Below the pieces are notes generated by a model that was not told the DNA's origin, did no database searches, and saw only the letters and a program-made list of their open reading frames with translations. Positions 1 to 64,000 of a stretch of 64,000 nt of DNA are shown here, one piece after another; the first letter of the stretch is position 1, and every line of letters begins with the position of its first letter. A program made the position numbers and the translations under genes. Source of the DNA: Myxococcota bacterium (GTDB lineage Bacteria > Myxococcota_A > UBA9042); assembly GCA_964201005.1 (NCBI GenBank), contig CAXNCS010000002.1, forward strand, positions 14,773 to 78,772. The letters are read 5' to 3'.

Positions 1-1342
1 CTGCCTGCTGAGCCTTGGGCTGAATCGCGTCGACCAGCGGCTTTAGGCTGCCTTTGGCCAGGCCTTTGCGGGCCAGCGCTTCCAGTTTGGCTTTTTCCGG
101 GTCTTTGGCCTGCTTGCCCTTGGACCCGCCGTGCTTTTGCGCCTCCTTGTCCATCAGCATGAGCGCCAATTGTCCGGCAAAGCGTGCGGCATCCCGGCGA
201 AAACTCAGCGGATCCTTGGCCCCTACCAGCGTCAGCATGCCCACAGCGCTGTCGCCGTCCGGGTACAGCCCCAGGGCGGCCTGCCCCGTAAGCCCCTGAG
301 CAAGCGCGGTCAGTTGCTTCAGCACCGCCGCCTTTTGGCGCTTGGGGATCTCAAGGGCGCCGTCCAATACTGCAAGGCTGGTAGGCAGTTGCGCCAGGCC
401 CGGCTGAGGGTCCACATCGCTCGCCGCCGCAAAATAGCTCTTGGCCGGCAGCAGCCGCGCCAGCGGCTCGATCGAGCGCCCTGCCCCCGCCTGCAGAGCC
501 TTGGCCATCGCCGTGTTGGGCCGACCGCGCACGCGAAAACCCACCTGCAGGCTGGTCTTGTCTCCGCCGATCACCAGCTCAAAGGTGTCCAGCTCTTCAG
601 CCATCTGCTTGATCACCGCAGAGTATTGGGTCGCGCCCAGCTGCGCCGACTTGGGCAGGCCTTTGGGGTCGCGCAGGGCGTCTTTGAGCTTTTGCAGCTC
701 TTTGGGCCGCAGCGCCGCGAGGTTGGCCACGCTGATGCCCGCGCTGAACAGGCCCGGCACGGCGGCCTTGCCCAGGGGCCCCGACGCCACGGGGGCCGCG
801 CGTTGCCAGCGCGACGTCTCAAAGGTCACGGCCAGTTGGTCGGGCAAAAAGTCGAGGTACAGGTGCAGATCGGTGTCCGTAGGGATGAAGATCGCCGCGT
901 GCCCTTCCGCGCCCAGCTGCGCGCCGGCAAGGGCCTGCAGCACCGCCGCTTGATTGGTCATCGGCAATAGCACCACGCCGGCCGCGACGCCGGGGGCCCC
1001 GCCTTCATCCTGCAAGAAGAAGCGAATCGGCTGGTCGCGGCGGAGCCAGGAAAGGTTAGAGATCCCCATGGTTTTGGCGGAGGTCTCGGCCTGCTGCCAC
1101 CAGCCGCCTTTAGGCGACGCCGGGTCGGCGGGAGGCAGTCCCAGCTGCGGTCCAGCGGCGGTAACCATGTCCAACACTGCGGTAAGACTGGAGATCCCAC
1201 CCCATGCCACCACCGACGGTGCCAGGTTGGTGTAGGCATCGGCGGCGGCTTGCTGCGGCGGATCGGCCAGAGCCGGCTGAGGCGCCGTCAACGCAAGACA
1301 GGCAAGAACTAGATAAGAGCCAAGATTTCGCAACGCCTTCAT
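1..1342 (-). CDS. secreted hypothetical protein (3' end cut by window edge)
   Basis: Absent from the ORF track because it has no stop in the window. Reading the reverse complement from ATG at 1342 gives MKALRNLGSYLVLACLALTAPQPALADPPQQAAADAYTNLAPSVVAWGG... I checked every tta/cta/tca on the + strand and none falls in this frame down to base 1. It has a Sec-type signal peptide (ALA/D). The + strand ORFs 131..970 and 441..953 are Arg/Gly-rich antisense shadows. Confidence 0.55.
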   Translation of the reverse strand, partial: MKALRNLGSYLVLACLALTAPQPALADPPQQAAADAYTNLAPSVVAWGGISSLTAVLDMVTAAGPQLGLPPADPASPKGGWWQQAETSAKTMGISNLSWLRRDQPIRFFLQDEGGAPGVAAGVVLLPMTNQAAVLQALAGAQLGAEGHAAIFIPTDTDLHLYLDFLPDQLAVTFETSRWQRAAPVASGPLGKAAVPGLFSAGISVANLAALRPKELQKLKDALRDPKGLPKSAQLGATQYSAVIKQMAEELDTFELVIGGDKTSLQVGFRVRGRPNTAMAKALQAGAGRSIEPLARLLPAKSYFAAASDVDPQPGLAQLPTSLAVLDGALEIPKRQKAAVLKQLTALAQGLTGQAALGLYPDGDSAVGMLTLVGAKDPLSFRRDAARFAGQLALMLMDKEAQKHGGSKGKQAKDPEKAKLEALARKGLAKGSLKPLVDAIQPKAQQA

Positions 1343-1475
1343 GAATTCCCGCGCGGTTGTCTCCATGCCCGCCCGCCGAACATATTGGCTGGGGCCGGGA
1401 GAAATGCAACTGCAGGACGCCACGTTCGCGGACGGCCAAGCCAAAAGCGCCTGACCGTCCGCAGCCGCGTGGTGA

Positions 1476-2891
1476 CTACTTCGCGGGCGGGAGCAACACG
1501 CCGTCGATGACGTGGATCACGCCGTTGGTGCCCAGGAGGTCCGTGGCGATGACCTTGGCGCCGTTGACCGTGACGCCGGCCTCCGTCTTGCCCAAGGTGA
1601 TCTTCGCACCCTGCACGGTCGTCACCTCTCCAGCCGCGACATCCTTGGCCTTTACCAAGCCGGGCACCACGTGGTAGGTCAGCACGCCGGCCAGCGCGAC
1701 CTTGTCCGCCTTGAGGCCGTCCAGAGTCTTGGCGTCGACTTTGGCAAACGCGGCGTTGGTCGGAGCGAAAATCGTGAACGGCCCCTTGCCTTTGAGGGTC
1801 TCCACCAAGCCGGCCAGACCCGTGAGCTCCACCAAGGTGGTGTGGTCCGGGCTGGCCAGGGCGATGTCCACCACGTCCGGCGGCAGAATCACTTTGTCAA
1901 TCACATGGATGACGCCGTTGGTGGCGATCAAGTCCGTGGCGATGACATTGGCGCCGCCGACGCTGACCTTGCCGTCCTTGGCGACCACGGGCAGGAAGAA
2001 GCCGGCCAGGCTGCTGGCAAACATCGTCTTGACGTCCGCGGCCTTGACCGCGCCGGCCAGCACGTGGTGGGTCAAGACACCCTGAAGGGCCTTTTCGTCC
2101 GCGGCCAACGCGTCGAGCGCGGCTTTGGGCACCGCGGCAAAAGCGGCGTCGGTCGGGGCAAACACGGTGTACGGCCCAGTGTTGGCCACCACGTCGACGA
2201 GCTTAGCTTGGCCCACCAAGCTGACCAGGGTCTTGTGATCGGCGCTGGCCATCGCCAGGTCGACCAGGGTCGGCGGCAGAATCACCTGATCCACCACGTG
2301 AATCACGCCGTTGGACGCCTCCACATCCGCCGCGGTCACCATCGCGCCGCCGACTTTGACGTTGCCGCCATCCACCTGAATCGGCAGCGAATAGCCGGCG
2401 ACGCTGGTGGCGAACATGGTCTTGGCGTCCTTGGAGGCGACCTTGCCGGCCAGAACGTGGTGCTTGAGCACGGCGGCGAGCTGGGCTTTGTCCTTGCCCA
2501 GGGCCTCCAGCACCTTGGGATCGAGCTTGGCAAAGGCCGCGTCGGTCGGGGCAAAAACCGTGAACGGCCCAGCGCCCTTGAGCGTCTCGACCAGGCCTGC
2601 GTCCCCCAGCAGCTTGGCCAGGGTCTTGAAGCTGCCGTTGGCTACGGCGGTGTCGACGATGTCCTTGGGCGCCATGGCCGTGTCGCCCGCCGTTGAATCG
2701 CTGGTCGAGGCGGTGTCCGCGGTGGATGCGGTGTCCGACCCGGCAGTGGAGTCAGCCCCGCTGTCCTGGGTAGAGGCGGCGTCTTTGGCAGTGCTCGTGG
2801 TCTCAGTGGCTTCTTCACTGCAGGCAGACAGGGCCAGGATCGCGGTCATAACGGCAGCGTGGCCAAAGCGAAAACGACGGTAGTTCAACAT
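1476..2891 (-). CDS. fasciclin (FAS1) domain lipoprotein, three FAS1 repeats
   Basis: ORF 1476..3101 trimmed to ATG 2891 (MLNYRRFRFGHAAVMTAILALSAC, lipobox). An acidic S/T/D tether follows. Three repeats carry the TVFAPT(D/N)AAFA ... NGVIHV(V/I)D.V(I/L)LPP signature of FAS1 domains. Confidence 0.9.
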   Translation of the reverse strand: MLNYRRFRFGHAAVMTAILALSACSEEATETTSTAKDAASTQDSGADSTAGSDTASTADTASTSDSTAGDTAMAPKDIVDTAVANGSFKTLAKLLGDAGLVETLKGAGPFTVFAPTDAAFAKLDPKVLEALGKDKAQLAAVLKHHVLAGKVASKDAKTMFATSVAGYSLPIQVDGGNVKVGGAMVTAADVEASNGVIHVVDQVILPPTLVDLAMASADHKTLVSLVGQAKLVDVVANTGPYTVFAPTDAAFAAVPKAALDALAADEKALQGVLTHHVLAGAVKAADVKTMFASSLAGFFLPVVAKDGKVSVGGANVIATDLIATNGVIHVIDKVILPPDVVDIALASPDHTTLVELTGLAGLVETLKGKGPFTIFAPTNAAFAKVDAKTLDGLKADKVALAGVLTYHVVPGLVKAKDVAAGEVTTVQGAKITLGKTEAGVTVNGAKVIATDLLGTNGVIHVIDGVLLPPAK

Positions 2892-3013
2892 GCTTGCTCT
2901 CCTGATGTGGCGTAGGCGCGAACCAGTTGCTCTGGTCCTCCAGTCTGATGCGCGCCTGGGCCGGGAGATGCGGCGATTTTGACGCGGGGCAGATCGAGGC
3001 GCGAAAAAACGCG

Positions 3014-4117
3014 CTACAGCCGGACAAAAGCAAACACAATCGAGACTTTGGCCGCCTGCAGCGGCAGACCTCCCAGGGCTTGCAGCCGCGCCTGCACACA
3101 CGCCGCCAGCGGCTGGATCGCCGGCACGACTGCCACGGCGATGACGCGGCCATCGGCGCCAATAGTCAGCTCAACCTTGAGCGACGTCTGCAAAATCCCG
3201 TTGGCCTTCACGGCACTCCGCTGGCACTGCTCGAGCCCGGCCTTCTGGGCCTTGAGCGCGGCTGCCACCGCGGCCTTGACCTGGGGGTCGGCGGCGCTGA
3301 CCTCCTGCGATTCCAGCTGCACGGCGATGGCGGCAGGTGCGGGGCTGGGCGGCGCCGCGCCATTGCCCTTGGGCGGCGCAGGTGTATCGAGTTCCGCGAC
3401 CTCTTTCTTTGCGGCCTGGCGCTCCTCTACCTTGGCAAATTCATCTTTGATTTCTGCACTCTTGGCCTGTACCAGGTCGTCGTCATCGCCGCCCAAAGCA
3501 TTGCGCCGGCTCGGCGGTTCAGCCCGACCCGCAGGTCCAGCGCGCTTGGGATCGACGGTCGTGCGGGGCGCGGCCTTGGCCGCCAGCGCCTGCTCGCGCT
3601 GCGGTACGGCCCCAGTGACGGCAGGCGTGTTTGAGGGGGCAGGCGCGGGGGCCGCTTTGGGCTGGTCGGCGGCGACCTGCGTGGGGGCGCGCACGGCGGT
3701 CTCCGCAGTGGCGGCGGCCTGGCGCTCGCTGTGGCGCCCAGCGGATGCGGTTGCAACACTTTCTGCTTGCTGGGCCAATGCTTGCGGCAAGGCCTGCTTG
3801 CTCGCCCGCCAGGCCGCGCTCTGGTCGACCCGCTTGACCTGCCCAGCGTCCAGGCGCCAGAGCGCCAAGTTGTGGAACAGCCGGATGGACACGGCCGAAT
3901 TCGCCGCAGTCGCCACGGTGTCGTCGGCAAACACCTGAGCCTCGACCCCGAGTTCGCGAGGCTGCGCCCCCGCTGCAGCGCGCACGGCGGTCACGCGGCC
4001 CTCGACCCCTTCTACCTTGCCGGCAGGGCCCTGGGCGGCGGGCTCGGGCTCCGGCTTGCCACAGGCGCACGCGGCGATCAGCGCCCAGGCCAGAGCTAGC
4101 AAGCGCAACCCAGCCAT
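3014..4117 (-). CDS. FecR-like periplasmic lipoprotein with TonB-C/AgmX-type C-terminal domain
   Basis: ORF 3014..4159. The likely start is ATG 4117 (MAGLRLLALAWALIAACACG, lipobox), 13 nt after the cyclase stop. The N-terminal segment GKVEGVEGRVTAVRAA..DDTVATAANSAVSIRL resembles a FecR sensor domain. An Ala/Pro/Lys-rich linker follows. The last ~70 aa (CQRSAVKANG..KVSIVFAFVRL) look like a TonB-C/AgmX-PglI fold. Confidence 0.7.
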   Translation of the reverse strand: MAGLRLLALAWALIAACACGKPEPEPAAQGPAGKVEGVEGRVTAVRAAAGAQPRELGVEAQVFADDTVATAANSAVSIRLFHNLALWRLDAGQVKRVDQSAAWRASKQALPQALAQQAESVATASAGRHSERQAAATAETAVRAPTQVAADQPKAAPAPAPSNTPAVTGAVPQREQALAAKAAPRTTVDPKRAGPAGRAEPPSRRNALGGDDDDLVQAKSAEIKDEFAKVEERQAAKKEVAELDTPAPPKGNGAAPPSPAPAAIAVQLESQEVSAADPQVKAAVAAALKAQKAGLEQCQRSAVKANGILQTSLKVELTIGADGRVIAVAVVPAIQPLAACVQARLQALGGLPLQAAKVSIVFAFVRL

Positions 4118-4130
4118 TATATTGCACGTT

Positions 4131-6428
4131 TTACTTATTGCGTTGTTCATAGACCCCATCCCAGTCTGCCCCTGGAGGCTCGGCAGCCATCGCCCGGGTT
4201 CGCGCGGCGAGCACCTGGGCCGGCCCGTCCTGCGGGTGGCGCTCTAACAGCTGTTGCAGCGAACGCTCCGCGGCGCCCCAGTTGCGCAGGCGAAACTCGC
4301 TCAGCGCCTCGGCGTACAGGCGCAAATCCTCAGGCCCCAAGCGGCAATTGTCGCGGGTCCCCAGCAGCTCATAGACCCGCAGAGCCCCGCCGCGGCCCTT
4401 GACCCGCACAAAATCGACCTCGCGAAACACAAAGCCCGGCCCGGCGAGCTCCGGCACCCGCGGACCGCACAGAATGGCGCAGCGATACTCTTTGGTCAGC
4501 CCCTCCAGCCGCGAGGCCAGATTGACCGCATCGCCCATTACTGTGTAATCAAAGCGCATCTCTGAGCCCATGTTGCCCACCGACATCGGCCCGGCGTTCA
4601 GCCCCACGCCGATCTCAATGGGCGGCAGCCCGCGCGCCTGCCAACCTGCGCGCAATTGCCCAAGCACCGCCTGCATTTCTAGCGCGACTTGACACATGGC
4701 CGAGGTGTGATCGGCCATCTCCAGCGGCGCGCCAAACACCGCCATGACCGCGTCGCCGATGTACTTGTCGAGCATCCCGCCCTTTTCCAGGACGATCCGC
4801 GTCATGGGCGTCAGGTACTCGTTCAAAAAGCCAGACAGCGCCTCGGGCTCCATCTGCTCTGAAAAGTTGGAGAACCCGCGGATGTCGCTGAACAGCACGC
4901 TCAGCTCGCGGCGCTCACCGCCCAAGCGCACCCGCTGCGGATCGGCCAGGATGCGGTCTACCAGCTCGCCGGAGACATAGTGGGCAAAAGCGCGGCGCAA
5001 TTGGGCTTTCTCGCGGCCTTCGCTGACCAGCGCGGTGGAGATGACAAGTACGGCGATGATCAGCAGCGAGCCCAGCGGCGCGGCAAGGGGCACGATCACC
5101 CCGCGCTCAAACAGCAATTGCCCGGCGATCAGCCAAGCTAGGCCCAGACCCAGCCCGCCCAGAGCCGCGAGCCAAGTGCGCCGCTGGCGGATGCGCCGGA
5201 GCTGGAGCAGCGTCATGGCCGCGCCCATCAGCGCCACCACCCCAAGGCTCAGCCAGGCCGGCGTCGCGCGCAACAGCCCGCCGTGAATGGCGTTGTGCGC
5301 CAAGGTCGCGTGCAGCTCAACGCCGGGCTGCACCGCGGCAAAGGGCGTGGCCACCCGATCGCGCGCGGCGTCCGTGTAGCCGACAATTACCAGTCGATCC
5401 TCGAGCATCGCCTTGGGGGCCCGGCCAGAGAGCACATCGGCGGCAGAAACGTGCGGAAAGGTGCCGGGGGGCCCAAGCCAGCCCAGCCGCGCGACGGCAC
5501 TGCTGTCGACGGGCAAAATCCGCTGGCCCAGAGTCAATTCGCGGTCGCCGGTGGCATAGCTGGCCGCCGCAGGCTGGGACAAACCCAGGGCTTTTGAGCG
5601 CGCCGCCAGCGTCAGCCCCAAGGGCAAGTAGTAGCGCCCGGCGTGCTCCAGCACCAGCGGCACCCGCCGCACCACCCCGCCCAAGTCGCGAATGACGTTG
5701 ACCGCGCCGCTCCCCGCGCTGTGGCGGGCCAGAGAAGCCAGCGAGCCGTAGACCTCGCGTTCGCTGCGCAGGGGCCGTTGCCCGGCGGGCCTCTCCAAAA
5801 CTGCCGCGTCCGCCACCCGCGCACCGCGCAGACCGGGCGGTTCCTGCGTGGCCAGCGGCGCCGGATCCGTCTCGCCGTGATCGACAAAAAACAGCACGCT
5901 CATCAGGATATTGCCGGCCCTCTGCAGACTGGCTGCGAGCTTCTCGTCGCCGCGGGTCGCGTCCTGCACCGCGCGCAAAGCCGCCAAAGCTGCCGCACCG
6001 GCCGTCGACGTCGCTTCTGGAGCCAGCTCAAGGGCTTGGGCCGCCGCTTGCACTTGGGTCACTGTCGCTGCCGGCAGAACCTCTTCTGGCTCGGAGAAAA
6101 ACGCGTCGAGCGCCACCGCCCGCGGCCGATAGGCGTGCAGCGCATCGAGAAAGCGCGCCCAGCCCGCGCGTTGTTGCAGCACTTCCGGGGCTTCGCGGCG
6201 CAGCTGGTCGTCAAAACCCACAATGACGATGTCGCCGTCCGCCGGCTGCTGGGGCCCGCGCAGCAGGAAACGCGCATCGATCGCGTCGAGCTCCAGCGAA
6301 TCGACCACGGCCAAGCGCAGCACCCCGCCCAGCTGCAGGGCCAACAGCGCCAGACACGCCAGCGTCGCCAGCGCAGCCACCAGCAGGGGCGCATTGGAAC
6401 TCAGCTTGTTGTTGGGGCTTTGGCTCAC
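4131..6428 (-). CDS. CHASE2 sensor-domain class III adenylate/guanylate cyclase
   Basis: This is the C-terminal 766 codons of track ORF 4131..7208; the first ~260 codons are antisense/intergenic read-through. Proposed start is GTG 6428 (SQSPNNKLSSNAPLLVAALATLACLALLAL, TM helix). It has a CHASE2-like periplasmic domain (DGDIVIVGFDD...) and three TM helices. The cyclase core reads RELSVLFSDIRGFSNFSE, DKYIGDAVMAVFGAP, GLNAGPMSVGNMGS, DYTVMGDAVNLASRLE. A short TPR-like tail follows. The start codon is uncertain. Confidence 0.88.
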   Translation of the reverse strand: MSQSPNNKLSSNAPLLVAALATLACLALLALQLGGVLRLAVVDSLELDAIDARFLLRGPQQPADGDIVIVGFDDQLRREAPEVLQQRAGWARFLDALHAYRPRAVALDAFFSEPEEVLPAATVTQVQAAAQALELAPEATSTAGAAALAALRAVQDATRGDEKLAASLQRAGNILMSVLFFVDHGETDPAPLATQEPPGLRGARVADAAVLERPAGQRPLRSEREVYGSLASLARHSAGSGAVNVIRDLGGVVRRVPLVLEHAGRYYLPLGLTLAARSKALGLSQPAAASYATGDRELTLGQRILPVDSSAVARLGWLGPPGTFPHVSAADVLSGRAPKAMLEDRLVIVGYTDAARDRVATPFAAVQPGVELHATLAHNAIHGGLLRATPAWLSLGVVALMGAAMTLLQLRRIRQRRTWLAALGGLGLGLAWLIAGQLLFERGVIVPLAAPLGSLLIIAVLVISTALVSEGREKAQLRRAFAHYVSGELVDRILADPQRVRLGGERRELSVLFSDIRGFSNFSEQMEPEALSGFLNEYLTPMTRIVLEKGGMLDKYIGDAVMAVFGAPLEMADHTSAMCQVALEMQAVLGQLRAGWQARGLPPIEIGVGLNAGPMSVGNMGSEMRFDYTVMGDAVNLASRLEGLTKEYRCAILCGPRVPELAGPGFVFREVDFVRVKGRGGALRVYELLGTRDNCRLGPEDLRLYAEALSEFRLRNWGAAERSLQQLLERHPQDGPAQVLAARTRAMAAEPPGADWDGVYEQRNK

Positions 6429-6572
6429 GCTGATCTGCCCGTGCTGCCGTGTCGCCGCGGTCGATAGCAGAGTGTCCGCCAGCCCAGGCCCGTGCGCAAC
6501 TGCCGCTTGGACCTGGGGCTCAAAGGCGCTAACGTGCAGGCCCAGACGCCAAGGATTTGGCCAGGGTTCGCC

Positions 6573-9500
6573 ATGCTTCGCTCCAAAAAGCCGCGGTTGC
6601 GCTGGGTCTTCGCGCTCGCAATCGCCCTGCTGACCCTGATCACCGTGGGCCACGCGAGTGCCGTTGAGCCGACGCCAGCGCCGCCCCAGCGCGCGGATCC
6701 GCGAATTGCCCAAGCGGCGGGGCAAATTCAGCAGGCGGCCCAGCTGATCCAGCAGACGCGCTATGCCGACGCTCAGGCCGCGGCGCAACAGGCCATCGCG
6801 CTCATCGAGGCGGCTCTGGGCAAAGACGTGCCGCAACTGGCCGAGCCGCTGAGCCTTTTGGGCGACGCTGTGCGCATGCTGGGCGACGTAGCGGGCGGCG
6901 AAGAGCTGCAGCGGCGGGCCCTGGCGCTGTACGAGAAGGCCGGCGCGCAGGAGAGCGGCTACTACGCCCAAGTGCTGTATCGGTTTGCGGATGTGCTGCG
7001 GATGCGCGCGAAATTTGCCGAGGCGCTGGCGGCCCAGGAGCGGCTGGCGGGGCTGTACCAGAAGCTCTACGGCCCCTCGACCGCGGCGCTGGCGGTGTGC
7101 CTGAGCGCCCAGGCCGAGCTGCAGCGCCTGCTGGGTCGCGCCGCCCAGGCCCTGCCCTTGCACGATCGGGCGATCGCCATGGCCCAGGCGACCCAGGGCA
7201 AGCAGCACGCCTACACGGCCAGCCTGATGCAGGCCAAAGCGACCACCTGGGCGGCGCTGGGCGAGTATCCGCGGGCGGTGGCGGAATTCACAGAAGCGCT
7301 AGAGATCATGGAGATCACCCTGGGTCCAGAGCACATGTGGGTCGGCCAGGTCGCCAACAACTTGGGGCTGGAGCTGGTGCATGTGGGCGAATTGGCTCGG
7401 GCGGAGCAGCTGTTTGCCCGGGCCCTGGCCATCGACCAAAAGACCTTGGGGCCGACCCATCCGTTTGTCGCCGCGGTGCTGGCCAATCAGGGCGACGTGG
7501 CTCTGGCCAGGGGCCGGCTCGACGACGCTGAGGCCAAGCTGCGCGAAGCGTATGCCATCGCCGTGCAGGCCTATGGCGAGGACCATCCAGAAAGCATCGC
7601 CATCGCTGAGCATTTTGCGCGCATGCTCCGCCACAGCGGCCGGCCGAACCAAGCTCAGCAACTCGCCGAGGCGACCCTGCAGGCGCGAGAGAAGCTCCAC
7701 GGCCGCGACCACCCCGACCTGAGCGGGTCGCTGATGCTGCTGGGCGAGCTAGCGCTGGACCGCGGCGAGGTGAACCAAGGCGAGGAGCTGGCAGAGCGCG
7801 CGCAGAAGCTGGTTGAAAAAGCCTATGGTCCCCGGCATGTCGCCGCGGTGAGCGTGCTCGACTTGCTCGCGCGGATCGACGCGGTGGTGGACAACCGCCC
7901 GCAACTGCTGGCGAGGCGGCGCTTGGCCCTGGAGCTTCACCTGGCCAGCAACGGCGCCGGGCACCCCAACACCGCCAGCGCCCAGACCAATCTGGCCGAA
8001 GCGCTGCTCCCCGGCGATGTGACGGAGGCGGTGGCGTTGATGCGCCTGGCTTTGGCGACCAACCTGCGGATTTTTGGCGCCGATCACGCCCGAACGGCCA
8101 AGGCCCACGGCAACCTGGGCGCGGCGCTGGCGGGCCTGGACGACCTGAGCGAAGCCCGGCGCGAGCTGAGCCTGGCGCTGGAAATGGACAAAAAGCTCCA
8201 CGGCGCGGCGTCTGTTGATCTGGCCGCGGACCTGTACAACCTGGGGATGCTCCACGCTAAACAGGGCGATCTGGCCGCGGCCGAGCAGCAGCTGCGCGCC
8301 TCTTTGGCGATGACCGAAAAGCTGATGGGGGTGGAGGCGCCCGAGGGCCTGTCAGCGGCGTGGCGGCTGGCCGATGTGCTTGAGCTGCGCGGGCAATTCG
8401 CCGAGGCCCTGCAGCTGCGCACCCGCGTGACGGCCTTGCGCGACGCCGAACTGCCGAGGCTGCTGTGGAGCGGCGACGAGCAGCGCAAGGTCGACTTTCT
8501 GCGGGTTTTGGCTCAGGAAAGCGCCGCCAACTTGCACCACGCCCTGCGCCTGCAACCCGGGCATCGCGGCGCCGCGGAGCTCGCCCTGCAGACCGTGATG
8601 AGGCGCCACGGCCGGGCCGTAGATGTGCTGGCGGACACGCTGGATCTGCTGCGGCGGCGCTTGAACCCCGCCGACCTGCCTGCGGTCCAGGCGCTGGCCG
8701 ACAGCCGCTCGCGCTTGGCCGCCTTTGCCCTGCACGGGCCCGGTCAAGGCGATGAGCAAATCTGGAAAAGCCGGGTGGCCGAGCTGCGCACGGAGGTCGC
8801 GGGGCGCGAACAGCAGCTGTCGCGGCTCAGCGCCGTGTATCGAGATCGCCCCGCGGATGAGGCCACGGTGGCGGCGGTTCAGGCGGCCCTGGCTCCGGAA
8901 ACCGCGCTGCTGGAGTACACTGTTTGGACGCCTCAGTCTCAGTTCAGCCACGGCCGCTGGCAAGAGCGCGACCTGCCGCCGCGGCTGGCGGCCTGTGTGC
9001 TGCGCCAGAGCGGGCCGCCGCAGTGGTTTGACCTGGGCGAGCTGGAGCCGCTGCAGGCCCTGGTGGTGGCGGCGCGCCGCGGGCTCAACCAGCCAGAAGC
9101 GGATGCCGCGCCAGCCCTAGAGCAGCTCTCCGCGCGGATCCTGCAGCCGCTGCGCCGCCAGCTGACCGGTGTCCAGCGCCTGCGCGTCGCCGCCGACGGT
9201 CCGCTGCTGCTACTGCCGTTTGCCGCGCTGCCGTGGGAGGCGAGCCAAACCGTCGCGGATCAGCTGGTGGTGAGCTATGTGGGCTCCGGGCGTGAGCTTT
9301 TGACCCCTGCCCTGCGGCCGCAGCCGCGCCAACCGCCGCTGGTGCTGGCCCACGCCGATTTTGGCCCGCCGGCCAAGGGCCACTCCGAGCGCGCCGCCGA
9401 CCTGCGCAGCCTGGCGGTGCAGCCCCTGCCGGGCACCGCAGCCGAGGCCCAGGAACTGGCCAAGCTGTTCCCCAAGGCCAAAGTGCTGACCGGCGCCGCC

Positions 9501-10016
9501 GCGCAAGAGAGCGCCTTGACCAGCGCCAAAGGCCCGCAGTTCCTGCATATTGCCACCCACGGCTACTTCCTTTCGGCGCGCATGGCTCCGGGTCTGGCGG
9601 CCGTCAAGGCGCCGCTGGTGCGCTCTGGCCTGCTGCTCGCCGGCTTTAACCGCCACCGCCCGGGCAAAGACGACGGCGTGCTGACCGCGCTCGAGGCCGC
9701 GTCCCTGGACCTGCAGGGCACCCAGCTAGCAGTCCTGTCTGCGTGCAACACCGGCGTGGGCGAGCTGCGCGCGGGCGACGGCGTCCAAGGCCTGCGGCGG
9801 GCCCTGGCGATGGCCGGCGCGCAGACGGTGGTGATGAGCCTCTGGTCTGTCGATGACCGCGCGACGCAGGCGCTGATGGTCGAGTTCTACCGCCAGTGGC
9901 AGGCCGGCCAGGACCGCGCCAAGGCCCTGCATCTGGCCCAGGCCCACGTGCGCGGGCAACAGCGCTGGCGCCATCCGTTCTACTGGGCCGGCTTTGTGGC
10001 TGCTGGGGCGGAGTAG
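6573..10016 (+). CDS. secreted TPR-repeat CHAT (caspase-like) protease
   Basis: ORF 6492..10016 trimmed to ATG 6573 (MLRSKKPRLRWVFALAIALLTLITVGHASA, Sec signal). About 700 aa of TPR-type repeats follow. The C-terminal CHAT domain keeps the catalytic dyad contexts FLHIATHGYF (His) and LAVLSACNTGVGE (Cys). Confidence 0.9.
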   Translation: MLRSKKPRLRWVFALAIALLTLITVGHASAVEPTPAPPQRADPRIAQAAGQIQQAAQLIQQTRYADAQAAAQQAIALIEAALGKDVPQLAEPLSLLGDAVRMLGDVAGGEELQRRALALYEKAGAQESGYYAQVLYRFADVLRMRAKFAEALAAQERLAGLYQKLYGPSTAALAVCLSAQAELQRLLGRAAQALPLHDRAIAMAQATQGKQHAYTASLMQAKATTWAALGEYPRAVAEFTEALEIMEITLGPEHMWVGQVANNLGLELVHVGELARAEQLFARALAIDQKTLGPTHPFVAAVLANQGDVALARGRLDDAEAKLREAYAIAVQAYGEDHPESIAIAEHFARMLRHSGRPNQAQQLAEATLQAREKLHGRDHPDLSGSLMLLGELALDRGEVNQGEELAERAQKLVEKAYGPRHVAAVSVLDLLARIDAVVDNRPQLLARRRLALELHLASNGAGHPNTASAQTNLAEALLPGDVTEAVALMRLALATNLRIFGADHARTAKAHGNLGAALAGLDDLSEARRELSLALEMDKKLHGAASVDLAADLYNLGMLHAKQGDLAAAEQQLRASLAMTEKLMGVEAPEGLSAAWRLADVLELRGQFAEALQLRTRVTALRDAELPRLLWSGDEQRKVDFLRVLAQESAANLHHALRLQPGHRGAAELALQTVMRRHGRAVDVLADTLDLLRRRLNPADLPAVQALADSRSRLAAFALHGPGQGDEQIWKSRVAELRTEVAGREQQLSRLSAVYRDRPADEATVAAVQAALAPETALLEYTVWTPQSQFSHGRWQERDLPPRLAACVLRQSGPPQWFDLGELEPLQALVVAARRGLNQPEADAAPALEQLSARILQPLRRQLTGVQRLRVAADGPLLLLPFAALPWEASQTVADQLVVSYVGSGRELLTPALRPQPRQPPLVLAHADFGPPAKGHSERAADLRSLAVQPLPGTAAEAQELAKLFPKAKVLTGAAAQESALTSAKGPQFLHIATHGYFLSARMAPGLAAVKAPLVRSGLLLAGFNRHRPGKDDGVLTALEAASLDLQGTQLAVLSACNTGVGELRAGDGVQGLRRALAMAGAQTVVMSLWSVDDRATQALMVEFYRQWQAGQDRAKALHLAQAHVRGQQRWRHPFYWAGFVAAGAE

Positions 10017-10041
10017 GCCGCAGGCGGCTGCGAGCTTTGGG

Positions 10042-10063
10042 ACACTTCAGATATCTGAAGTGT
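10042..10063. terminator. 22-bp perfect palindrome ACACTTCAGATATCTGAAGTGT 26 nt after the CHAT stop; possible terminator hairpin or operator
   Basis: Read directly: the left arm acacttcagat is the exact reverse complement of the right arm atctgaagtgt. The flanks gcttt...aaagc extend the stem imperfectly. It is AT-rich relative to its surroundings and has no clear T-run. Confidence 0.35.
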
Positions 10064-10500
10064 TTGAAAGCTTGCAGGGGCGGGGTTGGCGGGTGGCGCG
10101 CGACAGGTACATGGCTACTGTCTGATCCATGATATCCAACGTGATTTCACCACCGGGCCAGCGACCGAAACCCGGAGGGCCGAGCCCCGGGCGTCGCGCG
10201 GCATCAACCACCTCCCAGCACTCCATGCCTCCCAGCCGCGGCGCGCCCGAGGGCTCGGTCGGCCAGCTGGCAAGCTGGACGATAGGGCGCGGTCGTGCGA
10301 CGCGCTGCCGCCAGGCGGCGCGGACCACGAGGACCCCATATGCCCTGCAGTCACCGAACGATCGGCACGCACCTGGCTGTTCCAGACGCTGCCGACCCGA
10401 CCGGGACAAGCCAGTCAAGCCATCGGCCAATCGGCACACCCGCCTGCAAAACTGCAAGCTCAGAGGGCAGATCAGCTTGAACGGAAGCAGAATTCCGCAT

Positions 10501-10529
10501 TTGACGATGCCGATCTGCTGGCGTAGGCT
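10501..10529 (+). promoter_or_regulatory. candidate sigma70-type promoter for the Ser/Thr kinase gene
   Basis: TTGACG (10501-10506), a 17-nt spacer, then TAGGCT (10524-10529), about 70 nt upstream of ATG 10598. Pattern match only. Confidence 0.25.
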
Positions 10530-10597
10530 CCGCGACCGCGGCCGGACTGCGCGGCGCTTCTGCACAAGGCCGATTCCGCAGCGGTATCAGGGGAAGC

Positions 10598-12262
10598 ATG
10601 AGCGATCGCAGCGGTCAACGACTGGGGGCCTACACGCTGGTGATGCCGCTGGGCCACGGTGGCATGGGCGAGGTGTGGCGGGCGGAACACGCAGGGCTCG
10701 GTCGGCCCGCGGCGGTCAAGCTGGTGCGGACCGAGCTCATCGACAAGAGCGCCGACCCGCAGAAATTGCTCGAGCGTTTTCGCCGCGAAGCGAGGGCTAC
10801 GGCTGGCCTCAGCTCGCCGCACACCGTCACCGTTCACGATTTTGGCGTGACCGCCGACGGCTGCCTGTGGTACGCCATGGAGCTGCTGGACGGACTGGAC
10901 CTGGAGAGCCTGGTGGAGGCCCACGGCCCCGTGCCGCCTGCGCGCGCCGTGCAATTGCTGAGCCAAGCCTGCGACGCCCTGGCAGAAGCCCACGCCAAGG
11001 GCCTGATTCACCGCGACATCAAGCCGGCAAACCTGTTGGCCTGCAGGCAGGGGCTGGCGGTCGACTATCTCAAGGTGCTGGACTTTGGCCTGTCGCGGCC
11101 GATCCTGACGCCAGAAGAGGGCCGGCTCACCGCGGATTTCGCGATTACCGGCACGCCGGCGTGGATCTCGCCAGAAGCGGCGATGGGCGAGACCCAGCTG
11201 GACCACCGCGCCGACATCTACGGCCTGGGCTGTGTGGCGTACTGGCTGCTTTGTGGCAAGCCGGTGTTTGAGGCCGAACAGCCGATGCGCCTGGTCATGG
11301 CCCATGTGGGGGCCGAGGTCGTGCCGCCGTCGGTGCGCTTGGGCCGCGAGCTGCCTGAGGATTTGCAGGCGCTGGTGCTCCGCTGTTTGGCCAAGCGCCC
11401 AGCCGATCGGCCGCAGAGCGCGCTGGACCTCAAAGCGCAACTGCACGCGTGCGACGTGGGCGAGTGGGGCGAGGCGACCGCGCGGCAGTGGTGGCAGCAG
11501 CACGGCCAGACGCGGGCGCAAACGGTCGACCAGCTGCGCGCGAGCACCGCGGCCGTGGACGCGCCGACGGACGATGCCCTGGACTTCACCGGCCAGCTGC
11601 CAGCCGCGGCTCTTGCGCCGCTCCCGCCGTTGGCGAACCCGACAATTCCCCGTGTGGCCCCTGCGCAATTGTCCGTCGCGCGCGCCGGCACGGTGGCAAA
11701 GCTGCGCGATGGTTTCGCCGCCTCGCTGCTGGACATGCCGGAGTTTGAGCGTCGCGTGGGCCTGGCTGAGGCCGCCCAGGACCTGGGGCAGCTGCAGACG
11801 CTGACCGCTGACCTGCCCGCCCCAGCCGCGGCCCCGGCTCCCCTGGCTGCGTTGGCGCCACCGCCTTCGCGGTACTTGGCCCGCCGCGCTACCCGGCCCC
11901 TTGTGGCGATTCTGTCTGGCATCGAGCGCAAGGGCCGGTGGCAGCCAGAGCGGCTCAACAAAGTCGTCACGGTGCTGGGCGGCGGCGAGATCGACTTGTG
12001 CCAAGCGCAGTTGGGCCCAGGCTGCACCGAATTCAGGGTGGTGGCGATTCTGGGCGGGGTGGAATTCACGGTGCCGGCGGATTTGCCCGTGGTCATCGAA
12101 GGGGTCGGGATTCTAGGCGCTTTTCACTCCAGCGGCGGCGTTGGACCCAGCGACGACCCGCAGGCGCCGTGGGTGCGGATTACCGGCGTGGCAATTCTGG
12201 GCGGCGTGGAGGTCAAGATCGCCCCGGTCTTGCGATTGGGCGTTGATTCCGCTGGGCGTTAG
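10598..12262 (+). CDS. Hanks-type Ser/Thr protein kinase with DUF1707-like and LiaF-C (DUF2154)-like C-terminal domains
   Basis: Kinase motifs are present: GHGGMGEVWRA, AVKLV, HRDIKPANLL, DFGLS, GTPAWISPE. A Pro/Ala linker follows. LRDGFAASLLDMPEFERRVGLAEAAQDLGQLQTLTADL resembles DUF1707. The beta-repeat tail VVTVLGGGEIDL..VVAILGGVEFTVPADLPVVIEGVGILGAF..ITGVAILGGVEVKI resembles the LiaF C-terminal domain. No TM helix was seen. Confidence 0.9.
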   Translation: MSDRSGQRLGAYTLVMPLGHGGMGEVWRAEHAGLGRPAAVKLVRTELIDKSADPQKLLERFRREARATAGLSSPHTVTVHDFGVTADGCLWYAMELLDGLDLESLVEAHGPVPPARAVQLLSQACDALAEAHAKGLIHRDIKPANLLACRQGLAVDYLKVLDFGLSRPILTPEEGRLTADFAITGTPAWISPEAAMGETQLDHRADIYGLGCVAYWLLCGKPVFEAEQPMRLVMAHVGAEVVPPSVRLGRELPEDLQALVLRCLAKRPADRPQSALDLKAQLHACDVGEWGEATARQWWQQHGQTRAQTVDQLRASTAAVDAPTDDALDFTGQLPAAALAPLPPLANPTIPRVAPAQLSVARAGTVAKLRDGFAASLLDMPEFERRVGLAEAAQDLGQLQTLTADLPAPAAAPAPLAALAPPPSRYLARRATRPLVAILSGIERKGRWQPERLNKVVTVLGGGEIDLCQAQLGPGCTEFRVVAILGGVEFTVPADLPVVIEGVGILGAFHSSGGVGPSDDPQAPWVRITGVAILGGVEVKIAPVLRLGVDSAGR

Positions 12263-12292
12263 GATCACCATGTACATGACAACTGTCTGATT

Positions 12293-12691
12293 TCAAGGCC
12301 CCGCCCCACACAGCACCACACAGCCACCATAGGCGTGCAACTTGCTGTCAGCGGTCAGAAAAGCCATCCCTTCCGTTTGCGCCTGCGCGACCATGATTCT
12401 GTCAAATGGATCGCTATGGTGGCTCGGCAGCAAGTCTACGGCGGCCGCATGGGCGGGTTCAATCGGCAGCAGATCGAACCCAGCTTCGCGAACCAGTGCA
12501 AGCAGCGCTTCGCCGCGGATCGGCATTTCTTGCGGCCACTTAGCGTGCTTGATCGCGACTTCCCAGATGGTAGCCGCGCTCACGTACTTGCGCTTTGCGG
12601 AGTCGTGCAGCCAGGCCCGCCCTTGCGCTGGGAGCTTGGGGCTGTCCAGAAGGGCCCATAAGACCAAGTGGGTGTCGACCAATACCTTCAC
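12293..12691 (-). CDS. vapC: type II toxin, PIN-domain VapC
   Basis: MKVLVDTHLVLWALLD..., SAATIWEVAIK, DPFDRIMVAQA and LTADSKL give the typical acidic PIN residue pattern. It overlaps the upstream antitoxin gene by 4 nt. Confidence 0.88.
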   Translation of the reverse strand: MKVLVDTHLVLWALLDSPKLPAQGRAWLHDSAKRKYVSAATIWEVAIKHAKWPQEMPIRGEALLALVREAGFDLLPIEPAHAAAVDLLPSHHSDPFDRIMVAQAQTEGMAFLTADSKLHAYGGCVVLCGAGP

Positions 12692-12930
12692 AGGCCCTCG
12701 CTAAACAGCGCCTCTACCTCGAGATTGTGCGCGTCGATGTCGCCGTCCAGCTCAAACTGCCCTTTGGCCACGCCCAGCCGAATCACCTGGCCCTCTGGCA
12801 CCACCGGCACCAACCGCGCGACCGGGCGGCCATTGCGCGCAAGCACAATCTCGGCTTCTTGGCCCGTTTCGATGGCCGCCACAAGCCGCGACAGGTTGGA
12901 CTTGGCTTCCAGCATATTGACCATCTGCAT
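12688..12930 (-). CDS. type II antitoxin, Phd/YefM family
   Basis: 80 aa. The N-terminus VNMLEAKSNLSRLVAAIETGQEAEIVLARNGRPVARLVP is the classic Phd/YefM fold signature. A GGGAGGG SD lies upstream. It overlaps vapC by 4 nt. Confidence 0.85.
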   Translation of the reverse strand: MQMVNMLEAKSNLSRLVAAIETGQEAEIVLARNGRPVARLVPVVPEGQVIRLGVAKGQFELDGDIDAHNLEVEALFSEGL

Positions 12931-12974
12931 TTGCGCGCCCTCCCGCCTGTAGGCGGTCCCTGCAACATAGCAGC

Positions 12975-12990
12975 CTAGTCTGGTCTAGTC
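12975..12990. promoter_or_regulatory. possible TA operator: CTAGTC direct repeat at 10-bp spacing
   Basis: CTAGTC occurs at 12975-12980 and 12985-12990, 45-60 nt upstream of the phd start. The one-helical-turn spacing is typical of antitoxin operators. Weak evidence. Confidence 0.2.
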
Positions 12991-13068
12991 GAGCTAATGG
13001 CCCGGTGTCGCCGGGTTGGGAAGCGACCGGAGGTTGTTGGCACCAGTCGAACTAGCTTTCACGTCGCA

Positions 13069-13428
13069 TCACGGCATAGAGCAATTGCCCGCCGCCGCCC
13101 CGGCTGGCTCCCCGGGCACTTGGGTAGCCGACGGTTCGGCGTGACTGCAGGGCGCATCGTCGTCGGCCGCGGCCGCTGCAGGCGTCGCTGCCCGGGGCTC
13201 GGCGCTGGCTCTCGCCGCAATGGTGGCCGCCGCGGGCAATTCGGTCGCTGGCGCGCGAACCGCGATAACCTCAGCGATTTTTCCAGTGGGCTCAGCGTTT
13301 CCCGCAGGTTTGAGCGACTCGGCCTGCACGGCCGGATCGGTTGGGCCCGTCGGTCCGCGACACGCCGACAGCGCTGCCCCAGCCACCAGCCAAGCGACGA
13401 CCGCCCGCACAATCCGCTTTTCCGACAT
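13069..13428 (-). CDS. small hypothetical lipoprotein (Ala/Pro-rich)
   Basis: ORF 13069..13470 trimmed to MSEKRIVRAVVAWLVAGAALSAC (lipobox). The remainder is low complexity, so this could be non-coding. Confidence 0.35.
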   Translation of the reverse strand: MSEKRIVRAVVAWLVAGAALSACRGPTGPTDPAVQAESLKPAGNAEPTGKIAEVIAVRAPATELPAAATIAARASAEPRAATPAAAAADDDAPCSHAEPSATQVPGEPAGAAAGNCSMP

Positions 13429-13589
13429 CGCCGCCCCTGGCCCCGGCCCGGCGCAATTGCCGGTCGCCAAGAGGTAGGAGCCGCGGCGGGCAAAACCCGC
13501 TCACGCTGCGGTTGCGGCACAGGTCGCGCAACTGCCTGGAGCAATCCCAGATTCTACAAGGGCTTGCCCGTGCCTAAGCGCTCGCCCAA

Positions 13590-14483
13590 CTACTTAGCGC
13601 GCACCTGCACCTGGCCAAAGGCTTGCGCGCAGGCGATGCGAATCGGGAACTGCTTGCTGGCGTAGAGGCGGCCGTTGACGGTCTCTTCGCGAATCTCAGA
13701 AAAGCCGTCTGTCTCCGCCACTGCTTTGAGCTTGGCCTCGGCCGCCGCGGTGCCGTACGCGCCCAGACCCTGGCAAGCCCACAGGCGGAACTCTGGATTC
13801 TGGCTGGCCAACAGCGATGCCGTCGCCCCCGTGGCTGCGGCGCACTGGGTCGCCTTGAAGTAAGGGATGGCCCAAGCGCGCACCGGCTCTGCAGCGCCAT
13901 CGACCGCTTTGGCCAGCACCGCGCAGTGGTCCAGGTGCTTGTGTTCCACCAGCCAATTCCCCAGGTGGCGCATCGCATAACCGCCGCGCGACCCATCGCT
14001 GTAGGGCAAAAACGCCGGTCCGACTTGGCTGGCCGCATAGGCGGCGACCGCGGCGTTGAGCTTGGCGTCGTCAAAGCCGTCCATCACCGCGCCGCTGCCG
14101 TACCACGCGGCCGTCTCAAAAAACGCCTTGTGCATGCCGCAGCGGTCAAACTGCAGCATGAGCGCGTTGGTATCGCGTTCAGAGGTCTTGGGCGCGGCCT
14201 CAAAGCGCTGCACCAGGGTCGAGCAATCGGTGCTTTGCGCGGCGGTCTTGTCTTTGAGCACGTTGCACGCGGAATTCTTGACGTTGGGATGCGCGGCCGG
14301 CCGCTGGCCACTGCAGACCTCTTGCAGATAGGTGATGTCGTCGCGCTGCTTGGCGTGAATGATGTCAATGCCATTGGCGGGCTGAGCTAATGCCCCGCAA
14401 CCGCTGACCAATCCCATGATCACCGCGCAGCTCGCCTGCACACTCCGCCGGTCCAGCCACCCCAGTCCACGTTGCCACGCCAT
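13590..14483 (-). CDS. hypothetical lipoprotein
   Basis: ORF 13590..14528. The likely start is ATG 14483 (MAWQRGLGWLDRRSVQASCAVIMGLVSGCG, lipobox). Amino-acid composition is balanced and several Cys are conserved-looking. I recognise no family. Confidence 0.6.
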   Translation of the reverse strand: MAWQRGLGWLDRRSVQASCAVIMGLVSGCGALAQPANGIDIIHAKQRDDITYLQEVCSGQRPAAHPNVKNSACNVLKDKTAAQSTDCSTLVQRFEAAPKTSERDTNALMLQFDRCGMHKAFFETAAWYGSGAVMDGFDDAKLNAAVAAYAASQVGPAFLPYSDGSRGGYAMRHLGNWLVEHKHLDHCAVLAKAVDGAAEPVRAWAIPYFKATQCAAATGATASLLASQNPEFRLWACQGLGAYGTAAAEAKLKAVAETDGFSEIREETVNGRLYASKQFPIRIACAQAFGQVQVRAK

Positions 14484-14679
14484 GACCACCCCTGCGCGCT
14501 GGCAGAAGGGAAGCGAGCCGCGGGGCAATCCCTGGGGTCAGACCGGTTCCGACGCGCCCATTTGCCCTTGGTCTTTGCCATCCCTGCCAAGCGCAGCGGA
14601 CACTACGCCGCGGCCGTCCGAGCGTCAATTCGGTGTGTCGGTGCAGTGTCACACGGGGGCGAGCGCCGCACTGGGACCT

Positions 14680-15729
14680 CTAAAACTCGCCGATCCGCAC
14701 CTGATCGTCCTTGCGCCCCGAGCCAATCCCCAGGGTCACCTTGGGCGTCACCGAGGCGTTCTCTGGCAGCGGGTTCTGCCCCTGCTGCTGGCCGATGTGC
14801 AGCACCGATTTGATCTTGCTCAGCAATCCCCCGCCTTCCACCGCTGGGCCGTCGGCGTAATACTCAAACCAGGGCAGCCCTGAGGCGTTGTACTGCTTGG
14901 CCGTGGGCGGCGGCGTGGGCGGCTGAGCTCCCGTCGCCCCTTGCCACGCCTCGCTGTTGCACAGGTGGACAAAGCAGCGCACGCCGCGCTCGGTGTCCCA
15001 GTCCTCCAGGTCGTAGGGATCCACGCTGATTTCCTGGCGCATTCGCCCGCCGGCCCCCAGGCCCATCGCCGGACTCTGCGCCGTCCCCGGTACCGCCGCG
15101 CTCGGCATCACCGGCCCCTTGGGCCGCGGCCCGTTCCAGGGCTCCACGGGTCGAATTGGAAAGCGCCGCTCAAACACTTCGCGCTTCATGGGAAACACTT
15201 CTAGCTGCAGGCCGCCAAATTCCGCAGTGCCGGTCAGCTGTTCTTCCACGCTGTAGCCCTGCCCCAGCGGCATCGCCACAAACTGGCGAATCAGGCCCTT
15301 CTCCACGCAAAAGCCATCGAGCCACGGCTGGGTCGGCACCACCACGTAGTCCTGAGGCCCGCGGGTCAGCCCGGGCTGCCAAGCCTCCCCCGTCACGGCA
15401 CTGCGCTTGCCCGCGGCGATTTTGACCGCGCAGGGATAAGCCGTTCCGCGATCCGGGACATAGCTGCCCAGGAACTGGATCCACAACGCCTCCGCCTGCC
15501 ACATCGGCACCATCACCCCGCCGCGCCGCCGCCAATCCTCCGGGACCCGCTCGGCGTAGTCGTCGACATGGCGCATCGGGAACTGCCCCAGGCCGGGCGG
15601 CAAGGGGTAGCTGCGGCCGTCGTCCGGGATGCGCAGGGTCCGCTGCAGGGCGATGGTCACATGGGCCGACGGGTGGAGGTCGTCAAAGCGAAATTGCAGC
15701 TGGTCATGGCGAAGGGTCAGCATGGGCAT
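14680..15729 (-). CDS. conserved hypothetical protein (unknown family)
   Basis: The track ORF 14680..15777 starts at a TTG. In-frame ATGs at 15729 and 15723 are preceded by AGAGGT. The composition is globular (LQRTLRIPDDGRSYPLPPGLGQFPMRHVDDY..., QFVAMPLGQGYSVEEQLTG). It is the last gene of the ATP-grasp operon. Confidence 0.65.
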   Translation of the reverse strand: MPMLTLRHDQLQFRFDDLHPSAHVTIALQRTLRIPDDGRSYPLPPGLGQFPMRHVDDYAERVPEDWRRRGGVMVPMWQAEALWIQFLGSYVPDRGTAYPCAVKIAAGKRSAVTGEAWQPGLTRGPQDYVVVPTQPWLDGFCVEKGLIRQFVAMPLGQGYSVEEQLTGTAEFGGLQLEVFPMKREVFERRFPIRPVEPWNGPRPKGPVMPSAAVPGTAQSPAMGLGAGGRMRQEISVDPYDLEDWDTERGVRCFVHLCNSEAWQGATGAQPPTPPPTAKQYNASGLPWFEYYADGPAVEGGGLLSKIKSVLHIGQQQGQNPLPENASVTPKVTLGIGSGRKDDQVRIGEF

Positions 15730-15806
15730 ACCTCTGGGTTCTGGCAGCCGCAGCTGCTGGGTCAAAACCTTGTGCAAGCGCGCCTGGACCGCGCCCTGTC
15801 CTCACC

Positions 15807-16343
15807 TCACCGGCGGCAAACAGCGCTGACATTCAACATCGCCCTCTGCCCAGCCCGCGCCGCATCAAAGCGCCGGTCGACCACGCTCAGCAGCGTCGCC
15901 AGCAGGCCTTGATCCAGAAAATCCCCAGGCGGCAGCTCAGGTAGCGCAGGGGCATCCGCCGCGGCAAAGTTCAGCTGACACACGTCCAGCAGCGCCGCCT
16001 GACCGGCCTCTCCCGCCACCCGCGTCGGCGCGCCGTGGGCCCGGCAGAGCATCGGCCGCACCGCAAAGATCGCACAGGCGCCATCGTCGTCCAGAAAGGC
16101 GCAGCGCCGGCCCTGGTGGGGATTGCGCTGGGCAAGCTCCTGCAACTGGCTAATTCGCTGGGGATCTTCGGCCAACCAAGCGGCGATATGGGCCCTCTCC
16201 ACCTCGGTGATAGTCAGGCCCGGCAGGCAGCAGCTATGGCAACCGCGGCGGCAGGCAAACTCGGCCGGGTGGCGCGCCTGGATCTCGGCAAACTTGGCGT
16301 CCACCTTGGCCAGCACCGCGCGATACTCGTCAAAAGCCGCCAT
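15807..16343 (-). CDS. YkgJ/UPF0153-family Cys-cluster (zinc/iron-chelating) protein
   Basis: It has the CRRGCHSCC motif plus a downstream RRCAFLDDDGACAIFAVRPMLCR, the typical CxxCxxCC family pattern. Its start lies 9 nt after the upstream ATP-grasp stop. Confidence 0.8.
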   Translation of the reverse strand: MAAFDEYRAVLAKVDAKFAEIQARHPAEFACRRGCHSCCLPGLTITEVERAHIAAWLAEDPQRISQLQELAQRNPHQGRRCAFLDDDGACAIFAVRPMLCRAHGAPTRVAGEAGQAALLDVCQLNFAAADAPALPELPPGDFLDQGLLATLLSVVDRRFDAARAGQRAMLNVSAVCRR

Positions 16344-16352
16344 GGGCCGTCC

Positions 16353-17570
16353 TTATCCAGCCGCCAACTGCACGTCGCGAATGAGCATCTCCTGAATTTT
16401 CAGGGTGGTCGCATAGTCTTCGTGGCGGGCGATCAGGCAGCCGTCGGACAGCAGCGTCTGCTTCCAGTCGCGGCGCTGGGCGCCAATCGGCAGCAAATCG
16501 ACGGCCACCAGCGCCCCGCCCAAGCGCGCCTTGACCTCAGACAGCCCGGAAATGCGCTGGATCCGCCCTTGGCCCACCGCGCGCTTGAACACGCAGGTCA
16601 CGTGGTATTTGCGCGCCGCCACCTGCTCAAACGCACCCCAGCAGACCGAGCGGGCCCACTCGCGATACACGTCAAAGTCATTGGCAAAATTCATCTGGTC
16701 GACCAGCCTACCGCCCGGCGCGCGCGCGGCAATCTCGCCAAAGACGATCTCGCCGTTGCCCTTGCGGTACCACTCCATGTGGGTAAAGCCGGTGCCCATG
16801 CCCATCGCCGCCAGCACCCCGCGGCCAAACTGCACGGCGTCCTGCAGCTGCGGGATGTGCGGGTCGCGCAAGACGATTTGCGCCGGCGACAGCCACTCCT
16901 GCGTGCGCGAAAGCAGCGGCCGCGGGTGGTACTGGGCCACCGAGTCAAACGCGACCTTGCCGCCTATACACACAGTATCGTAGGTGAATTCTTCGCCGTC
17001 GATGAATTCCTCCACGCTCATCTCCGGCACGTGGGCGACCTTGCGCAGCACCACTTCCAGGGCCGCGGCGTCGTCCACGCGGTGGGTGTCGCGGGTGCCA
17101 GCGCCATCGATCGGCTTGACAATCAAGGGGTAGCCGATGCGCTCTGCCGCCACCCGCACTTCCGCCGCTGTGCGCACTTTGGCGTGGCGGGGCACGCGCA
17201 GCCCGGCGACTTCAAGGCGCTGCTTCATCAGGTCCTTGTCTCGAAAAGCCCTGGCATCGTCAGGCCTTTGCCCAACCACCCCCAGGGCCTGGCGCAGCCT
17301 CGCCGCTAGCTCGACCCCCACTTCCCACAGGCACTCGATGCGGTCCGGCGCCAGCCTCTCCAGCTGCGGCAGGGCGTGGCGCACCGCGCTCTCTTCGTCC
17401 AGCAGGTTGGGCACGCGGATGTAACCCGTGAGGTACTTGCGCACCTCTGGAGCCAACGACTCCGCCGGGTCGTGGCCGAGGCCATACACCTGCGCGCCGA
17501 CTTCCGCGAGACCACGGGTAAAGTGCGGCATCTCCAAAGGGTAATTTGGCGAAATGAAAACGACTTTCAA
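16353..17570 (-). CDS. ATP-grasp ligase (L-amino-acid-ligase-like), paralog 1
   Basis: TTG start at 17570 with a GAGGT SD 5 nt upstream. ATP-grasp core: KDLMKQRLEVAGLRVPRH, IGYPLIVKPIDGAGTRDT, VEEFIDGEEFTYDTV, GFTHMEWYRK, FGEIAARAPGG. It is colinear with the neighbouring paralog. Confidence 0.85.
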   Translation of the reverse strand: MKVVFISPNYPLEMPHFTRGLAEVGAQVYGLGHDPAESLAPEVRKYLTGYIRVPNLLDEESAVRHALPQLERLAPDRIECLWEVGVELAARLRQALGVVGQRPDDARAFRDKDLMKQRLEVAGLRVPRHAKVRTAAEVRVAAERIGYPLIVKPIDGAGTRDTHRVDDAAALEVVLRKVAHVPEMSVEEFIDGEEFTYDTVCIGGKVAFDSVAQYHPRPLLSRTQEWLSPAQIVLRDPHIPQLQDAVQFGRGVLAAMGMGTGFTHMEWYRKGNGEIVFGEIAARAPGGRLVDQMNFANDFDVYREWARSVCWGAFEQVAARKYHVTCVFKRAVGQGRIQRISGLSEVKARLGGALVAVDLLPIGAQRRDWKQTLLSDGCLIARHEDYATTLKIQEMLIRDVQLAAG

Positions 17571-17606
17571 ATTAACCTCGGGCGATGGCGGCAGTAAGGT
17601 AGGATG

Positions 17607-18830
17607 CTAGCGGGCGTACACGCGCACCGTGCGGCCAACCCACTCGCAGATCTCGCGCAGCTGGTCGTAATCCGGGTGGCGCAAGCGGATCCAGGCGTTG
17701 GCCATGTACCCCGCATCCACAGGCTGGGTCGCATGGCCCACCGGCGGCAGGTGCCAGTCGATCAGCATGTGGCCGATGCGCCGCTGCACTTCGTCAAAGC
17801 CAGAGTAGCCGGCGATCCGCCCATCGCGATCGGGGCGCAGCGCCACCATCGCCGCGGCAAACTGGCGCGACGGCTGCTGATCCAGGCGGCCGTGGCACAC
17901 CGCCATCGCCCACTGCCGGTAGATGTCAAAGCCGTTGGCCGCGCAGTACAGGTCCCAGGTGCCCACGCCAGGGGGACGCGCGCCAATCTCGCTAAATTTC
18001 AGACCTTTGGGCCCGTAGAACCACTCCATGTGCGTCGGCGTGGTGCCCAGACCCATGGCGCCGATCACCTTGCGGCCCATCAGCTTGACCTCGTCGTAAC
18101 CCGGCAGATCCACGCGATTGGTCGTAATGAAGTACGGCGACACGTTGCGGGTGCGCATGGCCTCCAGCACGCCCGGGTAGTAGTGCGTGACAAACTCGAG
18201 GTGCACGTGGCTGTCGATGCTCAGGGTGTCGTAAAAGCCCTCGTGGCCCTCGATAAACTCCTCGATCGCGCAAGAACCGCCGCGGCCCAGATTGAATTCG
18301 CGCGTGGCGGCCAGGAGTTGTTCGTGGCTGTCGACGCGGCTCGTGCCCGAAGCCCCCGCTCCGGCGCGCGGCTTGACGATCAGCGGGTAGCCGACGCGCT
18401 CGGCGAATTTGCGCGCCTCCTCAAAGGAATCCGCGCCGGTGGACTGGGCAGTCGCCACGCCGTTTTCGCGGAGGAACTCCTTCATGGTCGGCTTGTCTCG
18501 GCAGAGGATCGCGTTGCGCGCGGTCAGGCCGGGGATGCCGGTCAGCTCGCGAACCCGCGACGCAGAGAGGATGTGCGCCTCGACCGTGGCCTCCAGCCGA
18601 TGGACCCAAGGCCCGCGCTGCTGAATCCGCCGCACCGCCGCGAGCAACTGCTCGTCATCGCAGACGTTGCTGACCTGCTCATAGCCGTCGAGCCAGGACT
18701 TGAGCTCGCTGTCAAAGCCGCTGGCCGGCCACTCGCCAATGCCGGTGACAAACGCCCCCACCTGCTTGAGGGCCCGGGCGAACTGGCGCTGATTCGCCGG
18801 AAAATGCGGCGCGATGAGGATGACGTGCAT
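17607..18830 (-). CDS. ATP-grasp ligase (L-amino-acid-ligase-like), paralog 2
   Basis: ORF 17607..18875 trimmed to ATG 18830 (MHVILIAPHFPANQ), with a GGAGG SD 7 nt upstream. Motifs: VGYPLIVKPRAGAGASGT, IEEFIEGHEGFYDTL, PTHMEWFYG, FSEIGARPPG. Confidence 0.85.
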   Translation of the reverse strand: MHVILIAPHFPANQRQFARALKQVGAFVTGIGEWPASGFDSELKSWLDGYEQVSNVCDDEQLLAAVRRIQQRGPWVHRLEATVEAHILSASRVRELTGIPGLTARNAILCRDKPTMKEFLRENGVATAQSTGADSFEEARKFAERVGYPLIVKPRAGAGASGTSRVDSHEQLLAATREFNLGRGGSCAIEEFIEGHEGFYDTLSIDSHVHLEFVTHYYPGVLEAMRTRNVSPYFITTNRVDLPGYDEVKLMGRKVIGAMGLGTTPTHMEWFYGPKGLKFSEIGARPPGVGTWDLYCAANGFDIYRQWAMAVCHGRLDQQPSRQFAAAMVALRPDRDGRIAGYSGFDEVQRRIGHMLIDWHLPPVGHATQPVDAGYMANAWIRLRHPDYDQLREICEWVGRTVRVYAR

Positions 18831-19024
18831 AGGGGCCTCCCGGCGGGCTCGCCGACTGAGCCGCGATGGTGGCACAACCTCCCTGTCCGTCCAAGGGGCC
18901 GCAGATCCGCGGATGGCTTTTGCCCGCCGCGCGCATGTGCGATCATCCGCGGTTCGCGCGCTGGGCGCCCCAGCATCGGGCCCACCGCCGCCGCCGTACG
19001 CTCTTTGGGGGCCACAGGACGACC

Positions 19025-19963
19025 ATGACCAAGATCACCCTGCTCGGCCCGCAGCGGCACTCGATTACCGTGACCGAAGAGATCGAGAGGCTCAATCTGC
19101 ACGGGCGGATTGGCGCAATTACCGCTGGTTGGCAAGAGCGCGAGGCCGAGGACGACGAACTGCAAGAGGCCATCGGCCACCGCGCCGTCAACCTGCTGCT
19201 GCACCACCGCGCTGAGCGAATGTTCCATGAAGACGCGGAGTTGTTTCGCGCCCATCGCGCCCGCCAAGACATCCTGCGCCAAATGCAGGACTTGTATCGC
19301 GTGCGCCTCGATGCCTACCTGGGGGCTGCCCAAGCGCTGCACCACCGCGGCGGTCCAGAGGATTTGCTCGCCCCCGAGTGCGACGGTGCGGTCGAAACCC
19401 TGCGCGAACTCGATCGCCACCACCTGGAGCGCATCCACCAGGTTCACGCGCGGTTTGACGCGGAAATGAAGCCGTCGAGTCGCTGGTCCGTGTGCAAACA
19501 GCGCGACGAGATTGCCGAAACGCTGGGCGACTGCCCGATCGTGGCGATCGCCGGCGGCAATGTCGCCACGCTGCTGACGCGCATCCGCCTGCTTGGGGTC
19601 GATACGTTGCTGCACGGCAAGGCGATCGTCGCGTGGTCGGCCGGGGCGATGGTGCTGACCGACCGGGTGGTGCTGTTTCACGACCGGCCGCCAGAAGGGC
19701 CTGGCAACGCGGAGGTTCTGGATGCCGGCCTGGGGCTGCTGCCTCACGTCGTCGCCCTGCCCCACGCCACCAAGAGGCTGCGCATGGACGATACCCAGCG
19801 CATGGCCTTGTTTGCCCGGCGGTTTTCGCCGTCGATGTGCCTGGCCCTGGATCCGTTCAGCCGGGCGCGCTGGGATGGCCACAATTGGCAACTGCACGAA
19901 GGGACCTGGGTGCTGGGGCGCAATGGCCAGCTGGGCGCCGCAGAAATTCCCTTGGTTCCGTAG
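19025..19963 (+). CDS. peptidase S51 (PepE/cyanophycinase)-like, class I glutamine-amidotransferase-like fold
   Basis: ORF 18866..19963 trimmed to ATG 19025 (MTKITLLGPQ). IVAIAGGNVATLL and AWSAGAMVL match the GGN(T)F..L and G.SAGA nucleophile-elbow motifs of the S51 family. A helical insert of roughly 100 aa is atypical. Confidence 0.55.
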   Translation: MTKITLLGPQRHSITVTEEIERLNLHGRIGAITAGWQEREAEDDELQEAIGHRAVNLLLHHRAERMFHEDAELFRAHRARQDILRQMQDLYRVRLDAYLGAAQALHHRGGPEDLLAPECDGAVETLRELDRHHLERIHQVHARFDAEMKPSSRWSVCKQRDEIAETLGDCPIVAIAGGNVATLLTRIRLLGVDTLLHGKAIVAWSAGAMVLTDRVVLFHDRPPEGPGNAEVLDAGLGLLPHVVALPHATKRLRMDDTQRMALFARRFSPSMCLALDPFSRARWDGHNWQLHEGTWVLGRNGQLGAAEIPLVP

Positions 19964-20002
19964 ATATTTGAGTGAGTTCAGCGCTGTAGCGGGAGGCCAG
20001 AG

Positions 20003-22366
20003 ATGAAGGCGAATCGGCAACTGGGCGTCTTGACCGCAGCGCTGATCGCGGCCTGCGGCAGCCAGAGCGAAACCAAGGTAGCTGTCGCCGATGCCGCGGC
20101 GGTGCAAGACACGGCGGACACGGGCCAGGCCGACCAGAGCAGCGCCGACCTGGAGCCCGCCGCAGACGCGCTTGCCGCCAGCGATTTTGGCCCCCAGCCG
20201 GACCTGCCGCCCGCCCAGGGCTGCAATAGCGCCGTGGGGTGGATCCCCAAGCAACTCAAGGTGATTCAGCACGACGACGGCGTGGCCAAGACCTCGCTGC
20301 CGGCGCAGAACTGGACCGTGGCCGGCAAGGTCATGAACAAAGAGAAGCTGTGGGAGGCGGTGCGCTTTGACCTGGAAAAGCCAGTCAAAGTCTGGGGATT
20401 TTCGGTCTACTGGAGCGGTGCCTCTGGCGCGGTCAACCAGGGGCTCGCCGCCGGCCTGTATCCCGACTTCAGCAATAATGGCTTTGACTTCTGGCAATTT
20501 GATGCCTATTGGAGCGGCGAGCGCTGTAGCGCGGACCTGCTGACTGACCCGCTGCCCAGCGCCAACGGCCCAGGCTGGCTCGACTATGCCCTGCCCGAGC
20601 CCATGCTGATCGAGCAACCGCAGGTCATCTACGTGGCCCAGCAGCGCCCTGCCCTGGGCGGCCCGTCGTTTGGCCTGGACGCCGGCATGTCGGCCAACTG
20701 CACCGACGCGGCCAAGTGCTGCGAGAATTTTGGAAACTGCCACTCTGCGTGGAATCTCCCCGATCTCAAGCAGTTTCAGCTCAATGGCCAGGGCTATTTC
20801 AATTGGAACGGCTTGTCGTCGTCGCTGGCCCAGGACTATCTGGTGCGACTGTGGGTAGAGGAACTGCCGGAAATCCCGACCTCCGCTAAGGTTTTTGCCC
20901 CAGTGCCCGGTATCAAGCCCAGCAACCGCCAGGCCTTTGGCGACTTTGACGGCGACGGCGATGAGGATCTGGCCCTACCCGGCCCGCAGCTCTGGCGCAA
21001 TGACGCCGGGAAATTTGCCGATGTCACCGCCAGCGCCGGCCTCGAGGGGCCCTCTTCTGGCAGCGTGTGGGGCGATTTTGACAACGACGGCTGCGCGGAT
21101 CTGTTCAACTTTGTCGAGGACTTCACCGGCCCTGACCGCCTCTACAAGGGCGACTGCGCGGGGCACTTCAGCGATGTCACCGCAGCGGCCGGTCTGGACG
21201 CCAGCCAGAGCTACAACACCTGCAAAGACAAGGGCAAACACCCGCCCAGTGCCGGTGCAGCTTGGGCCGATTTGGACGGCGATGGCCTGCTGGACCTCTA
21301 CGTCTCGCGCTTTCAGTGCTGGGACGACTACAAACCTTATCAAGACACGGTGTTTCACAACCTAGGCAAGGGCAAGTTTGAGCTGTGGTGGGGCAAGCAA
21401 GGCTTTCCCGACGAGACGGGCCTAAAGACCCCCAGCCGCGGCGCCGTGCCCGTAGACGCCGACCAGGACGGCGATGTCGACGTTTTTGTCAATAACTACG
21501 TGCTGATCCGCAACCTGTACTTCCGCAACGACGCCGGCACCTTCAGCGAGTCCGCGCTCAAAGCGGGGTTGGCCGGCACCTTGACCACCTGGGGCGGGCA
21601 GAACTACTACGGCCACAGCATCGGCGCGGCCTTTGGCGACCTGGACGGGGACGGCGACCAGGACGCGGTCGTGGCCAACCTCGCCCACCCGCGCTTCTTC
21701 AATTTCTCCAATAAGTCACAGGTCTTGATCCAGGACTCCCCGGGCCACTGGCAAGATATCCAGGGCGATTTCAGCGTGCCGATGGGCAACGCCGGGCTGC
21801 GCTATCAAGAGACGCATTCCGTGCCGGCCCTGGGCGATTTTGATCTGGACGGCGACCTGGACCTGGCCATCACCGCGGTTTATGAGGGGCGACCTACCGA
21901 TTTCTATTGGGGCAACGGCGACGGTACCTTCGCCATCGACCGCGCCCGCGCCGGCATCAGCGCCACCAACGGCTGGGGCCTGGCGGTCGCCGACATCGAC
22001 AACGACGGCGCCCCCGACCTGGCCAGCCAAGGAGAATTGCTGCGCAATCAACTGCCCGCCGCCCAAAAGGGCCAGTGGATCGGCGTTCGGCTCGTGGGCG
22101 ACGCGGGCAGCAACCGCATGGCGCTGGGCGCCACCGTTGCGCTCAAGGCCGGCGGCAAGACCCTGATCCGCCACGTGTCTGGCGGCAATGGCCAGGGCTG
22201 CCAAGACGGAGCGGGGCTGCGCTTTGGCCTAGGCAGCGCCCAGAAGGTCGACAGCATCGAAGTGCGCTTCATCGGCGGGGCGATCAAGAGCTTTGCCGGC
22301 CCCTTTGCCGCCGGTCAGTCGCTGCGGCTGTACCAGTCCGGCAAGGTGGAGCTGGGGAAGTTCTAG
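20003..22366 (+). CDS. CRTAC1-family lipoprotein: FG-GAP/VCBS repeats plus ASPIC/UnbV C-terminal domain
   Basis: GGGAGG SD. MKANRQLGVLTAALIAACG carries a lipobox. Seven Ca-binding FG-GAP loops are present (FGDFDGDGDEDL, WGDFDNDGCADL, WADLDGDGLLDL, DADQDGDVDV, FGDLDGDGDQDA, LGDFDLDGDLDL, VADIDNDGAPDL). The tail WIGVRLVG..NR.ALGATV..GNGQGCQD is ASPIC/UnbV-like. Confidence 0.9.
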   Translation: MKANRQLGVLTAALIAACGSQSETKVAVADAAAVQDTADTGQADQSSADLEPAADALAASDFGPQPDLPPAQGCNSAVGWIPKQLKVIQHDDGVAKTSLPAQNWTVAGKVMNKEKLWEAVRFDLEKPVKVWGFSVYWSGASGAVNQGLAAGLYPDFSNNGFDFWQFDAYWSGERCSADLLTDPLPSANGPGWLDYALPEPMLIEQPQVIYVAQQRPALGGPSFGLDAGMSANCTDAAKCCENFGNCHSAWNLPDLKQFQLNGQGYFNWNGLSSSLAQDYLVRLWVEELPEIPTSAKVFAPVPGIKPSNRQAFGDFDGDGDEDLALPGPQLWRNDAGKFADVTASAGLEGPSSGSVWGDFDNDGCADLFNFVEDFTGPDRLYKGDCAGHFSDVTAAAGLDASQSYNTCKDKGKHPPSAGAAWADLDGDGLLDLYVSRFQCWDDYKPYQDTVFHNLGKGKFELWWGKQGFPDETGLKTPSRGAVPVDADQDGDVDVFVNNYVLIRNLYFRNDAGTFSESALKAGLAGTLTTWGGQNYYGHSIGAAFGDLDGDGDQDAVVANLAHPRFFNFSNKSQVLIQDSPGHWQDIQGDFSVPMGNAGLRYQETHSVPALGDFDLDGDLDLAITAVYEGRPTDFYWGNGDGTFAIDRARAGISATNGWGLAVADIDNDGAPDLASQGELLRNQLPAAQKGQWIGVRLVGDAGSNRMALGATVALKAGGKTLIRHVSGGNGQGCQDGAGLRFGLGSAQKVDSIEVRFIGGAIKSFAGPFAAGQSLRLYQSGKVELGKF

Positions 22367-22400
22367 GCCCTCAAGCCAAAGCCCTCCGCCCAAGGCGATA

Positions 22401-22420
22401 AGCGGAAATAGATTTCCGCT
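22401..22420. terminator. hairpin between convergent genes (AGCGGAAA-TAGA-TTTCCGCT)
   Basis: A perfect 8-bp stem with a 4-nt loop lies between the CRTAC1-like stop and the trxC stop. The stem is weak and AT-rich. Confidence 0.3.
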
Positions 22421-22520
22421 AGTCGCTTTGCTTGCTGGGTGGGCTGCGAGTTCGCGGCCTTAGGGGCCGACTCACCGCAGCGGCGGAGGTGATTCCGCGA
22501 TTACCACGGATCCTCCAAAT

Positions 22521-22943
22521 CTACAGCCCAAAGCGCGAAAGGATCTGCGCCGCGCCCATCGCCCCGCTGATGCGGTTGGCCTCGCGACCGCCGCGAAACA
22601 GCGCCAGCGTCGGAATCGAGCTGATGCCGTAGCGCGCCGCCAGCTCCGGCACGGCCTCGGTGTCGACTTTGACCACCAGCACCTGCCCAGCCTTCTGCGC
22701 GGCGATCTTCTCCAGCTCCGGCGCGACCATCCGGCACGGTCCACACCACGCTGCCCAGAAGTCCACCAGCACGGGAATCGGGCTCGCGGCAATGACTTCG
22801 TCAAACTCGCCGGCACTTGGCGCGCTCCAGGGCTTGGTCAGCGGCAGGAGCGGCGACTTGCAGGCGGCACAGCGAGCGCCATCGGCCAGACGGGCAGGCG
22901 GTACGCGGTTGGGCCGGCTGCAGCTAGGACACGTTGCGATCAT
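22521..22943 (-). CDS. trxC: thioredoxin 2 (TrxC-type, N-terminal zinc-finger extension)
   Basis: ORF trimmed to ATG 22943 with a GAGGAGG SD. The N-terminal CPSCSRPNRV..ARCAACKSPL is a two-CxxC zinc finger. It is followed by VLVDFWAAWCGPCRMVAP, the WCGPC active site. Confidence 0.9.
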   Translation of the reverse strand: MIATCPSCSRPNRVPPARLADGARCAACKSPLLPLTKPWSAPSAGEFDEVIAASPIPVLVDFWAAWCGPCRMVAPELEKIAAQKAGQVLVVKVDTEAVPELAARYGISSIPTLALFRGGREANRISGAMGAAQILSRFGL

Positions 22944-23107
22944 GAGACCTCCTCGGGCGGTTGCCATCCTTGGAGTCGCGGCGCGCAAAAAAGGTTCCGC
23001 GCGGCTGGACCCCCGCAGCGACGGCCAACTTAACTACCTGTTATGTTAGAGATCAACCGACAGTTGTGCCGTCGCAACTGTCCAGCACGCCCCTTGGCGA
23101 TGGCGGC

Positions 23108-23884
23108 TCAGGGCTTGGGCAGGTCGCAGGTGCCGGCCTTGTCAAAGCACAGGCCGCCCACGCAATAGGCGCCGGGGCACTCCGTCGACGCGGTGCAGGC
23201 CTTGCGCTCGCACTGGGCATTCTGGCAGGCAAACTGCGCGGGACAATCGCCGTCCTTGCCGCAGCTCTTGACCTTGCAGTGGTGATCCGCCGCGCACACC
23301 TGACCTTGGACGCACTGGTCGTCTTTGGTGCAGCCCTCGTAGCACAGCGGGATCTTGTCGCACAGGCAGTTGTCGGTGCGCAGCTCGCAGATGCCGTTGG
23401 GCATGGCGGAACACTCGGAGTCAGCGCTGCAGCCGGGACCTTCGGGCTTCATGCACATGCCGCAGCCGCCAAAAGCACCGGGCTTGAGGCAGTAGGCGCC
23501 CGGCATCTTGTCGCACGTGACCTCAGCGCTGCAGCCGCCGGCGGGGACGGGCGGGTTGCTGGTGTCTGCGACCGCGTCGATGCCCGTGTCGACCGCGACA
23601 TCTGCCGCCGAGGCATCTGCAGCGTCTCCACTGGTCTCTGCTGCGTCGGCCACCGCGATGTCTGCGCTGGCATCCGCGGCGGAATCTGCGGCCATATCGG
23701 CGCCCGTCAGCGTATCCACCGCCGAGTCTGCAGCCCCGCCGTCTGCGGCATCGGCGTCCGAGCTGCCCACAGACAGGTCCGCCTGCGTGTCCGGCGTGCC
23801 CGCCGAGGAGGTACCGGTCGACGACTCGCAACCTGCCGCGGCAATAAAGGCCAAAGCCAGGACAGAAAAGGCGATGCGCTTCAC
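23108..23884 (-). CDS. Cys-rich lipoprotein with acidic D/A/S/T tether
   Basis: Start is GTG 23884 with a GGAGG SD 5 nt upstream (VKRIAFSVLALAFIAAAGC, lipobox). The tether is rich in DA/DS/DT. The C-terminal ~130 aa contain about 26 Cys (CSADSECS, CTKDDQCVQGQVC, CGKDGDCPAQFAC, CTASTECPGAYC). Confidence 0.75.
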   Translation of the reverse strand: MKRIAFSVLALAFIAAAGCESSTGTSSAGTPDTQADLSVGSSDADAADGGAADSAVDTLTGADMAADSAADASADIAVADAAETSGDAADASAADVAVDTGIDAVADTSNPPVPAGGCSAEVTCDKMPGAYCLKPGAFGGCGMCMKPEGPGCSADSECSAMPNGICELRTDNCLCDKIPLCYEGCTKDDQCVQGQVCAADHHCKVKSCGKDGDCPAQFACQNAQCERKACTASTECPGAYCVGGLCFDKAGTCDLPKP

Positions 23885-23909
23885 AAGAACCTCCAGCGGA
23901 CGGGCCGTC

Positions 23910-26900
23910 TTACTTGCAGGTGCAGTCCAGATCGATCTGGTAGTCATCAACCGCGCCCTCATAGCCGTCCACTACGACATAGTAGGTCTTGCCAGAGGTG
24001 ACCGCAAAGGACTTGGTCGCGGTATCGTCGATCATGAGCGCGTGCGAAGTGCAGCTCGCCGGGCCGCACGCCTTGGCGCCGTCCAGGATGAACAGGTCCA
24101 AGTAGCCGGTGCCCGTGGCGGTGCTGCGCGTGACCGTGGCCGTGGCGGTGCCGGTGCAGGTGGCCTTGTACGTGTAGGTGTACTCCGGGCCGGCATAGCT
24201 GGTCGCGGTGCCGTCGGCGCAGGCCCAGGTGCTGATCAGCTTGGTGCTGCCCGGCCCGCCGTTGTTGTAGAAGTCGCTGCCGCCGCAGGCCAGCTCGTAG
24301 TCCGGCTTGCAGATGTTGGCAGAGACTTGGCACGCGGCGTTCTTGGCGCAGTCGCTGTCGGCACAGTCGATCTTGCCGTCCTTGTCGTCGTCGAGCTTGT
24401 CGGTGCAGTTGGTCTCCGTGGTCGGCGCGGCGCAGGCACAGGCAATCTTGAGGGTGTAGCCGGCCGAGTAGCCGTTGTAACCGTCGACAACCACGTTGTA
24501 CTTGGCGCCCTTCTTGGCGGTCCACTTGACCGTCGCCGTCGTGCCGCTCATCAAGCTGTGCACCAGGCAGCTGTTGCCCGCGCAGACCTTGGCGCCGTCC
24601 AGCACAAACAGGTCCAAGAAGCCCGAGGTGCTGGCGGTCTTGGTCAGCGTCGCGGTCACGGTGCCGTCGCAGGTAGCCACGTAGTCATAGGTGTATTCGC
24701 TGCCCGTTTCGCCGCTCATCTGGCCGTCGGCGCACTGGTAGGCGCTGATCGCCTTGGTGCTGCCGGTGCCGTTACTCGTGTACGTGTCGCTGTCGCCGCA
24801 GGTCATGGCGTAGTCCGGCTTGCACACCGCGCTGGTTTGGCAGGCGGCGTTGGCGGCGCAGTCGCTGTCGGCGCAGTCGGTCTTGCCGTCCTTGTCGTCG
24901 TCGAGCTTGTCGGTGCAGTTGCTCTCCTTGGCCGGCACGATGCACGCCGGGTCCTTGGCGCAGTCGGCGTCGGCGCAGTCGGTCTTGCCGTCTTTGTCGT
25001 CGTCGAGCTTGTCGCTGCACTTGGTCTCGGTCTTGGGCAAGCAGACCACGTTGGCCGCGCAGTCGCTGTCGGCGCAGTCGGTCTTGCCGTCCTTGTCGTT
25101 GTCCTGCTTGTCGGCGCAGAGGATTTCCACGCCGGGGCCCGCGCACGCCGGGAAGGTCGCGCAGTCGCTGTCGGCGCAGTCGGTCTTGCCGTCCTTGTCG
25201 TCGTCCAGCTTATCTTCGCACTTGCTCTCGACCGCGGGGGTGCAGGCGGCGTCCTTGGCACAGTCGGCGTCGGCGCAGTCGGTCTTGCCGTCCTGATCGT
25301 CGTCGACCTTGTTGCCGCACTTGTCTTCGACCTTGGGCACCACCGCGCACTTGCACACGGTCTTGACGCTGTAGCCGCCCTGGAAGCCCTGGTAGCCATC
25401 CACCACGATGTTGAGCTTCTGGCCCGCCTTGACCGCCACGGTCTTGGTGGCGACGTTGTTGGTCATCAGCGTGTGGCCGATGCAGGCCTTGCTGCCGCAC
25501 AGCTGGCCGCCGTCCAGAATGAACAGGTCCAAATAGCCTTGGGCGGTGGCGGTCTTGGTCAGGGTCACGGTCAACTCGCCGTTGCACTCGGCCACGTGGT
25601 TGTAGGTGTACTCGCTGCCCGTCTCATTGCCCACGGTGCCGTCGGCGCAGACGTAGGTCGATACGGCCTTGGTCGAACCGACGCCGTTGCTGGTCCAAGA
25701 ATCGCTGTCGTTGCAGGTCAGATCGTAGTCCGCTTTGCACGCGCAGGCGCCCAAGCCAGAGCAGTCGGGGTCGGCGCAGTCGATGAGGCCGTCCTTGTCG
25801 TTGTCCAGCTTGTCGCCGCAGAGCAGCTCGGTCGAGGTGGACGCGCAAGCCAAATCCTTTGCACAATCCGTGTCCTGGCAGTCGAGCTTGCCGTCCTTGT
25901 CGTTGTCGACCTTGTCATTGCACACGGTCTCGGTCGTCGCCACGATGCAGCTCGGGTTCTTGGCGCAGTCGCTGTCGGCGCAGTCGGTCTTGCCGTCTTT
26001 GTCGTCGTCCAGCTTGTCCGCGCACTGGGTCTCCGTCGCGGCAGGGGCGCAGGCAACCGCGGCGATGCAGTCCGCGTCGGCGCAATCGGTCTTGCCGTCC
26101 TTGTCATTGTCCAGCTTGTCGGCGCAGTTCTGTTCGGTCGGCGTGGCCTGGCACACCAGGCTCAGGGCGCAGTCGCTGTCCAGGCAGTCGAGCTTGCCGT
26201 CCTTGTCGTTGTCGATCTTGTCGGCGCAACTGGTCTCCACCGAGGGCGCGCAGGCGAGTTCCGCAGCGCAGTCAGCGTCCGCACAGTCGATCGCGCCGTC
26301 GCCGTCGTTGTCGGCCTTGTCGGCACAGGCGGTCTCTTTGCCACCGGCGCAACCGCAGGCGATCTTGAGCGAATAGTCGCCGCTAAAGCCCTGATAGCCG
26401 TCCACGACGATGAAGAACTTCTGGCCCTTCTTGGCCTGGAAGGTCTTGGTCGCCTGCGATCCGCTCATCAGCGCGTGGGCCGTGCAGGCCGAGCTGAGGC
26501 AGCCCTTGGCCGCGTCGAGCACAAACAAGTCCAGGAAACCCTGCTGGGTGCTGGTCTTGACCAGGGTCGCGGTGACCGGGCCGTCGCACTGGGCCGTGTA
26601 GCTGTAGGTGTACTCCGCGCCGGTCTCGCCGTTGGCCTTGCCGTCCGTGCAGTCGTAACCGCTGATGGCCTTGGTCGAGCCCGAGCCGGCGTTGTTGTAC
26701 TTCTCCGTGTTGCCGCAGGTGATGGCAAAATCGTCCTGGCAAGCGCTGGCTTGGCACGCAAGGTCCACTTTGCAGTCGGCGTCGGCGCAGTCGGTCATGC
26801 CGTCCTTGTCGTCGTCCAGCTTGTCGGCGCAATTGGTCTCTTTGCCAGCGCACGCGGCGTCTTTGGCGCAGTCCGTGTCGGCGCAGTCCAGCTTGCCGTC

Positions 26901-28415
26901 CTGGTCGTTGTCGACCTTGTCATTGCAGGAGGTCTCGGTGGTGGGGCCGGCGCACTGCTTCTTGCACACCGTGCCGACCTGCTCCACGCAAATGTCGTCC
27001 CAAGCCGTGTCGCAGCAGTACGCGTCCGCCTTGCACACCAGGGCGATGCACGGATCGCAGCCGGGCTTGAGCGTGTCTTCAATCGGCTTGCAGATGTCGC
27101 AGGTGACCTTGCAGGCCGCGTCCGCCGCGCAGTCCAGGTCGCCGCAGTCCACCGCGCCGTCCTTGTCGTCGTCCAGTTTGTTGGTGCAATTGGTCTCTTT
27201 GGCCAGCGCCGCACACGCAGAATTCTTGGCGCAGTCGCTGTCCTTGCAGTCAATCGCCCCGTCCAGGTCGTCGTCTTTGCCGTCGGTGCAGTTGGCTTCC
27301 ACCGTCACGGTCACGGCACAGGGCGGCGCGAGGCTGCAGTCGTTGTCTTTGCAGTCCGTGGAGCCGTCCAGGTCGTCGTCTTTGCCGTTGACGCAGTCGA
27401 GTTCCTTGGCCGCCTTGCACGCCGCATCGGCCGCGCAGTCGCTGTCGTCGCAGTCGACTTTGCCGTCCTTGTCGTCGTCGATCTGGTCGGCGCAGTTGGC
27501 CTCCTTGATGGCGAGCGCGCAAGCCGGGTCCGTCGCACAGTCGTTGTCCGCGCAGTCCGCCGCGCCGTCGCCGTCTTCGTCCTTGCCGTCCTTGCAGTCA
27601 ACTTCGCTGGTCGGCTTCAGGCACGCCGCATCCGCCGCACAGTCGCTGTCCAGGCAGTCGATCTTGCCGTCGCTGTCGTCGTCTTTGCCGTCCGTGCACA
27701 GCTTCTCGCTGGGCAGCGTGGTGCATGCGGCGTCGTTGGCGCAGTCGTTGTCGTTGCAGTCAAACAGGCCGTCTTTGTCGTCGTCGGCGCCGTTCTTGCA
27801 GTCTGTCTCGGTCCCGGTCGGGTTGCAGGTGTTCTTGCCGGGCTTGCAGCTGCCCGCGTCGCACAGGTCGTCCGCGGTGCAGTTGTCGCCGTCATCGCAA
27901 GGCGCCGTGTTGGGCGTTGCCACACAACCCTTGGTTTTGTCGCAGAGATTGTCGGTGCACGGGTTCGAGTCGTCGCAGCTCTTGGGCTTGCCGCCGCCGC
28001 ACTTGCCGGCGCTGCAGCTGCGCTCGGTCCAGCACAGATTGCCGTCGTCGCAAGCCTCTCCGTCGCTCGCTTCGCCGGCTTGGCACTGGCCGGTGGTCAG
28101 GTCGCACACGGCCTTCTCGCAGACCAGCAGGTTGCTGACCTTGCCCGCGCATTCGTCGTCGCTGACGCAGCCGCTGGGCGCCGTGTCCTTGATGTCGATG
28201 ATCGCCGTGTCGCCTTTGCTGTCCGTCTTGGTGTCGCCCAAGTTGATCGCAGAATCTTGAGTGATTCCGTCAGCCCCACCGGCGGTGGTCGGCTGGTTTT
28301 GGGTGCTGTCGCCACAGCCGGCAGCCGCCATGGCCAGGGCGCCGCAAAGGGCCGCGAGCTGCAGGTAGCCGCGCGAGGTCACCGCGCCGGTCATTCGCTG
28401 ATGCAAGTAACGCAT
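23910..28415 (-). CDS. giant (1501 aa) modular Cys-rich Ca-binding surface lipoprotein: 21 TSP3-like D-rich repeats and 4 PPC-like beta-sandwich domains
   Basis: ATG 28415 with a GGAG SD 8 nt upstream (MRYLHQRMTGAVTSRGYLQLAALCGALAMAAAGC, lipobox). The N-terminus has CDDxNxCTxDxC-type modules. There are 21 copies of (T/K)E.xC.DK.D(D/N)D.DG..DC.D.DC.....C. There are four ~130-aa domains of the form CKPDY..C..SD.Y...G.GSTKAIS.Y.CADG...ETGSEYTY...LDLF(V/I)LDG....C....L.......G.K...VVDGY.G..G.Y.LK..C.C, which resemble pre-peptidase C-terminal (PPC) domains. Confidence 0.85.
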   Translation of the reverse strand: MRYLHQRMTGAVTSRGYLQLAALCGALAMAAAGCGDSTQNQPTTAGGADGITQDSAINLGDTKTDSKGDTAIIDIKDTAPSGCVSDDECAGKVSNLLVCEKAVCDLTTGQCQAGEASDGEACDDGNLCWTERSCSAGKCGGGKPKSCDDSNPCTDNLCDKTKGCVATPNTAPCDDGDNCTADDLCDAGSCKPGKNTCNPTGTETDCKNGADDDKDGLFDCNDNDCANDAACTTLPSEKLCTDGKDDDSDGKIDCLDSDCAADAACLKPTSEVDCKDGKDEDGDGAADCADNDCATDPACALAIKEANCADQIDDDKDGKVDCDDSDCAADAACKAAKELDCVNGKDDDLDGSTDCKDNDCSLAPPCAVTVTVEANCTDGKDDDLDGAIDCKDSDCAKNSACAALAKETNCTNKLDDDKDGAVDCGDLDCAADAACKVTCDICKPIEDTLKPGCDPCIALVCKADAYCCDTAWDDICVEQVGTVCKKQCAGPTTETSCNDKVDNDQDGKLDCADTDCAKDAACAGKETNCADKLDDDKDGMTDCADADCKVDLACQASACQDDFAITCGNTEKYNNAGSGSTKAISGYDCTDGKANGETGAEYTYSYTAQCDGPVTATLVKTSTQQGFLDLFVLDAAKGCLSSACTAHALMSGSQATKTFQAKKGQKFFIVVDGYQGFSGDYSLKIACGCAGGKETACADKADNDGDGAIDCADADCAAELACAPSVETSCADKIDNDKDGKLDCLDSDCALSLVCQATPTEQNCADKLDNDKDGKTDCADADCIAAVACAPAATETQCADKLDDDKDGKTDCADSDCAKNPSCIVATTETVCNDKVDNDKDGKLDCQDTDCAKDLACASTSTELLCGDKLDNDKDGLIDCADPDCSGLGACACKADYDLTCNDSDSWTSNGVGSTKAVSTYVCADGTVGNETGSEYTYNHVAECNGELTVTLTKTATAQGYLDLFILDGGQLCGSKACIGHTLMTNNVATKTVAVKAGQKLNIVVDGYQGFQGGYSVKTVCKCAVVPKVEDKCGNKVDDDQDGKTDCADADCAKDAACTPAVESKCEDKLDDDKDGKTDCADSDCATFPACAGPGVEILCADKQDNDKDGKTDCADSDCAANVVCLPKTETKCSDKLDDDKDGKTDCADADCAKDPACIVPAKESNCTDKLDDDKDGKTDCADSDCAANAACQTSAVCKPDYAMTCGDSDTYTSNGTGSTKAISAYQCADGQMSGETGSEYTYDYVATCDGTVTATLTKTASTSGFLDLFVLDGAKVCAGNSCLVHSLMSGTTATVKWTAKKGAKYNVVVDGYNGYSAGYTLKIACACAAPTTETNCTDKLDDDKDGKIDCADSDCAKNAACQVSANICKPDYELACGGSDFYNNGGPGSTKLISTWACADGTATSYAGPEYTYTYKATCTGTATATVTRSTATGTGYLDLFILDGAKACGPASCTSHALMIDDTATKSFAVTSGKTYYVVVDGYEGAVDDYQIDLDCTCK

Positions 28416-28608
28416 GGAACAGACTCCATTTTTGCTGATCAAACTCAGCGCACAGCCATCCGCCTGTCGCAGTCAAGAGCCGCGGAGCAGGGGCCCCCCG
28501 TCGCCTCTGCGACGCCCATTCAAGACACAGGGGCGCAATAGGGTACGGAGCCGGCAGGGGCCCGTCAATCGGCAATTTCGGCATTTGTCCTGGAGCGAGA
28601 TGGAAATG

Positions 28609-29088
28609 CTACGGGCTGTGGGAGCACTGCCCGGTTTTGGGCTCACAGCTGTCTGCGGTGGCGGGTTCGCCGTCGTCGCACTTGGCTGCCGCGCGGCACT
28701 GGGGGCCTTCGCCCGCGTCGGCGCACTCATCGCCCACGGTGCAGAGATCGCCGTCGCTGCAAGGCCCGGCAAACAGCTCGGATCGACATTGACCGCTGAC
28801 GGTATTGCAGAAATCGACGCTGCAGACATTGGCGTCGTCGCAAAGGCCGTGGGCGCACGCGTATTGCACGGGCGTGCAGGATTTCTTGAGGCAGACGCCG
28901 CTCTGGCAATCAGCTGTCGATTGGCAAGGTTGGGCGCAGAATCCGCCGATGCACAGACCGCCTTCGCCGCAGGGTCCTTCGCCGCTGCACGGATCGCTGG
29001 ACCAGCGCCGCGGCGGATCGGTGCAGGCGCAGAGGGCCATGGCGGCGATCGCCAAGCTCACTCGCAGTGCCAGCGACGCTGGGCTCAT
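28609..29088 (-). CDS. small Cys-rich lipoprotein
   Basis: ATG 29088 with a GGGGGAAAGG SD. MSPASLALRVSLAIAAMALCAC carries a lipobox. About 24 Cys occur in 135 aa, including CDDANVCSVDFCNTVSGQC and CSDGDLCTVGDEC modules shared with the giant protein and with the 61.6-kb gene. Confidence 0.7.
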   Translation of the reverse strand: MSPASLALRVSLAIAAMALCACTDPPRRWSSDPCSGEGPCGEGGLCIGGFCAQPCQSTADCQSGVCLKKSCTPVQYACAHGLCDDANVCSVDFCNTVSGQCRSELFAGPCSDGDLCTVGDECADAGEGPQCRAAAKCDDGEPATADSCEPKTGQCSHSP

Positions 29089-29107
29089 CGCCTTTCCCCC
29101 GGCGCTC

Positions 29108-30577
29108 TCAGCGCTTTTTGCCGCCAGCTAGGCCCTGGGCAGAGATGCGCGTGCACTCTTCCTGCACGGCAGCGCTCGCATACCCCGTGCTCAGCACCAG
29201 CTCGCAGTCCTGGAGACAATGCGCCAAATCCTTGGTCTTTCCGCGGCACGACTGCACGCGCTGCTCATCCGCCAGCTGCGCCAGCGACTGCAGCGAGCGC
29301 TGGGCATCGGCGCCGTACACTGAGGCCGTGGGGACTTGCTTGTGGTAGCGAATCGCCGAGCGGAAATCCCGCCGCTTAAACGCCTCTTCGGCCTGGGCAA
29401 TGTCGGCACCTGCCCGCTCTTCCAAGGCGATGTTGTTCAGATTCTCCTTGGGCTCGGCGGCGGCAACGTCCAAGGTGCGCGCTTTGGTAAAGAAGCCCTT
29501 GGCCTCTGCCCACTGCTTGCGCAGCACCGCGTCGCGCCCGCGGGCCACCAAGTCGTCGTATTGGGCCTGCTGAGCGGCCTTGTCGGCGGCTTTGGAGCGG
29601 GGCGGCGCGGCTTCGCGCTCATCGCCTTTGTCTTCGGCCTCGTCGTTCCTGAAGCTCTTGGAGGCGCTGGTCTTTTTGTCCTTGGCCTCGGCCGCCGTGT
29701 CCGCCCGCGGGTCCAAGCGCGGCGCCACAAAGCGATCGTAAGCGACGCCCACCAGCACCACCAGCGCCACCAGTGCCACCAGAATCACTGCAACGGCAGC
29801 AATTTGCGGCAAAAGTGTTCGCTGCGGCGCGGCAGCGTAGGCGGGCTCGACCGGATGCTCCACCGGGGCAAAGGCCTGATGGGCGCGCTGAGCGTACACA
29901 GACGCTTGGCGGCGAGGCGGCGCGGCGGCGGGCGGCTGATCGATATCGGCGACATCGAGCTCAGGCAAGCCTTCAACTTGAAACGAAAATGCCACCGTGC
30001 CAAAGCGGATTCTGTCGCCGTGCTGCAGCTCTTGCAGGTCCACCCGGCGATCGTTGACATAGGTGCCGTTGGACGACCGCAGGTCCTCGACCAGCACCCG
30101 CCCGGCGTCATCCTGGGTGATTTTGGCGTGAATGCGGGAGACGGAGACGTCCTGCAGCACCACCGCGCAGTCCTTGCCGCGGCCGATCAGCACCGTGGGC
30201 TGCGTCAGCTCGGTCAGCTCGCCGATGCTCCCCGGCATGGGCAGCAAGCGGGCGTAGACCGGCGAGGTCATCGGCCGGGCAAAGGCGGCCCCCTCGATAT
30301 GCAAAAAGAAATCGCCGATGCGCACTTGAGCCGAGCGCGGCAATTCGGTCACCGCGTGGATGCGCCGGCCATTGACCCACACGCCGTTGGCCGCCTTGAG
30401 ATCCTCGATATAGCAGCGCCCGTCCTGGGTAAAGACCCGGGCGTGGCGGCGCGACACGTTGTCCGCAGACAGCTGTATGTCGGCCTGCTGGCTGCGACCG
30501 ATGATGAACTCGCCTTCTTCAAACGAGTACTCGCCGATCAGCGCACCGTGCTTGTCTTCGATGATCAGCGTGAACAA
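29108..30577 (-). CDS. tandem-FHA, single-pass membrane protein with helical/TPR-like periplasmic domain
   Basis: TTG start at 30577 with a GGAGG SD 7 nt upstream. FHA1: FIIGRSQQADIQLSADNVSRRHARVF..DLKAANGVWVNGRRI. FHA2: VLIGRGKDCAVVLQDVSVSRIHAKI..DLRSSNGTYVNDRRV. A TM helix (IAAVAVILVALVALVVLVGVAY) follows, then a charged region and a helical C-terminal region. Confidence 0.85.
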   Translation of the reverse strand: MFTLIIEDKHGALIGEYSFEEGEFIIGRSQQADIQLSADNVSRRHARVFTQDGRCYIEDLKAANGVWVNGRRIHAVTELPRSAQVRIGDFFLHIEGAAFARPMTSPVYARLLPMPGSIGELTELTQPTVLIGRGKDCAVVLQDVSVSRIHAKITQDDAGRVLVEDLRSSNGTYVNDRRVDLQELQHGDRIRFGTVAFSFQVEGLPELDVADIDQPPAAAPPRRQASVYAQRAHQAFAPVEHPVEPAYAAAPQRTLLPQIAAVAVILVALVALVVLVGVAYDRFVAPRLDPRADTAAEAKDKKTSASKSFRNDEAEDKGDEREAAPPRSKAADKAAQQAQYDDLVARGRDAVLRKQWAEAKGFFTKARTLDVAAAEPKENLNNIALEERAGADIAQAEEAFKRRDFRSAIRYHKQVPTASVYGADAQRSLQSLAQLADEQRVQSCRGKTKDLAHCLQDCELVLSTGYASAAVQEECTRISAQGLAGGKKR

Positions 30578-30616
30578 CTGCAGCCTCCGGGGGAGCGGAC
30601 CGCAAAAAGCTGAGGG

Positions 30617-32713
30617 CTACAGGGCGGCGCGCACTGCTTCCGGAGACAAATCGACCAGCGTACGCCCGCCCGTGCGGTGCCGCGCCACCTCAAAGACTTC
30701 GCCCAGCACCCAGCCGCCGGCGCCATCGGGCACAAACACCGCCACCGCGTCCAGACCGCGCAGCGCCCGCGCCTCCGCCACAGACTCGGGCAACCCAGGA
30801 TAGCGCATCAGAAGCGAGTGCTTGGCGCGCTCCAGGAAGTCGGGACCGTCATTGGCAGAGAAGACGGCGATCCACGGCGGCAGACCCTCGGCCTGCACGG
30901 CGAACAGCTCATCGGGGCCCACCGCGGCCGAATCGCCGATCAGCAGCCAATCGGGGCGAAGCCGCTGCACCACCCGCAGGGGCGAGCTGTGGGAACCGTC
31001 GTTGAAGCTGGCGGCATCCACGCGGACCACGTGATCGTGGTGCAGGCGCAAGCGCTGACCGTCTTCCAGCACCACCAGCCGCGCGTCGGGCTGAATGAGG
31101 TTGGTCAAGGCATTGAGCACGGTGCGCTTGCCGGCGCGCGGCGGCCCAACCACGGCGATCGAGCGATTGCGCGCAACGAGTTCCGCAAGGGTTTCAGCCA
31201 CCTGCGGCGTGACCGTGCCGCGACCGACCAGCTGCTCCAAGTCCGGAGCGTCGGTGCGCGGTTTGCGCAGAAGCACCGCCGGACCGGCCGGGCAGAGAGG
31301 CGGCCAGACGACGAACACAGACGTGCCATCGACCAGTGTGCCTTCCAGCGACGTACCCGAGCGCCCGGTCTGCCCCGTGGCCCGAACTAGCCGATCGACG
31401 GCAAGGGCCAAGGCCTGCTGGCAGCTGAACCGCTCCGTGGCCGCCTCGCGCTTGCCGCGGCGCACGACGTAGACCTGGGCGGGACCGTTGACCTCAATAG
31501 CCTCGATCTCCGCGTCGTCCAACATCAATTCCAGCGGTCCCAGGCCTGCGAGCTCGTAGATGAGCTCCAAGCGAAGCCGCGCCACATCGGCCTCCGGCGG
31601 AATTTCGCCAGCCGCCGCGCACTGATCGACAAAGGCGGTGACCCGATCTTCCATCTCGGCCCAGTCGCTGTCCGACATCTGCGAGGCGTCAGAAGGCAGC
31701 GCGGGGCGCAAATCGCGCATGGCATTGCGGAAAAGCACCGCCAGCTGGTCGTGATGGCCTTCGGGCGGCGGCGCCGTAGGCAGGTCAGGCAATTCCGGAG
31801 CCTGCTGAGGCGGCAAGACGGGGACTGAAGCAGGGCCAGCCGCGGCGGCCGCACCATAGGGCCTGGCAGGTGCCGCTGCGTGACCATCCGCGGCCACCTG
31901 ACCGCTCACATAAGCGGCAGCGCGCGCCGCTTCGGCCGGGGCGGGGGCAAAATTCGGCAGGCCCACAGCCGGCTTGGGCGGTGCGGCCGCTGCCTGTGGC
32001 CCTGTGGTCGGTGCTTTGATCGCGCCCGCCAATCCCGGGATGTTGGCCAGCGCCGAACCCGGGCGGAACATATTGGCCTGGGCCATCGCGTCGACGGGCC
32101 CCGTGAGCCGCTCAAAGTAGTCGGGCTCCTGGGACTCGCCCTGCAACTGCACAAGTTCATTGGGCATATCTAGGGGCTCGACCGCCGGCAGGTCCGACAT
32201 CAGGCCGTCGCCAAAGCCTTCGCCCATGTCCATGTCGGCCAGCGTTGTCGGCGGGGGCACGGCAATGGGCCCTTGCATGTGCTGGGTGGCGCGAATGCTC
32301 TGGGCGGACTCGGCGGGCGCTGCCGCAGCAAGCCCACTGATTTCAGGCAGATCAGCGTCCGAAAATCCCGCGCCCAGCTCAAGCCCCGGCGGCACTTCTG
32401 GAGGCGCCGAGCTCGACATGTCATTGAGATCCGTGAAATTCATCACGAAATCGCCAATATAGACTTTGTCATCTGCGCCAACCTCGACCGCGGTGGCGAT
32501 GCGGTGGCCGTTGACGTAAGTGCCGTTGGTAGAACCGAGATCCTCCACGACAAAGCGCTTGCCCTCGGCCTTGACCAGGGTGTGGCGCTTGGAAATGTTC
32601 TGCTTTGGCAGGATGACGTCGTTGCCCTTGACCCGGCCGATGAGGACCTCGGGCTTGTCGAAGTGGAAGGTGTAGACCTGACCGCTTCGTTCCCGGATCG
32701 TAATGGCGAACAT
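30617..32713 (-). CDS. FHA domain fused to a (partly degenerate) CpaF/VirB11-type secretion ATPase
   Basis: ORF trimmed to ATG 32713 (GGAG SD). FHA: VLIGRVKGNDVILPKQNISKRHTLV..DLGSTNGTYVNGHRI. A Pro/Ala-rich linker of ~240 aa follows. The ATPase core reads ELAGLGPLELMLDDAEIEAIEVNGPAQVYVVRRGK, with Walker A VVGPPRAGKRTVLNAL and Walker B-like RLVVLEDG. The usual GE.RG.E and TGH boxes are not recognisable. Confidence 0.8.
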   Translation of the reverse strand: MFAITIRERSGQVYTFHFDKPEVLIGRVKGNDVILPKQNISKRHTLVKAEGKRFVVEDLGSTNGTYVNGHRIATAVEVGADDKVYIGDFVMNFTDLNDMSSSAPPEVPPGLELGAGFSDADLPEISGLAAAAPAESAQSIRATQHMQGPIAVPPPTTLADMDMGEGFGDGLMSDLPAVEPLDMPNELVQLQGESQEPDYFERLTGPVDAMAQANMFRPGSALANIPGLAGAIKAPTTGPQAAAAPPKPAVGLPNFAPAPAEAARAAAYVSGQVAADGHAAAPARPYGAAAAAGPASVPVLPPQQAPELPDLPTAPPPEGHHDQLAVLFRNAMRDLRPALPSDASQMSDSDWAEMEDRVTAFVDQCAAAGEIPPEADVARLRLELIYELAGLGPLELMLDDAEIEAIEVNGPAQVYVVRRGKREAATERFSCQQALALAVDRLVRATGQTGRSGTSLEGTLVDGTSVFVVWPPLCPAGPAVLLRKPRTDAPDLEQLVGRGTVTPQVAETLAELVARNRSIAVVGPPRAGKRTVLNALTNLIQPDARLVVLEDGQRLRLHHDHVVRVDAASFNDGSHSSPLRVVQRLRPDWLLIGDSAAVGPDELFAVQAEGLPPWIAVFSANDGPDFLERAKHSLLMRYPGLPESVAEARALRGLDAVAVFVPDGAGGWVLGEVFEVARHRTGGRTLVDLSPEAVRAAL

Positions 32714-32881
32714 GAAGGCTCCACACAGGCGAGGTATCGGCGCCGCCGCACAGTTGCGCAAGATTGCTGCAAGTGTGCGTTTCTCAACAGTTACCGCAGC
32801 TCAAACCCAGACCCGAGGTCGGTATGCCGCGGTCCAGGTGCCGGCGATCTCCTGGTATCGTGAGCAAGCGCGCGCGCTTCG

Positions 32882-33583
32882 TCAATAAGCCGCCTGCAAT
32901 GCGGCCGCAAGTTCGCTGGGCTGATCCTGCCAGGCGCGCAGCACCGCCACGGAGGCGCCGCTGCCCCAGACTTCCGCAGCTTGACCCGCGCCAATGCCGC
33001 CAAGCGCTACAATTTGACCTGGATACATCGCGGCGGCCTGCTTGAGCGGCCCCCATCCCAGGGCTTGAACCCCGGGCTTGGACGGCGTGGCGAACAGCGG
33101 CGAAAGCGACACCCAGGTCGCCCCCTGCTGCAGCGCCTGCCCTACCCCCTCCAGGTCGTGGCACGAACGCGCCAACGCCATGGCACCTGTGGGCTCGCGC
33201 AGAACCCGCGTCCAGGCCGGCGCGTCGCCCTCGCCGATCTGGATCCAGGCCACCCCGGCGCGCTCAAGGGCGGCCAACTGGCTCGGCAGGTCGCCAAAAA
33301 GCGCAGTCTCTGGCTGCCTGGGCGCGCTAATGCCCAGCCGTAGGCCAAAATCCCGCAGCCAGTGCAGCTCGGCCAGCGTCTCCAGCCACCGGTCGGCGGC
33401 GCAGCCGTGCAGGCGCAAATGCAGACCGACCTGGCCGGGATGGTGGCGAAAGGCCGAAGCCAACCGCCCCACCGCAAAAGCAAAGGCGTGGCGGCGCAGC
33501 GGATCCTGCCACAGCGGCGCATCGGCAATCGCAATGAGCCGCGGGGGAGGAGTCTGGAGTTGGAGATCGGCGGGCGGCGGCAC
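32882..33583 (-). CDS. thiE: thiamine-phosphate synthase-like (divergent ThiE)
   Basis: GTG start 3 nt after the thiG stop. The C-terminal half SCHDLEGVGQALQQGATWVSLSPLFATPSKPG...IVALGGIGAGQAAEV matches the ThiE TIM-barrel phosphate-binding pattern. The N-terminus is divergent. Confidence 0.65.
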   Translation of the reverse strand: MPPPADLQLQTPPPRLIAIADAPLWQDPLRRHAFAFAVGRLASAFRHHPGQVGLHLRLHGCAADRWLETLAELHWLRDFGLRLGISAPRQPETALFGDLPSQLAALERAGVAWIQIGEGDAPAWTRVLREPTGAMALARSCHDLEGVGQALQQGATWVSLSPLFATPSKPGVQALGWGPLKQAAAMYPGQIVALGGIGAGQAAEVWGSGASVAVLRAWQDQPSELAAALQAAY

Positions 33584-33586
33584 GGG

Positions 33587-34372
33587 TCAGCCCAGCAGGC
33601 CGGTCAGCGGACTGGAAGCGCTGGCGTAGAGCTTGCGCGGCATGCGCCCCGCCAAGTAGGCATCGCGGCCGGCCAAAATGCCCAAGCGCATCGCCCGCGC
33701 CATCCGCACTGGGTCCTGGGCGCAGGCAATCGCCGTGTTCATGAGCACGGCCGTGCAGCCCAGCTCCATGGCCAAGGCAGCGTCGCTTGCAGTGCCCACG
33801 CCCGCGTCCACCAGCACCGGCACCGTGGCTTGCTCCAGAATAATCTGCAGGTTGTGGGGATTGCGGATGCCCAGGCCAGAGCCGATAGGTGCACCCAAGG
33901 GCATCACCGCGGCGCAGCCGATGTCCTGGAGCTTCTTGCACAGCACCGGGTCATCAGTAATGTAGGGCAACACAACAAAGCCTTCTGCGATCAAGACTTT
34001 GGCCGCGTCAAAGGTCGCCTGATTGTCGGGAAACAGGGTCTTTTGGTCGCCGATGACCTCGAGCTTGATCAGATCGCCCATGCCGGCCTCGCGGGCCAAG
34101 CGGGCGTAGCGGATGGCGTCTTCCGCGGTGTAGCAGCCGGCAGTATTGGGCAACAGGGTGTGGCGGCTGCGGTCCAGGGCGCTCAGGACGTTCTCTGCCG
34201 CGGAGAAATCGACTCGGCGCACGGCCACGGTGACGATCTCTGCAGCGGATTCATCAATCGCGGCGCGGGCTACGGCGTTGTCAGCGTACTTGCCGGTGCC
34301 GACCAGCAGCCGCGAATTGAATGTGCGGCCGGCCAAGGTCCAGGTGTCGGGGGCGGTGATCGCGGGGCTCAT
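33587..34372 (-). CDS. thiG: thiazole synthase ThiG
   Basis: [49 protein letters not shown] and [14 protein letters not shown] are canonical ThiG motifs. A GGAG SD is present. Confidence 0.95.
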
Positions 34373-34421
34373 GGGGACTCCAAGATGGGGCTAGAAAGGG
34401 CGATGGGGCGGCCAGATGGCG

Positions 34422-34643
34422 TTAGCCGCCGCCGACAAACTGAACAATTTCGATATTATCGTGCGCTTGCACCACGGTCGTGGGATGATCAGCGCGGCGA
34501 ACGACAGCGCGGTTGCGCTCCACGGCGACCCCAAAGCTGGCCACGCCCAGATCGCGCAGCAGGTCCGCCACGCTGCAGCCGGCGGCGATCTGCTTGGCTT
34601 CGCCGTTGAGGGTGATCTCGATGATCGCTGAGGAATCGCTCAT
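34422..34643 (-). CDS. thiS: sulfur-carrier protein ThiS
   Basis: 73 aa: MSDSSAIIEITLNGEAKQI...IEIVQFVGGG, ending in the activating GG. It is hidden inside track ORF 34422..34973. Its ATG (34643) shares one base with the TGA of the upstream O-antigen-ligase-like gene (TGATG). Confidence 0.85.
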   Translation of the reverse strand: MSDSSAIIEITLNGEAKQIAAGCSVADLLRDLGVASFGVAVERNRAVVRRADHPTTVVQAHDNIEIVQFVGGG

Positions 34644-36478
34644 CACGTGTCTCCAGGTTGGCTTGGACCTTCGCCATTGTTCGCATGAACACGGAGATTG
34701 GTCGCCGCAGCGTCTGAGCCCGCCACGGTCAGGCCCAAGAGCAGTCCGACAAGCGGCCAAAACACCACGGCAAACTGCGTGTAAGCCAAGAAATAGTCCA
34801 CGCTGCTGTGCACGGCAAAGGCCGCCAGACCGGCGGCGATGGCCAGCGCGGTGCCGCGATCTGACGTCCATCCGCGGCGGAATGCAAGCCGGCAAGCGCG
34901 CAGGAGGGTCCAGGCCAGCAGGGCCAGCGCCGCCACCCCCAGCAAGCCCAGGTCTACCGCGGTCTCTAGCCACACGGAATGGGCCCGCGCGCGCGGATCG
35001 TAGGCCTCAAACACCACGTATTCGCGATGGATCAGCCTGAAGCGGTCCGAGCCCCAGCCGAGCCACGGCTTGCGTTCCCACAGCAGCAGGGCGGCCCGCC
35101 AATAGTGGCGGCGCTGCAAGTCGATCCGCCGCCGCTGGGCCATGGAGCTGAGATCGTCGGGGCGAAACGGCTCGGGCCCCGCCGTGCCCAGCGCTTGACC
35201 GGCCGGAACCACCTCGCAGCCGAGCCAACCCAGCGGCGCGCCGACTTCCGACAGAAACAGCACGCGGTCGCGCATGATGTCCGCACAAAGAGCGTATTTG
35301 CCTGGCCTTTCTGGCAGCTGCACCTGCAGAGGCACCACGGCAACCGCGCCCTTGCCCATGGCCGGCAGGCGCTCGCCCGTCCACACTTCGTCGACCGGCT
35401 TGCCGCGCTCGGTAAAGAACGAGTGCATCACTTTGGCCGGTGCTTGGCGGTTTGACAGGGCCCAGGTGCCGCGATTGCGCACTTCCAGGCGCACAGTCAC
35501 GCGCTCGCCGGGGTGGCCGGTGCAGCCATCCACAAAGCGGTACTGCGGCAGGTACGAGCGCTCGTCCAGGCCGATGCGCGCGCGCATTTCAGGGTTCGCG
35601 GCGTAGGCGAGGCCGATGAGCGCCGCCCAGCCCAAAGTAGCCGCCAGCCACCAGCGCCGGTGGGGCAACTGCCGGCCGCCCCAGGCCAATACGACCGCGC
35701 CCGTGACACCCGCAAGCAGCCCAGCGCGCGAATAAGTCAGCGACAACAGCACCGCCAATAGCGCCGCCCAGAGGCCCAAGGCCACGCGCGCCCGAGTCTT
35801 TTGCCCAGGCCTCAGCCAGAGCACCAAGACCAAGGGCGCCAGCCACTCCAGGTAACCGGCGCAGGTGTTGGCGTGATAAAACACTGTGGATAGGCGCTGT
35901 TCGCCGAGCATCCACGTCGGCTCGTCGCGAAATTGAAGCAGCACGGGCTCAAACTTTTGGCCCAAGGCCCTCTCGCCCACGGCCAGCAGGGTAATCACGC
36001 CCAGACCGGTCAGCGCCCCGGCAAAAACCCTTTGGCGGAACTGCTTGTGCGGCGCCCACCACAGGCTAGCCAGCGCCAAGCTCACCTGCCCGGCCACGCG
36101 CAGCGCCGCCTTGACCACCTGGGCGCGATCGGCGTCGGCCCAGGCAAAGCTCGCGGCGTGGACGCCCGCCCAAAGCAGCAGCACCGCCGCGGTGGCCAGC
36201 AACGGCCGCTGGCGCCACCTCTGCCGTTCAGCGGGATGCCTGGCAGCGGCCCAAAGTGCAGCGATCAGCGCCACAAAGCTCGCCAGCGCCGCAATCAGCT
36301 CGGTGGTCGTGAGGTTGACGGGCCCGGCCGGCAGGGTGTCGCGAAGCTCTAGGGGCCCCGCGGCCAAGAGGGCGCCGATCGCCAGGCCCGCTACCGCCGC
36401 GGCGCGCGCAACAGCCCCGGGCGCTGCGCCGACAGGGTCCGCCAAAGGCGCTGGAACGGCAGAGACAGGCGCGCTCAT
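34643..36478 (-). CDS. O-antigen ligase/polymerase (Wzy_C)-family membrane protein with inserted beta-sandwich-like periplasmic domain
   Basis: ORF 34643..36640 trimmed to ATG 36478, which overlaps the flippase stop (ATGA). There are multiple TM helices, and LSLTYSRAGLLAG is a Wzy_C-type loop. A ~115-aa soluble insert at ~35200-35550 (ERVTVRLEVRNRGTWAL..VVPLQVQLPERPGKYALCADI) looks CARDB/NBR1-like. Confidence 0.72.
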   Translation of the reverse strand: MSAPVSAVPAPLADPVGAAPGAVARAAAVAGLAIGALLAAGPLELRDTLPAGPVNLTTTELIAALASFVALIAALWAAARHPAERQRWRQRPLLATAAVLLLWAGVHAASFAWADADRAQVVKAALRVAGQVSLALASLWWAPHKQFRQRVFAGALTGLGVITLLAVGERALGQKFEPVLLQFRDEPTWMLGEQRLSTVFYHANTCAGYLEWLAPLVLVLWLRPGQKTRARVALGLWAALLAVLLSLTYSRAGLLAGVTGAVVLAWGGRQLPHRRWWLAATLGWAALIGLAYAANPEMRARIGLDERSYLPQYRFVDGCTGHPGERVTVRLEVRNRGTWALSNRQAPAKVMHSFFTERGKPVDEVWTGERLPAMGKGAVAVVPLQVQLPERPGKYALCADIMRDRVLFLSEVGAPLGWLGCEVVPAGQALGTAGPEPFRPDDLSSMAQRRRIDLQRRHYWRAALLLWERKPWLGWGSDRFRLIHREYVVFEAYDPRARAHSVWLETAVDLGLLGVAALALLAWTLLRACRLAFRRGWTSDRGTALAIAAGLAAFAVHSSVDYFLAYTQFAVVFWPLVGLLLGLTVAGSDAAATNLRVHANNGEGPSQPGDT

Positions 36479-37842
36479 GCCGGCTGAGCTTCCAAGGGAG
36501 CGTCGATTTGCGCCTGCAGCTGCGCCTCGTGCTGGGCCTTGACGCGCTTGCGCAATTCGCGGTGGACCAGCGGCACGCAGAAGGCCAGCAGCACCACTTC
36601 CGTCAGCGCAGTTGCCGCAGCCGATCCCACGCCGCCCCACAGCGGAATAAAGGCGAAGTTCGCCGCGACGTTGACCGCGATGAGCGCCAAAGCATAGGCC
36701 ATTTGCGCCTTGACCAGGCCCATCGCCACCAGCATGTGCGTCTCTAGGTAGTTGACAAACGTCAACACGACCGACGGAGCCAGGGCCATCAGGATCGGCG
36801 TTGCCTTGAGGTACTCCTCACCATTAAGCAACAGAATCATCCACTTAGGCAACAGCAACAGCGTCAGAGCCCCGCCGATGCCGCCGAGCAGAAGCACGCG
36901 CAAGGTGATGCGGTGCAGCCGGGCAGCGGCCGCGGGATCCGTCTCCACGGTCTGGGCCAGGGCCGGAAAAGTCGCAGCCATCAGGATCGCCGGCAGCACC
37001 GACATGTTTTCCATCAGCTTGTACGCGGCGTTGTACAGCCCGACCTCGTAGTCGCCGGCCAGCAGCCGCAGCATGGGCACGTCGATCTTGAAGTAGATCA
37101 GGCTCGCGACGATCGCCACACCTAAAGGCAGAACTTCATTGGTAAATCGCCGAAGCATCGGCCGCGACCAGCCCAGCTGGGGGGTCACCACGCGCAGCAT
37201 CAACACCGCGGTGTAAGAGAGGCCGATGATCGAGGCGACCAGCATCGCCGCGGCGATCAGCGCCATGACATAGCCCTTGTCGGCAGCGACGGTGGGCATG
37301 GTCGGCAGAACCGCCAAGGCCGCAGAGACACAGAGGAGCTGGGCGCCGGCAAACACAGCGGAGGAGCGAGCCTCAAGCTTGAGCTGCTGAACCCCGCGGA
37401 AGACTTGCCACATCGCCTCAATCGTCGAGGTCGCGAGGCCTGCGAGTCCCGCCATGGCCACGGTCCAGCCCAGCGCGCCGGGCCGCGGGTGAAAAGTCGC
37501 GGTCGCCTTCATCCCCGGATCGGCAAAGTGCCACCACGCGAGCAGGGCTACCACGCCTAAGTACGCAACGGCCAGGGTCAATTTGATGGTAAAGACGTGG
37601 CCGATCAGCTTGGCCGGCGGCACTTCATGGCGCGACACTTCGCGGGCGAGGAACAGACCCAGGCCCATGTCGGTCATTTGCACCAGCAGCAGCGCCAGCG
37701 CCACCGCGTAGGTGTATTGGCCGTACATCTTTGGGCCCAGCGCTCGCGAGATCGCCGCCACCAAGAAGAACCGCAGGCCTTTTTCCAGCAGCGTTCCCGC
37801 GGTCTTCCAGCCGAGATTTCTGCGAATTCGCTGGGTGATCAC
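36475..37842 (-). CDS. polysaccharide flippase (Wzx/MOP superfamily)
   Basis: GTG start with an AAGGA SD. The N-terminus reads NLGWKTAGTLLEKGLRFFLVAAISRALGPKMYGQYTYA. About 12-14 TM helices are present, giving a typical MOP flippase profile. Confidence 0.85.
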   Translation of the reverse strand: MITQRIRRNLGWKTAGTLLEKGLRFFLVAAISRALGPKMYGQYTYAVALALLLVQMTDMGLGLFLAREVSRHEVPPAKLIGHVFTIKLTLAVAYLGVVALLAWWHFADPGMKATATFHPRPGALGWTVAMAGLAGLATSTIEAMWQVFRGVQQLKLEARSSAVFAGAQLLCVSAALAVLPTMPTVAADKGYVMALIAAAMLVASIIGLSYTAVLMLRVVTPQLGWSRPMLRRFTNEVLPLGVAIVASLIYFKIDVPMLRLLAGDYEVGLYNAAYKLMENMSVLPAILMAATFPALAQTVETDPAAAARLHRITLRVLLLGGIGGALTLLLLPKWMILLLNGEEYLKATPILMALAPSVVLTFVNYLETHMLVAMGLVKAQMAYALALIAVNVAANFAFIPLWGGVGSAAATALTEVVLLAFCVPLVHRELRKRVKAQHEAQLQAQIDAPLEAQPA

Positions 37843-37893
37843 GGGATCCTTGGGCGGCAGAGGGGCCAGAAGCGCGGGCAGCGCTGAGCGAGT

Positions 37894-38736
37894 CTATTCG
37901 CCGGCGAGCACGGCGCCAAAAGTACGGGCGATGATCGCTACGTCCAAAGCCAGTGAAAAATTGCGGACATACCACACATCGTACTTGGTGCGGTCGGCGA
38001 TCGACACATTGCCGCGCAGGCCGTTGACCTGGGCCCAGCCGGACAGACCGGGGCGGATGGTGTGGCGCAGATCGTAATTCTCAAACTCCTGGCGGAATTT
38101 GGACACGAACACCGGGCGCTCCGGCCGCGGGCCCACCAGGCTCATATCGCCGACAAAAATGTTCCAGAGTTGCGGCAGTTCGTCGACGCTGGTGCGGCGC
38201 AAAAGGCCGCCGACCCGGGTGACGCGGGCGTCAAAAGAGCGGGCCCAGCGCGGGCCGTCCTTCTCGGCGTCCACAGTCATCGAGCGAAACTTGAGACAAT
38301 CAAAGATTTTTCCGTCTTTGCCGACGCGAGTCTGCCGGTAGATCACCGGGCCAGGGCTGTCCAAGCGCACCGCCAGCGCCACGGCAGCCAGGGCCGGCGC
38401 GCCGATGGCCAGAGCGGACCCGGAGAGCGCCACGTCGATCGCCCGCTTGATCGCCTGCTGCACCGGCTTGTGCGGCGGCCGCTCCTGTGGGGCCACGTAC
38501 ACCGGCCCCTGGGGATCCTCTGTTGAAGCGCGCTGTTTTGACGGACCGGCCTTGTTGTGGACATCGGGCGGAAACGACGGATCGCTCAATTGCGTCGAGG
38601 CCGCGGGGTCGCCCGAAGCGGCGCTGGTGCCAGGGCTGACGGTCGCCCAAGTCGGACCGGCCGCAGCAGCCCCAGACGGCCCCATGGCGATCTGCGGCCC
38701 CATTGCACTCGTCTGATTGGCAGAAGGAGCATCCAT
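37894..38736 (-). CDS. polyprenyl-phosphate sugar-1-phosphate transferase (bacterial sugar transferase, WbaP/PglC-like)
   Basis: Trimmed to ATG 38736 (AGAGGT SD). The core reads KRAIDVALSGSAL..LDSPGPVIYRQTRVGKDGKIFDCLKFRSM..DELPQLWNIFVGDMSLVGPRPERP, the canonical family signature. Confidence 0.9.
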   Translation of the reverse strand: MDAPSANQTSAMGPQIAMGPSGAAAAGPTWATVSPGTSAASGDPAASTQLSDPSFPPDVHNKAGPSKQRASTEDPQGPVYVAPQERPPHKPVQQAIKRAIDVALSGSALAIGAPALAAVALAVRLDSPGPVIYRQTRVGKDGKIFDCLKFRSMTVDAEKDGPRWARSFDARVTRVGGLLRRTSVDELPQLWNIFVGDMSLVGPRPERPVFVSKFRQEFENYDLRHTIRPGLSGWAQVNGLRGNVSIADRTKYDVWYVRNFSLALDVAIIARTFGAVLAGE

Positions 38737-38839
38737 CTGGTCTACCTCTGAGAGGGTGTGAAAGTACGTCGGTTCCAAGCGCTTGGGAGTCGAAAAACCC
38801 AATGTTGTCAATAGTTATTCTTTCACATCCAGCGTGTTT

Positions 38840-40045
38840 TCAAAGGGTCTGAGCAGAGCCGCGCTGGGCCAAGGCGGTATTGATCGCGTCGCGCATGTGC
38901 TGCAGAAACGCCGGGCGATCAAAGCGCTCGGCATTGCGGCGACAGACCGCCGGATCGACCTTCAGAGCCGCCAGCCGCCGCACCGCAGCTGCCAGCGACT
39001 CTGCGGTGGGTTCCTCAAAGAACACGCCAGTTTCGCCGTCGACCACCGTCTCTAGCGCCCCGCCTCTGCCAAATGCGACTACGGCGATGCCCGCAGCCTG
39101 CGCCTCGACCGGCACGATGCCCGCGTCCTCCTCGCCGGGAAACACCAGGAAATTCGCACCCCGGTACCATGTGGCCAGCTGGTCTTCCGGCGCGCGACCG
39201 GCAAAAGTCACGTTGGCGGGCGCCGACCGCTGCAAGCGCTGGCGCTCCGGACCGTCGCCTACAATGACCAGTTTGCGTTCTGGCATCAGGGCATACGCCG
39301 CGACGGCCAAGTCGACGCGCTTGTACGGCACCATACCGCCCAGCACCAGATCATAGCGCTCTTGGTCCAGAGGCGGCGCCAAATCCGGGGTGAACTGGGT
39401 GCAATCGGCAGGAGGCGGCACGACCATGGCGTCGCGACCATAGAACTGTTTGATCTTGTTGGCCGTATTGCCGCTGTTGGCGACGTAAAGATCGACGCGG
39501 CCAGAAGTGCGCAGGTCCCAGTGGCGCAGCCAGCTCGCCGCGGCGCCGATCGCCGGCCGGGCCAACTGCAGCAAAGTCGAGCTGCCGCGCAGGTAATCCT
39601 CTGTGCGATCCCAGGCATAGCGCACCGGCGTGTGGCAATAGCAGACATGCACGGCGCCCGGGCTGGGGATCACCCCTTTGGCCACGCAGTGACTCGAGGA
39701 CACCACGAGGTCGAACTCGCTGATGTCCAACGCCTCGATCGCACTGGGATACAGCGGCAACAGCCAGCGGTGCTTCTTGGACGCCCCCGGCAGCCGCCCG
39801 GCCCGCGAAGACACGTGCTTCATGGCCTCGATCCGCGGCGTGGCGATCCCGGGCTCGCGCACCAGGGTGTGTAAGGTCGCCTGGGGAAAGAGCTCGCACA
39901 GCGCGTCGAGCACGCGTTCGCCGCCGCGCATGGTGACGAGCCAGTCGTGTACCAAGGCCACGCGCTCGGGCCGCACCTCGCCAATGCTCATGGGCCGGCT
40001 GGTCTTGGGCCGGGGATCGGGCTGCGCGGATTCTCTAGCGGACAT
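38840..40045 (-). CDS. glycosyltransferase, GT4 (group 1) family
   Basis: ORF 38840..40402 trimmed to ATG 40045 (alternative start 39991). The N-terminal VALVHDWLVTMRGGERVL and the C-terminal FPGEEDAGIVPVEAQAAGIAVVAFGRGGALETV (EX7E region) are GT-B/GT4 hallmarks. Confidence 0.85.
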   Translation of the reverse strand: MSARESAQPDPRPKTSRPMSIGEVRPERVALVHDWLVTMRGGERVLDALCELFPQATLHTLVREPGIATPRIEAMKHVSSRAGRLPGASKKHRWLLPLYPSAIEALDISEFDLVVSSSHCVAKGVIPSPGAVHVCYCHTPVRYAWDRTEDYLRGSSTLLQLARPAIGAAASWLRHWDLRTSGRVDLYVANSGNTANKIKQFYGRDAMVVPPPADCTQFTPDLAPPLDQERYDLVLGGMVPYKRVDLAVAAYALMPERKLVIVGDGPERQRLQRSAPANVTFAGRAPEDQLATWYRGANFLVFPGEEDAGIVPVEAQAAGIAVVAFGRGGALETVVDGETGVFFEEPTAESLAAAVRRLAALKVDPAVCRRNAERFDRPAFLQHMRDAINTALAQRGSAQTL

Positions 40046-40170
40046 GCACGGGCTCCCGCTGGGCTGTGGGACGTTGGCGTCTCGGCCGCCCAGGACCGGA
40101 TTCAGAAAAGTGAAGCAGTGTAATGGCTGCGCGGGCCAAAGTCGATCGACCGCGTCGCAGACCTCTCGTC

Positions 40171-41649
40171 CTACGGCAGCTCGCCCAGGGAGCGCAGCGC
40201 CGGCTCCACCGCCCTTTGGTACAGATCGGTGCTCAGCACCCCGCCCGGATCCAATTGCTTGCGCAAGCGCGCGAAGGTCCTCAAGTTCTCTTCCGGCCAG
40301 CTCGCCAGCACCGTCTCGGGCTTGAGCGTCGCGTCTTTGGCAAAGTAGAAGCGCCCGCCGGCCTGGACGACCAACGCCTCGATCTCGGCGGCCAGAGCCC
40401 ACAGCTTGGCGCGATTCCCGGGCGTCACCGGAAAATCCTGCGCGAGCGAGTAGCCGTCCAGGCCGTGGGTCATCAGGAACTGATCGGGCCGGTGGCGCTT
40501 CATCACTGCCAAAAAGCTGGGCATTCCGCGCTGCTGCTGCAGCTCCAACACCTGGCGAAACACCCGCCGCGCCTCGGCCTTGGGCACAAAAATCTGATGC
40601 TGAATCATGCCATGGGGCTTGTAGATGAACTTCCAGTTGGGCACGTAGTCCAGCAGAAAGTGAAAGGCGCCGTGGGTCTGGCGGTAGCGCTTGCCGTGCT
40701 CCAGGAGAGCCCCGCTCAGCTGCTTGGCCCAGTTGATCAGGCGCATGCCCAGCTGGTTAGAGAATGGCTTGAGAAACACCCACATCCACGACTTTGGGAT
40801 CAGACCGAACAGCCGCGGCGGCAGCTGCTGGGCCTCTACGCGCAAGAGCGCCCCGGCGTTGGGGTCTTGCCCGGACTTGAGCTGGTAGGCGGCGTGAATG
40901 AGTCCGCGGCCCAGCCCAGAACCGCCGGCAAAAGCGTCGACCCAGGAGACCAAGTAGTCGGCGTCGTCCTGGAGGCGCTCGAATTCATCAAACATTTTGT
41001 CAATGTCGGGGACGCTGACCCCCAGCACTTCCAGCTCGCCGGAGTAGACCTTCTTGAGCTGGATCTCGACCTCGCAGATCACCGCCAGCTCGCCAAAGCC
41101 GCTGATGATCGCCACGAACAGCGGATCGTCGCGGCCGACCTCTTGGAACGTCCCGTCTACCCTACAGATCTTGAGCGCGTGGATGTGATCGCCGATGGGC
41201 CCCACGCGATAGGCGTTCTTGCCGTGGATGTTCATGGCGGCCGCACCGCCCAGGGTCGGCTCCATGGTGCCGGAGACGACCGGAGGCCACCAGCCGTCGG
41301 CAATGCCCAGACGCCACAGATCGGCAATAGTAAAGCCGGCTTCAGCGCGCACGCGCCCGGTCTTGGCGTCCCAGCGGATCAGCTTGTTCATGCCGCTCAT
41401 GTCCAGGACCAGCTTGCCCTGGCCGCACGCCGCGTCTCCGTAGCTGCAGCCCGCACCGCGCAGGGCGATCTTCTTGCCGTTGGCCGATGCCCAGGCCAGC
41501 GATTGCGCAAGCATGTCTTGAGAAGTGATGGCGATTACCTCGCTCTGGCCGCCGATCGCCATGCCCCAGCCGAGCACGGTCTGGCTGCGCGCCAGGGTCT
41601 GCACCGAGTTGGTGGGACCAGGGACGCCAGAAGAGCTTGAGTTTTCCAT
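40171..41649 (-). CDS. dprE1: FAD-dependent polyprenyl-phospho-ribose 2'-oxidase-like (DprE1-like)
   Basis: Matches, in order, my memory of M. tuberculosis DprE1. Ours VLGWG / DprE1 LTGWGR. Ours LRGAGCSYGDAA..LVLDMSGMN / ARGLGRSYGDNA..LVIDMTPLN. Ours TLGGAAAMNIHGKN / TVGGAIACDIHGKN. Ours IQHQIFVP / LQYQFVIP. Ours GGRFYFAKDA / GGRLYTAKDS. Ours RKQLDPGGVLSTDL / RRKVDPLRVFASDM. Confidence 0.75.
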   Translation of the reverse strand: MENSSSSGVPGPTNSVQTLARSQTVLGWGMAIGGQSEVIAITSQDMLAQSLAWASANGKKIALRGAGCSYGDAACGQGKLVLDMSGMNKLIRWDAKTGRVRAEAGFTIADLWRLGIADGWWPPVVSGTMEPTLGGAAAMNIHGKNAYRVGPIGDHIHALKICRVDGTFQEVGRDDPLFVAIISGFGELAVICEVEIQLKKVYSGELEVLGVSVPDIDKMFDEFERLQDDADYLVSWVDAFAGGSGLGRGLIHAAYQLKSGQDPNAGALLRVEAQQLPPRLFGLIPKSWMWVFLKPFSNQLGMRLINWAKQLSGALLEHGKRYRQTHGAFHFLLDYVPNWKFIYKPHGMIQHQIFVPKAEARRVFRQVLELQQQRGMPSFLAVMKRHRPDQFLMTHGLDGYSLAQDFPVTPGNRAKLWALAAEIEALVVQAGGRFYFAKDATLKPETVLASWPEENLRTFARLRKQLDPGGVLSTDLYQRAVEPALRSLGELP

Positions 41650-41674
41650 GGGTGTTCTCTTGGGTCTGGGAGAA

Positions 41675-42412
41675 TCAGACCGACAGTTTCCTAAAGATCA
41701 GCGAAGGAACGCTGCGGATGGCGAGCATGATCCAGCGCCAGAGCCAGTGGACGTAGACCACGTCGGGTCCGCCGGAGAGGCTGCGGGCGATCGCTGCGGC
41801 GGCGACATCGGCGTCTACCGTGAGCGGCATGCGCTTGTCGCCCAACATGGGGGTGCGCACGGGCCCCGGCTTGACAGTGACGACGCGCACCCCGCGGACC
41901 GCCAAGCGATTGCGCAGCGATTCAAGGTAGGTATGCAAGGCCGCTTTGGAGGCACCGTAGACAGGGGCGCCGCGCCGACCGCGATCGCCGGCGACCGAGC
42001 CGATGCCACAGATCACCCCGCGACCGAGAGGGGCAAAATGCCGCGCGGCGCAGTTGAGCCAGGCCACCGCACCTAAGACGTTGATCTCAATGACCTGCTG
42101 GTCCTTGGCCGTGTCAAATTCGTCCGGCGCGACATCCGGCATGACGCCAGCGGCGTACACCACGGCGTCGATACCGCCCATTTGACTCAGCAAATTGGCC
42201 CACGAGGCCTCAACGGCGCGAGGATCGGCGGCGTCGGACACCTCAACGACGGCCTTGCCGCCGCGGCGGGTGACTTCGTCGGCCACCCGGGCCAGCGCTG
42301 CCTGCCGCCGCGCCACCAGCCCCAGCGTCTTGCCCGCTCCGGCCAGGTGCAGAGCCAGCGCCTCGCCGATGCCAGAAGACGCGCCGACGATCAGAATCCG
42401 CTGCAATTCCAT
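41675..42412 (-). CDS. dprE2: short-chain dehydrogenase, DprE2-like 2-keto-pentofuranose reductase
   Basis: ATG 42412 with an AGGAG SD. SDR motifs: IVGASSGIG and YGASKAAL. The C-terminal VRVVTVKPGPVRTPM...PLTVDADVAA...RSVPSLIFRKLSV parallels the M. tuberculosis DprE2 tail (VRVLVIRPGQVRTRM..PLTVDKEYVA..RHIPRSIFRKLPI, from memory). Confidence 0.75.
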   Translation of the reverse strand: MELQRILIVGASSGIGEALALHLAGAGKTLGLVARRQAALARVADEVTRRGGKAVVEVSDAADPRAVEASWANLLSQMGGIDAVVYAAGVMPDVAPDEFDTAKDQQVIEINVLGAVAWLNCAARHFAPLGRGVICGIGSVAGDRGRRGAPVYGASKAALHTYLESLRNRLAVRGVRVVTVKPGPVRTPMLGDKRMPLTVDADVAAAAIARSLSGGPDVVYVHWLWRWIMLAIRSVPSLIFRKLSV

Positions 42413-42700
42413 GGACACTCCTGGCTTCGGACCCCGGCAAAGACCACCGGTTGCGGATTCTCAGCGACGCCCGGCGGCAGTTCGATCGCCTTGCCGTCGA
42501 CGGGGCTCGGGGGCCGCCCTGGCTAGCCCCGCGGGCGCAAGAGTGTACCTCTGCGGCGGTCGCGGGGCTAGGTTTTGACTGGTCTTCTTTAGACCCCTGA
42601 AACGGGGCAGCGGCCGGGACCCGAAAGGCAAGTTGCCCAAACCGGGGGCCTCCCTTAGGCTTCTGGCCCCACGCGGGCTTCGCCGCCCCAGGTGTTCGCC

Positions 42701-44431
42701 ATGACCGACCAAGCCCCCAGCGCTGATCGCCAACCGCGTCGCCCAGTTGCGTCTTCTTGGCTGCTGCTGGCTCTGTTGGCGGTGGGCTACGCTTGGCTGT
42801 TTCCGTGGTCCGAGCGGATCAACAACCCCAATGAGATGGTGCGCGTCTACATGGCCCGGGCCATCGCCGAGCACGGCACGTACGCCATTGGCCGGCGCGA
42901 GGTCGTCCGGGGCGAATCGCGCGACACCGGGCCGATCTACAGCACCTGGGGCTACGTAAACGACAAAGCCCTGACCTGCGACGATCCCACCGCGAAGCGC
43001 CCGGACTGCAACGGCACGCTGTACGCGGGCAAGGCCCCGGGGCTGTCGCAGCTCGGCGCGGTGCCCCTGTGGATGCAGCTGCAATTGTGGCGTTTGGCCG
43101 GCCAGGATGCGCCGAGCAAGGCGGCGATGGTCTGGTGGCTGCGGCTCTGGACGGCGGTCATCCCGTCCATTCTCGCGTGGTTCTGGCTGTTCCGCACCTT
43201 GCCAAAGCGCTTGGATCGCCCAGAGATCGGCGTGGCCGCGGTGTTGGCCGGCGCGTTTGGCTCGCTGTCTCTCACCTACGGGCAGATGTTCGCCGGCCAT
43301 CAGCTGGCGGGGCTGGCGCTCCTGCTGGCTTTTGCCGCTCTGCAGCGCGCCGGGTCCAGCGGGCATGGCCCTTGGCTGGCGGTGGCCGGTTTTGGCTCGG
43401 CAGCGGCGGCCTGGATCGAATTCCCGGCTGGTCCTGCGGGCATCGTGCTCTTTGCGTGGGCTCTGCTCAGGCGCCACCGGCCAAGCGATCTGCTCTGGTT
43501 GGGGGGCGGTGCGGCCTTGCCCGTCGCGGCCTTGGGCCATTTCAACGCCCGGGCCTTTGGCGCGCCCTGGAAGCTGCCCTACGGCTTCCTGGAGAATCCC
43601 GATTTTGTCCGCGACATTGCCCCCGGAGTGTTTGGCATCCACCTGCCCAACGCAGAAAAGCTCGTGGGATCGCTGATCTCCCCCTACACAGGCCTCTATT
43701 TCTGGGCACCCTGGGTGGCCCTGACTTGGCTGGGGATCGCCGCAGTTCGCCGCCGCTACGCAGAGCCTCAAGCAACTGAATCTCAAGGCGGTTTCTGGTT
43801 CAGCCGCCGCGCTGATGCCCTGGTTGCCTGGGGTGTTGTGCTGTACTTTGTGGCGTTCCAGTGCTCGCACAGCCTCTGGCGCGGCGGTTGGGTCGTCGGC
43901 CCGCGCTATATCACCGCGCTGGTGCCCTTTGCCGCGATCGCCACCGCCCACGGCATCGACGCCCTTCGCGGTCCGGCCCAGCGCATAGCCCTGATCGTGC
44001 TCGGCATTTCTGGAGCGGTCGCCATCGCCATCACCGGGGCTGCCACCGCCGTCAGTCAGGGCTTCCCCTTTGAAGTCTACAATCCCCTTGCAGAAGTCGT
44101 CGGCCCCCTGCTGAGCCGCGGCTGGGTCTGGTCGAGCCCGCCGTACTGGTTGGGCATGCCGCTGATGGCCGCCGCCCTGCCCTGGTTCGCCGCCCTGGCG
44201 CTGGCCGCAGCCTGGCTGATCTGGGCCAGTTCGAGCGCCACTAGCGGGTCGCGCCGCAGCGTGATCACGGCAGGCATGGCCCTGATCGCCGCGGCATGGG
44301 TCGCAGGCCTGTGGGCCATCCCCCCGCACCGCGGCACCCAAGACATTGATAAGACCAATAGTTTCCTCACCGACTCCTGGTGGCCGAGTTCGCCGCGCGG
44401 CCCAAAGCCCGTGACCCTGGCGCCGCCGTAG
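42701..44431 (+). CDS. GT-C-fold membrane glycosyltransferase-like protein (ArnT/PMT/arabinosyltransferase-like)
   Basis: ATG 42701 (GTG 42692 is possible). There are about 12 TM helices. The first periplasmic loop NNPNEMVRVYMARAIAEHG resembles the (D/N)E..Y..A......G loop of GT-C enzymes, and YAGKAPGLS is a typical second motif. The 682-aa minus ORF over it is an antisense shadow. Confidence 0.6.
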   Translation: MTDQAPSADRQPRRPVASSWLLLALLAVGYAWLFPWSERINNPNEMVRVYMARAIAEHGTYAIGRREVVRGESRDTGPIYSTWGYVNDKALTCDDPTAKRPDCNGTLYAGKAPGLSQLGAVPLWMQLQLWRLAGQDAPSKAAMVWWLRLWTAVIPSILAWFWLFRTLPKRLDRPEIGVAAVLAGAFGSLSLTYGQMFAGHQLAGLALLLAFAALQRAGSSGHGPWLAVAGFGSAAAAWIEFPAGPAGIVLFAWALLRRHRPSDLLWLGGGAALPVAALGHFNARAFGAPWKLPYGFLENPDFVRDIAPGVFGIHLPNAEKLVGSLISPYTGLYFWAPWVALTWLGIAAVRRRYAEPQATESQGGFWFSRRADALVAWGVVLYFVAFQCSHSLWRGGWVVGPRYITALVPFAAIATAHGIDALRGPAQRIALIVLGISGAVAIAITGAATAVSQGFPFEVYNPLAEVVGPLLSRGWVWSSPPYWLGMPLMAAALPWFAALALAAAWLIWASSSATSGSRRSVITAGMALIAAAWVAGLWAIPPHRGTQDIDKTNSFLTDSWWPSSPRGPKPVTLAPP

Positions 44432-44461
44432 AAAAAAAGCGCGGCACTGGCCTTGGGGGGC

Positions 44462-44490
44462 TTGCATACCCGGGCGAGCATCGCTAAGAT
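44462..44490 (+). promoter_or_regulatory. candidate sigma70 promoter for tRNA-Ala
   Basis: TTGCAT (44462-44467), a 17-nt spacer, then TAAGAT (44485-44490), about 58 nt upstream of the tRNA 5' end. Confidence 0.35.
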
Positions 44491-44547
44491 GCGCCACGTC
44501 AGACGGCAACGCCGAATGACAACTGAGAGCGCCGACGTCGCCTTCGC

Positions 44548-44623
44548 GGGGATGTAGCTCAGCTGGGAGAGTACCTGAATGGCATTCAGGGGGTCACGGG
44601 TTCGATCCCCGTCATCTCCACCA
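44548..44623 (+). tRNA. tRNA-Ala: tRNA-Ala, anticodon GGC, CCA encoded
   Basis: The cloverleaf folds by hand. Acceptor stem GGGGATG/CATCTCC includes the G3:U70 alanine identity pair. D-arm is GCTC AGCTGGGA GAGT. The anticodon stem CCTGA/TCAGG carries loop AT-GGC-AT. The T-arm is ACGGG TTCGATC CCCGT. The 3' end is ACCA. Confidence 0.95.
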
Positions 44624-44651
44624 GCCTCGGTGACCCGACGCCTCACGCAGA

Positions 44652-44678
44652 CCCCGGTCCTCACGGACTGGGGTTTTT
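44652..44678 (+). terminator. rho-independent terminator after tRNA-Ala
   Basis: CCCCGGTCC-TCAC-GGACTGGGG (9-bp stem with one G:U pair) is followed by TTTTT, and a second TTTTT occurs 5 nt later. Confidence 0.6.
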
Positions 44679-44755
44679 GCGTTTTTGCGGCAGTTTTTCG
44701 CGGACGTCCAAAGCACGCGGACGCGCGTGTGGAGCGGGTCGCTGCAGCGAATGCT

Positions 44756-46234
44756 TCAACCGTCCAGGTGAATCCTCTGTTTGCCGCAGTAGACATTGCC
44801 CTGGCCGTTGCGCAAGAAGCCGACCAGGGTCATGCCGGCGCGGTCCGCGAGGTCGATCGCCAGCGACGTCGGCGCGCCCACCGCAGCGACCGTCGCCACG
44901 CCCGCCGCAAGGGCCTTCTGCACCAGCTCAAAGCCGGCGCGACCGGACAGCAACAGCACCGCCGGCCGGTTCGACAGTTGGTAGCGCAACCACGCCCGGC
45001 CCAACACTTTGTCCACCGCGTTGTGGCGGCCGACATCTTCGTCCACCGCGATCAGCTGGCCCCCAAGGTCCACCAGCGCCGCGGCGTGCAGGCCCCCCGT
45101 CATGGCAAACCCCGGCTGAGCGCTGCGCAAAAGCTCCGGCCAATGCCGCAGCTTAGACCACGCGACCTGCCCCTCCTGATCGTGAAGAGAGCGGCGATCT
45201 TCCAGCAAGTGATCCACCGCCGCGGCACCGCAGACTCCGCAAGACGCGGTGGCGTGAAAGACCCTGCGGATCTTCGCCCAAGGCACCGCCAGGCCCGGTC
45301 GCAGATCGGCGCGGAGGACATTGCCGTCCCCTTGGGGGTAAAGACCCAGCATATCTTCGGGCTCGCGGACAATTCCCGCGGCCAGCAGCCAACCTGCCGC
45401 CAGATCGCGGTCTTGCCCCGGGGTGCGCAGCGTCACCCCCGCGGACTCGGTGCGGCGGCGGCCAATCGGGCCAAATTGTATGCGGATTTCAAGCGGTTCT
45501 TCGGTGGCGACCTGGTCGATCTCGCCCGCCCAGCTGTGCTCTTGAACCCGCCACCGCTGTGCGGGCAGGACGGCCAGCGGCAAGCCCGGCTCTTGGGGCA
45601 AGCGCAGCAGGTCGGCGCGGCTGTCCACGCGGATGACTTCGGCGTGCCAATTCGCCGGCAGTGGCCGCGGTCGCGCCGCCAAATCGCCCAGCAGACGCCA
45701 GAGCGAGCGCTGATCGCGGTCTAGGGCCCGCTGCACCAGCGGCAGAGCCTCCACCCGCACCAGCATGGGCAGGGGTTGCCAACCTTCGGCCTTGTCGGCC
45801 AGGGCGGCATCGCCAAATGCACAAGCTAAATCCTGGTTTTCGAGACTCTCTATGAGCTGAGCCAGCCACTCTGCACGCAGGCCCTGGGTATCGCAAGAGA
45901 GCAGCAGGCCGCCCTGGAGCCCCATCGCCTGGGCGCGAATCAGCAGCGCCTCCAGCCCCGCCAGCGGCCCAAGCCCCGGCCGAAAGTCGACCAGCGCCTC
46001 CAGGGAGAATTCGGCATATCGATCGGCGCGATCGGCCAGGATGATCGCGGGACTGCCCAGGCGCCGAGCCAGATCGACCACATGGCTGATCAGCGGCCGG
46101 CCGCGCCACAGGGCCCGCGCTTTGTCGGTGATGAACCGCGACGAGCGACCACCCGCTAGGACGCCGAGGAGCCACGGCGCACCGACCAGCGCCTTGGCGT
46201 CAGGCGGCGTATCGAGCGGATCAGCGGCGATCAC
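44756..46234 (-). CDS. fdhD: MobA-like molybdenum-cofactor guanylyltransferase fused to FdhD sulfurtransferase
   Basis: The N-terminal ~200 aa are MobA-like (GVLAGGRSSRF..DKARA..GRPLISHV, GLGPLAGLEA, LLLSCDT). The C-terminal ~270 aa are FdhD (TEEPLEIRI, ATASCGVCG, TGGLHAAAL, EDVGRHNAVDK, LLLSGRAGFELVQKA, VAAVGAPTSLAI). It is one uninterrupted frame. Confidence 0.85.
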   Translation of the reverse strand: MIAADPLDTPPDAKALVGAPWLLGVLAGGRSSRFITDKARALWRGRPLISHVVDLARRLGSPAIILADRADRYAEFSLEALVDFRPGLGPLAGLEALLIRAQAMGLQGGLLLSCDTQGLRAEWLAQLIESLENQDLACAFGDAALADKAEGWQPLPMLVRVEALPLVQRALDRDQRSLWRLLGDLAARPRPLPANWHAEVIRVDSRADLLRLPQEPGLPLAVLPAQRWRVQEHSWAGEIDQVATEEPLEIRIQFGPIGRRRTESAGVTLRTPGQDRDLAAGWLLAAGIVREPEDMLGLYPQGDGNVLRADLRPGLAVPWAKIRRVFHATASCGVCGAAAVDHLLEDRRSLHDQEGQVAWSKLRHWPELLRSAQPGFAMTGGLHAAALVDLGGQLIAVDEDVGRHNAVDKVLGRAWLRYQLSNRPAVLLLSGRAGFELVQKALAAGVATVAAVGAPTSLAIDLADRAGMTLVGFLRNGQGNVYCGKQRIHLDG

Positions 46235-46236
46235 GG

Positions 46237-47187
46237 CTACAGTTTGCAGTCGGCCGGCATCGATTCGACCTTGGGCGCGGCGAATTCCGCCGAGAGGCAG
46301 ACGGAGGGCTTGCCCTTCTCATCTTGGCACTTGTACTGCAATTCCCCAAACATCACCAAGAGTTCCTTGAGGTTGGTGAAGTTCTTGTTGCAGCCCTTGC
46401 AGCACTCTGTACAGAACGCGGGGGGCTCTCCGGCGACATTGCTGGGGCTGGGGTAGCCGGCAAAACCGGGGTCGGGTACGCCGCAAGCTTCTGCAGGCTT
46501 GCCACCCACCGTCAGGCAAGTGCAGGTACCGTCAAGCGAATCCTTGGGAATCGACGCCTGAATCAGGTTGCCCTTGCCAATCGCGCCGCAACCTGGAGCA
46601 ATCTCAGCCTCAAACAAGACGTTGCGCACCGGAATTGAATGCGGCACTTCAAGACCGGTCGTACAATTCTTTGGATTTGCAGATGTCCCGGCGTAGACGT
46701 TGAGCGCGGTGGGCAGCAAGTTCTTGATCTTGCAACCGTCGCGCTTCATGGTCACGACGTTGCTGGTCACCGGCAGGGTGCACACCGCGCCGGCCGCGTC
46801 GATGCGCGCGCCATTGACGATGCGCAGCTGGAACTCGCCGGGCGTGACATCTTGGATCTCTATGAAGAAGTTGAGCTCTTTCTTGTCGATGTCGCCCTTC
46901 CACAGCGGGTTGAGGGTGCCGATGACCAAGTGCTCCGCGTTGCCGTCCAGGGACTTGATCTGCAGGTTGTCAAAGCGGAACACCATGCCCTTTTTCAAGC
47001 AGCCGCAGTCGTCGGCGCTCGCCGTGCTGTCGCTGGGCAGAGCTACGTCTTGGACGATATCCGCGCCGGGCAAAGGGTTTGGGCTCTCATCCACAGGATT
47101 GCCGCTCAGCTTGACGCCGCACGCCGAACTCATCAGCGCCAAAGCTAATCCCAGGCCCCACCGCGCACCGCTGTTCCGTACCGCCAT
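46237..47187 (-). CDS. hypothetical lipoprotein with Cys-rich C-terminus
   Basis: MAVRNSGARWGLGLALALMSSACG carries a lipobox. The body is beta-rich and the tail reads FCTECCKGCNKNF. Its stop lies 2 nt before the mobA-fdhD start, so co-transcription is likely. Confidence 0.65.
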   Translation of the reverse strand: MAVRNSGARWGLGLALALMSSACGVKLSGNPVDESPNPLPGADIVQDVALPSDSTASADDCGCLKKGMVFRFDNLQIKSLDGNAEHLVIGTLNPLWKGDIDKKELNFFIEIQDVTPGEFQLRIVNGARIDAAGAVCTLPVTSNVVTMKRDGCKIKNLLPTALNVYAGTSANPKNCTTGLEVPHSIPVRNVLFEAEIAPGCGAIGKGNLIQASIPKDSLDGTCTCLTVGGKPAEACGVPDPGFAGYPSPSNVAGEPPAFCTECCKGCNKNFTNLKELLVMFGELQYKCQDEKGKPSVCLSAEFAAPKVESMPADCKL

Positions 47188-47388
47188 CGCCGCCTCCCAC
47201 CTTGCCCGCTGCCCACATGAGTGCCCGGATTCCAGATTGATCGTCCCGCCCGTTGCAGTCTTGCGCGAAAATCAAGCGCCGTCTATGGTCTGCGACAATG
47301 GAATTTTATGCGCCAACGGCGCCAGCGGAACCTGGGGGATGGCATGGAGACTCGGCGCAGAATCGGCAAGACGGTACGCCAGGGCGGA

Positions 47389-48828
47389 ATGCGCCGGGTG
47401 ATTGCGGCGGTGACGGCGGGCATTGGGCTAACAACTGCGCTTGCGAGCTCCGCTTTTTCTGCAGGCTTTGAGATTCCGGGCAACAGCACGGCAGCGGTGG
47501 GCCGCGGCACAGCCTTTGCGGTGAGCGCCGATGACGGCACCGCGGTCGCCTACAACCCCGGGGCACTGAGTCGGCAAAAGGGCACGCGGCTGCAGTGGTC
47601 GCAGCAGGCGCTGTGGGCCCATGAGACCTTTACCCGCGGCCCAAGTGCCTATAAGCAGGGCAATGTCTCCGGCACGGACCCCGCGTATGCCCGGCAGCCT
47701 TCAGAGAATCAAACGCCGCTGTTTCCGCTGGGGGCCTTCTTGGTCGCGAGCAGCGACTTTGGCCTCGAAGATTGGACCTTTGCTATCGCGGGCTATGGTC
47801 CATCGGCGATCGGCAACAAGGAATTCGACGTCATGGGCGGCCAGCGCTACATGCTGACCAAGCTGGATGCGCTCATGGCCTACGCCAGCGCCGCGGTCGC
47901 GTGGGGCAAGAAGGACCGCTTTGGCATCGGCGCGACCTTGCAGTACGCCGCCATGCCCAAGACCCACCTCTCGCTGGTGGTCGATGGCGCGACGGGCGGG
48001 GCGGCCAACCCCTACTACGCCGGCAACGACGTGGTGGCGACGATCAAACTCAAGGACATGGCTGCGTTTTCTGCCATTGTCGGCGGCTGGCTGCGCCTGA
48101 GCGAGCGGCTGGAGATCGCCTTTAGCAGCCGGGTCATGCCGGTCGAGTTCAACGCCACCGGGGATCTGAGCCTCGCCAATGACAAAGCTGGCGCCGGCGC
48201 CGAGTTCAAGGCGGAAAAAATTGTCGTCAGCAACAGCACTTCCGCGATGACCATGAAGATCGCCCCCACGGCGACGCTGGGCGCGCGCTACCGCGGTCTG
48301 GATGCCACGGGCGCGGAGAAATGGGACGCTGAGGTCAACGTGGTGTGGGAAGGCTGGAGCGTGATTGACGCCTATGACGTCAAAAATGGCGGGATGATCA
48401 ACCTCTTTGCCGCCCAGCCGTCGCCGGATGTGACCATTCAGAAGCGCTGGCGCAACACCTGGTCGGTGCGGGCGGGTGGCTCAGCGGAGGTGGCGAAGGG
48501 CCTCAAGGTGTCCCTGGGCGGCTACTGGGAACAGGGCGCCGTTCCGCAGAACTACGAGCACTTGGACTTCCCCAGCTTTGACCGCTTGGGCGTGGGGACG
48601 GGCGTGCGCTGGCAGGGCGAGAACCTGCAGCTGGGTCTGAGCTACGCGCATGTCTTCCAGGAAACCCGCGAAGTTTCAGAGCTTTACGGCAAGGTCTTCC
48701 AGGAGCGTCCGCTGGCGCCTTGCACCGATACCGCCAACTGCGCAGGGCTGAGCCCAGTGCCGGTCAACAACGGCACTTTTGAAACCGGCTACGACCAGTT
48801 GAGCGCCACAGTCGGCTATAAGTTCTAG
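47389..48828 (+). CDS. FadL/OMPP1-family outer-membrane transport protein
   Basis: ORF 47221..48828 trimmed to MRRVIAAVTAGIGLTTALASSAFSA (alternative ATG 47344). The mature N-terminus GFEIPGNSTAAVGRGTAFAV..AYNPGAL is the FadL/TodX hatch motif. Alternating beta-strands follow. The C-terminal YKF is an OMP terminus. Confidence 0.75.
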   Translation: MRRVIAAVTAGIGLTTALASSAFSAGFEIPGNSTAAVGRGTAFAVSADDGTAVAYNPGALSRQKGTRLQWSQQALWAHETFTRGPSAYKQGNVSGTDPAYARQPSENQTPLFPLGAFLVASSDFGLEDWTFAIAGYGPSAIGNKEFDVMGGQRYMLTKLDALMAYASAAVAWGKKDRFGIGATLQYAAMPKTHLSLVVDGATGGAANPYYAGNDVVATIKLKDMAAFSAIVGGWLRLSERLEIAFSSRVMPVEFNATGDLSLANDKAGAGAEFKAEKIVVSNSTSAMTMKIAPTATLGARYRGLDATGAEKWDAEVNVVWEGWSVIDAYDVKNGGMINLFAAQPSPDVTIQKRWRNTWSVRAGGSAEVAKGLKVSLGGYWEQGAVPQNYEHLDFPSFDRLGVGTGVRWQGENLQLGLSYAHVFQETREVSELYGKVFQERPLAPCTDTANCAGLSPVPVNNGTFETGYDQLSATVGYKF

Positions 48829-48885
48829 GGGTTCTGCAGTCAGCGGCGGGGAGGGGCGCCGGCTCTCGGCTGTCCGCTGGGCCGT

Positions 48886-51144
48886 TCACTCCGCGGCTGG
48901 GCCAATGCCGCCGGTGGCCCGCCCAACCAGCTTTCGCAAACCCGGTGCGGCCGAAGGTTCTTCGCTCCAGCGCAGGGCCTCTTCGAGCAGTGATTGGCGC
49001 AGCGACACGGCCGAGCCCAATAAATCCAAAGCTTTACTCAGAGCGGTGGCCACGGCGCGGTCATTGCCAGCTCGGTGCTGCAGACGGGCGACGTCAGCCC
49101 ACAGGCGGCCAGCCACCAGCGCGGCCCCAGGCCCAACCGGCAAGCGAGCGGCGTCTTTCCAGCGCGCACAGGCCTGTTCCGCGTCGCCCAGCCACCAAAT
49201 GCACCAGCCTTCTGCGGCTACCGCCCCCGCCTCCACCCCTCGCCAGCCGCGCGATCGGGCAACCTGCGAGAAATACTGAAGCATTGTCTGAACTTCCGTC
49301 GCCCGCCCTTCACCGAGCAGCGCCGCGCAGCGCAACAACGCGCTTGGATCGATGCCTTCGGCCATCGCCCGCTGGTCGACGGTTTGCGGCACGCGGGCGG
49401 ACCACTGCTCCAGCGCGTCGTCTGGGGGCAGAAAAGCCACGGCGTCTGCGGGCAGGGACATCGCCGCGAGCAGCCAAATGAGGCCGGCCCAGCGCGCTTG
49501 CTCCAGATCGCCGTCCACGGCCAAGCGCTCCGCGGCGAGCTTTGCCAGCTTGACGGCCGTCGGGTAATCGCCGGTCAGCACAAGCAACTGCGCGACATCC
49601 AAGGCCCAAAGCAGCGCCAAGCGCGGCCGAACACAGCGCTGGGCCCTCTGGCTCGCTTGGGTCCACCAGGCCTGGGCCGCAGCGACATCCCCTTGGGCCA
49701 GCGCCAGCCAACCGCGCATCCTGGCGGCGTGGGCCGCGGACATCGGCGGGCGCGACGGATCGAGCATGGACGCGAGCTCGCCATCCCAGATCGCCGCCTG
49801 GTCAGGGTCGGTCAAGGCCTCCTGAGAGAGGCGCAGCCGCAGCCACAGCGCCAAAGGGGCCGCCGGAGCCCCCAAGCGGTCCAAGGTCCAGGCGAGGCCG
49901 GGCCAGCGCCGCTGCATTTCTGGGCGATCGCCGGCGTGGACGGCCACCAGGACCGCCAACACGTCAAACAGTGCGGCAACGGCAAAGCGGAATCCCGCGG
50001 CCTGGGTAATATTGCCCAGCAACTGACCTGCTTGGCCGGCTTCAGCGAGGCGCGAATGGTCAGCAGGTTGCGGCGGCACCACGGCCAAGCGTCCGGCTAG
50101 CTCAAGCCAAGGCCGCACGGCAGAACGCAATTGCTCAACGCCCGCGCAGCTAGTATCGACGAGATGGCCGAGGGCCGCCACGCCGTCGCGCACCACCTCA
50201 GGATCGATATTTGGCCTGAGTCCGTGCCACGCAACGCCCATCGACCAGGTTTGCACGGCGCTGCGACCGCTGTGATCGCCAGCGGGCTTGAGCGCCGGCA
50301 ACAGCCGCCATGGCCAGTCGGCGTGCTCGCGCTGCAGAGCTTGGCGCACTGCGGGGAGGCCGACGGCTTGCAGGCTATTGCTCCAAACCACTAGCTCGCC
50401 CCCAAGAAAGGCTAGGCCGCTCCTGAGCAATTGCCGATGGAGTTCAGGCGGGCACTGACTCTGGCCGGTCGCAGCCCTCAGCATGGCCTCGACGACTTCG
50501 CTGCGCTGAGCGGCGGCTACATCCGCGACTTTGGCCTGCAGGAGCTCCGCCAGAGCCCGCGCGGCCGCGGCATGCCAGCGATCCGCCGGCACCGGCAATA
50601 CGCCTTCGCCCAGGCCTTTGGCGACGACACCTTCCACGAGGTGCTCAAAATCGACAAGTGTATCAGAGAATTGCGCTAGTTCGTGCAGCTGGGCGGCGGC
50701 AATCCCGGCAAAGGCGAAGGGATGGTCGGGCTCGGCCAGCACCTCTTGCAGAGTCTCTGCGGCCACCTGCACCGACCGCGCATGGCGCTCCAAAGCCCGG
50801 CCATCGGCGGCTACACCTGCGGCGACCACCGCCTGGGCCGCGATCACGGCCATTCGGCCATCCACCGTGGCCTGGGCCGCATTGGCCGGCACGTCAGCCA
50901 CCACGGCGACGACGCGCCGCTGCCGGTCGCGATCGCGCCAATAGCGAGCCTGGCAGGCCGCCCACGGCACGGTTAGCGCCGCCGCGTCCAAACCAGCCGC
51001 AAGCAATTCCCCCAGTTTCTCTGCCTCTGCAAGGCTGGCGCTCGCCGGAAGCGGATAAGCACCGCCGGGCATCGCCAAGGAGCGTTCGCGCAGGGCCGAC
51101 AAGACCAGACCCATAGACTCCGCCGACAGTGCCAAGCTGGGCAC
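48886..51144 (-). CDS. large Ala/Leu-rich helical hypothetical protein with TPR-like C-terminal region
   Basis: Single 752-codon frame with a GTG at 51144 and the first ATG at 51114. It has no TM helix or signal peptide. The C-terminal third has TPR-like helices (LALAQGDVAAAQAWW, LTGDYPTAVKLAKLAAE, WWLGDAEQACARWKDAA). I recognise no catalytic motif. Confidence 0.55.
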   Translation of the reverse strand: MPSLALSAESMGLVLSALRERSLAMPGGAYPLPASASLAEAEKLGELLAAGLDAAALTVPWAACQARYWRDRDRQRRVVAVVADVPANAAQATVDGRMAVIAAQAVVAAGVAADGRALERHARSVQVAAETLQEVLAEPDHPFAFAGIAAAQLHELAQFSDTLVDFEHLVEGVVAKGLGEGVLPVPADRWHAAAARALAELLQAKVADVAAAQRSEVVEAMLRAATGQSQCPPELHRQLLRSGLAFLGGELVVWSNSLQAVGLPAVRQALQREHADWPWRLLPALKPAGDHSGRSAVQTWSMGVAWHGLRPNIDPEVVRDGVAALGHLVDTSCAGVEQLRSAVRPWLELAGRLAVVPPQPADHSRLAEAGQAGQLLGNITQAAGFRFAVAALFDVLAVLVAVHAGDRPEMQRRWPGLAWTLDRLGAPAAPLALWLRLRLSQEALTDPDQAAIWDGELASMLDPSRPPMSAAHAARMRGWLALAQGDVAAAQAWWTQASQRAQRCVRPRLALLWALDVAQLLVLTGDYPTAVKLAKLAAERLAVDGDLEQARWAGLIWLLAAMSLPADAVAFLPPDDALEQWSARVPQTVDQRAMAEGIDPSALLRCAALLGEGRATEVQTMLQYFSQVARSRGWRGVEAGAVAAEGWCIWWLGDAEQACARWKDAARLPVGPGAALVAGRLWADVARLQHRAGNDRAVATALSKALDLLGSAVSLRQSLLEEALRWSEEPSAAPGLRKLVGRATGGIGPAAE

Positions 51145-51325
51145 CGATCACTTGGCAGTGTCGCGCCATTGCGCTGTCACTGGCAAGGCATCGCCCATCG
51201 CCTCGCCGCCACAGGGCCGGAAGTCTTTACCAAATCCAATACTTATACCTGCCTTGACGCGGCGCGCTGGAGGCGTCCATGCTAGGGCCACCTGCGCAGC
51301 GTGCCGCCGGAGTGACAGTGTCGCC

Positions 51326-53149
51326 ATGACCAACGCCCACCATAGCGAGCGCGAACCGGATCCGCGGTTGGCCGCCGTGGCGAAGGTCGCCCGGGCTCTC
51401 TCCGCGCCGCTGTCGTTGCCGGAGACCCTGGAGGAGATTCTCGCCGCGGTTCGCCAGGCCGTCGACGCCGACCGCGCCACGCTCTACATCGTCGACGACA
51501 CCGAAGAAGTGCTGAGCTCCATCGCCATGGGCAAGGAGATCCGCCCGATTCGCTTGCATTTTGGCCAAGGTCTCGCCGGTTGGGTCGCCCAGACCCGCCG
51601 CACCGTCAACGTCAAGGATGCCTACCAGGATCCCCGCTTTGACGCGAGTTGGGACCTGGAGAACGGCTATCGCACCCGCTCCATGCTGTGCCAGCCAGTG
51701 CTCGACCGCGAAGACAATCTGGTCGCCGTGGCTCAGGTGCTCAACAAGCGCGGCGGCTGGTTCAGCGTGGCCGATGAGGAGTTGCTGGCGGCGATCCTGT
51801 CAATGGCCGCGATTTCTATTGTGAATGCTCGATTGGCGGAGAAGCTCGCGGCCAACAATGCCCTGCTGATCCTCGCCCGCACCGATCTGGCCAACCGCGT
51901 GCGCGAAATCGACATGCTCTACGACCTGGAGCGCGAAGCGGCCCGCGCGGCGACACTGGATGAAGCGGTTCGCGGCGTGATGGAGCGAATCCTGTGCACC
52001 CTGGACGCCGACTTGCTGGAAATGGCGGTGCGGAGAGAGGCAGGCGGCCTGGTGCTCTATCGCTCGGCCGGGCCGGATTTTTATGACGTGGTGCAGCTGC
52101 CCACGATTACAGGCCTGATGGGCAAAGTGTTTTCTGCTCCCCAGCGCTACAATCCCTGCGATATGGCGCCCGGAGAATTGGCGCGCCTGGCCGACGAAGA
52201 GCAGCTGCCGTTTGTGCCCGCCGCCGGCCTTTGCGTGCCCTTGGAGCGCGATACCGGGTTTGTGGGCGCGCTGGCGGTGTATTGGAAGACCGGTGGCCAC
52301 AGCTGCTTGACGGAGTCGCAAGAGCGCGTGGTTGAATTGTCGGCCGATCAGATTGGCCACGCCCTGGGCCAACGCATGGCGCGCCAGCAATTGGAACGGC
52401 AAGATCGCCTCGCGGCCATCGGTTCAGCGCTCTCTGCGGTGCTCCACGACCTCAAGACCCCGGTCACGGTTGCATCTGGCTACGTGCAACTGCTCAAGAT
52501 GGAAGATGATGCCCAGGAGCGCGCCCAGTTGTCCGATCTGGTGTTGTCCCAGCTCGCAAAGATGACGGAGATGACCCGCGACGTCCTGAGCTTTGCCCGC
52601 GGCGATCGCGACCTGCTGCTGCGCAAGGTGCTGATGACGGAGCTGGCGAGCGACCTCCGCATTGCCCTGGAAGGCGTGTTTGACGGCTCCAAGGTCCAGT
52701 GGCAAGTGCACTGCGAGGACCGCGGCTTTGCCCGCTTTGACCTCAACAAAGTGACGCGGGCCCTGGTGAATCTGGCGCGCAATGCCCGCGATGCCCTGGA
52801 CACCTGCGCCGCCAACCCGGATCAGCCCCTGCTGTTCCAGTTGACGCTGGCGGCCCAGGGCGATCAGCTGGTCTTTACCGCCCAGGACAACGGCCCCGGC
52901 GTGCCGCGCGAGTTCCAGCACCGGCTGTTTGAGGCCTTTGCCACCCACGGCAAGAAGGACGGGACGGGCATTGGCCTGGCGATGGCGAGGCGGGTGGCGC
53001 TGGCCCACGGCGGCGAAGTCGAATACCGCGAGACCCCGGGCGGCGGCGCGACGTTTGAGATGCATCTGCCCCGCGATCCCCAGGGCCGGCGCACCTCTGA
53101 GAGAATTCCCAATCCAGATATGTCCTTAGCCGTCACGCCTCTGACGTAG
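51326..53149 (+). CDS. GAF-domain sensor histidine kinase
   Basis: Trimmed to ATG 51326 (MTNAHHSEREPD). A GAF domain (DRATLYIVDD..GLAGWVAQTRRTVNVKDAYQDPRF..SMLCQPV) is followed by a second GAF-like region. The H-box is LSAVLHDLKTPV. The HATPase_c motifs are NLARNARDA, DNGPGVP and GTGIGLAMARR. Confidence 0.9.
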   Translation: MTNAHHSEREPDPRLAAVAKVARALSAPLSLPETLEEILAAVRQAVDADRATLYIVDDTEEVLSSIAMGKEIRPIRLHFGQGLAGWVAQTRRTVNVKDAYQDPRFDASWDLENGYRTRSMLCQPVLDREDNLVAVAQVLNKRGGWFSVADEELLAAILSMAAISIVNARLAEKLAANNALLILARTDLANRVREIDMLYDLEREAARAATLDEAVRGVMERILCTLDADLLEMAVRREAGGLVLYRSAGPDFYDVVQLPTITGLMGKVFSAPQRYNPCDMAPGELARLADEEQLPFVPAAGLCVPLERDTGFVGALAVYWKTGGHSCLTESQERVVELSADQIGHALGQRMARQQLERQDRLAAIGSALSAVLHDLKTPVTVASGYVQLLKMEDDAQERAQLSDLVLSQLAKMTEMTRDVLSFARGDRDLLLRKVLMTELASDLRIALEGVFDGSKVQWQVHCEDRGFARFDLNKVTRALVNLARNARDALDTCAANPDQPLLFQLTLAAQGDQLVFTAQDNGPGVPREFQHRLFEAFATHGKKDGTGIGLAMARRVALAHGGEVEYRETPGGGATFEMHLPRDPQGRRTSERIPNPDMSLAVTPLT

Positions 53150-53168
53150 CCCCCCGGGACAGCGCACA

Positions 53169-53272
53169 GCGATCTGCGCGGCGATCGTCCAAGTGGCGAT
53201 CTCGCCAGCGATCTCTGGGCTCTGGCGATCGCTGCCCAGGCTGACAACCCGCGAAAAACTAGACGCGATCGC
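53169..53272. repeat. cluster of six GCGATC (GATC-containing) motifs in 104 bp of intergenic DNA
   Basis: GCGATC starts at 53169, 53181, 53196, 53208, 53225 and 53265. The last two are full GCGATCGC octamers. The cluster lies between the kinase stop (53149) and the ftsB-like start (53312). Confidence 0.6.
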
Positions 53273-53311
53273 GCAATTCTTTACGCTCTGCCGCTGTACT
53301 GGGAGGCGGCA

Positions 53312-53614
53312 ATGGCGTGGCTGCGCAGAATCTTTGGCATCGTTTGGGCGCTGTGCAAGACCACGGTCTACATCGCCTTTGCCGCGATCTGTGTCGTGGG
53401 GCTGGTGCACGCCTTTACCGCGCGGAGTCCCGCTGACGACCGCCAGGCCGAATTGCAGCGCAAGCGCGAACAGTTGCTGGAGGCAGAGACGCGCCATCAG
53501 GAGCTCAAAGCCCGCGCCGAGGCCTTTGCCACCCGCGCCGACGTCCGCATCCAGACGATCCGCACAGAGTTGGGGATGCTGCGACCCGGCGAGCGGATCT
53601 ACGTGCTCAAGTAG
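53312..53614 (+). CDS. ftsB: septum-formation initiator family protein (FtsB/DivIC-like)
   Basis: 100 aa. An N-terminal TM helix (IFGIVWALCKTTVYIAFAAICVVGLV) is followed by a coiled coil (QAELQRKREQLLEAETRHQELKARAEAF). The tail IRTELGMLRPGERIYVL is typical of FtsB/DivIC. Confidence 0.7.
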   Translation: MAWLRRIFGIVWALCKTTVYIAFAAICVVGLVHAFTARSPADDRQAELQRKREQLLEAETRHQELKARAEAFATRADVRIQTIRTELGMLRPGERIYVLK

Positions 53615-53749
53615 AGTTGCGCGACCGCAGTGGGTTTGGGCAGCGGCGCTCCATGGGCGATTCCGGTGCCAGGCCTGCGCTTGCGGCACCTGCTCGCGCC
53701 GCCTACACTTACGACCCCTTGGCCGATTGGCAGGCCGCGGAGCGCTACG

Positions 53750-54316
53750 ATGTCGTTTTTTGGCAAGAAGCCCCTCAAGACCATTGCACCCCTAGAGACC
53801 GCAAAGACGGTGTTCGCCGATTTTGACACGACGCTGGGCAAATTCCGCATCCAGCTCTTTGTCGATAAGGCCCCGCAGACGGTGACGAATTTCATCCAGT
53901 TGGCTGAAGGCACGGTCGCTTGGAAGAACCCCTTCACCGGCAAAGATGAGACGCGTCCGTACTACGACGGCCTCATGTTCCACCGGGTGATCGACGGGTT
54001 CATGCTCCAGGGCGGCTGCCCCAAGGGCGAGGGCACCGGCGGCCCAGGTTGGCAGTTTGGCGATGAATTCCATCCGACGCTGCGCCACACCAAGGCCGGC
54101 ATCCTCTCGATGGCCAACGCGGGCCCGGGGACCAACGGCAGCCAGTTCTTCATCACCGTCGCGCCGACTCCGCACTTGGACAACCGCCACTCGGTGTTTG
54201 GCGAAGTGGTCGAAGGCCTCGACGTGGTCATGGCGATCAGCAAAGTGCCCGTGGGCGCCGGCGACCGTCCGCGCACCCAGGTGACCATCAACAAGGTCAC
54301 GATCGTCCGCGCTTAG
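53750..54316 (+). CDS. cyclophilin-type peptidyl-prolyl cis-trans isomerase
   Basis: Trimmed to ATG 53750. Motifs: FHRVIDGFMLQGG, GTGGPG, LSMANAGPGTNGSQFFIT and HLDNRHSVFGEVVEGLDVV are canonical cyclophilin motifs. Confidence 0.95.
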   Translation: MSFFGKKPLKTIAPLETAKTVFADFDTTLGKFRIQLFVDKAPQTVTNFIQLAEGTVAWKNPFTGKDETRPYYDGLMFHRVIDGFMLQGGCPKGEGTGGPGWQFGDEFHPTLRHTKAGILSMANAGPGTNGSQFFITVAPTPHLDNRHSVFGEVVEGLDVVMAISKVPVGAGDRPRTQVTINKVTIVRA

Positions 54317-54607
54317 CAGGACCAACAGGAAGAACTCGTTGGTTTCCTTGGCACCGCCGGGTGGGCAGGCGAGCTCACCTAGGCGGGATTGCGGCGCCGC
54401 CCAGGCCCCAAGTCGATTGATTTCCGCTTGGTGGGGCACAAAGAGGATGTGAAAGAACGGCTGATCGGAGCCCTCGATGGTCGAAGAGACCCTTGATGTC
54501 CCTCGCCGTTCTTGCACATCCAGAATGTTTTCGCAGGGTGTGCGTATACCGTCGCGCTCGAATTGCACCAACGCGGAGGGGTCATGGGTCAGCGCTCTTG
54601 GCAACGG

Positions 54608-55318
54608 ATGGAACGGCCGCAGAACGCTTCGGGGCGGCCCAGCAAGCAGACCGGGGCACGGGCAGGGGGCGCGGCGCTCCTGGGCCTGGGTTTAGTGGCG
54701 CTTGCGGCTTGCTCTGAACCGGTAGACTGCGGCGCGGAGCCAGGGCGCTGCTTGCCCCCCGCGTATGGTGCGGCCACCACGGCGCTGCGCGGCCCGGTGC
54801 AGGCGCTTCGCCCCCAACCTGTGGCAGGCGAAGCGAATTCTCTCAAGGCCTTGCAGGCCCCGGCGGCCGCGCTCAGGCCCTTGCCTGCCGGCGCCAAGCG
54901 CCTCAGGGCCATCCCGCCGACAGACACGCTGGCCGCGCGCTCCCGCGATGGCGCCGTGGCTCAGGTCCGCGACGACGCGGCGGCTGCCGTGACCGCGCCG
55001 GTTGATCGCTCCCGGGCCATCCGCGCAGCGCTCAAAGACGTTGTGCCGGCGCTCAAGGCCCACGACTTTGAAGCGCTCAAGGCCAAGGCCACCCAGCGCT
55101 TTGCCCAGAATATTCCAGACATCCAAGCCAAGTACGCAGAGCGCTTTTGGCGCCACGCGGACAAATACGTGCCGGTATTGACGGGCGCGCCGCCGACGAT
55201 CGAGCTTGAGGACCAGGGCGACGGCCGGGTTCAGGCCAAGATCACCGCGCCCGACACCACGGAATTGCGCTGCATTCTTGTGCAAGAGGCCGGCAGCTGG
55301 AAGATCGATCGATTCTGA
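54608..55318 (+). CDS. hypothetical lipoprotein
   Basis: ORF 54512..55318. Candidate starts are ATG 54608 or 54584, ahead of GGAALLGLGLVALAAC (lipobox). An Ala/Pro-rich linker follows. The C-terminal ~110 aa look globular (SnoaL/DUF4878-like impression only). Confidence 0.5.
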   Translation: MERPQNASGRPSKQTGARAGGAALLGLGLVALAACSEPVDCGAEPGRCLPPAYGAATTALRGPVQALRPQPVAGEANSLKALQAPAAALRPLPAGAKRLRAIPPTDTLAARSRDGAVAQVRDDAAAAVTAPVDRSRAIRAALKDVVPALKAHDFEALKAKATQRFAQNIPDIQAKYAERFWRHADKYVPVLTGAPPTIELEDQGDGRVQAKITAPDTTELRCILVQEAGSWKIDRF

Positions 55319-55397
55319 GAGCCCGCAAGACAGCCGGTCCTCAGGTACGACAGCGCTAGAGCGCCGCAACAGCTTCGCTCCGCAGGAGAAACTCTCT

Positions 55398-56366
55398 ATG
55401 AATCACCATCGTTTGGCATGGGCCATGTGCGCGGCTGCGGCGGCGCTGACTTGGGGCTGCAAGAAGAAGGAACCCGAGGTCAAGCCGGAGGCCAAACCCG
55501 CCACGGCTGCTGCGCAAGGGGCCAAGGCCGCGGATGCACCGGGCGATGCCAGCCCTGCCGCGGCGCCCACGGCCGTCACGCCGGTGGAAGCTGAGCCGGA
55601 TCCCGCGAAAAATGCTTGGAATCTGCCCGCGCGCGGCGCCCAGCTCAAGGACGGCGATCGGGTCTTTGTGCTTACCCAAGGCAAAGATCGCAGCTATGGC
55701 GACGCCAGCAAGCCGTACCGGCTGTTTGCCCACGATGTCGGCGAGGTCAAAGGCGACGTGATCACGATCAAAGAGCTGGCAGGCGGCTCGTTCAAGACCA
55801 CCGGGCTGTTTGTCATTGCCGCGGGCAGCCAGGCGGGCGAGGTCAAGGTCGGCGATCTGGTGCTCGCGGAGTGGGCAAGCGAGCTCAAGCACGCGCTGGT
55901 GCAGAAGGTCGAAGGCGACAAAATCACCGTTCGCTACACCGATCTGCCGGACAACTGGGCAGAGAACCAGCTGGTCAAGGTGCTGGGCCCGCGCGACGTG
56001 ACCCGGCAAAAAGAAGGGCTCCAACCGGGCAATTTCGCTTTTGCCAAAGGCGTGCAGTCGCGCGACGAGCTGGTGCTGTTGATCGCTGAATCCGGCGACA
56101 ATTGGCTGGTGCGGCAGTTCAGCCAGCGCGTGCGCTCGGTGGCCAAGAGCGACCTGCGGCCCGTGCCGCTCAAGCCGGCGCTCAAGGCTGGGCAGGCGGT
56201 CGAAGTGCCTTGGGTGGGCCAGATCTACCCCGCCAAGGTGACCAAGGTTCTGGGCACGCGCGTTGAAGTCAAAGCCGAAGGCGCCCAGACCAAAGAGGCG
56301 TTTACCGTCGCCCTGGGTCAGGTCGCGCCGCTCGAAGCGAAGCCCGCGCCCGCCAAGGGCAACTAG
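55398..56366 (+). CDS. hypothetical lipoprotein with two SH3/Tudor-like repeats
   Basis: ATG 55398 with an AGGAG SD (MNHHRLAWAMCAAAAALTWGC, lipobox). A Lys/Pro/Ala tether follows. There are two similar beta-rich segments (GDLVLAEWASELKHALVQKVEGDKITVRY and GQAVEVPWVGQIYPAKVTKVLGTRVEVK). Confidence 0.6.
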   Translation: MNHHRLAWAMCAAAAALTWGCKKKEPEVKPEAKPATAAAQGAKAADAPGDASPAAAPTAVTPVEAEPDPAKNAWNLPARGAQLKDGDRVFVLTQGKDRSYGDASKPYRLFAHDVGEVKGDVITIKELAGGSFKTTGLFVIAAGSQAGEVKVGDLVLAEWASELKHALVQKVEGDKITVRYTDLPDNWAENQLVKVLGPRDVTRQKEGLQPGNFAFAKGVQSRDELVLLIAESGDNWLVRQFSQRVRSVAKSDLRPVPLKPALKAGQAVEVPWVGQIYPAKVTKVLGTRVEVKAEGAQTKEAFTVALGQVAPLEAKPAPAKGN

Positions 56367-56372
56367 CGGCCG

Positions 56373-56750
56373 GTGGAGCCAGACCGACCCAAGGTTCTGG
56401 TCATTGAAGACGATCCGCTGATCGCCCGCGTCATGCAGCGGGTGCTGGCGGCGGAATTTGACGTGACCGTGACCCAAGATGGCCAGTCGGCGATCGACCT
56501 GATGCGCCGGCAGTTCTTTGCGGCGGTCGTCACCGACGTGATGATGCCGGGGCTCACAGGCTTGGACGTATTCAAAACCCTGAGGACGGACAACCCTTTG
56601 CAGGCCAGCCGCGTGGTGTTTGTGACGGGCTGCGCCTGGGCAGAGGATTTGGACGATCAGCTGGGCCAGACCGGTCGGCCCGTGCTGGAGAAGCCGTTTT
56701 CCTTTGCGGCGCTCAGCGAAATCGTGCGGCAGTGCGCGATCAATCCGTGA
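56373..56750 (+). CDS. single-domain response regulator (CheY-like receiver)
   Basis: GTG start 4 nt after the upstream stop. Motifs: KVLVIEDD, VVTDVMMPGLTG (phospho-acceptor Asp context), VVFVTG and EKPF. Confidence 0.85.
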   Translation: MEPDRPKVLVIEDDPLIARVMQRVLAAEFDVTVTQDGQSAIDLMRRQFFAAVVTDVMMPGLTGLDVFKTLRTDNPLQASRVVFVTGCAWAEDLDDQLGQTGRPVLEKPFSFAALSEIVRQCAINP

Positions 56751-56813
56751 GGGAACGGCGCGGGTTTGGCGCGGTTGTTGACCGCGAGTGCGCGCCCCCC
56801 TACGCTGGGTGGG

Positions 56814-58502
56814 ATGCAGTACCCTCTTCGCCTTGCCGTCTTGTCTGCCCTTGCTTTGGCCGCCCTAGGGAACGCGTTTGCGCCGGCAATCGCCTGGTCC
56901 GCCGAGCCTTCTCCGCCCGCGCCGCCCGCTCTGGAGCCACCTAAGGCCGCAGAGCCCCTCAAGACCGCCGTGCCGCCGTCGCCGCGTTGGCCGTTTGTCG
57001 CCGCGCAGCCCAAGGTCAAAGATCAGGGCCAAGGCGGCGTGGGACTCGTGCTCGAGGCGCGGGGCAATGCCGTGTTTTGTCAACAGATTATTCCTGGGGG
57101 CCCGGCGAGTCGCGCCGGCTTGCAGGCGGGCGACCAGCTGATCCGCGTGGACACCTGGCCGGTGCCGGCGGGGGCAAAGGTGCCCGAAGTGGCCGAGCAT
57201 GTCCGCGGAAAGCCCGGCAGCACCGCTGAGATTGAGGTCCGCCGCAACGGTCAAGCGCTGGTGACCCAAGTGACCCGCGAGCTCCTGGAGCGGATGTTTC
57301 CCGCGCAGTCCAAGGCGCCGATGGTGGTCAAAGGCGGGTTTTCGCTGCTCGCCAGCGGGGCGATGTTCAACCTGGGGCTCCAGTTTGTCGAAGGGGCGGC
57401 GCCGGGCCAGCCGCTGCGCTATGTCTGGAGGTCAGCGCCTCTGAGTCAGCCCCTGGGCAGCGCCGCAGCGGTCAGCGGCAACGGCATGGTCAGCGTCGAT
57501 CCGCGCGAGGGAGCGCTGCTGCAGGTGGGCGACTGGCGCCTGGACCTCAAGGCCCAACCCGACGGCGAAATTTGGGTCACCGCAAGCAATTTGCCGCTGC
57601 ACGAGCCCGCTGGTGACTGGCTCAGCGTCGCGCCGCCGTGGCCCAGCCTGGTCAAGCCGCGGGCCGCAGCGACGCGCAAAGTGACGCGATGGCAGGGCCC
57701 GGCCCAGCTGCAGCTGGCGGTCACTGCGGGCGGAAAGCCGCTTGCGCGCACGCGTTTGGCCCTGAAATTGAGCGATGACACCGGCACGCAAATGGATACC
57801 GCGACCGCGCTGAGCGACGCCAAGGGCCTGGTGCGCTTTGCCGTGCCCAAGGGCCTGTACCGGGTCACGGCGCTCGTGGCCGCAGGGGCTGGCGAAGGCC
57901 GCGATGCTTTCTACGGTTTTTCCCTGCCTCCCGCCGATAGCGCTGCCACAGCGCCGGTGCAAGCCGATAGCCCCACGCCCGCGCCGCTCCAGCTGGTGGC
58001 CAAGCCGGACAGTCCGCCGGCCCAGCCGCTCAACTGGACCCAGGACGCGCGCATCGGCCAGGGGCTGCCGCGGCTGGAAGTGGCGCGCTGGTTTGGCCTG
58101 ACCAAGCCGCCGGAGAGCCTGGCGGGCAAAGTGCTGCTCCTGGACGTGTGGGCGACTTGGTGTGGACCCTGCAAGGCGACCGCGCCGCTGGTGGCAGAGC
58201 TGCACGCCCGGCTGGCCGCGGAAGGCCTCGTCGTGGTGGCGGCCAGCGTCGATCGCGACGAGCAGGCCCTGGAGGACTACGTCAAAGACCAGCTTCCCGG
58301 CGGGCCCGCGGTGGCCTGGTTGGGTCCAGAGGCTATGGAAGTGCTGGAGACGGAGAGCGTCCCGACGTTCATCGCCGTGGATCACCAGGGGCGGATTCGC
58401 GGCCTGCACAAGGGCACCGGCTGGACCCTTGAGCAAGCCGAGCCGTGGCTGCGCGGGCTGCTAGCGGAAGCCAAGGCCGCGGCCAAGTCGCCTAAGAAAT
58501 AG
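56814..58502 (+). CDS. secreted PDZ-domain protein with C-terminal TlpA/ResA-like thiol-disulfide oxidoreductase domain
   Basis: Trimmed to ATG 56814 (MQYPLRLAVLSALALAALGNAFA, signal peptide). PDZ: GVGLVLEARGNAVFCQQIIPGGPASRAGLQAGDQLIRVD. A central beta-rich (carboxypeptidase-regulatory-like) region follows. The thioredoxin fold reads VLLLDVWATWCGPCKATAP...VPTFIAVDHQGRI. Confidence 0.8.
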   Translation: MQYPLRLAVLSALALAALGNAFAPAIAWSAEPSPPAPPALEPPKAAEPLKTAVPPSPRWPFVAAQPKVKDQGQGGVGLVLEARGNAVFCQQIIPGGPASRAGLQAGDQLIRVDTWPVPAGAKVPEVAEHVRGKPGSTAEIEVRRNGQALVTQVTRELLERMFPAQSKAPMVVKGGFSLLASGAMFNLGLQFVEGAAPGQPLRYVWRSAPLSQPLGSAAAVSGNGMVSVDPREGALLQVGDWRLDLKAQPDGEIWVTASNLPLHEPAGDWLSVAPPWPSLVKPRAAATRKVTRWQGPAQLQLAVTAGGKPLARTRLALKLSDDTGTQMDTATALSDAKGLVRFAVPKGLYRVTALVAAGAGEGRDAFYGFSLPPADSAATAPVQADSPTPAPLQLVAKPDSPPAQPLNWTQDARIGQGLPRLEVARWFGLTKPPESLAGKVLLLDVWATWCGPCKATAPLVAELHARLAAEGLVVVAASVDRDEQALEDYVKDQLPGGPAVAWLGPEAMEVLETESVPTFIAVDHQGRIRGLHKGTGWTLEQAEPWLRGLLAEAKAAAKSPKK

Positions 58503-58511
58503 TGGAATCGC

Positions 58512-59159
58512 TTACTTGGCGGCTTTGTCGCCCGCGTCTTTTCGCGTCATCCGCACCATCATCACGTAAGCCGCGGCCAGCACCAGCACGGCAAGGCCGA
58601 TCACCATGGACTTGGCCTTGAGCACGACCATCAGCGCGTCCGGGTCTTTGATCAAGTTGGGCGCATCGCCGAGCACGGAAGCGCCAAACCAGGTCAGCAC
58701 CGTACACCAGAGCGCCGATCCCAGGGTCGTCATCAGCACATACGAGCCCAGCGGCATGCGCACCAGCCCGGCTGGGATGCCGATCAAGTGGCGAACCACG
58801 GGCAGCAAGCGGGCAAAGAAGATGCCGCCGGTCTGATAGCGGGCGACAAAGCGCTCTGACGCCTCAACTTTCTCTGGTGTAATGCGCACATACTTGCCAT
58901 AGCGCAGCAGCAGCGGCCGGCCCAGGTACTTGGAGGCCAGGTACATGATCACCGCGCCCACCACCGAGCCGATGGTCCCAGCGAGGATGACCCCAAGGTA
59001 GCTCAGCTCGCCCTTGGCCGCCCAATACGCCGCCGGCGGCACGATCACTTCGCTGGGGATCGGCACAATCGTCGACTCCAGCGCCATCATCGCCGCCACG
59101 CCGAGGTAGCCGAATTCCAAGGTCCGCTCAAAATACCAGGCAATCAGTTGGTGCAGCAT
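58512..59159 (-). CDS. DedA-family inner-membrane protein
   Basis: Trimmed to ATG 59159. Motifs: GYLGVAAMMALESTIVPIPSEVIVPPAAY, GRPLLLRYGKY and FFARLLPVVRHLIGIPAG form the DedA/SNARE-associated signature. Confidence 0.85.
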   Translation of the reverse strand: MLHQLIAWYFERTLEFGYLGVAAMMALESTIVPIPSEVIVPPAAYWAAKGELSYLGVILAGTIGSVVGAVIMYLASKYLGRPLLLRYGKYVRITPEKVEASERFVARYQTGGIFFARLLPVVRHLIGIPAGLVRMPLGSYVLMTTLGSALWCTVLTWFGASVLGDAPNLIKDPDALMVVLKAKSMVIGLAVLVLAAAYVMMVRMTRKDAGDKAAK

Positions 59160-59279
59160 TCTCAATTCCGCAGGGCGCAGGGCGCGCAAAAGCGCGAAAG
59201 CCTAGCGGTGCCGGCCGATGAGCGCAAGGTTCGCCGCGACCCCGGAATCGCCGCCTTGGGCGCAACTCGGCGTTGTCAC

Positions 59280-59330
59280 TCCGGTCCGGTCCTCAACGAC
59301 CGCGGCGGTCGCCTCCGGTCCGGTCCTCAT
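59280..59330. repeat. 17-nt perfect direct repeat CTCCGGTCCGGTCCTCA, two copies 34 nt apart
   Basis: Copies at 59280-59296 and 59314-59330, in the 235-bp gap between the MBL hydrolase stop and the dedA start. Confidence 0.6.
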
Positions 59331-59394
59331 TCCGTCTTGATTTGCATCCCAATTCGACGATCCGGCAAAATCCACATGGTGGATTTTGGCGACC

Positions 59395-60282
59395 TCAGGA
59401 GATCTTGAGTTCGATACCCTCGCGAGCGGCAAACACGAACAGCGGCGAACCCAGCCGGGCGGCGCGCTGGCGGCATGCCTCGATCTTCATCTCCACCTCG
59501 CGATCCGTCTGCATGGGATCGTGATGGTAAATCGCTAGTTGCTTGACGCCAGCCTGCACGGCCAAGTCGACCACGGTGGTCGCGCGGGCGTGGCCCCAGC
59601 CGGAATAGCGCAGATACTCGCTGTCCGTGTACTGGCCGTCGGCAATGAGCAGGTCGGCGCCCCGGCAGAATTCAACCATGCGCGCCGGCAGAATCCGCGG
59701 GGTGTTGGGCTCGCGCCTCGGCAAGTCCGGGTCGGCCAAGGTCAGGTCGAGCTCATTGTCCGTGGCGTACACCACCTTCTTGTCATCTTTCTCTAGCGAA
59801 TAGGCGTAGCTACCGCCTGGATGGCACTGCTCAAAGCTGCGCACTAGCACGCCGTCGATCAGCCGCGCCCCGGCGTCCCCCAAGTCGGTCGAGGCGACGT
59901 GCGAATTCAGTTCGCTGAAATCGACCGGAAAATACGACGATCGCATTTGCCCCGACAGCAGGCTGTGAAAGCGCTTGTCGCCGGCAAAGGTTCCGTAGAT
60001 GTAGAAGGTATTGTCTGGCAAGTAGGCGGGAGCAAAGAACGGAAAGCCCTGGATGTGGTCCCAGTGCATGTGGCTAAACAGGAAGTGCCCGACGAGCGGC
60101 CGATCCTGGCGGCGCAGCAGGTCCTGGCCCAGTTCGCGAAGCCCAGTGCCGCCGTCGCAGATAAAAAGCGTGTCGCCACTGCGGATTTCAACGCACGACG
60201 TATTGCCGCCGTAGCGGTACGACGAGCGACCCGGCGTCGGGATCGAGCCGCGGGTTCCCCAGAAGCGCACAAACAAGGCCAT
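59395..60282 (-). CDS. MBL-fold metallo-hydrolase (Lactamase_B_2; PhnP/RNase Z/phosphodiesterase-like)
   Basis: FWGTRGSIPTPG, NTSCVEI, ICDGGTG and FSHMHWDHIQGFPFF (HxHxDH metal motif), with a C-terminal YHHDP. Confidence 0.85.
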   Translation of the reverse strand: MALFVRFWGTRGSIPTPGRSSYRYGGNTSCVEIRSGDTLFICDGGTGLRELGQDLLRRQDRPLVGHFLFSHMHWDHIQGFPFFAPAYLPDNTFYIYGTFAGDKRFHSLLSGQMRSSYFPVDFSELNSHVASTDLGDAGARLIDGVLVRSFEQCHPGGSYAYSLEKDDKKVVYATDNELDLTLADPDLPRREPNTPRILPARMVEFCRGADLLIADGQYTDSEYLRYSGWGHARATTVVDLAVQAGVKQLAIYHHDPMQTDREVEMKIEACRQRAARLGSPLFVFAAREGIELKIS

Positions 60283-60318
60283 CGCCCAGTCCCCCGCTGC
60301 AAGCCCAATGGGCGAGCG

Positions 60319-60720
60319 CTAACGACCCTCATAGAAGACGAAAACCGCACTGCCCAGCTGAAGCGTATCGCCGTCGCGCAGGACAGCCGAGTGGACGCGG
60401 ACCTCATTGAGGTAGACGCCATTGGCGCTGTCCAAGTCGATGGCGCGGTAGCCCGCCACTTCGCGGTCCAGGCGCATATGCCGGCGAGACAAGGAGGTGG
60501 ACGGCACGCGGATATCGGCATCGTCGGCGCGACCGACGACCAGCGTTTCCTGAACGAGCTCAAAGATCTCTGGCGCCTGAGGACCGCGGACCTGCTGCAG
60601 GACGCACGGACGGCTGAGATCTTGCACGGGCAGGACCGGGATATCGTGCTCGCCGGTCAGCGCGCCGATCTCCCCGTTTTTAGGGATGGTATTGTCGCTG
60701 CTCTGGTCACCGACTGCCAT
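60319..60720 (-). CDS. small FHA-domain protein
   Basis: Trimmed to ATG 60720. FHA: LVVGRADDADIRVPSTSLSRRHMRLD..IDLDSANGVYLNEVRV..LRDGDTLQLGSAVFVF. Its stop lies 36 nt upstream of the MBL hydrolase gene. Confidence 0.8.
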   Translation of the reverse strand: MAVGDQSSDNTIPKNGEIGALTGEHDIPVLPVQDLSRPCVLQQVRGPQAPEIFELVQETLVVGRADDADIRVPSTSLSRRHMRLDREVAGYRAIDLDSANGVYLNEVRVHSAVLRDGDTLQLGSAVFVFYEGR

Positions 60721-60869
60721 GCCAGCTCCAATTTGCGCAAGCGCCGCATGCCGCTGCCCAGGGCGGAAGGGTATTCCGATCAACCGGCGCAGCGCAAGGG
60801 CCCCGGTCTGAGCGGGCAAGGCAAAGGCGAACTCTCTGACGGCCGCCGCACCCTGGCCATGCGCTTGGC

Positions 60870-61334
60870 TTACCCTTGGCGCACATAGTCGCCTTCTGCA
60901 AAAGTGCGCCAGTCCTCACCCGCGCGGCGAAGTTCAATGCGGAAGATGTAGTAACCTGGCTCCAAGAACCGATAGATATAGCGATGTTCAGCGATGTCCG
61001 TCGCCACCATGAACACCAGATCCTGGTCGTCCCAGTGGCCCGTAGCGGGCAAGAGCAGCGGCGCTGGCTGCACGGTGTCAAACCAGTACATGCGGTAGCA
61101 GGCGTGGACTTTGTCCCAGCTGTAGACGCCGTGGCCGCGAAAGGCGATGACCCCGTCGCGCTCCTCCGCGTAATCGCTTACCACAATCGCCCCTGCGAGC
61201 GCTGGCCGGGCCTGGGTGCGGCCGACCGACAAGCCGCCAGCGGGATCCCAAGGCGACGGGTGCGAGCGCAGTTCGCCCAGCCAAGTGCCGCTCATCGCGT
61301 CCACAAGCCGCTGTTGTTCCGGTGCGAGCGCCAT
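60870..61334 (-). CDS. DUF1579-like small protein
   Basis: Trimmed to ATG 61334 (MALAPEQQRLVDAMSGTWLGE). The pattern GTW.GE...........G........L.G..V..DY..E........F.GHG..S.D......Y.M.WFD matches my memory of DUF1579. Confidence 0.55.
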   Translation of the reverse strand: MALAPEQQRLVDAMSGTWLGELRSHPSPWDPAGGLSVGRTQARPALAGAIVVSDYAEERDGVIAFRGHGVYSWDKVHACYRMYWFDTVQPAPLLLPATGHWDDQDLVFMVATDIAEHRYIYRFLEPGYYIFRIELRRAGEDWRTFAEGDYVRQG

Positions 61335-61610
61335 GGTGAACCCCCAGCGGCCGAGCCGCAGCGGCAAAGTGTCCCTCTGCGGGGCGGCGCGGTGCAAGCG
61401 CTGCGGCAACCTTCGCAGCGGCTGCAAGCGCGCCGACGCGAAAGCTCTATGGATTCCCAGAGGGGAATTCTGGCTGGGCCTGCGGGTGACACGCCACCCC
61501 GGCTTGGCGAATGCGTCTTGCCAGTCAATGGCCGCTGGCTCATGATGGGGGGCTGTTCAGGATCTCAAGAAAGGCTCTGCGCGCTCGACGCTTGGAACGG
61601 GGAGAAGCAT

Positions 61611-64000
61611 ATGACAATCTTGGCAAATCAGGCGAATTGGCGGCGGCGGACGGGAGGTTTCTGGGTTGCGTCCTTGCTGATAGCGGCGCTGGCCAGCTGC
61701 GGCGATGAGGCCCAGGAACAGACCGCGGGCACCAGCATCGACGCCTCGGGCGACGCTGCGGTCGCCGATCTAGGGGTTCAAGACAGCGCCGAGGCGGATG
61801 CTGCGGGCACGGACGCTACATCAGCGGACGCGTCGAATCCCGACACGGCCAGCCCCGACACGGCCAGCCCCGACACTGCCAACTCCGACACCGCCGGGAC
61901 CGACGCGGGAGCCGGCACCGACGCCACCTCCCCCGATCCTGACTCCACCGGCGCCGACTCCGCTGGGCCAGATTCAACCGATTCCGACGCCACCGACGCC
62001 GATCCCGACGCAAGCGCCACCGATACGGACAGTGCAGGCGGCGATCCGGACACAGCCGCCACCGATTTGGATACGACTGGTCCAGATCCAGACGCCACTG
62101 GCGCCGACTCGGCTGCGGACGGCACCGACTCGGACACCGCCGCCGCAGATGGCGACACCGGGCCAGCCCTGGGCACCCTCTGCAACCCCTGCACGGCCGA
62201 CGGCGAGTGCGGGGCGGATTCGGCTTGCGTGCAGTACAGCCCGGAATTGGGCTCTTTCTGTGCCCCAGCCTGCGGCGCTGGCGATACATGCCCCACGGGT
62301 TATGCATGTCAGGAGTTCGCCGGCACCGCGGCCACCAAGGCCAAGCGCTGCGTGATGGCCCCCGCCAAGCCGGGCGACACCGCCCCTGCGGTCTGCGCGT
62401 GCAGTGAAGCGGCGATCGCCGGCGGCATGGCGACCAACTGCAGCGCCAGCAATGAAGCGGGAACCTGCACCGGCAAGCGCGGTTGTAGCGCCCAAGGCCT
62501 GGGACCGTGCTCCGCAGCGGCGCCGGCGGCTGATCTGTGCGACGGCCTTGACAACGACTGCGACGGCCAAACGGACGAGCAGACCTGCACCGACGGCAAC
62601 CCGTGCACCACCGACGCCTGCGACCCGGCCAGCGGCGGCTGCGTCAATTCGCCTGCCACGGGCGCTTGCGACGACGGCAACGGCTGCACCGAGAAAGACC
62701 AGTGCAAGAACGGCGCTTGCGTCGGCGGCCTGGAGAAGTCGTGCAACGACAACAATCCGTGTACTTCGGACGCGTGTGACCCCGCCAGCGGCTGCGCCAA
62801 CACCGCCGCGGCGGACGGCGCGAGCTGCGATGGCGACGGCAACGACTGCACCCCGGGCGACAAGTGCATGGCCGGCCTCTGCGAAATCGGCGCACCGCTG
62901 GACTGCAGCGACAACGACCCGTGCACCGCCAACGCCTGCGACAAGGCGACCGGCAAGTGCGTCAGCAGCGTGTTTGCCGACGGCACGGAATGCCAAGATG
63001 GCTCCGTGTGCACCACAGGCGACACCTGCAAGACCGGCAAGTGCGTGGGCGCGGCGATTGCGTGCGACGACAACAACCCCTGCACCGCGGACGCCTGCGA
63101 CGCCGCCAACGGCTGCACCGCCACGGCCGCAGACGGCGAAGTCTGCGAAGACGGCGACTTGTGCACCGCAGGCGACAGTTGCGCCGGCGGAAAATGCAAA
63201 GGCGGCGGCGCAAAGGCCTGCACCAGCACTGACCCATGCGCATCGGCGAGCTGCAACCCGCTCGACGGCACCTGTGTGACCAGCCCCAAGCCGCTGGGCG
63301 CGGGCTGCGACGACGACAGCGCGTGTACGGCGAGCGACACCTGCTCGGACAAGGGCTGCAGCGGCACCCCCGTGGACTGCGACGACAAAAACCCATGCAC
63401 GATCGATGCGTGTGACGGCGACCAGGGCTGCCTGCACAAGAACACGGCGGCGCCCTGCAGCGACGGCAACGCCTGCACCGATTTTGACGAGTGCGTCAGC
63501 GGCACCTGCACCGGCTTGGCCAAGGACGCCACGGTATCGTGCGACGACAGCAACCCTTGCACCACCGATAGCTGTGACCCGGCCACTGGTTGCGAGCACG
63601 ACGCCAACACCGCGCCCTGCGAAGACGGCAGCGCATGCACCAGCGGCGATACTTGCGCCGCCGGCAAGTGCCAGCCCGGCAGCAACGCCTGCCTGTGCCA
63701 GGTCGACGGCGACTGCAAGGGCCTGGAGGACGGAAACCTGTGCAATGGCACGTTGTTCTGCGACACGGCTCAGGTGCCCTTTACCTGCAAGGTCAAGGCG
63801 GCGACGGTGGTGGTCTGCCCGACCAGCTCGGCTGCGTGCTTGGGCAACGCCTGCGACCCCGGGACCGGTAAGTGCGGCGCCAAGCCGATCGACGAAGGCA
63901 AGCCCTGCGACGCCGACACCAATGTCTGCACCGCAGGGGACGCGTGCAAGGCCGGCAAGTGCACGGCGGGCGCTCTGTTGAGCTGCGATGACAAAAATCC
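61611..64000 (+). CDS. large Cys-rich lipoprotein (3' end beyond window), acidic tether plus ~48-aa CDDxNPCTxDxC modules
   Basis: Absent from the ORF track because it has no stop in the window. ATG 61611 follows a GGGGAGAAG SD. MTILANQANWRRRTGGFWVASLLIAALASCG carries a lipobox. A ~150-aa PDTAS/D-rich tether follows, then LCDGLDNDCDGQTDE. There are at least 9 repeats of CDD.NPCT.D.CD...GC........G..C.DG..CT.GD.C..G.C.G. I translated the frame by hand from 61611 to about 62,870 and from 62,880 to 63,120, and confirmed it open over about 63,690-64,000. The stretch about 63,120-63,690 was read only as sequence, not codon by codon. Confidence 0.8.
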   Translation, partial: MTILANQANWRRRTGGFWVASLLIAALASCGDEAQEQTAGTSIDASGDAAVADLGVQDSAEADAAGTDATSADASNPDTASPDTASPDTANSDTAGTDAGAGTDATSPDPDSTGADSAGPDSTDSDATDADPDASATDTDSAGGDPDTAATDLDTTGPDPDATGADSAADGTDSDTAAADGDTGPALGTLCNPCTADGECGADSACVQYSPELGSFCAPACGAGDTCPTGYACQEFAGTAATKAKRCVMAPAKPGDTAPAVCACSEAAIAGGMATNCSASNEAGTCTGKRGCSAQGLGPCSAAAPAADLCDGLDNDCDGQTDEQTCTDGNPCTTDACDPASGGCVNSPATGACDDGNGCTEKDQCKNGACVGGLEKSCNDNNPCTSDACDPASGCANTAAADGASCDGDGNDCTPGDKCMAGLCEIGAPLDCSDNDPCTANACDKATGKCVSSVFADGTECQDGSVCTTGDTCKTGKCVGAAIACDDNNPCTADACDAANGCTATAADGEVCEDGDLCTAGDSCAGGKCKGGGAKACTSTDPCASASCNPLDGTCVTSPKPLGAGCDDDSACTASDTCSDKGCSGTPVDCDDKNPCTIDACDGDQGCLHKNTAAPCSDGNACTDFDECVSGTCTGLAKDATVSCDDSNPCTTDSCDPATGCEHDANTAPCEDGSACTSGDTCAAGKCQPGSNACLCQVDGDCKGLEDGNLCNGTLFCDTAQVPFTCKVKAATVVVCPTSSAACLGNACDPGTGKCGAKPIDEGKPCDADTNVCTAGDACKAGKCTAGALLSCDDKN
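61849..61908 (+). repeat. 15-bp coding tandem repeat (CCCGACACGGCCAGC, encoding PDTAS), about 4 units
   Basis: There are two perfect units at 61849-61863 and 61864-61878. Two diverged units follow at 61879-61893 and 61894-61908. All lie inside the acidic tether of the 61611 gene. Confidence 0.7.

Follow-up and report, generated by a model that had tools for sequence, protein, structure and literature searches.

A conserved Myxococcota gene pair encoding an FHA-fused CpaF-like protein and an FHA-FHA membrane protein is a predicted catalytically dead paralogue of kilF-kilD

Introduction

The window analysed here, a 64-kb stretch of Myxococcota DNA, carries a run of five genes in which an FHA-fused, CpaF-like ATPase gene and an FHA-FHA membrane protein gene are followed by three genes for Cys-rich lipoproteins. 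Which of these genes belong together, and does the ATPase-like protein drive anything? The original prediction treated all five as a single operon encoding a phospho-Thr (pThr)-gated, ATPase-coupled module that controls the export, display or remodelling of the lipoproteins.

Results and discussion

Five real genes, of which two form a conserved pair

Our ORF check of the stretch placed all five genes (g1 to g5) co-directionally on the minus strand at 23108-32713 and recovered the layout described earlier, with intergenic gaps of 39, 19, 193 and 25 nt:

32882-34640, minus strand: thiS-thiG-thiE-like genes directly upstream of g1, given for context only (Pfam ThiG and TMP-TENI; the thiS ORF ends in GG)
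30617-32713, minus strand: g1, 698 aa, ATG start with GGAG ahead of it; FHA domain, disordered Pro/Ala linker and CpaF-like core; predicted pseudo-ATPase
29108-30577, minus strand: g2, 489 aa; FHA-FHA, TM helix and TPR-like helical tail, KilD-like; AF2 mean pLDDT 85.7
28609-29088, minus strand: g3, 159 aa; Cys-rich lipoprotein and facultative neighbour of g2; Dicty_CTDC repeat, E 2e-7
23910-28415, minus strand: g4, 1501 aa, ATG start with GGAG ahead of it; lineage-specific lipoprotein; NF033662, 481 bits
23108-23884, minus strand: g5, 258 aa, GTG start, signal peptide MKRIAFSVLALAFIAAAGC; lineage-specific lipoprotein; acidic linker rich in Ala/Asp, Cys-rich domain at the C-terminus

Measured against L001, a 96%-identical locus in a MAG of the same species, the five genes show dN/dS of 0.04-0.15 at a dS of ~0.3 (g1, 0.07; g2, 0.04; g5, 0.15), indicating that g1-g5 are real genes.

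Several features fit a single operon acting on g3-g5: the shared direction, the short gaps of 39, 19 and 25 nt, the absence of terminator-like sites on the coding strand between g1 and g5, and the predicted extracytoplasmic tail of g2, which could meet lipoproteins. Synteny, the test that the original prediction set for itself, gave a narrower unit. The g1-g2 adjacency is retained in all 29 informative loci, at g1 identities of 38-96%, and is also kept in two distant Myxococcota loci, L036 and L037, but conservation stops there. In four lineages (L001, L005, L006 and L011) the gene immediately after g2 is a g3 orthologue, and in L013 and L018 the orthologue lies ~2 kb off. A g3-like Cys-rich lipoprotein gene occurs within 5 kb downstream in 9 of 28 loci, whereas homologues of g4 and g5 were found at L001 only. 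Most loci have a convergent mnmG-like gene or unrelated genes after g2, and no Cys-rich lipoproteins were found downstream of the pairs in L036 and L037. Within the window, g4 is preceded by the 193-nt gap and has its own strong RBS. Lipoproteins of this Cys-rich kind are common in these genomes, which we count against a five-gene unit, as we do the dead ATPase site described below. Comparative support for control of lipoprotein export or display is absent, and we regard the five-gene reading as quite unlikely; g3-g5 are lineage-specific neighbours of g1-g2.

The surroundings of the pair temper what its adjacency can tell us. A thiG gene lies upstream of g1 in 26 of the 29 loci and in both L036 and L037, and this stable position after thiS-thiG-thiE implies that gene order in the clade is generally stable, making adjacency weaker evidence of shared function than it appears. 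Other neighbours are mlaDE in L036 and L037 and, in the window, wzy/polysaccharide genes. The earlier observation that no secretion-machine genes are adjacent extends to all 64 kb, as none of its long ORFs matched a secretin, T2SSF platform, Flp/TadE pilin or prepilin peptidase family. A Hanks-type kinase gene, previously placed at 10.6 kb, is indeed present (10505-12262), but it is not syntenic with the pair, which argues against this kinase as the partner of g1-g2.

The downstream lipoproteins

As first described, each of g3, g4 and g5 has a lipobox and is Cys-rich, with a Cys content of 8-13%. The g3 lipobox reads LCAC in the window and LSAC in L001. The long g4 product has a Cys-rich region at its N-terminus and also contains ~24 acidic double-disulfide repeats and four beta-rich modules of ~130 aa each; NCBIfam NF033662 (acidic double-disulfide repeat) matches it in 21 copies and scores 481 bits where the cut-off is 41, and the underlying DNA repeat has a period of 102 nt. 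The structure 2luw gave a weak, PPC-like match (E 0.018), and the L001 homologue is full length. The D-x-D-x-D-G-x-x-D-C motif presumably binds Ca2+, given its resemblance to thrombospondin type 3 repeats. Other Cys-rich lipoproteins were noted at 60840 or later in the window and in L022. We interpret g4 and g5, and probably g3 too, as surface lipoproteins that simply lie downstream in their own lineage.

g1 keeps the CpaF fold but has lost the catalytic residues

The reading of g1 as an FHA domain, a linker and a CpaF-type core held up, with Pfam matches to FHA (E 6e-16) and T2SSE (E 4e-10) and with CpaF (9e24/8rkd) as the top phmmer match, aligned over the whole core (E 3e-28). Its parts are as follows:

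32414-32713, minus strand: FHA domain, residues 1-100; canonical pThr-binding residues; pLDDT ~96 in the AF2 model
32093-32110, minus strand: R-L-T-G-P-V, residues 202-207; conserved; candidate phospho-acceptor and FHA docking site (T-x-x-V/L/I)
30620-31756, minus strand: CpaF-like core, residues 320-698; pLDDT >90; fold intact, catalytic residues replaced
31121-31147, minus strand: degenerate Walker A GPPRAGKRT, residues 523-531; Mg-binding Thr replaced by Arg

The best Foldseek match of the AF2 model is CpaF 8rjf_A (E 1.8e-28, TM 0.70, 379 columns), and the core consists of a three-helix bundle, an N-terminal domain and a C-terminal ATPase-like domain. The predicted structure thus shows that the class-III CpaF architecture and fold are preserved in full in g1. 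In the FHA domain, the pThr-binding residues G26-R27, S41-x-x-H44 and N63-G64 are invariant or nearly so (alignments A1 and A4), and mean identity across the clade is 82%, compared with 20% for the linker (residues 102-305), which is disordered in the model.

Whether this fold still works as a motor was judged at CpaF-equivalent positions in 63 g1-clade members, with residue roles taken from the cryo-EM study of CpaF (PMC12019362). The position of the Mg-binding Thr (CpaF T288) is Arg in 62 of 63 members, and that of the Asp-box Glu (E312) is Arg in 54. Neither N-terminal Arg finger (R217, R223) is Arg in any member, and the His-box His is replaced by Leu, Ile or another residue. At the Walker A Lys (K287), 49 members carry Arg and 13 carry Lys, including the window g1 itself. 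Elsewhere the site is partly preserved: the inter-subunit Arg (R347) is Arg or Lys in 51 of 63 members, and an acidic Glu or Asp remains at Walker B in 43. This mapping also revises the motif assignments made earlier, since VVLEDG, previously read as Walker B-like, falls at the Asp-box position (CpaF E308-D309..E312), and Walker B corresponds to WLLIGD; the Asp box, reported as not recognisable, can be recognised in mutated form, while the His box is indeed lost.

The CpaF residues that handle Mg2+ and the gamma-phosphate are therefore replaced except for the Walker A Lys/Arg, and the replacements are themselves conserved, an outcome that speaks against the proposed ATPase-coupled step. The alignments show these replacements to be held under purifying selection, and the low dN/dS together with the 82% FHA identity indicates that g1 and g2 are not decaying genes. 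On residue content, g1 is probably a catalytically dead scaffold and not a motor, although it may still bind nucleotide or support slow, metal-independent turnover because the Gly-rich loop, its Lys/Arg and the inter-subunit Arg are retained.

A g1 that still powers a full Tad/Kil or other type IV filament machine, encoded at another site in the genome, could account for the intact CpaF fold and the P-loop Lys of the window g1, and the M. xanthus Kil genes do lie in two distant clusters (PMC8460266). We nevertheless find this highly improbable: the Mg-binding Thr and Asp-box Glu are both Arg, the whole clade has lost the two N-terminal Arg fingers and the His box, the Lys-to-Arg change found in most members affects a residue whose alteration in CpaF (K287A) abolishes activity (PMC12019362), and canonical KilF-like proteins, which retain every catalytic residue in 13 of 13 cases, form a clade separate from g1 in an NJ tree.

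Within the otherwise disordered and unalignable linker of g1, [RK]-x-T-G occurs in 56 of 63 clade members, and in almost every case the form is R-x-T-G-[PSA]-[VLIM]. Across 58 other FHA-CpaF paralogues the pattern is matched loosely 3 times, and the +3 hydrophobic residue is missing each time. This pattern of conservation makes R-x-T-G-P-[VLI] a candidate FHA docking site.

g2 is a predicted bitopic FHA-FHA protein

Pfam recognises two FHA domains in g2 (E 7e-40), and the AF2 model bears out the earlier description of an FHA-FHA protein with one TM helix and a helical periplasmic tail:

29975-30577, minus strand: tandem FHA domains, residues 1-201; GR, SxxH and NG invariant in both (alignment A3); Foldseek FHA matches
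29714-29812, minus strand: TM helix, residues 256-288; hydrophobic AF2 helix between disordered segments
29126-29593, minus strand: extracytoplasmic seven-helix TPR-like domain, residues 329-484; pLDDT ~97; weak TPR matches

The model shows a bitopic protein in which the membrane separates a canonical FHA pair from a conserved TPR-like domain. The Cys count of the tail is even, at 2 in 52 and 4 in 8 of 63 members, in keeping with this topology.

The best NCBIfam match of g2 is FhaB/FipA, through its FHA domains only. By analogy with the mycobacterial FhaA/FhaB(FipA)-PknB circuit, the pair might have nothing to do with pili and instead regulate the envelope or growth in general: the membrane FHA protein, together with a cytoplasmic FHA scaffold, would link signals from Ser/Thr kinases to biogenesis of the cell wall or outer membrane. 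Such a role would suit a single, core-like and highly conserved pair lying among housekeeping genes (thiSGE, mlaDE and wzy/polysaccharide genes), but the FhaB match reflects two FHA domains summed and not a shared architecture, a specific link to cell-wall enzymes is absent, and retention of a CpaF-like fold is left unexplained. We consider this reading unlikely.

A paralogue of kilF-kilD detached from Tad genes

M. xanthus KilF combines an FHA domain with a CpaF-type ATPase, the next gene encodes KilD, with FHA and TPR domains, and both proteins cluster at prey contacts, KilD even without the Tad core (PMC8460266). A Kil link was suggested at the outset and is borne out by homology. Loci L033, L042 and L043 have the order secretin, FHA-T2SSE, then a ~700-aa FHA(-FHA) protein, and hhalign matched g2 to two genes downstream of canonical KilF-like genes, one at E 1e-39 across 390 columns (probability 100) and the other at E 1e-32 across 415, the g2 family aligning with the L033 and L043 proteins end to end across FHA1, FHA2, TM helix and tail. 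We equate these downstream genes with M. xanthus KilD by position and domain content. Taken together, the comparisons identify g1-g2 as a conserved Myxococcota paralogue of kilF-kilD, predicted to be catalytically dead and detached from Tad genes.

We favour, with modest confidence, a reading of g1-g2 as a two-protein, pThr-dependent inner-membrane scaffold that shares ancestry with KilF-KilD and is no longer a motor. A Hanks-type kinase encoded elsewhere would phosphorylate Thr, T204 in the g1 R-x-T-G-P-[VLI] motif being the best candidate, and the three FHA domains (one in g1, two in g2) would bind such sites. This binding would tether a probably oligomeric g1 to g2 and gather the complex into clusters, much like those that KilF and KilD form at prey contacts, while the periplasmic domain of g2 would sense or contact an envelope partner, which in some lineages may be the lipoprotein g3. 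The output would be regulatory and not mechanical: the complex would recruit, block or nucleate a different envelope machine, for which a Tad/Kil or type IV pilus type is the most plausible.

In a more specific version of this scaffold, a dead g1 hexamer would act as a decoy or regulator of the active paralogue. It would compete with canonical KilF, or with another ATPase of the PilB/PilT type, for access to the membrane platform or to KilD-type FHA partners, and so gate killing-pilus assembly. Paralogy to KilF-KilD, an FHA domain about 55% identical (by eye) to that of canonical KilF-like proteins, and a fold retained with its chemistry lost, as is typical of pseudoenzyme regulators, all suit a decoy. 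The canonical loci and the 31 clade loci carry different WGS prefixes, however, and the pair sits in a housekeeping thiSGE context away from pilus genes, so we rate the decoy as fairly unlikely.

Comparison with known systems

Cytoplasmic-face FHA domains read kinase signals or build a ring in T6SS (PpkA-Fha1/TagH) and T3SS (SctD/YscD). The matches of g2 to TagH and SctD models are weak, confined to the FHA domains and below family cut-offs; T6SS and T3SS genes are absent, and the g2 periplasmic part is TPR-like, without ring-building motifs. EssC/EccC of type VII systems likewise combine tandem N-terminal FHA domains, a membrane anchor and P-loop domains with lost catalysis, and the EssC FHA pair (5fwh) is among the Foldseek matches of g2, but their ATPases belong to the FtsK/SpoIIIE superfamily and g1 to PilT/VirB11, and in g1-g2 the FHA-TM and ATPase-like parts are separate proteins, making the likeness one of analogy only. 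Among the lipoproteins, g4 resembles NF033662 proteins, and Dicty_CTDC-type repeats of Myxococcota Cys-rich lipoproteins occur in g3 and the g4 N-terminus.

Closer to g1 is class III CpaF/TadA (FHA-IDR-3HB-NTD-CAD; PMC12019362), which has the same domain order and fold and whose inter-subunit R347 is mostly retained; g1 differs in T288 and E312 (both Arg), in the loss of R217, R223 and the His box, in a variable Walker B Glu and in lacking Tad partner genes. Closest of all is KilF-KilD (MXAN_3107/3108). Canonical KilF-like loci have a secretin immediately upstream, whereas g1-g2 sit behind thiS-thiG-thiE with no Tad-type component in 64 kb; g1 lacks the catalytic residues and falls in its own clade, and the g2 C-terminus is ~200 aa shorter than its canonical-locus counterpart. 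Both systems nonetheless place an FHA-fused CpaF-type protein ahead of an FHA and TPR protein, and canonical pThr-binding residues are found in all of their FHA domains.

Gene layout and neighborhood

All five genes of the run were assigned to the minus strand by GC3 and ORF analysis (window G+C, 64-69%), with intergenic gaps of 39, 19, 193 and 25 nt that are identical to those of the original prediction. The features are as follows, with g1 transcribed first:

30617-32713 (-): g1, FHA-fused CpaF-like protein, 698 aa; ATG with GGAG before the start
29108-30577 (-): g2, FHA-FHA membrane protein, 489 aa
28609-29088 (-): g3, Cys-rich lipoprotein, 159 aa
23910-28415 (-): g4, Cys-rich lipoprotein, 1501 aa; ATG with GGAG before the start
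23108-23884 (-): g5, Cys-rich lipoprotein, 258 aa; the GTG start yields a lipoprotein signal peptide
32882-34640 (-): thiS, thiG and a thiE-like gene, directly upstream of g1
44548-44620 (+): tRNA gene

Judged against L001, the 96%-identical locus of a same-species lake MAG, each of the five genes is under purifying selection (dN/dS of 0.07, 0.04, 0.07, 0.06 and 0.15 for g1 to g5, dS ~0.25-0.36). A thioredoxin-2-type gene lies downstream of the run. Scans of the operon for a sigma-70-like promoter and, on the coding strand between g1 and g5, for terminators found neither, with fewer terminator-like sites than in shuffled sequences, and both scans are uninformative for this organism. No TPP riboswitch was found in the window, where the tRNA gene is the sole Rfam match, and an anti-phage defence system was discarded as a candidate, with zero PADLOC matches among the five proteins.

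Two other groups of genes were observed in the window. A CHASE2-adenylate/guanylate cyclase ORF (4131-7298, -) is divergent from a TPR-CHAT (caspase-like) ORF (6468-10016, +), the maximal ORFs overlapping by ~800 nt with start positions that are provisional. Tandem ATP-grasp genes (16353-17606 and 17607-18875, -) adjoin a plus-strand peptidase S51 (cyanophycinase/dipeptidase E-like) ORF within 16353-19963, and this group may be a small peptide or cyanophycin-like metabolism cluster.

Conservation of the g1-g2 pair

To compare gene order among relatives, we took one genome per species and examined 32 loci from uncultured, mostly freshwater Myxococcota MAGs by tblastn with the window proteins and by ORF inspection. 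Directly after g1 stands g2 in all 29 sufficiently long loci, at g1 identities of 38-96%, and thiG is upstream of g1 in 26 of these. Genes resembling g3 are found downstream in 9 of 28 loci: a g3 orthologue directly follows g2 in four (L001, L005, L006 and L011) and lies ~2 kb off in two (L013 and L018), while three (L008, L009 and L016) have another Cys-rich lipoprotein within 5 kb. The remaining loci carry convergent mnmG-like or unrelated genes after g2, and full-length homologues of g4 and g5 are restricted to L001. Two distant pairs, L036 (8259-13134) and L037 (6128-11398), have the order thiS-thiG-thiE, a degenerate FHA-CpaF-like gene and an FHA-FHA-TM-TPR gene whose product begins MFTLIIEDKHG, identical to the N-terminus of g2, with no Cys-rich lipoproteins among the genes downstream.

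The conserved unit is therefore g1-g2, with g3 a facultative neighbor and g4 and g5 lineage-specific. The original prediction had treated all five genes as one operon in which a phospho-Thr-gated ATPase handles the lipoproteins; the layout and spacing of the genes agree with it, but synteny keeps only the first two, and we now regard this model as improbable. The stable thiSGE neighborhood does caution that conserved gene order is the general rule in this group.

The absence of secretion-machine partners that had been reported for the locus holds well beyond the five genes. No long ORF of the 64-kb window matches the Pfam families for secretin, T2SSF platform, Flp/TadE or prepilin peptidase, and 10 kb of sequence on either side of 31 related loci is likewise free of the secretin, TadB/C platform, Flp/pseudopilin and prepilin peptidase families. 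Such genes do accompany the canonical KilF-like loci L033, L041, L042 and L043.

Cys-rich lipoproteins

By a pattern check only, lipoboxes are seen in g3 (..AMALCAC, with LSAC in L001), g4 (..LAMAAAGC) and g5 (..FIAAAGC). Cys repeats of the Dicty_CTDC type are found in g3 and at the g4 N-terminus, and g4 is a textbook acidic double-disulfide repeat protein (NF033662, E 3e-148, 481 bits against a cut-off of 41, in 21 stretches). Its repeat unit of ~32 aa, C..D.D.DG..DC.D.DC, recurs with a DNA period of 102 nt, and the D-x-D-x-D-G-x-x-D pattern makes Ca2+ binding plausible. Four ~130-aa beta-rich modules in g4 have no Pfam match; a weak resemblance to the metalloprotease C-terminal (PPC-like, pre-peptidase) domain 2luw (E 0.018) is a hint only. 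The Asp/Lys/Cys-rich 102-nt repeats account both for the strongly negative AT skew (about -0.3) across 24-28 kb of the window and for a 1677-aa plus-strand ORF (23508-28541), which we rejected as a gene since it is a shadow of g4 with a low-complexity translation and GC3 favors the minus strand.

Elsewhere, a Cys-rich ORF of over 1050 aa with five Dicty_CTDC repeats occupies 60840-63998 (+) and runs past the window end, evidence that proteins of this type are common in the source genome. Comparable large acidic Cys-rich lipoproteins occur in related loci L008 and L022, and finding some of them beside g2 is therefore unsurprising.

A CpaF fold with replaced catalytic residues

The g1 protein has FHA and T2SSE Pfam domains (T2SSE 39.4 bits, cut-off 24.9), and residues 358-673 of the ORF align with the entire Caulobacter CpaF core (phmmer, E 3e-28). 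In the AF2 model, a confident FHA domain (residues 1-100) and a disordered Ala/Pro-rich linker (residues 102-305) precede a core (residues 320-698) modelled at pLDDT above 90, for which the best Foldseek matches are CpaF structures (8rjf_A, E 1.8e-28, TM 0.70, 379 columns). This core has the PilT/VirB11-like fold, with a three-helix bundle, an N-terminal domain and a RecA-like C-terminal domain, and g1 as a whole has the architecture described for "class III" CpaF (PMC12019362).

Key residues of CpaF include K287 and T288 of Walker A, E312 of the Asp box, E357 of Walker B, the inter-subunit arginine finger R347 and the N-terminal-domain arginine fingers R217 and R223 (PMC12019362). We mapped these through the alignment and tallied them over the 63 members of the clade formed by the relatives of g1.

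Residues of the window clade at CpaF catalytic positions (63 members)
T288 (binds Mg2+): Arg in 62
K287: Arg in 49, Lys in 13
E312 (Asp-box Glu, stabilizes Mg2+): Arg in 54, Pro in 7; window motif LEDGQR
E357 (Walker B Glu): Glu in 28, Asp in 15, other in 20; Asp in window g1
R217: Arg in 0; Thr, Ala or Ser instead
R223: Arg in 0; Ser, Thr or other residue instead
His-box His: Leu, Ile or other residue
R347: largely retained; Arg in 41, Lys in 10

The Walker A of g1 reads GPPRAGKRT, against a family pattern of G-x-x-x-x-G-K-[ST], and the VVLEDG once taken as Walker B-like is actually at the Asp-box position, with WLLIGD at the Walker B position. All of these CpaF residues are intact in 13 of 13 canonical KilF-like proteins, the catalytically complete FHA-CpaF proteins recovered by the same search; together with the clade-wide loss, this argues that the degeneration of g1 is old, specific and maintained. 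From its residues g1 is predicted to be a pseudo-ATPase, although it may still bind nucleotide. The ATPase coupling of the original prediction is at odds with these replacements in g1 and throughout the clade, and that g1 is an active motor for a distant machine seems highly improbable, for all that it retains the CpaF fold. Database labels for these proteins are "pilus assembly protein CpaF/TadA", and the searchable literature yielded no account of a KilD-like protein with a dead CpaF/KilF paralogue as its partner.

FHA domains, membrane partner and linker motif

The three FHA pockets of the pair are canonical, with residues that are invariant or nearly so: G26-R27, S41..H44 and N63-G64 in g1; G27-R28, S42..H45 and N64-G65 in FHA1 of g2; and G132-R133, S147..H150 and N170-G171 in FHA2 of g2. 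The FHA (PF00498) domains have the beta-sandwich fold, with Foldseek FHA matches at TM 0.8-0.9. A match of g2 to FhaB/FipA was set aside because its score of 129, against a cut-off of 125, sums two FHA domains on a single-FHA model. After the FHA pair, g2 continues with a disordered stretch, one TM helix (residues 256-288), a short disordered Lys/Glu-rich segment and a seven-helix bundle (residues 329-484, pLDDT about 97 by AF2). The bundle is weakly TPR-like, and a sequence search with the tail alone gave only weak consensus-TPR matches (E 0.0075); FHA domains dominated the matches of a Foldseek search meant to identify the tail from the g2 model. In 60 of 63 homologues the cysteines of the tail are even in number, which fits an extracytoplasmic, disulfide-bonded domain.

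The g1 linker is disordered and otherwise unalignable, with a mean identity across the clade of 20% versus 82% for the FHA domain, and it carries an [RK]-x-T-G match in 56 of 63 members. Nearly all matches are R-[LMT]-T-G-[PSA]-[VLIM], in window g1 at residues 202-207 (32093-32110, -). Among 58 other FHA-CpaF paralogues there are three loose matches, all of which lack a hydrophobic residue at +3. FHA domains classically recognize T-x-x-(V/L/I), and R-x-T-G-[PSA]-[VLIM] is a candidate phospho-Thr docking site; we infer that its Thr becomes phosphorylated and serves as a ligand for one of the three FHA domains. The Hanks kinase at 10.5 kb was rejected as a dedicated partner, being unconserved near g1-g2 in relatives, where kinase matches are limited to an unrelated kinase in L005 and one in L033.

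Relationship to KilF and KilD

In the Tad-like Kil predation apparatus of Myxococcus xanthus, KilF is an FHA-fused CpaF, and directly after it kilD codes for a protein with FHA and TPR domains. KilD is needed for killing and gathers at sites of prey contact even in the absence of the Tad core (PMC8460266). For four canonical FHA-CpaF homologues we examined the surrounding genes. In L033, L042 and L043 the order is secretin, FHA-T2SSE and a gene for a ~700-aa FHA(-FHA) protein, and in L041 there is a complete Tad cluster. By hhalign, the g2 family matches the downstream proteins of L033 (prob 100, E 1e-39) and L043 (prob 99.9%, E 1e-32) across both FHA domains, the TM helix and the helical tail, and g1 and g2 are themselves ordered as a KilF-KilD-type pair, an FHA-CpaF gene and then an FHA/TPR gene 39 nt on. 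A neighbor-joining tree built from the core domain recovers the window clade as monophyletic and apart from the canonical clade, with the L036/L037-type proteins as its nearest neighbors. An exhaustive profile-free search of 1.84 billion representatives returned only ~17-20 window-clade clusters at 50% identity and then general CpaF-like proteins; three very long proteins of 1156-1605 aa (P0242, P0245 and P0246), with two or three separate CpaF-like stretches each, ranked with the nearer relatives of g1's core.

Together, the Kil homology, the separate clade and the missing pilus genes point to g1-g2 being a paralogue of kilF-kilD that is catalytically dead and has become detached from pilus genes. 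The Kil link and phospho-Thr logic of the original prediction thus gain support from the homology of g2 to the canonical downstream gene and from the canonical FHA pockets; its ATPase coupling does not stand.

Degeneration of this kind is seen elsewhere in Myxococcota. Several further families of FHA-fused CpaF-like proteins (P0063-P0120; loci L034, L038, L039 and L040) have a degenerate Walker A and His box, some without even the P-loop Lys, and all are automatically annotated as CpaF/TadA, a blanket label by which Tad systems in metagenomes would be overcounted. Four of these degenerate paralogues (P0078, P0087, P0091 and P0095) are orphans amid housekeeping genes and were rejected as members of the g1-g2 family, having no g2-like partner and belonging to a different family.

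Proposed function and comparison with Kil

The comparisons establish the parts from which a mechanism might be built: the CpaF fold, the dead site, the FHA pockets, the elements of TM topology, the g1-g2 pairing and the KilF/KilD homology. On balance, we favor g1-g2 as a phospho-Thr-dependent membrane scaffold with a regulatory rather than mechanical output. A Ser/Thr kinase encoded elsewhere would phosphorylate the g1 linker motif or another site, multivalent FHA-phospho-Thr contacts would then tether and cluster g1 on g2, and the periplasmic TPR-like domain of g2 may sense or hold an envelope partner, possibly g3 where present; the output would be regulatory and not mechanical.

The main open alternatives differ over the target on which the pair acts. 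That it serves as a decoy for an active Kil/T4P motor, or regulates one, is in keeping with the KilF/KilD homology, yet we consider it unlikely; WGS prefixes of the canonical loci (CAYUSB, JBPMMB, JAOZUO and ERZ25072999) match none of the 31 clade loci. A role as a regulator of general envelope growth is quite unlikely in our estimation, and if the pair were merely a housekeeping regulator, the result would be a useful annotation correction and nothing beyond. The membrane-scaffold reading can also be extended, speculatively, to an ancient Myxococcota-wide "pseudo-motor", a joint claim that we think rather unlikely to hold as a whole: Arg would replace the Mg2+ ligands, giving a conserved Arg-Arg P-loop; the CpaF-shaped ring would bind a phosphate ligand (nucleotide or phospho-protein) with no hydrolysis; multivalent FHA-phospho-Thr contacts with the KilD-like transmembrane sensor would cluster the ring; and the ring, clustered with g2, would be the missing spatial determinant of envelope-machine assembly, for example of the Kil pilus. 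If true, the PilT/VirB11 ATPase family would thereby gain its first described pseudoenzyme with a signaling role. The spatial determinants of Kil have been called unknown, with FHA proteins named as untested candidates (PMC12428579; bioRxiv 10.64898/2026.07.08.737194), and when and where the predation pilus is told to assemble is an open question on which g1-g2 bears.

Canonical KilF/KilD-like loci have a Hanks kinase or PP2C phosphatase nearby (L042, 13873-15880; L043, 14076-15722; L033, 1480-4227) and further FHA proteins within a few kb, whereas g1-g2 loci are without kinase, phosphatase or FHA extras. Relative to Kil, the pair retains only the FHA-bearing, membrane-coupling half and has dropped catalysis and the pilus genes, so that the putative signaling and scaffolding function is isolated for study, with T204 of the linker motif, the three FHA pockets and the Arg-Arg P-loop as concrete points for testing.
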